Below are positions 1 through 64,000 of a stretch of DNA of 64,000 nt, one piece after another. The notes beneath the pieces were generated by a model, which saw only the letters and a program-made list of their open reading frames with translations, made no database searches and had not been told where the DNA came from. The first letter of the stretch is position 1. Every line of letters begins with the position of its first letter. The stretch comes from Bugula neritina. Its lineage: Eukaryota > Animalia > Bryozoa. Where the stretch lies: positions 10,178,698 through 10,242,697 of the forward strand of contig OZ037765.1 of assembly GCA_964035545.1 (NCBI GenBank), given 5' to 3'. Position numbers and translations under genes: made by a program.

Positions 1-60
1 ATAATTGAACTCTGCTCTGTGTGCAATCTAACCTGCTTGGCTTGGGCTGCTTCAGCAAAT
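1..60 (-). CDS. Possible coding exon fragment running off the left window edge (..FAEAAQAKQVRLHTEQSSI..)
   Basis: Minus-strand acceptor gtgttcAG at 61-68 is followed by an open, GC-richer stretch. Its phase (2) would also fit the donor of the coiled-coil gene exon at 2031. The parent gene cannot be determined. Confidence 0.3.
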
Positions 61-1506
61 CTGAACACGCTTTTATTCTTTTATTTATACTACACAGATA
101 CTTACACTCGTTGATTTTAACTTCTTAGCAATAGCTATAGCAAATTTTTGAGTAACTTTTATTATAGTTTTTATATTTATGGCAATAATTTCACTAAGAA
201 TTTTAATAAAATCTTATAATGGCATTTAGGTTCTAAATAATGTAAAGTAGTTAGTACATGATTTTCCTACTCTTTTTTGACATTTATTATCTTTTAGCAA
301 GAGCATATATTGGGGCTAAACTAGTTGTTTTCAAAACATATTTTTGAGTTTTTATTTAACAATAACATTGCTACAGCTGCTCATTTTATAATTTACTTGT
401 TCAGATATATTCATTGCAGATGTGTCAATATAAGACTATTTGTTTTTCAGTCTAAAAATATAGCTGTTCATCCACTTCGAAGCAATTTTGTGAAAAGCGT
501 GACTACTACAGAATGGAAATTATAATGACAGAAGCATTGAAACGGTGGTTTTTTCATAAAAAAGTTGCTGCAAAACGTTTGTGCTTTTAATTAGAACAGA
601 GGAAAATTTTCTGTATTTACGGTGAGTCTCGTGAAAAAATTTGCTTGTTTATGCATATATGCGTAGCTCATATATTACTGATTTCAAAATCTTTCATTTG
701 ATGAACATGCAAAGGTTACTAGTTGACCAAATTGGTGACGCTGGTATGTGCTATATATTGAACCAATTACAGAAACAAAGAAAATATTAAAAAGTGAAAA
801 TTCTATATTTCTGAAATCGTCATACATTAAAATATTAGGCATCACAATATTATACTTTTAATTCATCGAACTTTATAGTTAAACTACAGCCTCAGAGTTA
901 AATACATAATTATTTTACTTTGTCCCACATCGTAAAACATCTCAAGAATGTGCAGTGTGCACTAACCAACTAAAAACAACCTGCCTAATATTGGCTTAGT
1001 GCAGCACATGTTAAATGTTAAATGAATTACGAACAGCCAATTAGTTATTATTTGCTAAAACTAATCAACTTCTAACTTGAAAATATTTTTCTTTGATGAC
1101 TTTCAATACTAACAAAAATTATGAAACACAAACATATTTAAAAAGTAAAATAATGAGTAACTTGCAAACAAACTCTACAATTATGATCTGCCGTGCTTAG
1201 TAATTACAAAAATATAGAATAATGAACATTACTTTCTTGATTGCTATGCTAAAGACAAACTGATATATGTACATTGCGATCAAAACTTCCTGAATCATAA
1301 TGAGAATTGTTTTTAAAACAAAATAAAAAATGAAACTGATTTTAAACAAAATTCAGACAACAGGACGAAATGAAATAAAAACTTTTGTAAAATGGACGAC
1401 TTTTTTGAGTGATTTGATGGATGGATTCAAGTTAAAACATGAATGAGTGTGAGACATTAATACTAAACAATGCTTTTATCTTCACTCTGTATATTACTAC
1501 TTGTTT

Positions 1507-4500
1507 TCATACACGGCGAGTAGGTCGGCTAGCGTTACGCCTCCATATCCTGTCCAGGTTCTCAAACACACGCTGGTCGGCTGGCGGTCCCAAACCGTGA
1601 TCATCAAGAACAGCCCAGGCCCTACAAGCATAGTATTATGGTGATGAGAAGCATTAGGATGTGTGCTCTATGAGATAATCAGATGAGAATGAATATTTAT
1701 CACAAAACTGACCAGGTTACCATATTTTTAACTTTAAATTATATATAATGGTAAAATTTCTACCTCCACTTTAAATCTTAGGAATTTGAGTATATAGCGA
1801 GTTGAGTGTAGGAACTGGACTGATTTTGAATTAAAAATAAATCCAAACAGTTTGTTTTCAAGTATCATTTGATATAAATTTTTCCTACAGTTGATACATC
1901 ATCCAACAAAATTAGAAGTAATAACGCTGACAAGAAAAGACAATATAGCAGAGCCTTATTTATAGTCAAATGCATAATTAAACTTGTAAGTTACATTACA
2001 GTATGTGATATTGAGTTTAGGTGTACATACGCTCTTGTGAGAGCTCGTCTATCTTTCTCATATTCTGTGGTTGGCGAATCTCTCAGCCGCTCACTCTTAG
2101 TTTTAGTATATCGGGGAGAAGAAGAGCGTGACCTCGGTAATCTACCATTAGTTGATGACTCTGAGGCTCTCAGTCTATCAGTTGCTGCAAGTTCTACTTC
2201 AGCCAATGAAAGCTTGTTTTTCAGTTGGCGCAAATCTCTCTCTAGCTCTCTATTCTTCTTCTACACAAAACGATTGGGTTAAAATTATAGCAGGTATAAC
2301 TTACAAAATATCAGCTGAACAGAAGATCCAGTTTAATTAATTTACCTGAAGAGATCTGGAAGTTTCATCATGGCTGTGTTGGAGTTCATGTATTGACAGG
2401 TCTGTGCTGTTCTCTAGCTGCTCCAGTTGATGTATACGGTTGTTGAGTTCCGCAATATGAGATCTCAAATCTGCAGCAGTTCGCTCGGCTGCGTTAATCC
2501 TCATCAAACTTTCATTCTACAAGCATTCATCACAGTGACAACACGTCTACACAGCTTATACTAAAGGGGGCACAACTGTTGCGCATGCTCATTGAGTCTT
2601 GCATATTATCATGTGATTGTAGAGACGTACGAGTTTGCTGCTGAGCTGCTGATTCTGTTTCTCCAAGTCTTCGGCTCTTGCCTGATAATAATTCAGATCA
2701 TACTTTCTAGCCTTTGCCTTCCTGGCCTGAGCTTGCATGTCATTTGTGGTAGAATGTAGCTATGAAATATTTCAATAAAAACCGATCAAGTGTAACCACT
2801 TATACATATAAATCCATAACTGTTTTGTTTCCACTTGTTTATTATTACTTATAATTACATCCATATAAAAATAACAGGACGTTTTTATTTAATTTAATGA
2901 ATTTGCTACTCTCTCATTATTCCGGAAGTCTACTATAAATATAACCAACAGCACAATGTGTATAGTCAAACCTGAGACTGCAGCTGCTGAACTTCCTGCT
3001 GAAAAATGTCTGTCTGTGTCAGCCCGGTGGCAGCATCCCAAGACAGACGGGCATCCACAGCGCCACGTTCCTTGATTCTAGATTTGAAGCAGATAACAGC
3101 ATGAATACTGCTTGTTATAGAATATAGATGATCAATATTGACGTATTGTTACATAAAGTTATATCAGTAAAGTTTTATTTCCCAAAATATTTTCTTATTT
3201 GGCTGCAAATGGGTGTTTTTATTCAAGAAACAGTTACTATGTGACTATGTATATTACATACGTCACTATAAATAACTCACTAGGTAGTTTTTTAAATATG
3301 TAATGAAATTACATGTTTTATTACAAAATTTCATTTGTCAAAAACTTAATTCAACTGGTAGTTATAATATGTCATGCTATTTATTACACCTTATTACATA
3401 TATTATTATTGCTATTATTATTATTTACTATCATTATGCTTGTAGTAGCTTTAGATTTTTGTCTTTAAAAAGAAGACAACTCCTACAAAGTTTTTGAAAG
3501 CAAATTTGTTGTATACAAGTCATTTATTTCTAGCACATCTCAGTAGCAACTTAAAACACTGGTTACTTATAACCCACCTGGCATGAAGGGCACTATTCTC
3601 CATTTTGAGTTTAGTATTTTTATTTCTCAACCTTTCCACTTGTTTTTCAGCTTCTTGTAATTTAACAGTCTTTTCATTAACTTCCGTTTTGAGAGCTTTT
3701 GCCTGTCTATAAAGAACCATTTTATGTTTTCTCTCCAGCTGCATCTCTGTATCGTTTTCTTGCTTGGACATATCATTGACATCAGTCGTCAACTTGGCAG
3801 TCTGTAAACTCAATCAGATAAAAGTATTTACTGATATAGCATACAAACATGTCATAATATCTACGCTGCACTCATCTTGGAATTGTTAATCGCCTTTTAA
3901 CAGAGACAAAAGTACCTATTTTACAAGCCACAATAAGCTGTACACTGCTTTAAAAACAAGGAGTTAGCAGCTTGTAGTGGGAAACATGCTACACTAGTTA
4001 GCAGAAGTGTAAATCCCGAACTGTGGTATGTTTAAAGTGTCTCAATTGAGTCAACGAGGAAAGATTGCTCACAGCTAAGGCAGCTTCCATCTCTTCTCTG
4101 GTCACGCTGTAGCTAGATAGTTCTCTCTCCATTTGAGTCAGTCGTGATTTCAACTCAGTGTTGTTTTCTCTCAGTCTTGAGTTTTCATCTTTGAGATTCT
4201 GATTGCTAGCACCAATTTCGTGCTGTAACATGCAACATAACAGCATGTGAAGAATGCATTACACACTTTAAACTTCTAATACAATACTTTAAATAGTGAT
4301 TTAGTTACAGTATAGAAATCAACAGCACAATTTACAGAATAATACACGGAATTCATAATAGTCACCAAAATCAATGAAAATGTAATCTTCCCATATTTTT
4401 TGTGGCAGATTTATTATATAGTGTGCGCCTGAACTAGCTGTAGTGCTACTGCACTATAGAGGCTTGTCATTAACATTTTTCAGTTACATATAATTTTTCT

Positions 4501-7500
4501 TTCACTTTTAACTAACAGAACAAACACTTAAAAAAAGTAGATGCAACACTGCACTATATACGCGTGTTATTTAGAAGAGGATATTGCATCACACACTAAA
4601 TATAATTCCATACTCTAGATTCTTTAAGATAATCTGAGTCTCTCTGTTGATGATCAACTCTCTCCTCCAACCTGGTGACTTTTTTCATAAGCTCTGAGGC
4701 TTCTTGTTTGAATCTTTCAGCCTCCTTGAAAACACAAAGAAGATTTGATATCACAGAGTTTAACTTGAACCATGAAAGGTGTGTGAATATTTCATAAGGG
4801 CTGTTGACTTAGTACGCGAGTAAAAAAGCCACACTGTCTACTTGCAGCACTTCTCTACAATTTTCATAAAATACAGTATTTATTAAAAGTTTAACAAGAT
4901 TTAAATATTAAAAGTATTAAAAGTATCTGATTATACTATAATAAAATCCACTACAAGAAATAAAATAAAATCATTGTTATGACTGATCAAAGCTTGGTCT
5001 TTTAACAAAGTATATGCTTATGATAGATGAGAGCACACAGATTGTGTTATGCAGAGGAAGTGAGGAACATACTACAAAGTGAACTTACTCCTTGGGCTAG
5101 TAAATAGTTCGTCTCCAGTTTTATTTTATCTTGTAACTCAGCTTTTGCTTTCTCCAGTCTTTCCTCCAGAGTAGAGATTTCCCACTTCAACCTTTCGATC
5201 AGTTGATCTGTCTGTAACAGCAATACTAATCATTACTCTATTCTGTGGTAGTGGTATACTATATATGTATTTATAAAATACAGTAGCTAAATAAAATTAA
5301 ATAATATAAACATAAAATATAACTATTTTAAGCATTTATGTATAATACTGCTTGATAGAATGCAAAATATAGGAATATTATCAAACAAATGTTTCCCACA
5401 AAATTATCTGAAAATTAGCAGAAAATCTGAATTATCTTGAAATCATTATTATTCACTAAATACATCATCAGAATAATTAGTGCTTACACTGGATGTTATG
5501 CTTTAGATTATCATTATTATATACTCACAGTGGCTTTCTCTCTCTCTTTATCAACCTTCAGCTCATCATACATAGTCTTATAGTTGATGGTGGCTGTATG
5601 TGGCTCAAGACTCCTAGTCATTGCCATCATTTCATCTCTGCATTCACATTCATACACATATACATATACATATACACATAAATACCTACATGCTGTATGA
5701 TCACATATTTGCCCGAGTTCGTATAACTAACATAAACACTTACCTTAGTCTGTCTCTGTCCCTGTCTCGATCTCTGTTTGACTGTTGCAGTTGAGAATTA
5801 ACACTAGACAGAGCTTCAGCTTTGCTGTCAAGCTGCAACATTACAGCATTAGTTAGAGTAGAATTCTCACTCTAATTTCAAGGAAGAGTGTAGCAATAGT
5901 GTTAAAGTATAGTTGATGTATCTTAAAAAATTACCAAGTAGGGTTGACAGACAAAAATTTTCTAAAACACTTGATAAAATTTAAAACTTTTTGCTCAACC
6001 TGTATTAATCTGTGGACATAACAGAATGTGTTGAAGCCACCAATAATCTCCTACATTACAATAATACCATCACAGTATAGAATTTAGATAGTGTACACCA
6101 ATGCAGTGTTGGTAAACCTAAGATACAGCAGGGTATATGCACACCTCATGCTTGGTTTAAAACTGTTGATTATTTTCAATTTTTCAACATCTTTTACTTA
6201 GAGGTTTATGCAGTGCTTAATGTGCTTATTTACAGCTGCACGCATGTACAGCATGGCTCATTTCACTGGTGTGTAACCAAGTAACATTCAGGAGTTGTCT
6301 GCTAATGCTCTGTATAATGGAGTCAACAGAGCCACAAATGTATGTTTAGTTAATAAAATGCAGAAGGTGGCAAAAGAATCTGTAGTATTAACATGTTGAA
6401 ATAAACCAGCTAGCAAATGAGCGGTTTCATTCAAAAGCCCAGGTAAGACTTTTAGACAAAAAAACTTACTAAGTTTACAAAAGCATTGAAATATATTGAA
6501 GCATATTAGTAAATTTTTCTAACTTTTCTTCAAATTTAATTAGTTAGAAAGGCGTCTGACAAGGCAATCTAAAGAAAACAGCACACTTACTGTAACAAGC
6601 TAACAGCATTGAGCTACCAAAGCAATTAAATCATGTACCATTTATAACCTATCACAAACCTCTCTCCTCAGACTTTTCAGTTCCTTCTCCTTATCCCTCA
6701 GCTCCCTGTCTTTCTCATTGATGAGTATATTCTGCATGGAGCAGACATTCTTAGCCTCAATAGCCTCTTTGCTGTAGGAATCTAGACTACTTCTCAGAGC
6801 TATCAGTTCCCTGCGCACCTGTGATTATTCAACATAAGCTTTTAGTGAACTTTCAAACCTTTTTCAACAGTAGAATATATCAAACCATACTAGGCCTACA
6901 CATGTATGCATACAACACAGCAGCTTCTATAAGTACCAAAACAAAATTTAACAAACAGCCAAGTAAGTTCAATACAACTAAGTTATGAAGTACATATGTA
7001 CTTTGTACCACATTTACACACGAACACTGTAGATACGTAGTAGATACTCGTACCTTGTCCTCCTGATCAGCAGCCTTGCCGAGTGCGTCCTGGTGGGAAG
7101 AAAGAGGCATGTAGTTATTAGAGAGATCTTCCTGGAGGTACATGAGGGTCTTGGTGACTTCATCAAGGGCAGCTTTCACACTTTCCTACAGCAGTCAGAG
7201 ATTGTGTACGTCACGTGCCACCAGCCTTAATCAGTGGTTCGGCAAAATGGTATGGTTGACATATACGCAAAAAGTCCATAAAGTCATACAATTTTTAATG
7301 TTTACTACTTCCTAACATCATGATTAGTTTAGTCACCATTAAACAAAACTATCTGAAGACACGATGTAATAAAACCAGATCCATGCATATATTCACGCAG
7401 ATTTATAGTTACTACCCCTGTGAGAACCCCTGATAGGGAGGTTCTTTTAAGCAGCTAAAGACTTAGACATATGTGGCACAGGAGCAACTATGACTAGATG

Positions 7501-10500
7501 CTCTTCCTAACTGAACAAGATTAATACATACATTAAATGTGTGTGCTTGCAAATATAGTCACCTTTTCAGCTGCCTCCGTAGAAACTTCTTTTTCCTTCT
7601 CATCCAACGCTGCCATAAAAGTAGACCGCTCAGACTCTAGACTGCTCCTCACCTGTGCCAACTCTGTTTGAATCCGAATCAAATCTGAATCTAAGATGGC
7701 CGATGCATCAACATGTGCTGACCCTTCACCTTGTGATCGCTGTAGCACAAATTCACACACTTAGATCAACTAGTCAATATTTCTTAAATAATTACTGGCA
7801 AAAGCTTTTCTTGGACATATAAATATAATAATCATTCCAAATGTAAAGTAAACTTACCAGTAAACTCTCTTTGGCTCCCAATTCAGCCGAGACATTCTTT
7901 AGTCTGAGTTCCAGTTGAGAGTTGGCATCTTTTAGCCTCACAATCTGACTTTCCAGCTAAAAGGTTTGTGAAAAGGTTACACAGGAGCAGCAGAAATTCA
8001 GTATTAAGAAAGTACTACACTACACATATAGCCTACTGTATTAAGAGATACAGCAAAACATAGGTAGTCTATAACCTGTAAAACAAATTTTCCTACATTT
8101 TATATTTACCAGTAAATGTGACAACTCACAGTTAACACAATACACTAGACAAGATATTATATTCTTATTCCTACCATCACTATTTGCTGCTTCAACTTGC
8201 CGTGCTGAGCGTCTGAAGTGAGCTCACTCTCTAGTTTCTTATTCAACTCCCTGCAACATACATTGAAACACTGTTGTGATTTTGAGAAACTAAAGTAACT
8301 GGAAACTGTATCCATGCACCAGTCTTTTTACATGTGTCGACTAATAAAATATGTAAAGTTAATAAACATACACAGATCTCTAAGTGATAATTGCTATACA
8401 ACAGTAATAGTTTTTTATTATACACACTGGTTGTGTCATACATTCCTGATAATCAACTAGCCGCAGGTTAGAGAGCAACAAACTAACATAGTCATACACA
8501 GAACAATTGTATTATTATATAGATTCTTGTTACTTCAAAAATACAGATAAACAGTAAAATCAACCAATAAAATTATTAGCGGGAATTTCCAACAGGCCTG
8601 GTTCAACATTAATGGGCAGGTAAAGTTTAACGCATAATTTCAATAACACAAGAAGTGCACAAAGCGTACGCAACAATAATTTTCATAGAACTGCGTTTAT
8701 ATTGCCTACATAGCAACTCACATGGTAACCTCTTGATCTCTAATGTTTAACTTCTCTCTAAGTTTAGAATTTTGCACTTTTAGATCACCTGATTCTTCTT
8801 GAGTGGCCTGCAGCTGACTGGAAAGAGTTCGAGTCTCAGACTGCAACTTGGCCACATTTTTCTGTAAACTAGCACTTTCACTAAAACACAATGTAGAGCA
8901 TCTGTTGACACGTGTACCAGTATCACAAAAGCACCTGTTGACATGTGTACCAGTATCACAGAAGCACCTGTTGATACATGTACCAGTATCACAAGGGAAC
9001 CTGTTGACATGTGTACCAGTATGACAAGAGCACCTGTTTAAATGTGTACTAACATCACAAGAGCACCTGTCCATATGTGTACCAGTATCACAAGAGCACC
9101 TGTTGACACGTGCACCAGTATCACAATAGAACCTGTTGACACATGTACCAGTAACACAAGAGCACCTGTTGACACATGTACCAGTAACACAAGAGCACCT
9201 GTTGACACATGTACCAGTATCACAAGAGCACTCCAAGAGTGCTCCAATATAAGTACATTCCAAATCTATAAATAAGTATTAATCTATTTTTTTAAGTTAT
9301 ATCAGTATTTCTCTCTTTAGCCTGCAGTGTAAATAAAAAATGTAAGTGAAAGATAAGCTTTGTTGCTTTATTACCTAACGAGTTGCTTTATCTTCTCTTC
9401 CTTCCTGTCTAGCTCTTTCTGTAGAACTGCAAAAACAACAGTATTCATTCATTTGATCACTAAACTAGCAAAAAGCATAATACACGTACATCAACTACAA
9501 ACAATCATAGTCAATGAATTTTTTGTAGGATTACAATAAATAAGTTTTATTTTATTTTTAATCACAATTAGTTGTATATACAGTGATACTACTGTTAATG
9601 TAGTTGCATATACAGTGATTACGTACTACTGTTGATTGGTGCAGAAGTATGCCCGTTGACTTTACCCCGATGAGAATCTTCGTCGTCACTAGACGAAACT
9701 GACATAGACAGGTGCATGCTGCAAACAGAAATGAGAGTATGAACAATAAGAAAATACAAATCATTAAGCAACAGAGATAATATTGATAAGTATATACTTT
9801 TTCTTTGGCTTTGTTTTGATAATGGTTAAGGTTATTAGCCACACACCTGTGTCACTAGCATCACACATTGTGCTACTTTTCAGTACGTTTGAAAATTTAT
9901 TGATAGTTTAAAGTTGGTAATTAAGATGGAACTATATTTTTTATTTTTAAATTTTTAATACTTCAATCAGCTATCAAAATGCTATCATGCTGCATTGGGT
10001 AAAAACTTTCCCACAACCTTGACATCATAGGATGACCTTGACAAAACAGGATGTGAAGTACCTTAGATATAAACATGCATGTACACAAAGTTGAATTATT
10101 TAATAAGCTGAATATTACTAAGTCAAAACCAAAAACAATATTTTTTTAAAAAATAACTAGCAATAGCTTTTTTGTTGTAGCTGCGCTACAAGAAAAAGTT
10201 GAGCAATTAGAGAGAATTCGACTAATAAATTTTTTAATTTATTCATTATTATAACATTAACCTGGTTTTCCACTATTCATAAGGTAAAAGAATGAACATT
10301 TGTCTCACACTCCATGTGTGGATCTTTCAGGACTATTAGGCTATGAAATTTGGCTCAAACTATGCAACATGATTTTCAGAGTACAGCACAGAGTCAACCA
10401 GTATGATCAGCTGCCTTTCCTCACACAAAGCCTGTGGCCGTGCTGAGTCTCCATTCACTAGCCCAACACATCACACCATACTAGACTAGCATCTCTAGCA

Positions 10501-13500
10501 ACTAGACTAAGGCTGTGGGTTTAAAGACTCATAAAATTCACAAAAATTGTTGAAAAACTATGTTGAAAAATTATTAGACAATTTCTGCTAATTTATAGTT
10601 GATCCATTGTGAACACAATCCTGTAATTATAACCTGTTAATTTACTATTGGTTTTTACTATTGGTGTTATTATAACCATATATAATTGTTATGTATAAAC
10701 ATGCAGTTTAAATTAAACTTATTGGTTCACAGCAGTATAAAAGATATTTTTCAACAATAATTAATTAACAAATTGTATTGCCTGAAACAATTAAGCCAAC
10801 AATCTAACAATGATACATAATTATGCTGCTTTGATGCCTTAGTTATTGTGAACACTGTTTTGTAAGTTATGGACTACAAGCAAATGATCAGGTTAAAACA
10901 AATACCAAAATCACACAGACTGCTTGTGAATAGAGAAAGGCAAGATTTAAGCGAGTGTGGAGAATTGGCCACATGTCAAGTTTTAGAGACTCAGCAAACA
11001 GAGCATGCTCCAACTTATACAGATTTAGACAGTTTTGGAGTTGCTGTTCCTGTAAAACTAATAAGGGGAACAGATTACAGAAGCAGCTACAAGAGCTTTC
11101 TGGAAACACCTAGTGCTGGCAGTCAAACAGATGAGCATTTTCAAAATGTTTCTTCCAGGTGCCTAGACTCGCAATTCCTTACACGTTCAAGTCAAGTGGC
11201 ATATGATGCACTGGAAGAGCGAGCAACGGAACAGCAAAATGTTGGTGCACACTTCCAACAGCATTTCACTGAGGTCAGCAAACTGATTTTATCAGATGAA
11301 GAAACCTTTGGATTGACCTTTAACACTGTAATTTACTATTTTAATCAGGGCTTCTTCAAATTAATTAGATCTTTAAAGTTATAGATTATATTTAAGATTT
11401 TTCAAGGTATGGCCACATGAAGGGGAATTTCGAGTGCGAAACCGCATGTAATGAAATTCTACTAAGAGTTAATGTGGTATTGTATTTGCCCACAACTTTA
11501 CTTTTTAGTGCTCATTCGGCATGTTGACCTATTTTGCCATCTGTGCGAAATTTTTGATGGCAGTTCATGTCAAACCCGCTCTATGTGGCAGCACCTCAAG
11601 TATAATAATAAGAGAAAACAACTGCTATTTAGTGTTTATATTTCAATCAATTTGATAATAAAATTTGTAAATTTTTCAGTAGTTTTTGTCTCAGATTCTA
11701 AAAAAACAGTTTCAAGTCGATTATTAATTATTTATACTTGAAATAGGTCATAACTATGGCTAAATTGTTAGCTTTGATATCTGAATAACTTAGAAATGGT
11801 GTCAAACTTTTTCTCTCTGTTTAGTAATGCTATTTTAAAAAAGCCTTATGTTACAGATGCCATCAATTGCCCAGAGCTCACCGATTAACATGTCATATGA
11901 AGGAGCACAGGTCTCGGAGCATTCTAGAAAAATACTACTAGATCCCAACAGCATGCATTACTCACCATTTGGAGTGAGTACAGCAGCAAACAGTCAAAGT
12001 AGTGCAATCTTTTTTTCATAAAATGTTTTGTGACTGCAAATCCATGTCACATATCCATTTTATATTAATTTAGCAGACAGCTTACTGCAGCATTTTAAAA
12101 TTATTGTGGAATTTTTTCATGCATTTCTTTAGTTGAAAAAAAAAGTATTGTGAAAATTATTGCAGCCACTGGCAGGTACCATAGTATTTCATCTACTAAC
12201 TGCAGGCAAATACTAGGTAATTTTAGGACTGTATAATGTTTACTCAACCTTTCAGTGACATCATAGGTAGCCATACTTGCATGTTGTTTTTAACTTTTTC
12301 TCTAGTTTCAATTTGATTGAAAGTGTATTATATAGCATGAAGGAAAATAATACTGATTTTATTTTTAGGACATGAATACCCTGTCTATTCCGGAAGCTGG
12401 TTCAGCATCAGCACTGGTAAACTCGAAAGGAATAAAGTTGGAAGCCATGTGTTCTCAAAGTCAGCTTACTGAGCACACTCAGGCTAACGTCAATGTCTTC
12501 TCACCTCCATACTCAAAGATTCAATACCCACAAATGGTTGAATTAAACAGCTCAGCTAACTCTGGTACAGCTCACAATGCTTATCAACACATTAAATTTT
12601 TAGCGTGCGAATATATTGACCACTTGATAGAAGAGAATGAACGATTAACACACATATCCCGAGCCTTTACCGTACCTACGCCACTAGACTTTGAGAACGA
12701 ACATTATTTTGAAGAAGTTCGAAACACAGAGCATCATTTTCCGAGTGATAGATTCCGCCAATGGCTCGATATGAAACAATATGAGGACTACTACGAGATG
12801 GATGGCTCTCATGAGGACAAAAACTTGACACTGGGGCACCCAATAGTCAACATTAAACAAGAGCCTGAAAACCAATATATATAACATGAAATTAAAAACC
12901 TGATTTATTAAAGCGAACTCCACTGACTCGTAGCTGACTTGACATAAACAATTACTCATGTCTAAAACCATGACTCTCAGAATCCTAACAGCTACAGACT
13001 ACAATGCTCTCAGGAGTTACAAAATATACCATTCTGCTAGCTAACCTAACAAAAATTTCTAAGAAGAAGAAGAGACATAACACAGGCATATCTAGCAGAA
13101 AAGCATCACACCCAAATCTATGTTGCTGGTGAACTTGATAAATACATGGGTAAAGCAGCAAACAGCTCACAACAAACTACAACTCGCACCACTTCAGTTG
13201 AATAAAACCACACAGCAATTAAGAAAGCGAAGGCGGGGTTTGTTAGACACCAGATAATACCATGACGTGAGATGTGGGTGGGGAGTAGAGTCACAGCTGG
13301 CAGACGACACGCTGCCTGTGCTGTTGTGTCTCAGCCGCAGTCTCTCTCTTGCTTCCTGTAACTCACGTTCCGCACATTCTCGACGCAGTTGAATTTCTCG
13401 AGAACGTGACTCCAGCTCATCATCAAACATCACTCCACTAAACAGTCATAGTCACAGATATACACTATTCACACTCAAATGGCTTTACTCTGTTAGCCTT

Positions 13501-16500
13501 ATCAAAAATCATAAAATTAATTCAACTGATTTATTACTTTGTGAAAAGAAATTTTGACAAAACTTGATATCTTTTAGCAAATATTTCAAGCTCAACTTAT
13601 GCATGGAATAATATAAAACTTCAAAACACATTAATATTATTATTATATTATGTTACATACCATTGATAAAACATTGCTATTGATTTGATGAAATCCCCAT
13701 CCACTCAATCAACATAACTACACCTTTACTAAGACAGCTGCCAGGCTAAACTAAACTTCACTAATACTCTTGCAGGTATGAAACTATACATGTAATAAGC
13801 TTCAACTCTCAACAGACAAACTTTCTATACAATGAAGTTAGGCTACATGCCACGATAAGGACGCTATATCTCAAACAAAACAATTGTTTACATATTCCAA
13901 TGTATAGAGCCACTAATAATATGTTTGTCTTACTCACTGCTACATTGATAATGAGCTAGATGATCGATACCATAGCAACCAACAAACAAAAGGAGCCTAA
14001 AATATCACAAGTTGAGCTAGGAAGCAACTATTTTCATATAAAGCAAATTAGCATAAGATAGCATTGAAATCACATATCACAGCCTTAGTTTGAGTTGGTT
14101 GTGTAAGTTGATAACATTTAATGTTTATATTTAAGCAGTACTCAAGCTAAAAGAAAAATCTTGGTAATAAACACTTGCTAGAAAAAGTGTAAGTAGATTA
14201 TTAAGAGGACTTGGCTTGTAGGTGTCCTTGATTTAGAGGTCAAATGGTATATGTATATACTGTAAACCTGTTATCTACATGACACGTACACATACACATA
14301 GGAATAGCTTGTAATGCTTAATAAACCATTAGAGAAATACTTAAGAAATAAATGATAGTAAAACCACAACTGTAGTATGAATAAATAACTCACTTTGATA
14401 CAGGAGTTGTTTGCTCAGGCACCACTGCAAGTTGTTCTTGTTTCAGTACCTTTTCCAGCTCCCTGACCTGAAAAGAGTGGATAACTCTACACTGATGTGC
14501 ATTGCTAATAAAATTCTTCCCAAAAACTCACATCAATATATGATTATATATGTATATGTACATGAGTTGCAGTCTGAATATATGTGAATCTACCTTAAAA
14601 AAAGATACTAAGTCTGTCCAAAAAATAATAAATCAATAGGTACACCGCTATTTAATATTACACCGTGTCCAAACTCAAAAAGAGTGATCACACTAGGTGT
14701 GTCATTGCGTACCTTTTTCATGAGCATTTCATTCTCCTTTTGCTGTTCGATATACTCACTGAAAATATTACATAATAACTATATCTACCCTTCAGTACAT
14801 TTCCTAAAACTCTTAATACAGAAAATATTAGTACATGCTTCTAATCCAGTTGTCCATTTGTAGAAGTACAAATACACTAAGTGAAAATATTGAGACAATT
14901 CAGCAACATTCCGGGTGACTAAAAGAAATAAACTTTGCTTATAATTTGAAACCAAACACGAAATCAATTAGAGAAATGTAATTCTATTAAACCAATGTTG
15001 AGTATTGACAAGTTATGTTAAAACTTAATTTCTCATCAATAAATCAATATAAATTATATGAAAACATGTTAACAAACAAAAATCGTGTTGGCTTTGTTGC
15101 ACAGTATCACAGTTATGAAATTAACCTATTTTGTCCATGTGATACGCTTATATAGCCTGGGTAAAAGATGCTCGCTACTAATATTTACTCTGCAGTGTGT
15201 TTTAGAATAGGACAATACTCATACTTTTTGCAAAACATTTGCTCACAAGATTTTCACTTATTGTTCTCAAACCTCTATTAAATTGTACATGTATATGTAA
15301 TATGTCAATATCATACAACTAAAAAACTTAAAAATAACATACAAGCATATTTTACCAAGTGTTATTAAACCTGCAAATGTAACGACACTTGGATAATAAA
15401 AGCATGAAAATGAAGCAAGGACTTACGTTTGAGGTATGAAGTTTTTACTCTTTTCACTCTGCTCAGTCCTGAGCTTAGAGTAGCGAGTCTGTAGATCTTT
15501 GTTATCAGAATGTAACGACTCAATCTGTTGGTTTAAAGACGCAACTCTTGTCTCTGCCTAAAATTCACATACAATGTTAGATTTAAATATTATGTAGATC
15601 TACAAATTTAGCCAAAGTTGAAGTACAAAAATAGACATCATTTAAAAATGATAATATTCATGAATGAGTGTGGTAAAACATACCAATTGAGATTTTCTGT
15701 CGTTGGCCGAATTCAATTGCTCTATTTCTTGTTTGTGTATTTGTTCTATTTGCTGTAATTCTTGCTTATGAGCTGACAATGGAAAAATACACACTGTATA
15801 ATACATGAATTCAAAAGTTATAACATATCAATTATTGCCTTTTGACATACATGTACATTTGACTTCATTAGGTTACACTACAGCAGATGGACAATCTACA
15901 TTTTTAAAACAAAACTATCTTAGTCATGTTTATTCTAGTGGTCCAACTATTATCAATTACACAGTTCTATGCCAGCTAGTGAAATATATTAAAGATGTAA
16001 TTAGAGTAGATGTGGTTAGAGTAGATAGGCTGTAGATAAGGCAGACAGAAAACATGGCAGTCAAAACTAGGAAGCATTAAGTGAAGGATGGAATTACATA
16101 AATATAAGTTACATGGACACATAATAAAGACATTACACTTTGTACACAACACTATGACATTCACATTATAAAATTGTGTATAGAAATGTAGAGGCAGTCT
16201 CAAATATATCAGAAAGTAGCAAATTTTTACAGATTAAAGTTTGCATAATATAAACGACAGTTACGGATGATTGATCTATGAAGAGTTGAGTAACCGGGCA
16301 ACAGTTACACCAACTTTGTTTATATTTGTCGAAATGTAACTTGATTTTTAATCTAATCTGGCAAGTAAAAATATTGGAACTGAGCGAAATCAAGTCATAT
16401 ACAAAGATTAAATAACTGACTTTTAGTGCCACGACATAAATAGATGCACTAACAAATGTTTAATAAGACGCATTAGAAGAGAAGCAGCTTGTTTCATAAC

Positions 16501-19500
16501 CAACAGCAATAGCTATTACAAACAGATACACACCATCTTTGCTAATAGCCAATTCTCTGGTCAATTTTTCTATTTTACTTGTGTTTTCTAAAGTCATTGC
16601 ATCCATCTCTTGCTTCAGGGATTCAAAACCACTTTTATTCTTCAATTCCTTGCTCAGCACTTCCAGTTCTTTGCTGAAACAAGTTACAAAAGTAAATTAT
16701 TAATTAAGTTATGCATCGTTAAGTTAAATTGCAAGATAAGTTAATCCAACTTAAGTTCCATTTGTTATATAAATTTCAATATATATTATTTCCGCATACT
16801 AAGCTCTGCCTTTTTCTGTTTCCAATGTAGTCTTTTGCAACTCCAGCATCTCCAAGTCATTCTGTAAATCTTTGACTTTCTCTTCAAGTACTAGACATGC
16901 CTATAAATACATCAACACTACAGACAACCATATAAAACATCACTCTTTAGCATATGCTTATTGCAACATATACATGGCTACAGGATTTTATTAGCTCCAA
17001 CTTTACTAATAATTTACACAATATATACAAACAAGGTAGCCAATTGAAATTGACGAAATGGCAAATCTTAAAATACCATAGATAATATGTTACAATTAAA
17101 AACGCCTGTAAAATTAAGAACTTGTGACTAAATTTGGCATTTGAAAATTAAATGTTAAAATAATGTTGCAAATATAATACATACATAATATATACTACTG
17201 ATTAAAATTATTTGTTAAATTATATTGTAAATAGGTCATGGCAGTGAATAAATTAGAATAAACTCATATAAGCTGTGGACTAATAACTGTCCAATCACCA
17301 CACAAGCTATGTTTGTGGTACTATTATTATCGGAGCTACTAGACCACATGATATCACCTGCTGGTGTTGCCGGGAACTTCCCTCCACTTCAGAGTACTTG
17401 CTCTGCCAGTCAGACACAGATTGTTTCAGCTCGGAATTCTCTTCTCTCAGCTCCACATTCTCTTTACTCAAATCTCCTTCCGTCTGCAACAATGTACCAG
17501 CTTGGATTCAGCACAAGCAGTTACAGCAATTCAATGAGTAAATAAATCTAGACAACAGAAATAGTTATATACAGTGCTACATAGTATTATGCAGTGCTAT
17601 GTAGCGCTATGTAGGGCTATTTAATGCTATGTAGTGCTGTACAGTGCTATATAATGCTACGTAGTGCTATACAGTGCTACGTAGTGCTATACAGTGCTAT
17701 GTAGTGCTATATAATGCTATGTAGTGCTATACAGTGCTATGAACAAACTGCTAACATTGTTACTGCCAAACATTTTAACATACAGCATCCTTTTGAGCCT
17801 TGAGTTTTTCTATTTCTTCTTTCAGTCTCGCTGCTTCTTCTTTTAGCTCACTAGTCTATAATAAGTGATAAGTATTAATAAGCATAACAAAATGTTGAAT
17901 AATATGAGAATTTAAAAAAAAATATCCATTTGAGCACCATATTTTCTTCTAGCATGAAATTATAAAAAGTTATGAAAAATTTTTCTAAATTCTACTTGTG
18001 GTTCTTGGAAAGATTTTTCAGCCCATCATTTAATTGCATCTTTTTATTCTTGTTTTCTTTATTTTGTACTTGCTATATGACAAGAGTTGTGAGCACATGA
18101 TTATAAACAAATAGAACTCTATTAAAACAAAAATCCCATTGATCTTCTTTCCATACAATACAATCCAAAATTACTTACACCATTCTGCTCACTAATTAAT
18201 CTTTCATTTTCATCCATAATAACTTTTAGTTTCTTAGTTACATCATCATATTTCCTGTAAATGTTTATAATGTCATTGAAGAGAAAATTCAAATATTTCA
18301 CGAAATCCCATAACAGCTATTTTACAAAGTAGTAGTGATCAAGGGCTCCTACAGTAGATCTAGTAGACAAAATAATACAATTTGCAAATGCATCATGTAT
18401 ATAAATCACACAATACAAAGTATATTACACCCACTTTACAACCATACTTTATATTCAAAAGCACTCAAATGCTTAACACTGTCACAAATGCTAGAAAGTA
18501 GAGCGGTCAAATCTAGCTGACTAAAAGGAAATGGGATTCTATATAGTATATATAGTATATACTGACTAAGCTTACCTAAACATTGGCAATAAAGAATACC
18601 TTACAGAGTTTTGCTTAAAAAGTTATAAAATTGCTATTAAAAACAGCAAAAACCAACAAAGTCTATTCATAAAGCTTTTAGCATGAAGAGAGTTGAAGAA
18701 AATCAAGTAAACTATACATTAATATTAGAAAATAGCTATTTTTAGAACTTCAAAATGCTTGTTTGTGATAATTGTGTATTTACGACCATTAAATCTTCTA
18801 CATAAAAAAAACCTGAAATTCAACTACTACTAAGCATGTTTTTTTCAACATAAGCTGTGCTTTTTTTACTCAGAATTTAAAAAACCAAATTATAGTTGAC
18901 AAACAATGTAAACTGTTAATTGGAATATTCTTTCTCTAAAAATTCATGTAAACCTTTGCCCAAGAATCACACTGCTCGTTAGTTCACACACATGGATTAG
19001 TTATTTAGCTTTATAGAAGTAAGTTACAAGCATATGAGGTTTAGAGAGCTATATCTACTACACACTTACAACTTAGTAAGCATCGCATCCTTTCTACAAT
19101 AAACCATTCCCCAGTTGGGCACTAAAGCTGTGAACTATATTATGTTAATACAGTTAGGCAACTCACAATGTTCTTATTCTAATATAATTATTACACCAAG
19201 ACTTTTCAAGTTCACATTTTAGAATGTCTCATTTAAAACTATCAAAATACGAAACGGGAGAACATACATTGACACCAAAAACTTCGGCAACTTACTCATT
19301 ACGAGATCGCAACTCCTCAATTTCAGATTCCAGGCTATTCAATGTGAAACTCAACTACAAACGAAATAATATTTAAATCAGTATTCACATGTAATTATTA
19401 TGGTTTAACTTTATTCATAAAAAAGTGGTACTAATAGGTATGACGGTCATTTTATAAAAATGACTATTTATATAACAACAACTTTAACCTGCTATTAATC

Positions 19501-22500
19501 TTACAATTACATATGTTATAATATAATTGCAACTTACACTTATTTAGGGAAATTGAAAGTATTTATTTGAAATATGTAGTAAAAACAATAATTAGTTCAG
19601 AAAAGTCAAGTTTCACTCTTAAACCTATGTAAGATGAGAACAAACCTTCTCTTTTTCATTTTTCACTGCAGATAATTCTGTAATGAGTTCTTCATTATCA
19701 CTACAAGAATTAACAGTCATTCATCACATGCTTGATGTCACGTGTGTACTAATTTTTGTATTCAACAAGCATGGAAATATAATATGTAAATCAGCAACAA
19801 TCCAAATATACAAATCTGCATAAAAAACTGCTCTTTTAAAATTGCTTAAAAATGTCAAATTCTTTTAAAAAGAGTTTATTCAAGTGACAACTTTAAAAAA
19901 AGACAAACTTCAAGAAAAATTGAGCAACTTTTTGACTTATAAATAGCAGAGCAGCAGCAATTGCTATATTATTCAGAGCAGAGTCTTGAGGTTGTATTTC
20001 AATCTTATGATAACCAAACACAGCTTAAAGAAGCAGGTTGGGCCAACTTACTGTTTGAGAGAAGCATGCAAACTCTCAGCCTCAGCTAGTCTAGTTGATA
20101 GTTCTGCCGAATCACCTAGATTTACTGGACTCACCTAAAATGTAATAACACACAATAATATATACAACAAGTTTATTATAGCCTTGAAGATTGAAAAAAA
20201 ATTTCCTTTTGAAATTGATGAAAAAGATACAACAATTTGCAACCTGCACTGTAACACGAAAATATATATAAAGATATATCACTGATGAAGTACTGAAATG
20301 ATAGTTTTGAAACAAGCTACCACATTAACATGCCAAATCTAAATACAATGAATCACTTACATAATCTTTGTCTTCATTGCTTCCAAACGAGCTGACCGAC
20401 AAGGGAGAAACTCTATCACTGTCTTGCGTTGGTCCACTAACATCTTTCTTACTGCTTACATCTGTGAGGGTAGATTTCAACTTCTCCTCTGCATTATAAG
20501 TTGTGACAGCATCTGACAGCGGCTGTTTACCAGCACCAACCGAGTCATTCACTGCAGACTGCTTATTCCCGGCAGCTGCTGTACCTGTAGCTGCTGTACC
20601 TGTAGCTGCTGTATCTGTAGTTGTTACAGGAGCAGCCATATCCTCAATATCGTCATCATCTTCTGACCACAGACTTTCTTCGCTCTCTTGACGTGTTACC
20701 GAGGGTATCTTACCAGCAGAGTCTGTAGCGGAAACAGCTGCTGCTGCCCCAACTGATGTGACATTGAGAGGCATCACTTCCTCCTCAATAGCCGAGGGTT
20801 TGTTGAGTAGAGAGTCACCACCAGCGTCCGCATTGTTTGATTTTACTGTGTCATTCAACTCTTCATCTGACCAAACTGATTCACTGTCACTCTTAACTTG
20901 TGTTTCCAGTTCCTTCGGTCTTGTCAAAGTAACGGAACTGTCAGGTGGCGCAGCCAACACTGCACTGGCAGTCCCATGAGGCTTAGCCATCTCATCGCCC
21001 ACTTCGCTGTCAGAAAGTTGACTTGTGGGCTCACTGATGCGGCCCGAGGTATTAAGTGGAGGTTTAACTGGTTCTTTGGCTATATTGTTGGTGGTTTCAA
21101 GATCCTCATCGCTATCAGTGTCACCCCAGGAATCACTGTCACTTTCAGCTGGTTTAGGTGGCTGAAATATAAAAGAAATGCACACTGATTAATGATAAGA
21201 ACTACATGTACATAATTATTACAGGTCATTACAAATAGGATACAACTTACTATAAAAAATAGCGTGCAGGAGTTCAAACATTTTAGATCTAGCTAATATG
21301 CAGTGCACTATAAAAATCATTTCTATGACACAGAAAAAAGTAAAACTGTGATGAAAGGTATTGTTTAAACATTGTTCATGTTTTACTGGTATTTTTTAAA
21401 TATTTGAGGTGTATGATGCACATGTTTTATGCAATTTTGGTTATTTCTTCAGTTTGCAGCAAAACATAATTTACAAGTCCAATTATCATTTCATTTGCCT
21501 GCTTCTCATTTGTTCCCACATTTATCACCTCCATTATCTCTCTAACATATATTTTATTTTGCATGTAAAATTAGCTAAATTATTTCAATCAACTCTTTTC
21601 AATTTTGTCCACAAAATTTTGTTCAAATTCAAGCGCTTTTTAAACCGACATTCTTTAACTCTGATAAACCTATGTTTTCTGTGTGCATGTCACAACAGCT
21701 ATCTCAAGTATATATTATAACAAAGATGTCCTTACTCCACGCTTCACACAGCTCTTGATGAATTTTCCAACTATTGATATATTAGTTAACAAAAATGGTT
21801 TCATCAGATAAGTTTGCTGTTTTATAAGGGAGCAGCAGTGGTGTGGTAGCTAAAGTGCTGACTAAACGAACACAGAGTCAGCGGTTCAATCTCGGCAAAG
21901 ATAATTGGTGATGTTAGGAGGAACTTCAAGTCACATTTACTCTTTTGCCATAACAGAAATAAATTCCTAAACCCACTTAAAAACCATTTCCATCAGGGGT
22001 TCTCATAGGGATAGAAACTTTATACACATTGGAGAGTTTGTTTTTTACACTGTGGTAGATTGAGTGAATTACAATTAGCTCTCTGATACTACTACAAATA
22101 ATAAAAGTCAGAATTCCTGTAATAAACAGGGACTTGATGGTTAAACAATTAACGTATACTTACCGCAGCAGAAGCAGCAACTGTAGCAGCTTTACCAGCA
22201 GCAGCAACAGTAGCAGTATTCTGAAATATACAGTTTAGCATAATAAACTTCAAGGTGAACCCAATCAAACCTCTCATGAAGTTGAGTGAATAACCAACGG
22301 AAAATTTACATAAATATTATGTCAAACAGCTATACAAGTTAAAATAAGAGGATCTCTATATATTTGCAAGCATATTTTCGCTACCAATTTATTAATAATA
22401 GTTTAATAACTTTTAACAATAATTTTATAGGATTAGGCAATATAATTCAACAAGTAAATAATAAAAACTAAACATTAAACAAATAAAATTGAACTTTTAA

Positions 22501-25500
22501 AAAAGTCAACATAATAATACGCACTTTAATTTGGATGCTTTGAACACGAGATGTTTTTGGTCTAAAAACACTACTTTTGAAACTTTCTTTATTGACCTAA
22601 ACATACATTTCATAGAACATTCCATTATGAAACTACTATGAGATAATATCAAAAGTCTTGTTTACTTTTACAAATCAATTTCAACAAGCAAAAGTTAAGT
22701 ATAAAATCTTTCCTAACAAAATTATTTAAAACCCAAAAGAACTTTTTAAAGACTCGAAGAACAAGAACAAAACCAACAAATCAAAACTTGCCTTGTCTTG
22801 CCAAAATTTAAATTGAGACATAAATGATCTGTTACTAGATGGCAATGTTGTACCGCTTTTAGGAGATGAGAGCTAAGAAAATATAATTATAAAGAGTTTT
22901 TAATAAATCTCAACATTATTTTATATCTACTTGTGCTATGCCCCTTTTATATCAATTGAATTCTGATGTTGAAAATAAGCTTTTGCTAATAAACACGATG
23001 CTACAAAGTTTACTACAAACATTTAGTTCTAAAATAACTGAAATAAACTTAAAATAATTTAAATTCAGGTTAAAGGGGAATACCAGCAAATTACCTAACA
23101 ATAGCACCACTAGAAACAGCATAAACAAAAAACTTAAAAAGTAGATAGTTACTAAGGTCTGTAATAAGCTACATGAATCTCAAACCAAAATAGGTTATCG
23201 CAGTTTCATTCTTCTATAAAGCAGTTGTATTCATGTTACTTTTTTATAGATTATTAAAACTGCTAAAAAAATATGTTTAATCACACACTAACACACACAC
23301 ACGCACGCACACATATGAGTAATAAATTACCGATGTAGAGGCGGCATTAGAAGCAGTGAGTTTCTTCTCTGGAGGTAAAATATTTGATGTATCTCCCCAG
23401 GAGTCGTCTTCACTCTACATATCGTATCCATCATACAATATATAATATAGTGCATGCAGACATTTTTAGTCTATCACAACAATACAACCAGAGAAAGTAA
23501 CATAAGTGGAAAACCAATGGCCATTTGACAAATATTTGAAAATTTTAAATATTTTTGAGAAAACAAGATAATATTTAAATATGATTAAAATGGATAGGAA
23601 AAATATGAAGTAGGATATACTAATTCACAATACATACATCTGACGATGAAGCGCTAAGGCCTTTCTCATTTCTTTCTTCCTTACTTGTCTAAAAAATCAA
23701 ATATATGAAAATCAACTTTATTTTTTGACAACTAAAATATATAGTGGACAAAATGACTTTTTATACTTATCTATGATATAAGCCGATTTCATGATTAAAC
23801 AGCAGTCCAATTGCTAAAACTACTTTGGTGTTTAGTAGTACTGTAGTAGTAACCCAAGTGAGAGAATAGAGAATATACAATAAACTAAATCGAAGTAGAG
23901 TACTATTCTCAAATAGGCATTAGGAATTGAACAAGTTTGTAACAAGGGTAACCTATAAAACACAATAATAATAAGCTAATAACACTTTAACATTGACTCT
24001 AATGGTGGTCAAAACAGGTTCAAAATCTATTAAGATGAATCAATTGAAACTAAATTTTATCAGTATCAACTGCCCAAACATAATTATTAGTATTTTCAGA
24101 CAATAGGCTAACATAAGCAATATCGAATAACCATGGTTGATCTCCATATTAGAAAGTAATGGATATTCTCTACATATACTTGGTGCTTGAGACTGCCTTA
24201 GTATTTTACCTTTTTCTGGAAAGGTGACTCACTTTCACTAGAAGAGCTGTCGTCATCATCACTGTCCGAGGGGGGCTTATTCTGCAATAATCACATACAT
24301 CTTATATGTAAAGTAATCATATTAAACAATATGTAGTGTAGTATATACACTTTAAAAATTGCAAAAATTTTCCGAACAATATTGTCTGTTGCTAGACTAG
24401 CGAATGGTAAAAACTTCATGGGTAAATTTTGTATAAAAAATGACATTTATTTTTATATGAGAAGTTTTATCTGAAAAAAATTCCAGGTTGTGAGTGATAA
24501 AGGATGGACCTTGTGGGCCATAAATGTCTCACCTAAAGACAAGTACTAATTGACAATAATTCTGTAACACATAAAATGTTAATAAGCCGCATTGAATAAA
24601 AACAAAATGCATTAAATTTATAACATACACTAAGGATGGAGTTGCTATGATATCTGAAAATAGTGAATGTTTTAAAAATTCTTTCGAAGAGACTTTTTCA
24701 TTTACATGAACACACAAAGAATGAATAAAGCGTTTCAACAACATGTTTATACACAAAAAATTTATGAACAAGAATTAGCATTTTTAAAAATTATATGAAT
24801 GCATAAAAATTTTAGGAAAATTGTTAAAGTTGTAAAAAATTTTTATACTGATGCAAAAGTTTTTATTAACTTTGAATGTTACTTTTCTTATTACAGCATT
24901 GTTTGTTATTCATTCTCCTTTAGACTAGACCCACTTGAAAAAAATGATTACCTACATAAAATTATATAGTATGGTATATAAAAGTAAAGCACTACACAGT
25001 CCTTTATTCTGGACTGTTGCATTGTGTAAAATCAAACTAAAAAGCTAAGTTAGCTTATATTTTATGTAAAAGTAAAGTTGAACTTTTCCTGCTTACCTTG
25101 AAACAAAGCAGAAGCAAATTTGGCAGTGGCATTAATATTTTAAGAGTATTGGAATATGTAGAAAAATTACCAAGTATCTATTGCAGGTAAAGATGAACAC
25201 AGACAGTAGACAGGCTTTAACATTTAAGAGCAGCCGGAGAGAGCAAGATAGAGAAGGCTAACAGCAAACTTAGACCAGCCAGCCAGCCATTCTAACAGCA
25301 TCAACAGCTGGATCTATTCATTTCAATTGAAGCTATATAAAATATTGGGTTGCTATAAGCTATAGCTGTAAGCATTTCATAGTTTGGCTAATTAACTAAA
25401 GTATTTTACAGCAACAGTGTTAATTTCACATAGCTAAATACTAGCAAAGAGAAGAGGGCAGGGTGATATTGAGCGCAGCTATAGAGTAGCGTAGCATCAG

Positions 25501-27883
25501 TAGACTGAGGACGCGTATTACCTTGACATTGAGAGGGGAGAAAAGAGAAGAGAACGAGGAGTTATCTTCCTCGGGCCATGGATCAGTATCACTGAGTATG
25601 CATGGCCTAAACTTACTAAACTAAACATAGAAATATTGGATCTATCAAAAGATGTACATTTTAGCATAGAAATTCTAAATTTCTAAACCAGGGTAAACTT
25701 TTGATAGTAAGTTTTATAGCCATTAAATAAGTCACTATTGAACATGGTAATATTTTATATAAATCAATTCATTGGCAGATATGAAGACATATTCATCAGT
25801 CACATGCAAGTGAAAGATGTATTGTTACTACATTTTACTATCAACTAGCAAGCATCTATTTTCCAAGTCATAATTAGCAGGTTAGAATGCAATAATTAAG
25901 AGTTCAATAATTAAGAATGCATTAATATATTCATATTACTTGAGAACTTTTATTGGATATTTTGTATTTTTAACTCAAAACGTTACCATAAATATGCAAA
26001 TATAAAGTTAGCAAAGTTCTTTTTTAAAAGATAATTCACTATACATAACACACTCGTATGGCTTTACTAGGCTATAGAGAAATAACAGGTATGTCTTACA
26101 GTTGAGTAGGGAACTTGATATCTCTACCAAGTAATTCCGCTTAACCACAATAAACTATAAAATAACCCTCAAGCATGGAGAACTAACGTTACAACTATTG
26201 TTTCACACCAGCCCAATTAACTATAGAACTAACAAATATGGTTTTCATTTAAACTGTAACACGTAAAACACTTACTGGTGGATTATTAGTGTTTTTCCCT
26301 GCCTCTTTCTCAGCTTTCATGCTCAGCATCATTTCCAGCACACTTTCTAAAATACAACATACAGACACTTGACACCTTGTGTCAGTGTAGCTACCAACTT
26401 CTTGCTAAAAAGCTTACAGTTGGTTTCAAAATCAATTCACCTGACATCAGTGTTGATTCTGAAATGTCATAAAAATAATTATAAAAATAGAGTTCATTGA
26501 CTCATGGCATGATAGAACAAAGTGCATAATATTTTATTAAAAATGCTGTGGGTTGCTATAACTGACCTGTATGGTAAGTCAAGCATTTAACTATATTAAA
26601 ATTATGTAGAGCAATCAGGGATTGAATATTCATCTTGTAAAAATTTGTAATGAAAAAAGTAATATCTCAAAATATGGCCAAAAATGAGCCTGTTTGCAGT
26701 TTTTTTTACCACTTTGCAAAGACTGGGACAAACAAAATCAAGCGAAGCAAAAAATTCTCAACAATTTAGTTACCAATCTTGGATTAATTAACTTGAGTAT
26801 GAGCAGGGCATAGCAAACAATGCACTACAACTAAATGTTTACACCACTGTTTATGTAAAGTTAAAAGGAAAAATAAAGCTGTTTACATAACATATAAAAA
26901 TAACAAGACTCTACTAAACAAAACTAGTCTAAGGAGTGTTCAAAAAGAATAATACAAAGGGCGAATTCTTGCTATTGTGAGCCGAATGTAATATTACACA
27001 ACATAAGCATATTATAGACTACTGCAAGTTATATACACTGCACATACCTTCAGCGGCTTTCTCTCTTGAAATAGCTGATTGGCCAGCAGCAACTGTTCCG
27101 TAAGATGGAGGGGAGCTTTCTGTTGCAGCTGAAGTTTGAGGCCGCTGACTGGAAGAACTTGCGGCAGCATATCCAGATGCTGCTTGGTTGTCACGTGGAG
27201 ACTTACCAACCAGAGCAGCGGTGCCACTCAATCGGGGAGTTGTTTTACCTTTTGATCCAGATGCTTCTAGCAATAAGATATTTCCTTATGACTTTACAAG
27301 CGCAATAACACATTCTATTAGAAAAGAGCGTCATAACTCATAACTATACACTTGAAAACACTAACCATATATATTAGTTGTATATATCATGCAGCTGTAA
27401 TGCACCACTCAAATATATTATGCAGCAACAACATTCTACTCATTTAAAAATTAATTATTAGAAATATATTCATCATAGATCATGCAGTAGTAATATATTA
27501 CTCACATATATTATGCAGTAGTAATGTATTACTCACATATATTATGCAGTAGTAATGTATTACTCACATATATTATGCAGTAGTAATATATTACTCATGC
27601 ATATTATGCAGTAGTAATATATTACTCACATATATTATGCAGTAGCAATATATTACTCACATATATTATGCAGTAGCAATATATTACTCACATATATTAT
27701 GCAGTAGTAATATCTACTAATTCAAACAGATACTCTCTAGCCAACAGTAATTTTATTACCTCCAGCCTGCGAGCTTGTCTCTGCTGAAGCACCTCGGTCT
27801 TCTTGTTGACTCGCATCTCCACGATCCTTCTTTTTAGATTTTTTACCAATTGACTTTAGAGCTTTAAAACCTTTCTTAAACAT
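1507..27883 (-). CDS. Large multi-exon coiled-coil protein (~1,700 aa, ~40 exons) with a basic N-terminus, an acidic/Ser-Ala-rich disordered region and a long heptad region; family uncertain (loosely ANKRD26/CCDC144-like layout, no ankyrin repeats seen)
   Basis: ATG at 27883 gives MFKKGFKALKSIGKKSKKKDRG. Phase-consistent exons include 27760-27883, 27048-27266, 26276-26346, ~24210-24281, ~23638-23688, ~23331-23414, 22792-22872, 22164-22220, 20361-21161, 20052-20134, 19646-19700, 19296-19354, 18179-18254, 17784-17855, ~17358-17483, ~16800-16900, ~16534-16673, ~15684-15772, ~15427-15557, ~14713-14758, ~14394-14467, ~9665-9718, ~9375-9426, 8722-8880, ~8175-8250, ~7858-7956, ~7563-7739, ~7054-7185, ~6660-6818, ~5744-5832, ~5528-5637, ~5089-5212, ~4614-4724, ~4073-4222, ~3578-3801, ~2972-3077, ~2631-2758, ~2346-2516, ~2031-2260 and 1507-1621 (ends ..RRNASRPTRRV*). 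Exons are E/K/L/Q-rich heptads; several match ORF-track entries. Exon coordinates marked ~ are approximate. Confidence 0.85.
7408..7510 (-). mobile_element. 5'-truncated SINE copy
   Basis: CCCTGTGAGAACCCCTGATAG..GCTAAAGACTTAG..GGCACAGGAGCAACTATGA..CTTCCTAAC matches the 59892 copy. Confidence 0.7.
8896..9230. repeat. 33-bp minisatellite, ~10 copies (GAGCACCTGTTGACACATGTACCAGTATCACAA)
   Basis: Direct tandem units; accounts for the 11-aa periodic ORFs in several frames on both strands. Confidence 0.95.
10869..12884 (+). CDS. Nested antisense 3-exon gene, 345-aa protein of unknown function
   Basis: Exons 10869-11273 (GAG|gtcagc), 11857-11973 (ttacAG|ATG..GGA|gtgagt) and 12369-12884 (tttttAG|GAC ATG..TAA) are all phase 0 and join into one open frame. 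The gene lies inside the ~9719-14393 intron of the minus-strand gene. Confidence 0.7.
11405..11596. mobile_element. Small TIR element in intron 1 of the nested gene
   Basis: Left end AGGTATGGCCACATGAAGGGG versus reverse complement of right end AGGTGCTGCCACATAGAGCGGG; GC-richer than its flanks. Single copy in this window. Confidence 0.45.
13194..13437 (-). CDS. Alternative (probably terminal) exon of the coiled-coil gene
   Basis: Acceptor ctgtttAG at 13438-13445 is in phase 2, matching the phase-2 donor of exon ~14394-14467. It reads GVMFDDELESRSREIQLRRECAERELQEARERLRLRH..RLRFLNCCVVLFN*. The main path to exon ~9665-9718 is also phase 2, so this exon is optional. Confidence 0.6.
17569..17741. 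repeat. 10-bp minisatellite (ACAGTGCTAT/GTAGTGCTAT), ~17 copies
   Basis: Visible tandem 10-mers in an intron. Confidence 0.9.
21828..22014 (+). mobile_element. tRNA-derived SINE, near full-length copy
   Basis: Head has A-box-like TGGTGTGGTAGC and B-box-like GGTTCAATCTC; body GGTGATGTTAGGAGGAAC; tail CATCAGGGGTTCTCATAGGGATAG. Four related copies occur elsewhere in the window. Confidence 0.75.
27481..27711. repeat. 31-bp minisatellite (CTCACATATATTATGCAGTAGTAATATATTA), ~7.5 copies
   Basis: Units start at 27501, 27532 and so on; degenerate copies extend back to ~27385. Confidence 0.92.
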
Positions 27884-30800
27884 TTTACATGTTAGGCTTC
27901 GTCTGAGTTCAATGTCTGAAGCGAGAGAATTAAAAGTTTTAAAGTCATACTATGTACATATATTTTAGTATAAAATATGCTGCAAAATCAGTGATTCCTC
28001 TTTTTATTACCAGATATATTGATATATATTGGAACTCTAGATGTAATATATTGGAACTCTAAAGATGGTAACAGTGGCTACCAAAGTATAACTAAATATG
28101 CTTTTTATTGAATTTAAAAAAGCTCTTTAGCATAATTTTAACATTGCTTCTGGTAAATATTTTTATTCCTACACCTGTTGACTATGTTAACACTTGTAGA
28201 CAGCTGTAGCATGGAACTTTCAATCTGCTAATTAAAACCAAAAATTAGCAAATTGAACCGCAACTTTAGACAAATGCTAAGCAGCCCAAGTTGTAAAACA
28301 TCCATTTTATGGGACATTAAACAATAGATCAACAAAGGCTGGTTTAAACATAGAAACTTGCAAGAACCTATTATTTTGTTTTAGCAAAACATTCCATGAA
28401 CTAATGACACTTTGACAATGATTTTCTCTAATAAAAAAAGATCAAAATCAGGACAAGGTAGGTATTTATTCAAAGTTAAACTGATAACTTGACATAATTG
28501 TTGGTATTGAATAGAAATTAAATTTGTGATTGTCTCTTTTTGTGCCTGAAGTCAGTGATCATAGCAATACAAAAAAGCTGCATAGCCACATGCAACATAC
28601 ATAATAGTAAAATATTCACAGCATAGTAATAGTAGGGTATGTTGTAGGTCTTATCTTAGTATGCAGCAAAACCTTATAATGAAAGTTAATAAGTGCCAAC
28701 AAGGTGTAATAAAAGTATTTCTAAATCCTTACTGGCATTCTTAAAGTTCTTTATATAAGTTTGAAAATTAAATAAACTAAAGACTCAAGTGACTTAAAAC
28801 TAAATAGTAATACTCTTAGCAAAATTTACAGATAAAACTGAAGCAGGGTAAGGCTACTAATTAGTACTACTACTAGGTATAAAAATAATGTTATGATTAT
28901 AACAATTATTATTAATATTTACATTTATTAAATATATCCTATTGTCTCAACTTAAAGTTTACAGATTTACTACTTTGTTTTCATGACAAATCCAAGAGCA
29001 TTAAACTCAGTCTAATCAATAAGCTCAATAACAATATGTTTAACTACTATAATTATTACTATTACTAATTACTACCTTTAGCCTTTTACTTTTTGTATTA
29101 GCCTACTACTGCAAATGCACTCACTAAAACTAAAAGTAAAATAAATACTAATAATAAAAGTTAAATGTTGTTTTATCTATTTTAACTTGAAACTAGTTTG
29201 AGTTGTTAAATCCGTTTAGATCAAACCTTTACGTATATACAACTAATCATTAAACTCAAACTAGTGCTTATTATTTAACTTCATATTATTACAATTTTTG
29301 TTCAATTTAAATACTTATTCCTAATTATTATAGTTATACTTATAAATATTTATATAAGACTAAGTTAAAATTTAAATTTGTTCAAAATTCAAATTGTACT
29401 TCCAGTTTCAGTTTGAGCTTCTAATCTAATGACTGTAGTGAGTAATGAGCCAGTGACAATTTGAATCAACTTTGAAAACTGACATAAGAAAAAAGTATAG
29501 TAACTAAAACTAAAACTTATGTTATAGTGTGAACTGATAAAGTAAAAATTGCAGGCATCTAATAAAACTACAAAAATTCAGACTCTCACTCAGAATTAAA
29601 TTATTCGCCCAGGATGGCAACGGAACGCTTGGTTTCCAAAGTGTATAAATTGCCTCTTTGTTTAGATTTTAGGAAAACAAGCTAATCTGCGATAGCACGG
29701 CGCTATTTTAATAAAGGGAGGACAACTCGACCTAAATTATAACCACTGTAGCAAGCCAGTCTATATTGATATAATACAGAAATATTTCCCCTGAGCCGAT
29801 TATAGTATATATTATGTACTTTGTGATTAATAATTATAGACAGCTGGTAAATAACTATAAGATAAAATTTTAAACATGGTAAATGTAGTAGGACTAAGTT
29901 TAGCCAATTTTATTCCCATGTTCTGTGAAAAAAATTACGGCTTAAATAGCTAGGCAATGAATATAAATTTCCTAATTCAAAGTTTGTAAATTGATAAGAT
30001 ATTGTTCTAGCCTAAGTAAAATTCCCTTCGACTAAAGACTGCGTATGTGCAGAAGAATAATTGTTTAGGAACCAAGACTTAGCAAAATATTCGATTTTTG
30101 TAAGGCATCTTAGAAACTTATTCAAGGCATTATAAAGTTTAAAGCACAATACAGAACGATATGTAATATATTTTCAATATATGTGTTTACAGATGCAAAG
30201 TTAAAGTTCAAGCTAAAGACTAGTATTAAAACTATTATAGAGACCTATTTTATGGCCTAAGGATCACCACCCAATAGATTTACCACCATAAAAGTTCACC
30301 TAACTGTATTTCTGCATTTTAAAAACCTTTCAAGTCAAAGATTATTATGTTTAGTTATGTTTTATATGACAGCACTGCTGTGTGGCTAAAAATAATAAAC
30401 AATCTTTATATGATTGCGAAAAAGAAAAACCCGGCAACCAACTAAAATATGTTTTATAAAAATGTAGTAGCCGAAATATTATGCTTTTTAAATGTTATAT
30501 TCCTTTTACTAATATACATTAACTGTGGTAATTAAAATAAGCAAGTTTAATTCAATTTGAGTCTTCTCAACCTCTCTTATTTACCAGCAAATTATTTTAG
30601 ATGCCCTACAATACTTGCCATTGAAATATGCTCTTGCCAATTTTTCTTGCTGCAAATAAAAAATAACAGAGGAAAATATAAATAAAATTACAATGTCAAA
30701 TAATAAGGCTATATAAACTTTCTATATTATATATGTTTCTATTACTTTAGGATATGGTCAAGATCTTATGCATTTAACAAACTGGCACAAACCTTGTTTA

Positions 30801-32529
30801 GAATAAGTTGGTAGAATAAAATAAAAAAATATTTTTCCTAAGAATATTTGGGCTAGGCCTGGCTAGCCTATTTATTCAGTACATATATGAATTAAAGCGC
30901 AGTGACTAGTCACAGCTGCATGTTTTAGTAGCAACTTTTAATATTGCTACTTAGAGGCTATAGCAAAGCTGTAAAGGAAACTTGAGACATTTTTCATTCT
31001 GTCACATTTTTAGTACCACATGTTAAATATATGATTAGTAAATGGTAAGGTTAGGAATTGGATGACTTCATAATATACTAGTTTTTTTAATACTAGTTTT
31101 TTATTTATATATAATAAATATAGAATTTACATAAAATTTATTCAAACATATATTTTATATGTATGCATGCTAGCACAAAATAAAATTATATATTCTACTT
31201 TGTGTATTTACTGCATGTTAAAATAAATTAAAATTAAAAGTTCTTGTTAATTTAAGTTTGTAATTTGAAACTTTTACAACGGCTGCTACATTAATTATTA
31301 ATTTGTTAATTGATTTACACTCCCAACAAAAAACAAATTAAACACATTTTTACATATTCTTACACTAAAAACTACTATATTCACTTAAAATTAAAGATCA
31401 CATTTATTTTTAAAAGTAATAAAAATGCAATTAACATGACACCTATTATAATTGATAGCCCTAAAAACTTTTAAGATTATCAGCAATGACGTGGCCCGAA
31501 TATACATACTCTATATTATAAGCAATAATTCTAGGCACTCCTAAAATTTAGATAAATAATAGAAAGTTTTAAATTTTAATCATACTAAGTTATCGGAAGA
31601 AGTTAAATTAGTTAACTAATAATAGGCCAGTAAGTGCTATTTTAGAGCGCCATTAGTAGTTGACGTAATGCTGTCAAATGTGATAGCAATTAACAAGACT
31701 GATATATCACTCCCACCACTTTATAATTATAAACCTTGAAATGATACAGAATGTTTGCACTTAGGTTACTATCTCTGTTTGCCCATTAACTCATACACCT
31801 CCTCTATTTTTGCACGTAGACTAAAAAATTTTATACTGATTTTATTTCACAGTTTAGATTCTCTGAAAACAAGCTTATTTTAAAAGACTTTTAGGTGATG
31901 CTTTCGTCATTATACTTAGTGTCAGCTACAGCAGCAGCTCATGTATATAGTTTTCACCTTTGGCTATTTTATTGAATTGGCAAACACACACATACTTTAC
32001 TTAGCCAGCATCCAAACCTCTAGGCTCATTGTATTTTTGAGCCTGTTCTGAATTTAGTAATGGGATATTTATGTTCTTGTGAAATACTTGGAATTGTTAT
32101 GCTAGCTTGACTACAACTGAAATAATATGTTTATAAACTATTCTTACCAATAGCTGACTACTAATATTGCATTATATTTAGTTTATTATTTATAATTTAT
32201 TTTTACTGTCACTATAATAATGACGTTGTAGGGATATGCATGTATGTGTTGGCTTATTTTATGAATTCCAACTCATTCATTTATTTTCTATTTTATAAGT
32301 CAGATGCAGCTGGTATTAGAATTTATTTATATAGGAAACAAACTGTACGATGCAACTTTATATCAAACAATTTTAATGTGTGGATTTTACTTATATATGC
32401 TATAAATTAGAGTTTATTTTTTACATGTAAAAACAAGTTTGAAATCATAAAAATAGATGATTATTTTTATAAATTAATGTCAAAAAAATTTATTATGCCC
32501 ATTATCAGTAGTGATGATAAAACGTGTTG

Positions 32530-32796
<267 letters not shown>

Positions 32797-33988
32797 TTTA
32801 GCATACAATTATAAATTTTGTGCTAAAGTTTTGCTATATCCACTTTAAAACACAACTAGTAAAAAATAACTTTGGTTGGTTTGTGTAATAAAGTAAACAA
32901 CTCCTAGTGAGAATACAGCCGTCTATTTGACCAAGCATTTGGTTTTATGAAAGTTAGTATTAATAACCTTAAGGTAGCCTAAATTATTTATCAAAACAAA
33001 TTTTAGAGGTCATCCATATTTTTACAATATTGTGTTCTAGTAATGGTGATAGTAGCTATCATCAAATAAAATATCGCTATGATAAAATAATGAAAGTTGT
33101 AGCTCTATTCATTTATTATCACCATTATCTGCAAATCTGCATGTTTACATTTATCTATTTACACAGTATACACAAGCTATGGACCTGAATAATATTTATG
33201 CAGATAAATTCTTGATTTCCGTTACAAGGTACAAGAAAGCGTGACAGTTGTCTGTTCCCACAGCCTATTTACTAAGTGAAAGCTAACCCACGTGTCTTAC
33301 CAGTTCGTATTACCATTTTATTTGACTTAAGAATGATTCACCATCGTTTTGTTGACATAAATATTGTCATCATCCGGAAGTCCTTAGCATGCCACAGATT
33401 GCCTATCCGTAAAGTTCGCATAATTTTACAACTAATGTTGTAAGAAACACGATGGGTCTATTAAGGATAGATTTTTTTTTTATAAACAAGCTTGCACGAG
33501 TAATAATTTATATACTAATTTAAAGTTAGAGTTTATAATTAAAGCCTGACTTCCCATGATAGAGTTATTCAAGTGAGAAATTAGGCTCATTTTACAGCTA
33601 ATTCATTTATATATTTGTGCAACATGAATATTTAAAAATTAGACCCAATGAATCACTTGTGAATAGCTCTGTATAACTCTTAAACCTAAAGCATTGACTA
33701 CGCCTGTAGATTAATTTTTTTGACTAGCTTAGTTTGTAAATAAAGCTTTTTTACACTATTTTATAAAAAAGTCCATAGTGTTAAACAAAATAAAATGAAA
33801 TTAATACTTTCTTCTCAATATATCGCATAATGACATAAATTCTTATTAGTACTACAACATTTATATTTTTTTGAATAATCATATCCATAGTAAGCATAAG
33901 ATAAATATTAATATTTCAAGTGCACTGATTGCACAACCTCTGCTGAAAAGGATCTGTACTTATCTGCACATCCTTCAAAGAGTCACTT

Positions 33989-34128
33989 AGGTGCTGGTAG
34001 TGGAGAAATTGAGCTAGCCTAAGTTCTCTAATTTTGGCTTAGTTGAAATTTTCTCGAGAACATGCCTTTTTTACAACATTTCTAATCTAGAACACAGGCT
34101 TTTCTCAATTTCTCCAGTACTGCACTTA
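33989..34128. mobile_element. MITE family A copy (~140-160 bp, ~25-bp TIRs, TA flanks; Tc1/mariner-type)
   Basis: taGGTGCTGGTAGTGGAGAAATTGAG..CTCAATTTCTCCAGTACTGCACTta, with the shared internal block TTTCTAATCTAGAACACAGGCTTTTCTC. Confidence 0.75.
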
Positions 34129-34973
34129 CCTTCAGAGGTTTGCATATCTTGCTACATAGAGGGCAGGAAATTAGCTCTGCTTTGACTATAGAAAATTGAA
34201 AAATTACATTTAATATTTTAACTAGATTCTAAAAGAAAAACTATAATATGATATATACATTATTCAGGTTTTAACACAGCCGTTGTTTTTATTCAAGAGC
34301 CTTTCAAATATTGAAAATAATCATCGTTCTACCAAATTTCAATCTATAGTTATCATTACAGACAGCACGTGGAAATGCACCACCTTTTGTCCAGCTAGTC
34401 CTTTTACAATAAATAATTATTATAAGAACTTCATTAAAGTATTTAATAAAAAGAGAAATGTTTATCTCATAACAGAAATTTGAGTAAAATCTCATATACA
34501 GTAAAACTTTCAAATGGAAAAAAAGGGCTGCTACACTTGTTAATATTTCTTATAATTATTGATAACATGGAATATGCAGGTGCATCTAGGCTTGTTTTGA
34601 AGCTATGCAAGATACTTGTAACATATAATAAGATAGTAAAAAAGATAACCTATCACTATTTTCACCAAAACAATAGGATAATGCATTGATAATTTACTTG
34701 GAAAGTAGCCTATACTATTTTACAGATAACTTGAGCATAAATTGTAAAACCAGAATCTGTTGAGAAATGCTAAACTAAATAAATTTTTCCATCTTTGATT
34801 CTGTGCCATGTGACCCATTTGTTAGTGACAAAGCAAAAGTACTCTTTACATTCTTTGCAATCACTAAAAATTAAAAAAACCCATTTCTCCTTTTAAGTTA
34901 AATACTTTAACAAAAGGACTGCAGCTATCTGCTTGTTGCAGTATATATATAAAAAACTCACGCAGGTTTATAG

Positions 34974-35137
34974 TCACTATTTCTGTGAGAACCCCTGATG
35001 GAAAAGCTTTTTTAAATCGTGCTAAGGACTTATTCAGATGGGGCACAGGAGCAATTATGACTGCATGGAAGCTTTTCCTAACATCATCCTCAGTGTCCGA
35101 ACTGAATAGCTGACCTCAGGGTAACTACACTACTGCT
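34974..35137 (-). mobile_element. SINE copy about 200 bp upstream of the prohormone TATA box
   Basis: CTGTGAGAACCCCTGATGG..GCTAAGGACTTA..GGCACAGGAGCAATTATGA..TTCCTAACATCA. Confidence 0.7.
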
Positions 35138-35330
35138 GATTTCTATTGCAATCCATATATATTACTGTCAAATATTCTCAATAAAATAAAATCTATTATA
35201 AAAGACCTACAGCAAGTTGCTTTTTTACAATACCTACGTTGTAGTAACATTGTCTCAATATAGATGTGTATTATTATACTTACTAGCTGATAAGCAATGT
35301 TTGTACCTATCAATTGCCTATAATCTCACG

Positions 35331-35367
35331 TATATAAAGAGCTCAAGCTATGTAAAAGGTGTCATTT
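35331..35367 (+). promoter_or_regulatory. TATA box plus initiator of the prohormone gene
   Basis: TATATAAA at 35331-35338 and TCATTT (Inr consensus TCAKTY) at 35362-35367, about 30 nt apart. A short first exon then ends in ATG|gtaag at 35415/35416. Confidence 0.7.
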
Positions 35368-35412
35368 CTATTTATCTTGTCATTGGTTAAACAAGCTGCT
35401 TCTCTCTACACA

Positions 35413-37068
35413 ATGGTAAGGATATGGAACTTGTTTGTGATTACTAAGACTTTGCCTATTCTTATAACTTATTTTATTATTGCATGTTAATAAGCTTTGA
35501 CGATATCACATTAAAATATTTTTTAATGACAACAAATTTTAGCTACAATTTTTTCATAAAAAAGTTAATAATCAAAATTTTCATAAGATTTCATTCTGTA
35601 CACAGTGGCATTATGTTCTTAGATAGCTGTTAGCAAGAGTATTTTAATATGTTTATAAAACTTTTTAAAATGCTCTACATAATTGGTTAGTTATAATATC
35701 TAAGTGTATATACAATAACAAATGAAAAGGTGTTGGTTAATAACCAACAAGTTATTAGGAGCAGCTGTGATTAGAGCACTGGTCATTGGTAATGTCAGAA
35801 AAAGCATCCGAACGCAATTGCTCTTGTGTTCCAAACTCATAGTCCTTAGCCTGTTTATAAACTCTTACCATAAAGGTTTTTCACAGAAATTGAGACTTTT
35901 GGCAAAAGCATGAGTTGTGAATGTTATTATCAGTTCTCAAAAATGATACCATTGGGACTGCTATATCTGTTGACAGCAGCACAGCTGCTACTTGTTTGAA
36001 CTTCATTTGATTCCTTAAGTTAAACTGCATGACATCTATAGCTATAAAATATAATTATTAAATTAAGTTTTCTTTAAAGTTATACAATAATATTGTTGGG
36101 GAAGTGCTAATCACAAGTGGCAAAAATTAGTGGTGTCTGAAACGTCTCAATTTTAAATTGCTTGAAGAAACACTATACCTACTTCTTTATTTCAAAGAAA
36201 ACTTATTCAATTTTATGCTGTAAAGCATTACTGTTAATTTTCTTTAAATTTATGTGACCTTAAATATCAAAATAACATAGTCAATAGAGTTTCTATTTTA
36301 AAGCTGAACAGCTTTAAACTTATATGGATCATGGTTATGTAGATAAATATAGGATAGTCATAAGTGATAATGTATGGAGGGCTAACAAAATATATAACCA
36401 AATAATTTTCATGTTTTTTCAATTATTGAATTGAATCACAAATCATTTAGATCCTTCACAGCTGCAGATGAACAATTTAAATAATATACTTACTTTTTTA
36501 TTTCAAAGAAAACTTATTAAATTTTATGCTGTAAAGCATAACTGTTAATCAGTTTACACATTTTAAAGCTATTTTTGTGAGAGTTTATTAAAGCAAAAGA
36601 GTACATGGCAATTCATTTTACTAAACTAACAGAAGTTGTTCTAACCATTCCATTCATATTGCACTTAGATCGAAATTTATCATTTATTTTCTACTGAAAG
36701 TTTTATATCAAAGGACAAAATTCATTCTGCTTTTAATGCTGCATCTTATATTTTAGGTGAGATCAAACTTTGCAACAGTCATTCTCCTGGCCTATCTGAT
36801 CATTGGTGTCTGCTGCATGACTCTAAACACAAATCCAGGAGCAGGCAACAGACTTGAGTCAAACAGCAAGTTCAAGCCTTCATTTTCACTGCTACTCAAC
36901 AAACTCCAACCAGCGAAAGCTGGCATACGCAAGCAGATCTGGAATCGCCGACAAAAAAGAGGCAATAGCTTGGCCAAACTGTTTGATATATACAAGAGCG
37001 CTTCAAGCTACAGTAAGAGTTCAACGAGCCGAAAGTCAGGACTCAGGTTCATGAGTGATGGAAAATAA
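35413..37068 (+). CDS. Secreted neuropeptide/peptide hormone precursor (104 aa); predicted mature amidated 33-mer GNSLAKLFDIYKSASSYSKSSTSRKSGLRFMSD-NH2
   Basis: Exon 1 contributes only ATG (35413-35415, donor gtaag); exon 2 is 36757-37068 after ttttAG. The protein has a hydrophobic signal peptide (MVRSNFATVILLAYLIIGVCC), a convertase site RRQKR and a C-terminal G-K-stop amidation signal. Confidence 0.8.
35758..35890 (+). mobile_element. Degenerate SINE copy (prohormone intron)
   Basis: ATTGGTAATGTCAGAAAAAGCATCC..AATTGCTCTTGTG..AGTCCTTAGC..AAGGTTTTTCACAG aligns to the family in forward orientation. Confidence 0.55.
36172..36549. repeat. Dispersed ~65-bp direct duplication (36172-36238 and 36483-36549)
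   Basis: Both copies contain TTTATTTCAAAGAAAACTTATT.AATTTTATGCTGTAAAGCAT.ACTGTTAAT. Confidence 0.8.
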
Positions 37069-37588
37069 GAAGACAATGACTTTTTGATCAATCAAGTGTT
37101 TTAATCAGGTTGCAAAAGAACACTAAATTTCACAATATTTATTATAATCTTCATGAAATAATCCCTGGAGTCAGAAATAACAAAATTGTAAGATATTATT
37201 TATGTTTGTACAATAGCATTTTTTGGTAAAATCAATATATTAATTATGCAAGAAAATTATTCTTACTTTTCTTCTATTTGATGGAATAGACAAATTGTAA
37301 ATATGTCACGTGTCAATCTATAAGTATGTAAAAATAACTATACATTTTGTAAAATATATTAAAAATTCATAATGCCAATTTTCAAATGATATTAAAAATA
37401 TAATATATTATTATTCCACTATTTCTTACGGCCCCAACAAAATCTATTAAAATGTTTGCCACATTTACATAAAAAAAATATTTGCATAAATTTTATTGCA
37501 TTAAGTTGTCATCTGACGCTTGCTCTTAAACCTGCTAATATTGGCATAGTCTAGATAAAACCCAAATCTTTTTAATTGCCACATTCTA

Positions 37589-40500
37589 TTAGACTAAAGC
37601 TCCACAATCTGGTATGTCCAGTTTTTGACTAAGTTGAGTCACTGCATTTATGATATTGTTTTGATTTGCCGTCACCTGAGTTGGCTGCGTCATAAAGTTC
37701 ACGTCCTTCTTTTCTGGCGTTTGTCGCAATGCCAGTGGACTAAGTTTCCGAGATTTATTAGCGTTGAGATCTATGGGTAGCAAAACATCGGGAATATGGC
37801 TACCTCGTCTGCTGCTGGAAACCGTATCCTCACTCACCCGCCTGCTGTTTCGTCTTGAAGAGTACTGACACGTCGTCGTCTCCGTTTCCGTCTCATCTTT
37901 TTTAATAACTGAACTTGATCTCCGCTTTCTTGACCAGGGACCGTGGGAGGGCAGAGTCTGTTCGTCTTGCCAGTGACGATAACTCTTGGTCAATGATGAT
38001 CTGACTTCTTCGTTCAGGAAACAGTAAACTAAAGCTACTACAAATCCCTAAAAGTAAAATTTAGTAGCTATATTTACAGTATTTATAACAATATATAAAA
38101 CAATAGGAAAATATCACATAAGTGTGCAGTATAATATACATTTACTTTCACATCCTCTGCAGGTAAACCCATTTTTGAAGTTACATTACATAACTTAATG
38201 TAAAATATTAGGCTACAACTTGCATGATACAACTTGTCTCTCGATCTCTCTGATAAATTCCAACCTTTACATATATTAGGGTTATAGTAAATAGAAAGCC
38301 GTGTATAGTGTATACCATATATGTAAACCACATAGTACTTACTACTGTTGATTGAACGATGGAGTTGATGTAGACCCAGATAGTATACCCATGACGGTCT
38401 GTAGGCCTAACTATGATCAGCAGATATGTACCTCCCAATAGTGGTACTAAGACTATTAGGGCTTTTAAGGCTTTCCTGTAAATTATAAAGATATCATCAA
38501 ATCTTCATTTCTATAAACAATGTGCTGACGTTTTACTCTAACAGTTCCCAAGTAGAATCAAAACATAAAATTAAGCTATTTTTCAAGCTGTTATGTTTTG
38601 CTTATTTTATATTAAAATAGTAGAGCATGTATTTTATATTTTGACAAGTATAGAAAACAGTATAAACCACCACCCGATCAAGACATGATGGTGAAAGGTA
38701 AACATAGAAAACAGTATAAGCTATACAAAAGCACACGTACCCATATTGTTTTCGCTCGTTGAGAGCAGAGTTTCTCAGTTTCCTCACCAACGTATATATA
38801 ACGCCGATCATGAATATTGCACAAATCTACAAGTATTATAAGATACAATACAAGTTTTAGTTATCAAAATAATGTAGATATATTATGTGAACTTTTTAAA
38901 AGGTAACTGTATTGTATTATTTTATCATAATCAATGAGCATGGTAACAATCATATGAGATAACAACTATAAAAGGAAATAATTGCAATGTAATAAAAGTC
39001 TAAAAACCTTATATAACATTAATTGATGACTATTTACTAGTTAACATTTGAGATATGGCAAGCAGGACTGCATCATTCATGCTTAAGTAGTATTAGGTGC
39101 ACATTAATGTATGCTGAGTAAATTAATTTTCATATCTATATCACATAGCTCTGTGAGCCCATGCTTCTAATCAACTCACTAGCTAAGCCTAATTGCCAAA
39201 CATGATGCAATTTAGCTGAGTGGTCATAGAATCAGTTGATTTAAACGGAATAACTATGCCGAGGTTGTATCTAAGATATTGCTGCCTACTCTAACAACGC
39301 ACGAGCCAGTGCTGCTTAACATACCGCAAGAAAGATAGTTATGGTCACACTTTCTATTGCATTAGCTGGTTCAAAAAAGCTGCCAGAGTGCCAACACCTA
39401 AAACAAAGTAAAAGCATATTCGTCACTGTGATAAACAGTAAGGAGTTGAGATGACAGGCTCTAATTTTGAATAATAAAACAATCAACTACCCAAAGTTTA
39501 TATCTCTGAAAATGTTTTGCAATTTAACTAAAGAGTAAAAACAATTATGAGAAGGTTGAACACATTTATGTAAGAACACAACTCCTTACAGTATCATTGA
39601 TGAGCTTTCATTATACTAGCCTGTGCCTAAGCATGACTTAGAGCTGTTCAAGGTTGATGTTTAGCTACAGAAATTAGGCTATAAAACTATTCTGCTATAT
39701 TATTATAACTTTCACATAAATGTCATTGTAAACTATTATGTTATATTATAACTTTCTCATAGATGTCATTGTAAACTTACGGGTCTTTGGCTGTCAACAC
39801 ATTAACTATAATACAGGCCAACGTAATCAGAGTAGGCAACCCTGCAAAATATAAAGAAACATATACTCATACAACACACATGCATTACCACAATACACTT
39901 GAGTTAAACTATGCTTGTATAGCCTGCTTGTTCTGTTTTATTAAAAGATGCAATTACCAAACTTACCCCAGCCAATCAGTGTGCAGTGTTTGAACTTCAA
40001 CTGATCTGTAAGGGAAGCACCAACTACTACTATAAAGAGATATAGTCCTTCAATGAAGATCCAGGAGAACTGAGACAGGTAGAAGAACTTGTGTAACGTG
40101 AAAAGTGTCTTGCATTCAATCTAAAAGTAAAGCCTTTGTTTTAGTTTACGAGCTGACAAGAGTAGTAAAAAATGCTTGACATTAAAACTAAAAGGCTGCC
40201 AGGATAAAACTAACTGCTGCTAAGCATTCTGTCACAATTTTAGGCATAAAATCTGTAAACAATAAGACTGCTTTTTGATATCATTATATGTTCTTTTCAC
40301 ATTCATAATTATTGCTTCTATTGTCAACCTAAAAAGCTTTGAGGTTTCAGCATTTGGTGTACTATTTTGCTTTCCCATACTTTGCATTTTTAGGTTTCTT
40401 TGACTTAGTACTATATATAGTTCATGCTATTCATGTCTTGGGAACCAAAATACATAATAATAGTCTTACTATTTTCTCAAGCAGTTTATCATTCAATGTC

Positions 40501-43500
40501 CCATGCATTACTGCTATCCACACAATGTTCTTCATAGTGATTGCAATGAACAGCTGACTGTGTATCAGGTTCCTCAAACAGCGTAAATGTCTACAACACA
40601 AGTTATGAAAAAGGTGTAAGCCCGGATGAAGCAGCTAATTGATGCAACTGCTAGTAACAGCTAATATATTCTCAAAGCTGGGTCTTCTCATGCAACTTGG
40701 GTCAGATAGTTGTCACCACAACTCAGTGTAGCAAATACCAATCATATAAACATCTAAACATGATACATGAATTGATTTAATAGACAACAAACTTATGTCC
40801 CTAAATTCCAAGACTAACTTTGTTCTCATGATAATGAGCTTACCTACATCCAGGTATGTGAACCACCCACTTTTATAGCCGCCCCAACAAAATTTCCTTT
40901 AGACTAATAAGTTCATACAAATGGTGTCTCATTTTGCATTAACTGCCTACTGTTGTACAAAAATGTTGTAGGACAATATTCCAAATATAAAACTTTAGGG
41001 TGTAACGCATTAAAGAATATAACAAATCTGTTATTTTATGGTTCTCAAGCAATAAATGAACTTTTAATTTAATTAGATTAAAGTTGAAAAGTGCTCTGAG
41101 AGGTGTGACCAGGGCTGGCGATGGGAAAATTATCCTACAATAGTTAAGAGCAGACTGCACGGCTGCTAATTCAATGAAATATACAACTAACATAAATCAA
41201 GCTGCTAAAATGTAGTAACTATAATAATAATAAATTTACTTGTAGGCGAGGAATATAACGACAGCGATGATCATAGCAATGTTGGATAGGATGAATCCTC
41301 CAAGATAAATAAATGTGGCATTTTTATTTAGCTTCGCCTCTTTCTAAAACAACAAGAGAGTGATATGTTAGCTATGGAGACCGGACAAAGCAATAACTAA
41401 TAATCCGATTGAAACATTCTTCTCAACAGATAAGAAACTATTATTCTTTGATAAAATATAAAATTGTTACCTTAACAGCAAAAAGGCCTGCTTTATGTTT
41501 AAATATTGAAACTTTTGAATGTCATAATTTTCAATTAAATTCTGATTAATGCAATTCTTATCACTGGGGAAAAAGAGGAAGCAAACTTCTACTGTATTTT
41601 TAATATTTAGTTTTAGAAAAATGAAAAAAGCTAGAAGAAGTTATAAACATGAAATCCAAGTGCACTACTCACGCAAACACATTATATTTATAATATGAAA
41701 ATTCATGCACCTAACTGGCAGCCATCATTCCTTTACCTACCTTTAACAGATCTTCATATTCTAGCAGCTCATCGATGCATTCATCAAAGTTTGCTTTAGC
41801 AGCCCATGTTCCGTTTACATCACAATATCTGCTCACTGACCCTAAAAAGCATAAATTATATTGCTTAAAAATCGGCAAGCTTTATATTAAAGCAGGGAAA
41901 TATTTATACAATGCAACATTTGATGTTAGTGTATCAAGGAAAGACTTTTCCATTCCATTATACTTGTATCATTCAGTGAAGCTACCATATAACAAAATAC
42001 CAAAGCTGAATTCTCCGTATGTTGACCATGAAAATTTTAAATTTTCATTAATTGAACAAAAAGAAAAGTAGTTACTATTAAGGATTAAAAACAAATGTAT
42101 TGCAAGTTGTCTTAGTTTTTATATGTAAAAGAGACACATTTACTGGTTATTTTATATAAATGCTTTTAGGACCAACAAACCTTCTTCAAAGTTTTAAGGT
42201 TTTAGTATTATGCAAACTGAGATTATAGGCTAAAACTGACTAAAAACCTGTATTGATCCAAATTATAGAGAGAAATGTCTTGGTCATGTAAATGAGCACA
42301 ATGTTAATGGTTGTTGTAATGCGATGTATGCATTATCTTTAACAGGTAATTGGGTATACTTTCAAGCTCCATTCCACAACTTGACCTTTAAGTTTAGGAT
42401 GAAGTTCAAAGTAATAATTGAATGTCAAAAAGATCATTAATGAAACTACTGTACAATTGCTTATTTAGTATCAAGAAAAATGCTACGCTAGCTTTAAAAA
42501 AAGTTGTTTTATTTGTTAGAAAGCAACGAATAATGTAGATATTTGGATATAAGAGATAAAGCTTTCTGATAACTTTTCATAGATTTGGCTTCAATGGGAA
42601 AAGATTAGGCACAATAAGATTGAGCCGACAAGCTTCAGGCAATTGCTTATATAAGTTGGCAGTGTTTGTATTTTCTTTTAGCCACAAAAATCAATTAAAA
42701 CCCTCTTTCTTTCTATTTTTAGATATGTTTAGTCATTAAATTACAAACAAAAGTTACTGTCAAAACAATTAGTGAGCTAGTGAAATTCGAAGCAACTAGA
42801 ATCAAAAGGTTGAATCAACATTTTATGGCGATTGTTTATTGCTGGTTTACTATATCCAGTCTGCACGTTCACAAAATACATAAAGGATGTAGGTAAGCTT
42901 TGTGGTTAAAGCTGTTTGGTGCAGGTTTCTCAATCAGCAGCGACTCAAATGCAGATGAAATCATAAATCATGTTCTATATACTGTTTCAAGTTTGTTTTT
43001 CAAAGAATTCACCCAGTCATTAATAGTTATTACCTATTTTCTGATTAACTCTAATTAAAAACTGGAAAAATTGAGCCAAATGGATTAAAAACAATATTAA
43101 ACCAGCTGTGATATGCATATAAACTTTAAACTAACAATAAACACAACAAAAGCAAAAAAATGCTATATATCTGCTATAGGTACAATGTTTTTTAAAATCC
43201 CACTCTCACTCCCAATATGACGCAGTAAATTAGCCATATTCTGATAGTACTCTCCAGTAAACTTAAATTGCTATGGGTATAAAATGTGATAAACTTCAAA
43301 CTCAAATTTCAGCCAATGGATGCTAGTTTTTCTATAACTTTGTTTTAAGAAATGCACAGTTTTTATAGAAAAACAGGGCTTTTTATAACTTCTTACCAAG
43401 ATATACAAGTTTTTTAACATTTGTCAGAAAAAATTGCAATATTCTCACTAATGTGCAATTAGATGCAAATTTCAAACAGGTTTTATATGCTGGGTGTAAA

Positions 43501-46500
43501 ATATTTCAAGATTTTGAAGTCTGTAACCCTCAAACCTCTAGGTATGTGAAAGCTTGTAATTTTTAAATGGTGTCTCCTATCTACTTTACTATTTACTGTT
43601 TTCGTCACATTCAATTAGAACAATGAAATATAGATTTCATATAAGAAATACAGTAGTGCAATGTTAATAAGCATAATATATGAGAACTTCCACAACACCA
43701 CTTTAGCTAATTGAGAATTTGTTATGCATTTATTCTTTTTTGCAGTTTATGTCAGACTTTAAAAGTCTGAACATTAGCCACTACTCTTAAATGTTTGGGT
43801 TTAAGTTTGGTTTTGAGGAATACTTCTATAATTGGTTACTAAATCGCTGCTTCAGCAGCATATGACTTCAACCCACATCAAGAAATCTTGTTGTTGAAAA
43901 TTAAGTTATTTATCTGGAACTTTTAATCTATAGGGTGTAAACGGTTTACCTTGTTGAAGAACCCCTTTGTTTTATTAGTCAACAATACTTGCAAAACCTG
44001 CACTCATATTGCTACAATATTAACTGATTCACAGTTCATCTACTAAAATAACTCAGGTGATAAAAATTCAATATGCTTTGTTTAATTGCATAGTAAAGAT
44101 GAAAGGCAACTGTTTGTCTTCATGAAAGCAAAATATTATGATTCTAAGATATAAATAAGCAAAGGGGTCATTAATCATATAATTGTTAAATCCTTGTTTG
44201 TTAGTATCATCTAACACTTTATGTTTTTCAAGTCAAATAAGATTTTGCATATCTACAAGATAGCCTACTTGGTTTTTGTATTATTTTGCAAAGAACAATT
44301 TATTGATGGTTGCATCATACCATCTGGTTTTAACTCACTAACTTTAAAAATTGATTTACATATAGAATTAGCTGATCGGATATGTGATTGAGTTTTTTCA
44401 GAAGATTTTTAAGTTCGATTGAAGTAGGTGCAATAATGGAGAAATTGAGAAAAACCTGTGTTCTAGATTAGAAATGTAGCATAAGCAGTTATGTTCTCGC
44501 AAGAATTTTAGCAGGCGCCCCAAGCTGAAATTTAATAAAAAAATTAAAGAATTTAGGTTATCTCAATTTCTCCTAAATGTTCGATTGACCTTCACTTTCT
44601 TTTTGTAGTGAGCAGAGTAAAAGTCTGAGCAAGGAGTGAAGTCAGTTGTAAACAACCACAGCTAGCTATAATGTTATACGCAATTAGCCAGTAGTGATAC
44701 CCTCAAACAAAGCCACAACTTCTTTGTGAATTTATTTTTATATTTCATGAGTGCTTATTTTCAAGAGCTTGTGCGGTTCAAATCAATTACAGTTCATAGA
44801 AAATATAATGCTACATCCAATTCAGTGGTCATGGCTGCTCTAAAGTTGAGGAACATCAACTAAAAGTTGGAATAGAGGCATTGCTCAAAATTTATTATGT
44901 GTCTTTGTCAAAGAGCTTCGTGCCAAAAGTCTAACCAAATGCGTGTTTTTGCCCTTAATATGCAATAGTTTTTTTTAAGTTAGAGGTTAATTTTAGGTGA
45001 GAGATGATAAATACAAGTAGCAGGAGATAAAAATAGCTCTAATCAAAGGAATTCTCAATGATTTATCAGTTGTGATAATCAGGCAAAATGTGTACTTGTC
45101 CTTTGTTACTCACCTAATTTATTTCAAATAACAAGTGGCTGGTTGAAGAGTTTGATTTTAGGTGGCAAAAAATATCACCACATTTGAATATCTTGTAAAC
45201 ACAATACTTAAAATGAACAGTTGGTTAATGACAGGTACATGTAATTCAATTTCTTATTTGATTAATTTCTCTATTTTAATCGAGCCCTATGCAGTCATTA
45301 TAAATTATAGCACTACAGCTTTAATAGCATGAAAGTAAAATTTAATTTTCAAGATTTGTGTTAAAAATACTTCAGGTTGAAAGCAATTTTATGTTCATAA
45401 ACTACTTGGCTTGTCTGTAAGAACTTTGACATTCTTTCTGCTAAAATTCATAGCTTTTAAAAAACAACATTTATAAATCAATAGTACTAACTGTTGTTAC
45501 TAGTTATGTCAAATATCATTTAAAAAACCTTTCAACAGAAAAATTCAAAAGGACACAATTATGTTACTTTGGAAGGAAAGTATCATGAAATAATTAATAT
45601 TTAGTCAGGGCAATAGCATGAAATGCTGGACCAAAAACTGTGTACATTTATCGATTAGTATTTATATCATCATCATTTAAAAACTGCTATAAACTGCTAT
45701 ACAAAGTTCATTAAAACGAATGATCAACTATATTCATAACTAGAGGTTGATAAAAAACTTATTTAGATTTAAATTCCAATAACACTACCATATATTTTCA
45801 AAATTTTACACACCTCTTAGTGTAGGCAAATGCGGTGAGCCACTTGAGGGACACGGCTGGCGGGCTGTTTCACCTGCTTCAATAGGATACCAGACTAGGA
45901 ACTTGTCTTTACAAAATCCACAGTAATCTCCTAAAAGTACGACAGTATATTATTAGTCATGATAATAGTCTATAGCATATAGACATCAATAGTAAAGTTA
46001 TAATATTGCTGGCAACACTAAAAACTTGTTGGCTATATATACTGGATTTTATCAATAGTGGTATTATCAAGTTGGGAATTACCTTAAACCGTTGTTGCTC
46101 TCTTTTGAGCTCCAATTTTTATTGTTGCACCTGATTTTTAGTAATTCAAATTACAATCATAAATCGTAACACTATCCTTGCATATTTTCAGTTTAAAGGC
46201 AGTACCTAATTAATAAAAATTGACTTTTACAAGAAAGCTCTGGGTAAAGGTCAAAAACTGGTTACATTAAAAATAAATCTAGAATATAATTCTAAACATG
46301 TTTCTGTGAACCTACACAACCTAATAATCATCAATATAACTGCAGTTATCAATGAAAAAACTCAGACCCGTGGTGACTCGTTTTACTAATTCTTCTTTTT
46401 AGAGCAGTTAAACATACAACATTAATTTCAAATGGGTTATTAAACTTTCAACAAATGTGAAGTATACTAGGATTTTGAACTGAATTTACTTTTAGAGGAG

Positions 46501-46915
46501 ATAATCACGGTGCAGTAAACATATTATTCAATCAAGGATATTATAGTTGAACATTTCCAGACACTTACAATTTACTGCTTAACGACACTACTCTACTTCT
46601 TTGAAACAGCTGATTATATATTTCGAAAAGGTGTACACCTTAGAAATAAATCGGAATTGTAATTTAGAAAATGGGTAACATACCTGTTGAGGTGTAGTTT
46701 TTACAGTCCAATATAGTTAGAGAAGCATCGACGAAAGCGGTGGTTGTATAATTGTTTGTCAACTGAGTCAAGTTAACGGCTGGAAGGAGTTCTTCAAATG
46801 TACTTGTTTTACCATCTACAGAGTTGACTTTGTTTGTATCATTAGTTGCTAAAACCAACAGTGACTGTGTTAACAAGTACCCTAATAATATGCGGTAAGC
46901 CAGCATGGTCTCCAT
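37589..46915 (-). CDS. Class B1 (secretin-family) GPCR, CRF/diuretic hormone 44/ELH receptor-like, ~546 aa, 11 exons
   Basis: Exons 46684-46915, 45814-45930, 41741-41841, 41240-41343, 40470-40590, 39967-40120, 39781-39841, 39325-39397, 38741-38826, 38343-38475 and 37589-38047 sum to 1641 nt in frame. Motifs: signal peptide, ECD GETARQPCP and RYCDVNGTW..NFDEC, LRCLRNLIH (ICL1/TM2), WIFIEGLYL (TM3), IGWGLP (TM4), KLRNS..E.KQY.KALKALIVLVPLLG.TY (ICL3/TM6), GFVVALVYCFLNEEVR..HWQD (TM7/H8). LRCLRN and KLRxS..QY are typical of the CRHR/DH44R branch. Confidence 0.93.
39683..39778. repeat. ~45-bp tandem duplication next to the GPCR exon 7 donor
   Basis: AAACTATT.TG.TATATT(ATT)ATAACTTTC.CATA.ATGTCATTGT occurs twice. 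Confidence 0.7.
44426..44575. mobile_element. MITE family A copy (GPCR intron 2)
   Basis: taGGTGCAATAATGGAGAAATTGAGAAAAACCTGTGTTCTAGATTAGAAATGTAGC..TCTCAATTTCTCCta. Confidence 0.75.
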
Positions 46916-48166
46916 TATTGAAGATCCTATGTTATAGTTGGAGGCAGCAAAATGAGAAAATAAGCTCTGATTACTTATAAGCAACCTTCAACAGAAGTGC
47001 CTAAGAAAGATAATGTTTTGTCTGCCATTTGCATTAAATATATACCCATGACTTCTCGTATTTGCAACAATCTGCAGAAGTCATCTCATTGGCTATGACT
47101 CCCTTAGAACATAAATTGCATTTCATTGACAGACTCATTGAACGTAATGACCTTTTAACCACACAATATACTTAAACCTTAGTTTCACTTCCGATGTATT
47201 CAAGAATATGATAACCTTTGAGGCATTCCCAAACGTATGACCTAGGGCTAATTTTTATCTGTTGAACATATAACTATAACAGCATACTCTACACAGTTGT
47301 GCCATGCACTAGCTGGCACAGGAAAAACCCTTAAATGAATTGTAAACTATCTTTTGTAACAGACTCTGCTGTATAATTTCACTTGCATACTAAAAAGTTT
47401 AGTGCATAACTATAAAATCAATTAAATGTATTTTATAAGAATATGGTGGAAATCAATGAGCATAAACTATCTGTTAGTTGGTAGTCATTGTTTATTAGTT
47501 GATAAATTATATATTTTGCATATATCCAAAAATGACTGTGAATTAGTATGTGTATTTTATTAAGTTATTTCTTTTATTTTATCTGTTACAAGCAAAAATC
47601 TTTGGAATAAGCAGAGTCTTACATAGGCTAAGAAAATTTGTGGTGGTTTATTTGTTACATAAATCATATGATAAATGCAGTTTATACAAAGGCAGTATTT
47701 TTGCAACCTCGATTACTCATACCGGTTGTTATTTTACTACTTCTTTGGTACCCAAGGCATAGCTAAAACAAGTGAAAAGCAAAACTTTAATAAAATATAT
47801 GCAATTATGGTTTTTATTTTGTAGTATAGCTTTATATTTCTTAGCTTTGAGTGACAATGAACAAGAAGTGTTCAATATTAGTCAGCTTCTAAAATAGTCA
47901 AACTGCACATATCATTGTCTGAAAGGCTCAATAGTAAAATTATTTATCCCTATTATTTTACTGCTTTACATTTTTATTGAAATAGTGAAACTGCTCAATA
48001 ATTATTATGCTTGTTTCAGATTTCAGAGAGTTTTGGCTTTTACTGTACATGTAAATATTTATTAAATTATAGAGTTTTCTCCCCACAATTTTAAGAAGTA
48101 CTCGTTGCGCATCGGTTGCGCAGGTTGTTTATGCGTTACTACTGATACAAGAAAAGCTATTGGTTG

Positions 48167-48266
48167 TAGCGCCGTCTAGTTCCTAGTTCATTATCGACTA
48201 TTCCGGTATCTCGGCATAAACCAGTCATTTTCTTTTTTAGAATCAGAAAGAGCAGCTTATTTAACC
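48167..48266 (+). promoter_or_regulatory. Probable MVP promoter and non-coding first exon, divergent from the GPCR gene
   Basis: Local CpG-richer island at 48100-48220 and a strong donor CC|gtaagt at 48266/48267. The MVP ATG exon is preceded by acceptors ttgCAGCAG at 50831-50836, implying an upstream UTR exon. Confidence 0.5.
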
Positions 48267-48389
48267 GTAAGTTTTATTATTTATGTAAAAATTGCTATTT
48301 GTTGTTCATAGGTTTAAATGAAATATATAAAGCATTGTAATAAAGCAGAATAGTAATAATATAAAGTGCATGAGTTAATGATTTGAATC

Positions 48390-48660
48390 TCATAATTATA
48401 ATCTCAACCTGATTATCATTATGATTATCGTGATGGTCATAATCATAATCATAATGATAATCATAATGAAAATCAAAATCCAGCAATCATAAACTTGAAG
48501 TTAAACGTGGTGCTATGAGTATGACTGTCACTATGATTATGGGTGTGTTAATCATAATGTACATTGTGTCAGTATCACTATGACTATGAACTACGTATTT
48601 GTATGATTATATGTATGGCCATGGGTATCACTATCGTCTATCAGTATCAATATGAATATG
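48390..48660. repeat. Degenerate hexamer low-complexity tract (ATCATA/TATGAT)
   Basis: CATAAT repeats followed by TATGAC/TATGAT repeats. Confidence 0.6.
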
Positions 48661-50849
48661 TAATAATATTAATAATAAAGATAATTAGCGTTTAAGTAAT
48701 AAATTTGTTGGCATTGGTTAAGACTTAAGCATGTACTTGTAGTTATTCTTTTAGATTTTTTGTTGATATTTGCTGAATTTTCCATGCTGCTATAGCAATA
48801 AAAAATAACAATATTACTATTGGTAATAATAATGATAAATAATTATAAACTGCTATAACTTTTCTAGATTTTGCTAGTCTTACTACTATGAGTAGTACTT
48901 ATTAATATTTATAATTTAAATTATTGGCCTTTGACTTGTCATTAAAATGTGACTATCACCATTGCCCATTGCTGCATGTTTGATATTGCAATATTCTAGC
49001 CATTACAGTGTGTTGCTGACAAATCTCTGTTAAAAGCAGTCTTAATTGAATTTAGGTTTTGGACTTTCAAGTAAAGAGCATCAGTATTGATACTTGTGAT
49101 CATTACAATTACTACCTTTAAATAAAAATACTGAAATGATTGATTTTACAACAATAAATAAGTTTATGAACTGTGCTTGTGATTGTAGATTATAAGTTTG
49201 AAAGTCAAAGATTTGATTTATGAATTATAGCTTGTGTGTGTTTTTTAAAAGAACTTTGGTTGTAATTAGCAGTTTGATTACACCTTATACAATTTTATTT
49301 AGTAAAAGATAAGTTAAGCCAAATATGCTAAAGGGTAGCTGTATACTTAGGCTCCAGCTGAACTAAGATTTTGTTACTACTTTTGTGATAGTATAATTAC
49401 TACACTATTTAATAGTTATAGTCCACTAGCAAAATTCTCTTTTTTTAAAAATATATTTTAGTAATCATTTTAGGAACTGCAACAGATGTAACAACTTTCT
49501 AACTCCACAATTTGTTAAAATATTTCCAGATGTATTTCATACTAAACACTTTTTTACTAGAAATTGTAAAAAAGAAATTATGACTCTTTAAGCTCGGCGT
49601 TATATCAATTATTATTTGTAACTCATTCCAAGTTGTATATATAGCAGCTATTTTAATGAATATGTTAAATTATTGCTAATTGTTTTAAAAAAAGCGTTGT
49701 CATAACTATATGCAAACTTCATTTGGTAAGGTTAATCAATTAACAATGTTTAGCTTTGTCAGTGATGCAGAGATGTGCTGATGATTTTTGAGAAAAATAC
49801 AACTGAGCCATAAAATATCAAACATTGAAGAATAAATCAATTAACTTTTAAAAGGCATTCATAGCAATAAAGCTTTTTATACTGTTGGTGTCTTCAGTTT
49901 TATTGCCGGACTTTCATTCCCATATCAACTAATCGCCTACTTTTAAGGCAAGTTGCCCTTGCTTCAAATCCAGTCCAATAGTATTTTTTAATAAGCTGCA
50001 GTCGTTAAAGTACTTGGGTTGTGCTTTTAATTAGATTTACATTTATATTTATTCTGGAAAAGGTATGATGCTCTGCTAGAAATTATAATAAATAAAAGTA
50101 TGTTTCATTGAACTATTGAATCAAACAAACGTATGTTGTGTTTTGTTTTCATGTCATGTCTAACAGAATATGGCACACCTTACTTTATAGTTTTGAAAAG
50201 CTACATTTTTAATGTTGCACACGTTCATGATTTTCAGAGATTTCAATTTCATTTTTCCTCATGTTGAGGTCGCCTTTAGTTCCCTATACTTAAGATGAAT
50301 TTTTGTATAGGTTGGCTGTGTACACAGTAAAGCTTGAAATGTTGCATCATCATTCCATATATTGCGACACCAGTTTATTCATATGTTATCAGGGTGATAT
50401 ATACTTGCTAATCATAATGGTTTTGTATGAAAGGTTTAATCAATCATCCACAACATTGCTTTTCTCTCATGATGCAATTCATAGGTTTGAGTAATCTGAA
50501 TGTCTGGTATGGGCTTGTGAATTCAATTAGTTACTAGTTGTGCAGCTGGCTGTATAGTTATGTTTAGAGCTTGTCAAGCCAAGGCTTTCTGCTGAAGCTT
50601 TTTCAATACAAGCTTCATTATATTCCTATTGAGTGGGTTAGCTACAATTAGCATTTTCAAGGAAGTAAAGCTTTCTTATAGCTTTTTGTAGCTAGTTTTC
50701 CTTCTTTTTAAAAAAGTCTTATATTGAATTAGTGAAGCATCACCTTGAAACTGCATATAATTATACTAGTTAGCATCATAATAAACATTCCTGGAGTGTT
50801 ATAAGTCATTGGAGTTGTTTCGCTAAATTGCAGCAGGTAGTTAGAAACA

Positions 50850-53800
50850 ATGAGTCAAGACAGATCACACAGACGAGGAGGGGAGGATGCTCTCTATAGA
50901 ATTGCACCCCACCACTACATTCATGTCTTGGATCAGAATACGAACATCACCACCTTGCACATTGGACCCAAAACCTACATTCGCCAGGACAATGAAAGGC
51001 AAGTACTATGTATGAACTGCTTACTTAGTAAATGTGGTGATTTTGTATTATTTTCAATGATGAAAAATACTAATCAGTAAATAACTATTTAGTCAGCCCA
51101 CTTTAGCAGCAGTATAACCTAAATGCTCTCAACAGACACTGTAAAGTTGAAGCAAATGTCATTAGCCAGTAAATTTCCAGTCCTGCTGGAAACGCATTGT
51201 GTGCAACAGGAAATCAGTTTATTGTGACCCTAGGCTAATTTAGAGTATTGTTGGTTTATCTGCTATGAAGTCAGCAGTTTAATTTGAAAAAAAGAATTGT
51301 TGCTACCAGCATAGCTGCCCTTGCAGCTCCCCCTGTTATCTGATGTGACAACTCACTGATTTTTGTAGAGTGGTGTTTGGTCCGGAGCGAATGATCACTA
51401 TTCCTCCAAGACATTATTGTGTAATAGAGAATCCAGTAGCCAGAAATGATGACAGTGAGGTTATTATGGATAATGGCCAGGCTAAACTCCTTCATGCTGA
51501 CCAGGAAATTCGACATGCTCAGGCAAGTTGTGCTTAAAATTCATTTGTCTTACCATTTCCTGTGCAATCAGTAATTAGGGAGGATTTAATGCGTTATTTG
51601 TTCTGTTAACACAAATGAACAGTATTGTGTATTTTTAACATTTGAAAATATTTCCCCTGCAGGATCCTTTCCCACTGTACCCAGGGGAGGTGGTGCACAC
51701 AAAAGTCTCGCCTCTGAAAGTTGTAGAGGCTAATTCAGCACTCAGACTAAAAGCGTTACTAGACTTTGAAAGTGGACCAGAGAAACGGACAGCTGGGGAC
51801 GAGTGGCTATTTGAAGGCCCCGGTAAACTTTATGCCACCTTTACTCAGTCTATACATGACCTATTTGTTACTCAGTCTACTTATTACTCCGGCAATGAAT
51901 CTCTTAAATGCATCATACAGTTTACTTCATATCCTACAAAAATATTACATTGATTAACTCTATTAAACTCAAGAGCTCTCTAATTGCCCACAGTTATCAA
52001 GTACATTGTATGATGCTGTGCTCATGATTAGGTACCTACCTGCCAAGGAAGGAGGTCTCAATAGTGGAGTCCGTCAGGTCTACGATAATAAAACCTAATC
52101 AGGCCATCAAGTTGCAAGCCAGAAAAGAATGTGTTGATAGAGACGGTAAGCAGCGAGTGACTGGAGAGGAATGGCTGGTAGAAAGAGTTGGTGCTTATCT
52201 CCCCGGGGTCTACGAAGAAGTTGTAGACATGGTAAATGCCTATGTGCTCACTGAAAAGGTTAGTTCAAGGGATTGACATTTTACACTGATCTTTGGTTGA
52301 GTGTTTGGTTACTGCAAAGATGCTAGTTTCTGTGTTGCATTATTGATTGAGAGTTGTCATTTGGACACCGTTGATTTGCTTGCCCGACGTCCTGCTGGCC
52401 TTTGCCATATCGATAGACAGCTATCTGCACCTGCAATCTCATACACTATATTTTTAAGATTACTGCAGCTAATTAGTCTATGTTCTTGATTCTTAAAATA
52501 TATATAAGGAACTGCATATATGTGTGTGTGATGGAGTCTTGCTGATTTATTTCCATGCTCTAATCAGTGGTTGCCTCCCATGTCAGCTGTTCAATTTCTC
52601 TTGTTGGTATTTCATAGGTGGCTCTCCATATGAGGTGTTTGAAGTCATTCACAGATCGTTCAAATCAATCGAGGAAGAATGGTGAGGAATGGCTGATCAA
52701 GATGTCCGACACCGAAACCTACATTCCCGACGTGTACGAGGAGGTGGTGGGCGTGGTTAACATCACTTCACTCAGCAACCGACAGTACTGTGTCATTCTA
52801 AATCCTGTGGACGAGAACGGCAAACCACAGCTTTCCAAGAAGAAACTAGTCAGGGTGTGTTTTAAATGATCAAATAAATTCAAACTACATGCTTGCAGAA
52901 TATATATTAAATATTGTAAGAAGCCTATCAAGTAGTTTGGCCTTAAACTTAAACTAAAAGAAGTGGTTGTAAATTAAAAAAAACATTAGCTATTTATTTG
53001 AATATGTCATTATTCTGTGTTTTTAGGGCGAGTGCTCATTTTTTCTGATGCCCGGGGAAACACTGGAGAAGGGAATACAGGCTATTTATGTGCTTGGTGA
53101 ACATCAGGGCCTGATTCTGAGGGCTATTGAGAAATTTGATGATGGCGTAAGTTGAGCATCTTCCTTTGTGCCAGGTTTGCTTTTACACAGTTTTATTATT
53201 TTGTTATCTTTGATATTAAGTTCAATGCATATGTTTCTAGCCAACCAAGCGCAACCCTGGTGACAAATGGATGATTCGTGGACCCACAGAGTATGTACCT
53301 CCAGTTGAGGTAGAGGTTGCGACGGAGAGACTTGCGATTCCTCTTGATGAAAACGAAGGGATTTACGTCCGTGATGTGAAAACTGGCAAAGTATGTTTAT
53401 GATTAGTATATTGATAATGTTTGTGTTGCTAGCATAGCACTGAGAAATATAGACTACCATATAGTAATTGTAAACGTTTAGGTTCGAGCTATAACGGGTG
53501 AGACCTACATGTTGAAAAGTGATGAAGAGTTGTGGAACAAGGAGTTGTCGCCCTCTGTTGAGGAATTACTTGCATCAGGAAAAGACCCATTGGCTGACAG
53601 GGGAACTCGAGGAGGTGTGTGTATGACATCACAGTGCTTCTTCAACCTACTGATATGATATTAAGAAGGCAATACTTGACATGTTTTGGCCTCATTATTG
53701 GATCCACAGCTACTAGAAAATGTCAATTGGAAAACACTTATTTGGAAAACGGACAATTCACCAATAGACAACTGGAAAATAGACATTTGAAAAATGAAGA

Positions 53801-55986
53801 ATATTAAAGATGAACTAGTCTGGAGGGTCAGTCAGGATCTGGCCAGGTCCAAAATAGCTTTCAACAATAAATATAAAGTCCAAATCAGTTAGGCCTATCA
53901 TGAAAGTAAAATAAGTTACCGAATAGTTTCAATTTTAAATTGCACATCTTTACAAAAAGCTATTTTGGACCGGACCAGATGCAGAATGCCCTTCCAGACT
54001 AGTCTATGTTTAATATTATTTATTTTCCAATTGTCTGTTGGTGAATTTTCTGTTTTCTAAATAAATGTTTTCCAAATGTCATTTTGAAATGTCGTGTCAC
54101 CTTCATTATTAGGTTAACTAAGATGAGCCCTGGTGATTAATTCATATTTAATAACATTGATGCCCTCCAAATGTAAATTTTGTGAAGTCTATTGAATTGG
54201 ACCGTAAAATATAACGTGTTGAATGCATTCTTTATTCAGGCTCTGGTGGTGGGAAACCCCGAGATAAAACTAGAGTGGTGACTTATAGAGTGCCTCACAA
54301 TGCAGCTGTCCAGATTTATGATTATAAAGATAAGAAAGCCAGGTAGGCATGTTATGTGTGTAAGACTTGCAATACAAGTAATAAGGATTGCAAAATTTTC
54401 TGTTCAATATTGTGTTGCTCAAACTTTCATAGTGCAAAAGGCTTGATCATTTAATACAAGTTTAAATGATTTGTGAAATGGTTTTCTCTGCTTGAGTTAC
54501 ATAATTGTTAATTATATATGTGGTACTATCTTTTTATCTTACAGGGTGATATTTGGACCAGACTTGGTTATGTTGGGCCCAGACGAACAATTCACCAAAT
54601 TGGCGCTTTCAGGAGGTAAACCTAAAAGGCCAAATGTGATAAAATCTCTCTGCCTGCTCCTGGGACCAGACTTCTGTACAGATATTGTGGTTGTGGAGAC
54701 GTCAGATCACGCTCGTCTCTCCCTTCAACTCTCCTACAACTGGCACTTTGAGATTCCCGACAAGAATGATGAAAAAGCAGCTGCAAAGCTGTTTAGTATT
54801 CCTGACTTTGTTGGTGATGCGTGCAAGGCCATAGCATCTCGTGTAAGAGGAGCTGTTGCTGGCGTTCCGTTTGACGAGTTTCACAAGGTATGTTAGCTTG
54901 CTTCTGAAATGTCAGAGATGACTAAATTTTGAATGCTTTTTGTTAAAATAAATATAAAAAAACTACTTTTTGTTGTAGAATTCGGCTAAGATTATTCGAT
55001 GCTCGGTGTTTGGCCTTGACGAGAACATGAAGGTGAAGGACCAGTTTTATTTTAGCCAAAATAATCTGATCATCACCTCCATAGATATTCAGTCGGTGGA
55101 GCCTGTGGACCAGAGGACGAGAGAGTCGCTGCAGAAGTCTGTGCAGCTGGCTATTGAGATCACTACCAACTCTCAGGAAGCTGCTGCCAAGCATGAAGCC
55201 GAGAGACTGGAGCAGGAGGCTAAAGGTCGTCTCGAGAGACAGAAAATTAGTGATGAGGCAGAGGCCGAGAAAGCGAGACGAGAGCTGCTGGAATTGCAGG
55301 TTACTGCTTTATGCTTTGCTTTATAGATGAGGGAAGTGTTGGAAGTATTTGTTGATTGACGTTACATGTATGAATGTTTTGCGACCTGCAGGCGAACAGT
55401 GCAGCTGTAGAAAGCACTGGACAAGCTAAGGCAGAGGCACAGTCTAGAGCTGAAGCTGCTAAAATTGAGGGTGAAGCAGCAGTTGATCAGGCCAAGCTCA
55501 AAGCAGAAGCTCTGAAGATTGAAGCTGTATGTTCAACTCTATTCTAGTGCTGCAAAATAATTCTCTATAACTTGAAGCGTATTTGATAAGTTTTTATATA
55601 TGCCCTAATTCCAATTTATCATGTGTTTTTAGGAGTCGGAACTTAACAGACTCTCTAATGCCAGGGCAGCAGAAAATAGATACATAAGTGAGCAGAATGA
55701 GCTGGAGGTTGCCAAAGCTAAGCAGATGTCTGCTATCGAAGTCGAGAAATTTAAAAATATGGTTCAGGCCATTGGAGCGGACACGCTGAGAGCTATGGCT
55801 AATGCTGGTCCTGAGACGCAGGCTAAGCTATTACAAGGGCTGGGTATCAAGTCCACCCTCATTACGGATGGGACATCACCTATCAACTTGTTCCAGACAG
55901 CACAAGGACTCCTTGGTGGCAATTTCCCTCCCTCAGCCAAGAAGGTGAAGCGTTATGATGCACCCAGTGATTCTGACTCAGACTAA
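50850..55986 (+). CDS. MVP: Major vault protein, ~861 aa, 13 coding exons
   Basis: Exons 50850-50998, 51369-51522, 51663-51822, 52032-52258, 52618-52854, 53027-53146, 53241-53390, 53482-53614, 54240-54342, 54545-54887, 54979-55299, 55392-55526 and 55633-55986 sum to 2586 nt. Hallmark motifs: [38 protein letters not shown] vault repeats, shoulder domain [28 protein letters not shown], cap helix [25 protein letters not shown], and [12 protein letters not shown]. Confidence 0.98.
53700..54101. mobile_element. Non-autonomous foldback/MULE-like element in MVP intron 8
   Basis: About 160-bp imperfect terminal inverted repeats (e.g. ACTAGTCTGGAGGG / CCCTTCCAGACTAGT; GGTCCAAAATAGCTTT / AAAGCTATTTTGGACC), GG..CC ends, and flanking 9-mers CTCATTATT (53691-53699) and TTCATTATT (54102-54110). 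Confidence 0.75.
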
Positions 55987-56467
55987 CTCTTTTAAACATG
56001 ACTTTGTGCAGCTTGATCTTCACAGGCAATCGTTTATATTTTGATATTCTAAATATTCCCTTTCTGTATCTGTGGTTTACCTATGTTTTGTAGTTTTGAA
56101 ACATATTCTCTGTTGTATTTTTGCAATGATTTTGAAAAAGCAAGTTGTGATTTTTCACATTTATATTTTGGTGATTTTCTTCAATTGTTAAAATTAGATA
56201 GTACCTTTGTGTTATTTTCCTATGTTATTTTCTGAAAAATACAAATGCTTTAAATTTTAAAATACCATAAGATTATAATGCAGTACATGTATTTGAAATT
56301 CTACTTGCTAAAAAGCTCAAAGTATATGTAGTATAGTAGCTTTGGAACCCGAAACACATAGCAAATTTCTATGCAGAGTATGTAGCAACACAAAGCGGCT
56401 GTGTAGGTTCAGTTGTAGTTGGAGGCACATTAGTAGACAGGTCTCACAGACCATATTATAGACTTAT

Positions 56468-59400
56468 TTAATCTTTGATTATTGGTGGAACATATCCTGG
56501 CTTTATAGCAGCTGCCAATTCTTCAGTGTATAAATCCAATCTCTGAGTCATCTAAAAATAGAATACTATAATTAGTCAAATTTTGCAGTACTGAAATTCA
56601 TAATCTAGACAAAACCATGTAGAAAGAATTGTGTGAGAATATGTATACATTGGGATTTTATGTTGAAAACCAGTTTGTGGTGCTCCATGAAGGGCTTTAA
56701 AAAAACATGTAAACACAATTTAGCACATTTGAAAGCATTTTAATAAAATCTCTTTGAAATGAGGCATGGGGGAACTTGCTGAACAGGTGACAGGATACAA
56801 TTAAAACGCTTTAAATATTATATGAAATCACATAATGCAATGCTATGCTGCTTGTGGTAACGATAAGTGACAATTACACCAGCAATGAATTAATAACACT
56901 TTGATAATGAAAGATGAATTCAGGAAACTGAGCTAGCTTAGTGATCTCTACAGTATTTATTTAATTATAATGATGTTTACTAAGAGCTGTACCTCATCAA
57001 TGGATAGTGTATATGTTTGCCCAAATATGAACCATGCATGACTCATAAATTAATATATTTTGTACGTCGAATTCACCCTAACAAGTTTTAGTCAATTGTG
57101 GCTGCAAAAACTCAATGAAAATGGTGGCATTTTGCAGCCCATATAACTTAGAGTAATTTTATTACATTTAATACCTGATGATGTAATTGTGAATACATAA
57201 ACTAATTACCTAGTTGTTTATGTATACATGTTTGTATAATGCCACCATTTGCGTTATTTTATGAATAAATTTTGTAGTTTTTGAAGTGCCTGAAATTTGG
57301 GCAAAAATTTCAATATAAATAGCTATACTACAGGAAAAAAGGTGTTGCTGCGTAATAAAAATTACTTGCAGCAGTGGAGCTTCAGCAAAAGCACAGGCTA
57401 TTATGTGTTATACCTTAAAACACCATTTGTCTTTGATTTGTCTGCAAAGGTTCAAATCTATCTCAGTGACAAGCAAACCATCCTTGATCCTGGATAATCC
57501 CTAAAACAGTCCATTCAAACTATTGTAATTACTCCGTCAATTACAAAAATATTCTAAAATAACTATTTTTTTCAAAACACAGGATTCACAACAATTACAA
57601 CTTATAAAATAATGTTACTTACAATAAAAAACATCAATTCCAATTTTATTATTTCTAGTTATGCTTAACATGATGTAGTAGTCAAGTTAGCTATTTTCAA
57701 GACTTAATACAGCCATATAATGGCAATAGCAACTTAGTGCCTTCTATAAGATATTTATAGAACTCAACTTACAGGTGTTCGACTTCCATCAGGGCAAGCA
57801 ACATAAGAGGAACCATAGAAGTGACCAAAATCTTTATGAGCAGCTTTACCATCCCCAGACGTGAACTCATTTGGAAATGTTTCCTGTAAGTGAGTTTTAA
57901 CTTCATACAACTTGTTGAGATATGTGGAAGTAATTTAGTCATTCGAAATTGGTGAAATGTTGAAAACTTGACAATTATATTGATTTTATGAACAAATTCT
58001 ATTAGAATATACAGTTAAAGAATGACAATGAAGTGGCGAGTAACTACATTTTGTATTACAATATATTATAGACAAACCGTTCCAACTCTGTTAATAGCCA
58101 CAGTGTAATAGGAGTTGGCTATTGCAGCACATCTCGCCTCTATACCCCACATAGGCTCGCTGAAACAAACACAAACTGATACATTATAATTTGCAGGTTC
58201 AGTAAAGTTTGGTGCACTCAATGGTTAAAGTAAATACTGCTTAGTATACAAAACAGTTATATTCAACATAATTATAACAATATGTTATTAAATTAAAACT
58301 TTATGAAATTTGCAGTGACAAGAAATAGAGTATTACTTTTGTTGTTACTGCTGCTAGTACTACTGCTGCTATTGCTGTTACTACTGCTACTGCTACTACT
58401 GCTATTGCTGTTACTGCTGCTACTACTACTACTGCTACTGCTGCTGCTACTACTACTACTGCTGCTACAACCGCTGCTGCTACTAGTATTGCCACTACTA
58501 CTAACTCTGCTGCTGCTGCTACTACTAGTAGCAGCAGTCGTACTATTAGCAGCAGTAGTAGTAGCAGTATTACTAGTATCAGTAGTACTAGTAGCAGTAG
58601 TACTAGTAGCAGTAGTATCAGTAAGGTAAAAGTTATAAGTTTGGGATGTTCAAGAAAGCGGTTTGAACTTCATGAAATACCTGAGTGCACCAACTGTTGC
58701 TGAAGGATTGAAGACAATTTCAGCTCCATTAATTCCATACATCATCCAGTTCTGAGGATGATGTCTACCGTAGCAGATGTTGATAGCTAATTTCCCAAAC
58801 TGTGTCTCAAATACAGGGTGGCCAGTGTTTCCCTCCATGTAGTATGTTGACTGAAATCAGACCTGGCTATGTAATAGTGCTATACACACACCTGTACTGT
58901 TATAATAACATAATCTAACAAAATATAGCATATAATACTATGTTATATAATACAATAGTAACAACTATAATATTTTATAACAGTATACATTATGTTAAAA
59001 GAGAATGTATTAAAATAGAATTGAATGAATTGTGAAAATGATAACTGAGTATATTGTGTCATACATACTATATTATAATATAAGAAGTGCTGTATTTTAC
59101 CCTATTCACTAAATTATAAAAACAAATGATTCACAATTGAAATTATGTATTATTGTGGTCATTTGTGTCCCAATACAATTGCTCGAAAAGCATTAACACA
59201 TAAATAATTTTGTTTACTTGTTTAATAACTGCTACATTCAATTCTGGCCTTATATATTTATTTAAACTATGTATAATATTTTTGTAAGGTTGTATATAAA
59301 TATAATTTGCATTTGTGAGAGTGAACTTTTCTGTAAGTTTTGAGATGAATTATAATGTATCATACAAGTGCATGCCATTGTTATCGTTTTTAAATGAAAG

Positions 59401-62400
59401 TCAATTATTCTAAATACTATGCTAAACTATTGATATGGAAATGATATTGTTTTTTTAAATCAGTAAATGAATTAACATACAGTTACCTACAACTTAAAAT
59501 AAAAATATATTACTTTTAAAAATTGTGGCCCAGTTTAAGAAATTATGCCCGGCATTCCACTAGTTGTATATATGACATATATAGTGTACTAAAAACACCA
59601 TAAAATACTATTTAACCTTACATTGTATCATAAAAATATAATTTAGTACAAGATAATTATTATAGTTAATATAACTCTATAGTTACTTTCTGTTTTAACA
59701 GCATCAACAATAAAAACTCACTTCATTGAAATCCCCCACTCTCGGGATGTGATTTTTTCGACTTTTCCCAAGATAATCTCCAGTATTAGAAATTACAACT
59801 GTAATTATAATGAAATAGTTTAATACATACAAATTCTAACTATGTTTTGGCTACTAAATAAATTATACATAATTCAAAAAATTTCTCAACAGCTATCCCT
59901 GTGAGAACCCCTGATAGAAAGAGTTTTTAAAGTGAGCTAAAGACTTAGTCATAAGTGGCACAGGGGCAATTATGATTGGATGCTCTTCCTAACATCACCA
60001 ATAGCCTTTACTGGGGTCCGAACCACTGACCTTGTGTTTACTGAGCTAAGTACTTTACCCCCTAGACCACAGCATCTCTCTTAGTGACTTTTATTAGACT
60101 ATGATATAATTATTTACCTGTAGTATTCCACATGACGTCATTTGCATCTCGCTCTAGAATTGGAGAAAGAATCACCATGTTGTACTTTTTAGCCAACTGT
60201 AAATATAACCAACGCTGTATAGATAACTACATATTTATCTTAAATTTCACCCACTGGTGCAGTAATAGTCTTTTGCTCACCTGGTGCTCAAGAACAAACT
60301 AGCGTTTTTTGATTAGAGTTGTTTCTAAACAATAAAATTTTCTCCAGAACAAAGACTAAACATAAAAACCTGTCACTTTACTATAATTTTTGAGAGCTAA
60401 AAATAGAAAGATTATGTTAGGTAGTATAATTTATTGTTATGTGAGCGTAATCTCAACTAAATAATCACAATTTTTAAACTTACTACATGTAACACACTGA
60501 CTAGAGGTCAGTCTGTATTTGACCTCATAACCTATTTCATTTAAAACAAATGACCTACTATACTCTGGCAATCCTAAACAGGCAATACATACTATAAATA
60601 TTTATACTGCATTTGGCAGAGGTAGGTGCAGTAATGGAGAAATTGAGAAAAGCCTGTGTTCTAGATTAGAAATGTAGCAAAAGAAGTTGTGTTCTCACAA
60701 GAACCAAAATTTATAAACAAATTTAAAGAACTTAGGCTATCTCAATTTTTTCACTACTGCTCCTAAATGATTAGGCGATGTATCATAGCTATAAATAGTA
60801 GAATTTAAATCCTGTCAGAATTTACCTCCTGCAGCATCTGCGTAGTTGGACCACTTTCAGCTGACTCAGCAAACTCACACCAAGGTTTCTTCTCTCTTGT
60901 ACAGAAAGTGAAGGGCATTGCTATAACAGATTAAAAAGAATCAGACATGACTTAAGCATGAAAATTGGATTAAAAACTGTATAAAGGAAACTTGCTTGTG
61001 ATGTATTATTAAAATATTATACCAATTATAGTCCATGCACTACAAATACTTACTCCAACATTCCTGCAGACATATAATGTTACATTCACACATTGCAGCC
61101 ACGTCTATTATGTCACTAATTCTTTTCCATAAAGCATTTCTCTACAAATTAGCAAGTTCAGCAATAATAATATCCTGTCATGCCAAAAGTTCTAACATTT
61201 TTTTCCCTACATTCTAAACGTTAAAGCATAACCTGCTTCCGTCAATTCTATTAGACAAGTAAATATGGCAATACAGTAAAAAGTATGTTTCATGTATTAT
61301 AATAAAACAGATGACTGAAGCAACAATTATTGTAGACTTATGACAATAAGTACGAAAAGGTTCCACACAGCATTACCTGCTCTATAATAGGCTTGTCCGT
61401 AGGCAGCACTATTTGGTTTTGTATGGCACCAACTCTAACTACTCTGGCTGCTCTGGTCTCTTCTGCATGAGCCAAATCCTTCAGGGAATGTCCTGCGAGC
61501 TCAAAGTTCTTGGCGGCAGCAAGTTCAACTGCTGCCGACGGCAAATCAAGAGACCTGTAAGATGAGACCCTCACCTGTATTCTATGCCATTGAAACAATA
61601 ACTTATCTTTGAATTGTACGTTTAGGTGCAGCAGTAGAGAAAATTTAATAGCCAAGTTTTTCAATTTTTTAATAGAGTTTTGTTTGGAGCGAGTTGAAAT
61701 TTTTGAGAAAACGTAACTTCTTTTGCTACATCTCTAATTTTGAACACAGGCTTTTCTCAATTTCTCTAATACTACACTTATAGCCTCCCTTTTAGCTGTT
61801 ATGCTAGTCAAGTGTCTAAGAGCTATCTTCGATCAGTTATTTCATGGATCTGTGAAACTGGAAAATTAGAACTTTATATAAAAAAATTATCGGCCTACCA
61901 CTAGACAAAGTAGAAGTTTGTACATAAGGAGTTCAAATTAATAACAGGATAAACAGTGAAAAGATAAGTTAAATATGGGAGGTTTCAAGTCAAAGCAAAT
62001 GAAGATTTGTAATCATTTGCATGAAGCTAGTCTTTGCAAATATCTGATCAGATGAGGTGGAGAAATAGACTGAAACGGTATCTTACATCTAGAGGAGAAA
62101 ACTACTGAATACACCTGCTGATAGAAAGGCGCACCTGAAGGCTCAGATCATCACCAACAGTCCAGAAACTATACAAAAATGTGACTGTCAAGAACTGTCA
62201 CTCACGGATTAGTCTATAGTCTATACAGTTCTAAACACAATCTTGGGGCATTAGCCATAGCCAGACTAGTTGGAGGAGGCCTAGCTGCTATTACTTGTCT
62301 ATTAGTCTGCTCAATCTCATATCTCAAACCAAGGATTAAAAGCTAAAGTCATCCTAAAAGCTAGACCTTAGCACCTAGTTAACAGTTTCTGTTGTTACTT

Positions 62401-62782
62401 TAGCAGTTTCAATTTCCTTAGACAGATACACTGACACCTGGTACAAACACTAGCATAACAGTAATGCTGCAGCAATAATTCAGAATTATACAATAACTTG
62501 TGATGCATATAATTGAATTTATAAGATAAGGAAGATAAGAAACCCCAAACCATTGCAACACCAACTCAGAGAGCAGTGTAAAGTAAACCCTCATCTACCA
62601 CACTACAAGTTTCAACTATGAACTACTATAGTGTTAGACTAATAGATCTGGAGCCAGTCTATTAATACTTACCCTTGCAGGCTGGCTGCCTTGCCATAGA
62701 GTATTCTCAGCACTTCCTCTCTCTCTTCAGGTGGCAAGTGCTTATGCAGACTTTGCTCAACTGATTGAAACGATCCAGCCAT
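56468..62782 (-). CDS. UPB1: Beta-ureidopropionase (beta-alanine synthase, nitrilase superfamily), ~386 aa, 11 exons
   Basis: Exons 62673-62782, 61377-61554, 61054-61141, 60826-60920, 60118-60196, 59722-59798, 58681-58850, 58078-58159, 57773-57883, 57414-57500 and 56468-56551 sum to 1161 nt. The catalytic triad is intact: E in ICLQECW, K in [14 protein letters not shown] in [10 protein letters not shown]. Other motifs: [31 protein letters not shown]. Confidence 0.97.
58340..58620. repeat. Compound trinucleotide microsatellite (CTA/CTG)n switching to (TAG/CAG)n
   Basis: ACT/GCT triplets to ~58525, then AGT/AGC triplets; lies in UPB1 intron 7. Confidence 0.93.
59892..60078 (-). mobile_element. 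tRNA-derived SINE copy (UPB1 intron)
   Basis: Reverse complement of the 21828 element: CTGTGAGAACCCCTGATAG..GCTAAAGACTTAG..GGCACAGGGGCAATTATGA..CTTCCTAACATCACC..CCGAACCACTGAC. Confidence 0.75.
60623..60765. mobile_element. MITE family A copy (UPB1 intron 4)
   Basis: taGGTGCAGTAATGGAGAAATTGAGAAAAGCCTGTGTTCTAGATTAG..CTCAATTTTTTCACTACTGCTCCta. Confidence 0.8.
61623..61780. mobile_element. MITE family A copy (UPB1 intron 1), inverted relative to the 60623 copy
   Basis: taGGTGCAGCAGTAGAGAAA..CTTCTTTTGCTACATCTCTAATTTTGAACACAGGCTTTTCTCAATTTCTCTAATACTACACTta. Confidence 0.75.
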
Positions 62783-63067
62783 GCTAAACAGTGTGACACT
62801 AATGTGAAGCTGCTGCACCTCAGTGTACACGTAGCGAGTAATTGTCTGCAAGTTGAGCTACTATTTCAATGCAACTGCAAACTGTCAGTGCAACTAGGGT
62901 AGCAATATATTGTCTCAATATGTAAATACTGCGGGGCCTTTATTGAATATACAACAGTATAATTGTGGGTGGAATAGATGTCATCCCGTAACTAATAGTG
63001 TAGTAGACAAAGAGAGCATAGACTAGATGTCACTCATGACATATGGCCATAGAAATTTATGCGGTTC

Positions 63068-63233
63068 ATGAATGGTTTTATAAGCAGCTCAGAGTTAGGG
63101 TGATTGAAAGCAGTAATTTGTGGTTCTCGAGTTTGGAGTAGGGGTCTATTGAGACCCCCAACTTTAAACTCAAGAACTGCAAACTACTGGACTCAGTCAC
63201 CCCCAATTTGAAGCTGCTTATAAAAATATTCAT
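63068..63233. mobile_element. Palindromic (hairpin) MITE-like element upstream of UPB1
   Basis: Arms ATGAAT..TTTTATAAGCAGCT..GGTGATTGA..GTTCTCGAGTTT / AAACTCAAGAAC..TCAGTCACC..AGCTGCTTATAAAAATATTCAT around the centre GGGGTCTATTGAGACCCC. Confidence 0.65.
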
Positions 63234-64000
63234 AGTTTATAGCTTACACAGTCAATAGAGTATGAAAATATATATAGTATGAAAATAATGTAACTTGTTC
63301 ACTATTATTGTGATTGTCAACTACTTATAAAACCATTTCACAAATGTATAGCACAAGGTTATAAATTATATATATAGCACCACATTCTGGCAAGAAAAGG
63401 CTGTAATTGGCTAATGATTAAACAGGTGTACTCAGCACTACATTTTCACAATAAATAAATGAAACTGAGTTTTATTTATTCCCTCTCAAGGTTACATGAA
63501 TCTTAAGATGGTAACAGATTAATACCGGTTGGCAATGTCTTTGGTGCAACTGTTTGTCATGGAGGGAGAGTGATGGTACATCTATCTAGCGATTTTTGTT
63601 AGCATTTTGACCAGATGATGCTTCACACCAACGCATTACATAAAGATAACCTTTTCAGGAAGAGGACATAACTGAAACTACTATAGTAATTATTCGAGCA
63701 TTTGGTTGAAGCCCCGAAATACCAAAGCTTAACATTTTAAGTTAGGGCTATGTAATTATGTGATGATAAAATATAAGCACTGTAACAAAGTTTTCCCACC
63801 ATTTAAATATAACCGGACGTAAAGGCAAGATGAAGGTCTTGGTTGCTCTTGCATTGCTATTCTGTGCTGTTTCAGTGAGTAGTGCATTTTAAACAATGAA
63901 CTATTATACCAAGTATAGCACATTACTTGCACAGGTATTTGTCTTGCTATATGCAATGTAATATTTTAGGCTGACTTTTTCCCATTTGGATCTCTGCCAT

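Follow-up and report, generated by a model that had tools for sequence, protein, structure and literature searches.

A small peptide gene and a class B1 G protein-coupled receptor (GPCR) gene lie tail-to-tail in the bryozoan Bugula neritina, which raises the question of whether the peptide is the ligand of the receptor encoded beside it. The window is a stretch of 64,000 nucleotides of contig OZ037765.1, and all positions refer to it. A first-pass annotation had proposed a linked ligand-receptor module composed of an unrecognized amidated-peptide precursor and a CRF/DH44-type receptor.

Structure and Transcription of the Peptide Gene

35332-35339, plus strand: TATA-like box, 81 nt 5' of the start codon (sequence reading)
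35347-35415, plus strand: exon 1, 5' UTR and ATG (RNA contig X7#9; GT donor at 35416)
35416-36756, plus strand: intron of 1341 nt, GT..AG (skipped by the RNA joint in X1, X2 and X7)
36757-37068, plus strand: coding part of exon 2, residues 2-104 and stop (ORF; RNA contigs of four studies)

The peptide gene is unannotated yet transcribed and spliced. Three independent studies (X1, X2 and X7) supply RNA contigs with the splice joining 35415 to 36757, confirming the complete small gene with an ATG-only first exon that had been predicted to end at 37068, and a fourth (X10) supplies one that holds exon 2 alone; absence of transcription had been named as grounds for rejecting the module. In the contigs the joint reads 35415>36758; they derive from a sister lineage that has a substitution at the opening base of exon 2. 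The single contig X7#9 comprises 35347-35415 joined to 36758-37318. The start codon (35413-35415) forms the final three bases of exon 1 and is followed by GTAAGG. The TATA-like box of the proposed promoter is present and remains a putative element; the suggested TATA/Inr spacing is not supported by the RNA contig, which already begins at 35347, just 15 nt past the box. Exon 1 also contains a minimal ATG-TAA upstream ORF at 35351.

The Receptor Is of the CRF/DH44 Type

46684-46915, minus strand: exon 1, start codon, signal peptide and N-glycosylation-rich N terminus (ORF, GT donor)
45814-45930, minus strand: exon 2, first half of the HRM ectodomain (Pfam HRM positions 2-29; splice sites, frame)
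41741-41841, minus strand: exon 3, second half of the HRM ectodomain (Pfam HRM positions 38-65; splice sites, frame)
41240-41343, minus strand: exon 4, TM1 (RNA loose end; tblastn to Watersipora subatra)
40470-40590, minus strand: exon 5, end of TM1 to TM2, CLRNLIH (Pfam 7tm_2; RNA joint and loose end)
39967-40120, minus strand: exon 6, TM3 to ICL2, EGLYL and GWG (Pfam 7tm_2, 44.9 bits; RNA joints)
39781-39841, minus strand: exon 7, TM4 (RNA joints; frame)
39325-39397, minus strand: exon 8, ECL2 with CW motif (RNA joints; frame)
38741-38826, minus strand: exon 9, TM5 and ICL3, Cys replacing the invariant TM5 Asn (RNA joints)
38343-38475, minus strand: exon 10, TM6, PLLG, last residue Val replacing the invariant TM7 Gln (RNA joints)
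37589-38047, minus strand: exon 11, TM7, helix 8, Ser/Arg-rich C-tail and stop (RNA joint 38047/38343)

The 11 exons on the minus strand are separated by introns that are all GT..AG and form one frame of 546 codons running from the ATG at 46915 to the stop at 37589-37591, in agreement with the class B1 GPCR read there previously. RNA joints verify six introns of the 3' half, and the exon 4-5 junction is confirmed by a loose end at 40590, found in four runs, that matches the 3' end of exon 4; exons 1-3 are placed by splice sites, reading frame and homology. Pfam recognizes HRM and 7tm_2, each on two exons; CRF1R/CRF2R and the protostome DH44 receptors have the same ectodomain and core. A difference from those receptors is the long, Ser/Arg-rich C-tail.

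The earlier assignment to the CRF/DH44 type is borne out by the PDB scores, which reach 205 bits for CRF1R/CRF2R and at most 155 bits for other class B1 receptors (calcitonin receptor, 155), with exon 5 matching CRF1R best and exon 10 CRF1R/CRF2R. The named best database matches are CRFR1/2 and arthropod diuretic-hormone receptors, and the tree places the receptor inside the CRFR/DH44R clade with support of 100/99. The two bryozoan receptors, from Bugula and W. subatra, pair at 100/100 on a very long common stem of 2.23 changes per site. The Bugula gene is the sole CRF/DH44-type gene in the 216-Mb genome.

The motifs CLRNxIH, EGLYL, GWG, PLLG and YCFLNxEV are present. The divergence at conserved positions noted previously is real: two positions invariant in 21 homologues are altered in the Bugula receptor, the TM5 Asn to Cys and the TM7 Gln to Val. 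Both replacements are fixed in its sister lineage, whereas Asn and Gln are intact in the W. subatra receptor. One canonical ectodomain Cys column is missing from both bryozoan receptors. Codon changes relative to the sister lineage comprise 27 synonymous and 4 non-synonymous substitutions, a pattern indicating that the receptor is under strong purifying selection and is functional.

Convergent 3' Ends

37069-37380, plus strand: 3' UTR of the peptide gene (RNA contig X7#9 to at least 37318; ATTAAA at 37358)
37081-37588, minus strand: 3' UTR of the receptor (contigs X1#2 and X2#8, from 37081 through the last exon)
37081-37318, unstranded: probable overlap of the two 3' UTRs (receptor contigs to 37081, peptide contig to 37318)

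The stop codons of the two genes are 520 bp apart. The convergent 3' UTRs probably overlap by about 240-300 nt, as judged from the ends of RNA contigs that are themselves unstranded. Minus-strand poly(A) signals are found at 37143 (AATAAA) and 37105 (ATTAAA).

The Predicted Precursor and Peptide

Roughly 36757-36825, plus strand: signal-peptide-like hydrophobic segment (Kyte-Doolittle profile)
36880-36945, plus strand: pro-region "unit 1" with conserved SF[SD]L..L motif (alignment with a W. subatra segment)
36946-36960, plus strand: RRQKR, predicted furin/prohormone-convertase site (aligns with W-x-R-S-I-R of W. subatra)
36961-37059, plus strand: "unit 2," predicted 33-residue C-terminal peptide (anchors common to W. 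subatra)
37060-37068, plus strand: Gly-Lys-stop, amidation donor, basic residue and precursor end (identical ending in W. subatra)

The 104-amino acid precursor has a hydrophobic N terminus, the RRQKR site, the 33-residue peptide and a terminal Gly-Lys-stop, an arrangement from which processing and amidation are predicted. The W. subatra segment matching unit 1 begins directly after a KR site. No Gly follows unit 1, which would therefore not be amidated, and its resemblance to DH44/CRF N termini is at the motif level only. Units 1 and 2 have no detectable similarity to each other. The anchors of unit 2 kept in W. subatra are SL, KL[FY][DE][IL]Y, [ST][SN]RK and R[FW]MS[DV], with a shuffle test giving p = 0.04. 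The middle of the 33-mer is Ser-rich, of low complexity and probably non-helical, whereas class B1 ligands normally form one continuous helix.

The Linkage Is Conserved in Watersipora subatra

The microsynteny check suggested at the outset is positive in W. subatra, the one related bryozoan genome examined, in which receptor exon 6 was the query that found the orthologue. An unannotated gene of like build lies ~505 bp 3' of the orthologous receptor gene on the opposite strand, tail-to-tail, and is the only ORF ending in G[KR]-stop in the 20-kb flanks of that receptor. This counterpart has a TATA box (TATAAAAG) 77 nt 5' of its ATG-only exon (compared with 81 nt in Bugula), an intron of 1.15 kb (1.34 kb in Bugula), a signal peptide, a furin-type site (RSIR) and the common R[FW]MS[DV]-GK-stop ending. 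The pro-regions of the two species give a shuffle-test p of 0.0135. The equivalent of the 33-mer is 54 residues long, with 36% identity over aligned columns. The receptors are 47-49% identical, rising to 63-71% in the C-tail (exon 11). The intergenic sequence between the stops has no conservation between the two species, and the W. subatra receptor has, within 10 kb, no counterpart of the other Bugula neighbor, the gene for major vault protein at a distance of 4 kb. The tail-to-tail linkage, a new result of the present analysis, predates the split of Bugula-type and Watersipora-type bryozoans. In Lingula and Lamellibrachia, nothing comparable lies within 10 kb of the receptor.

Relationship to Known Peptide Families

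The description of the peptide as unrecognized stands. The peptide and precursor have no Pfam, PDB or database homologue and no significant similarity to CRF/DH44/ELH or any other family, and the peptide is missing from the 2016 Bugula neritina neuropeptide catalogue. The Pfam CRF and ELH models match neither bryozoan precursor, and in the whole genome, this locus included, they give zero matches over the cut-off. When the genome was scanned for the core motif of mollusc-type DH44, none of the 50 loci examined was credible; this set excluded hits that contained a stop codon and additional copies of a single repeat. Neither search yielded a canonical CRF/DH44/ELH gene at another site in the genome. 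DH44/ELH precursors escape detection in whole phyla whose receptors are found (PMC8557429), so that finding none elsewhere is weak evidence.

Likeness to lophotrochozoan DH44 precursors lies in architecture and short motifs only. Lophotrochozoan DH44/ELH and CRF/urocortin/DH44 precursors likewise have a signal peptide and one or more units of ~30-45 residues bounded by basic sites, and the oyster DH44 precursor has two units, the last of 34 amino acids with GK-stop at the precursor end, compared with 33 in Bugula. The receptor type encoded beside the Bugula gene would be expected to bind DH44/CRF-family peptides. Two short motifs of the bryozoan precursor resemble this family: S-[FLI]-[SD]-[LI] near the unit start and, as a possible likeness to CRF, [SN]RK shortly ahead of the amidated end. 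As differences, the mollusc/annelid core LS[IV]NGxLxSLAxML is missing, the first unit lacks an amidation signal and the W. subatra peptide has 54 residues. Rather than a new family, this may be a DH44-type peptide that has diverged very far.

For both bryozoan precursors, nearly all protein-language-model neighbors are prohormones of neuropeptides, which serves as a lead only. The nearest clusters are arthropod DH31 (DH2-like) and PDF, at 0.91 and 0.91 (0.87 and 0.85 for W. subatra), both of them small prohormones that yield ligands of class B receptors. However, 112-149 of 256 features are shared, members of a family usually sharing 170 or more, there is no Pfam match, and by PDB scores and tree the adjoining receptor is neither DH31/calcitonin-type nor PDF-type. 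The model's "recognition" value for the precursor is under the level most known families reach.

Candidate Pairing and Alternative Explanations

The arrangement kept in a distantly related bryozoan makes the peptide a good but unproven candidate ligand, and the pairing is plausible, although we hold it tentatively. Supporting it are the linkage conserved in W. subatra, a CRF/DH44-type receptor that is single in the genome, a precursor architecture matching oyster DH44 and the lack of a canonical ligand gene in the searches described above. Against it are the precursor's lack of significant similarity to any family, the unequal lengths and low identity of the two peptides, the Ser-rich middle unusual for a class B1 ligand, the furin site that parts the DH44-like N-terminal motif from the amidated C terminus, and the absence of linkage within 10 kb in Lingula or Lamellibrachia. 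Divergence of the peptide exon from the sister lineage (5.7%) is also not far under that of introns (7.4-8.9%), and chance neighbors of peptide and GPCR genes are expected occasionally in a genome-wide scan.

The explanation toward which we lean, with confidence that stops short of even, is a cheilostome prohormone descended from DH44/ELH that is the candidate ligand of the linked receptor. In cheilostome bryozoans the small gene would be a true prohormone gene, with a product that enters the secretory pathway and is cleaved at the furin-type site (RRQKR in Bugula, RSIR in W. subatra). Removal of the terminal Lys and conversion of the C-terminal Gly to an amide would then yield a C-amidated peptide of 33 residues in Bugula and about 54 in W. 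subatra. This peptide, or possibly an uncleaved longer form including the SF[SD]L segment, would act on the adjoining receptor, its amidated C terminus bound by the HRM ectodomain and the signal passing via Gs/cAMP by analogy with the CRF/DH44 family. The precursor would most likely descend, in bryozoans, from the lophotrochozoan DH44/ELH gene, having grown unrecognizable alongside a fast-evolving receptor, with both genes held ~0.5 kb apart since before the two bryozoan lineages split.

It is also quite possible that the product is a real secreted neuropeptide acting on another receptor, the DH44-type ligand of this receptor being encoded elsewhere and too diverged or short to detect. The tail-to-tail state would then be kept passively, by the 0.5-kb spacing, at which such linkage can persist, or by overlapping 3' ends that are hard to separate. 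No class B ligand family is linked to the peptide by sequence, a continuous class B helix would not usually have the length and composition of the 33-mer, and DH44/ELH precursors go undetected in other phyla as cited above. However, the pairing has outlived receptor divergence to 47-49% identity while the major vault protein neighbor does not lie within 10 kb in W. subatra; the precursor size, amidation signal and GK-stop layout are as expected for a ligand of a CRF/DH44-type receptor; and the very long receptor branch fits a strongly diverged ligand.

A small secreted non-hormone protein (for example defensive, adhesive or matrix), or a gene whose amidated product is never made, the GK end and basic sites being incidental, is improbable. 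The precursor's lack of a family, the low-complexity middle, the fast divergence between Bugula and W. subatra and the low recognition value would suit such a protein, but the parts conserved are R[FW]MS[DV]-GK-stop and the furin-type site, the pattern expected if processing and amidation matter, and the language-model neighbors are nearly all prohormones. Very improbable is a transcript acting mainly as RNA, a convergent antisense regulator of the receptor mRNA through the 3' UTR overlap with an ORF of little or no importance: the 3' ends converge, the stop-to-stop distances are near-equal (520 and 505 bp) and the UTR region diverges from the sister lineage by ~4.7%, less than the introns, but W. 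subatra keeps the ORF, signal peptide, cleavage site and GK-stop while the intergenic sequence is unconserved, the sole ORF indel relative to the sister lineage is 3 nt long and in frame, compared with UTR indels of 1-2 nt, and Rfam has no family match at the locus.

A narrow search of the literature turned up no report of a neuropeptide gene being linked to the gene for its own GPCR. Linked secreted-peptide and receptor genes, both fast-evolving and held together for long evolutionary periods, occur at the plant S-locus (SCR/SRK) and at basidiomycete pheromone/receptor mating loci, which serve recognition or mating, carry many co-adapted alleles and have suppressed recombination. Nothing at the Bugula locus points to an allelic series or a self/non-self function, and the Bugula pair, if true, would be unlike these loci in being an endocrine or neuropeptide ligand-receptor pair.

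Structure and Transcription of the Peptide Gene

The window (67% A+T, part of a contig of >10 Mb in an assembly of 216 Mb) holds the peptide gene and the class B1 receptor gene tail-to-tail with their stop codons 520 bp apart, as the first-pass annotation had observed. The elements of the peptide gene are as follows.

35332, + strand: TATA-like box, read from the sequence
35413-35415, + strand: ATG forming the end of exon 1, with a GT donor directly after it
36757, + strand: resumption of the ORF after an AG acceptor, read from the sequence
37066-37068, + strand: stop codon, read from the sequence

Contigs from public runs aligned over window positions 35100-41000 show the gene, which had been claimed as complete, to be real. 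A joint skipping 35416-36756 is present in RNA contigs from three studies, and splicing of RNA is the sole explanation for the removal of this segment. In a single RNA contig 35347-35415 is joined to 36758-37318, and a contig from a fourth study contains exon 2 only. These runs come from a diverged relative, termed the sister lineage, whose RNA and DNA runs are 87-95% identical to the window, and against it the peptide gene shows 19 substitutions plus a single in-frame insertion of 3 nt in 334 nt, with all six small indels in the UTR after the ORF being 1-2 nt long. A minimal upstream ORF, with ATG directly followed by TAA (35351-35356), is located in the 5' UTR, and a long (TA)n-type microsatellite upstream of the gene (32467-32808) reads as a 113-codon ORF of "YI" repeats.

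The precursor of 104 residues has a hydrophobic N terminus, an RRQKR site and a 33-residue peptide followed by Gly-Lys-stop, an ending that matches the layout of CRF/DH44/ELH precursors in which a C-amidated C-terminal peptide of 30-46 residues precedes Gly, a basic residue and the stop. The features of the prohormone class are present, namely a signal peptide (judged from the hydropathy profile and inspection), basic cleavage sites, an amidation signal and a transcribed and spliced mRNA, and the locus is very probably a true prohormone gene. The expression data for this gene and for the receptor gene are RNA contigs from whole samples.

The Receptor Gene and Its Class

The window receptor is composed of eleven exons with canonical splice sites in one 546-codon frame, with six introns of the 3' half verified by RNA joints and the exon 4-5 junction verified by a loose end. 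Database searches used single exons or the Watersipora subatra orthologue as the query, and the joined window model was used in local scripts. The 7tm_2 profile (PF00002) matches exons 5 and 6 with 24.3 and 44.9 bits (cut-off 20.6). HRM is found on two exons (positions 2-29 at 19.5 bits and 38-65 at 21.5 bits), each alone below the cut-off of 26.2 because an intron splits the domain, and the W. subatra orthologue (P0004) gives 156 bits for 7tm_2 and 40 bits for HRM. The window receptor possesses both the 7tm_2 core and the HRM ectodomain of class B1.

The exon encoding TM3-4 retrieves the full-length W. subatra orthologue XP_067947087.1, named "corticotropin-releasing factor receptor 1-like," which is the closest named relative, and a search with the W. 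subatra receptor gives as best named matches the CRF receptors from Lingula and Lamellibrachia, along with diuretic-hormone receptors from arthropods. Ranking against the PDB places CRF2R and CRF1R at 205 bits, ahead of the calcitonin receptor (155) and of PTH1R and PAC1R (152), with the calcitonin and CGRP receptors included and lying 50 bits below the CRF receptors. In a maximum-likelihood tree constructed without calcitonin/DH31 and PDF receptors, the window model pairs with the W. subatra receptor at 100/100 on a very long stem, and both are placed inside the CRFR/DH44R clade (100/99), apart from the PTH, VIP and GHRH receptors. The PDB ranking and the tree agree with the CRF/DH44 type first proposed, and the window receptor groups with CRFR/DH44R and not with the other class B1 subfamilies. 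No second copy was found in the genome. At least six further HRM-domain exons from other class B or adhesion receptors are present, one of them on the same contig about 280 kb from the window (G000:C1:9898616-9898765, + strand).

The divergence of the receptor at conserved positions, also part of the original claim, is seen at four columns that are invariant in 21 homologues (Y>F, V>I, TM5 N>C and TM7 Q>V), all four being retained in W. subatra. The radical changes are TM5 Asn to Cys and TM7 Gln to Val, and a sister-lineage genomic contig has the identical Cys and Val. Exons 4-10 differ from the sister lineage by 27 synonymous and 4 non-synonymous codon changes and the receptor introns diverge by 7.4-8.9%, indicating a receptor that is unusual yet constrained by purifying selection.

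Conserved Linkage in Watersipora subatra

The key new result is that the tail-to-tail linkage is present in W. subatra, whose receptor locus (L006) was examined with 10-kb flanks. An unannotated ORF lies on the opposite strand about 505 bp past the receptor stop codon. The two neighbors considered here are as follows.

L006 30285-31952, - strand: W. subatra counterpart of the peptide gene, missing from the RefSeq gene calls in the locus
Window 50870-55983, + strand: major vault protein gene, arranged head-to-head with the receptor gene, whose start codon is about 4 kb away

The W. subatra ORF begins with an AG acceptor followed by a signal-peptide-like segment, and the precursor has a KR site immediately N-terminal to an SFDL motif, a furin-type site (RSIR) and a C terminus ending RWMSV-Gly-Lys-stop; among the ORFs in 20 kb of flanks only this one has a G[KR]-stop ending. 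An ATG with GTGAGC directly after it is located 1.15 kb upstream of the ORF (1.34 kb in the window), and TATAAAAG stands 77 nt before this ATG (81 nt in the window). The counterpart of the 33-mer is 54 amino acids long unless cut further at internal KK/RR sites. Alignment of the two precursors is anchored by SF[SD]L, W.R..R, SL, KL[FY][DE][IL]Y, [ST][SN]RK and R[FW]MS[DV]GK, and shuffling of the pro-regions yields p = 0.0135, a value that is modest alone but becomes convincing once the position and orientation of the gene, its spacing and its architecture are considered as well. Directly upstream of the W. subatra peptide gene promoter, L006 32360-33300 is a tandem array with units of roughly 90-180 nt, in which overlapping 41-65-codon ORFs occur on both strands.

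The microsynteny check proposed at the outset thus finds the adjacency kept in the sole other bryozoan locus reached. The contigs of a third bryozoan species with the receptor exon (L011 and L012) are <2.5 kb, and the sister-lineage contig L009 ends at window position 38120, before reaching the peptide gene. No related or GK-ending tail-to-tail ORF occurs within 10 kb of the CRFR loci of Lingula and Lamellibrachia, flanks that are perhaps too short. The major vault protein gene, identified by an exon at 54492-54896 (MVP_shoulder 117.6 bits, Vault_3 68 bits) and a typical N terminus near 50880, is missing from the 10-kb flanks of the W. subatra receptor.

Comparison of the Precursors with DH44 and ELH

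Neither bryozoan precursor matches a Pfam family at E <= 10, and the genome-wide scans with CRF (PF00473) and ELH (PF02323) have no match at the peptide locus. The PDB profile search and a scan of JGI metagenome contigs are also blank, as are two protein-database searches, one with the window precursor and one with the two-species alignment as the query, although these word-based searches detect only proteins of similar length sharing 5-residue words and a blank is weak evidence. The description of the peptide as unrecognized accordingly holds across all of these searches. This gene is missing from the 2016 B. neritina neuropeptide catalogue, which also includes no peptide of the DH44/ELH type (PMC4990251). 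The protein-language-model neighbors of both precursors are nearly all neuropeptide prohormones drawn from many families, DH31 and PDF among them, with feature overlap below the level needed to name a family.

Receptors of the DH44/ELH/CRF type are widespread in lophotrochozoans, but the ligands are known to be difficult to detect, and in brachiopods and phoronids they went unfound despite the presence of the receptors (PMC8557429). By architecture, DH44 is the best comparison for the bryozoan precursor. Published lophotrochozoan DH44 precursors have one to many units. In the oyster there are two, and the final unit is 34 residues long with a Gly-Lys-stop ending, close to the 33-mer and GK-stop that end the window precursor. 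Short resemblances to CRF/DH44/ELH motifs (SF[SD]L..L and [ST][SN]RK) are singly not significant. Unlike the DH44 family, the bryozoan precursors do not match Pfam CRF or ELH, and unlike mollusc DH44, the bryozoan precursor does not contain the mollusc core motif. A reading as two DH44 units, formed by unit 1 in the pro-region (36880-36945) and unit 2, the 33-mer (36961-37059), has its basis in architecture only, as comparison of the units within each precursor gives no similarity (p about 0.3), a dissimilarity that also counts against simple DH44 membership. Descent of the peptide gene from DH44/ELH is put forward as tentative.

Elsewhere in the genome, Pfam CRF gives four sub-threshold matches, none peptide-like, and ELH gives nothing. 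The mollusc DH44 core, searched as a 35-place degenerate DNA pattern, has 86 matches, from which 50 loci were fetched and the stop-free ones examined, the unfetched matches being stop-containing or further copies of one repeat. An upstream basic site and a convincing amidation signal occur together in none of the examined loci. Within the limited sensitivity of these scans, the rest of the genome yielded no canonical unit of the CRF, ELH or mollusc DH44 type. The repeat caught by the pattern is a dispersed family at about 20 places on G000:C8 (0.16-4.25 Mb) sharing an identical 35-nt stretch (translation S-I-N-G-T-L-P-C-L-A-S-L); as a candidate peptide gene it was rejected, the one copy examined lying within a 25-codon open stretch.

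Convergent 3' Ends and Interpretation of the Gene Pair

The receptor contigs reach 37081 and the peptide-gene contig reaches 37318, with poly(A) signals consistent with both ends. The contigs are unstranded, and overlap of the 3' UTRs of the two genes is probable. The stop-to-stop distances in the window and W. subatra are similar (520 and 505 bp), and the intergenic sequences of the two show no conservation. Compared with the sister lineage, the shared 3' UTR/intergenic stretch 37081-37588 has about 4.7% substitutions versus 7.4-8.9% in introns of the same gene, which hints at constraint on overlapping 3' ends. Rfam has no match in window 34500-47500.

The peptide gene may well encode, as one of its products, the ligand for the neighboring CRF/DH44-type receptor, albeit with odds somewhat short of even. 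The fuller reading, a co-inherited bryozoan hormone-receptor pair kept tail-to-tail with overlapping 3' ends through strong divergence of both the ligand and the single CRF/DH44-type receptor, in which the ligand would be either a DH44 diverged past recognition or a new family replacing DH44, is more tentative. The main rival to a cognate pair, almost as likely, is that two tightly packed genes have been retained passively or for regulatory reasons, with the true ligand encoded elsewhere. A complex prediction that paired residues 80-440 of the W. subatra receptor with its peptide of 54 residues, and that ran without the supplied alignments, scored 0.01 with the tool verdict "no answer" and is counted neither way.

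The locus provides a concrete and synthesizable ligand candidate for bryozoans, enabling direct deorphanization of the receptor. Should the cognate pairing be true, the locus would be a rare instance in which the genes of a peptide hormone and of its own GPCR are retained side by side, and a receptor minus two "invariant" class B polar residues would still function with a co-diverged ligand; gene position may then expose the "missing" ligands of fast-evolving receptors beyond the reach of sequence searches. For animals, a co-inherited pair of this kind, with the neuropeptide and GPCR genes kept together in the genome, would be the first on record. Should the pairing fail, the locus still adds a conserved bryozoan prohormone gene, new and so far unannotated, along with a corrected receptor gene model.

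Other Features of the Window

An ORF at 8718-9263 (- strand) encodes about 12 tandem Cys-rich nonapeptide-like units (C-x-C-D-T-G-T-x-V-N-R) followed by a coiled-coil-like tail, with only weak coiled-coil matches in Pfam. A long low-complexity tract of the trinucleotide type at 58297-58700 translates, according to frame, into poly-Leu, poly-Thr/Ala or poly-Cys/Tyr.
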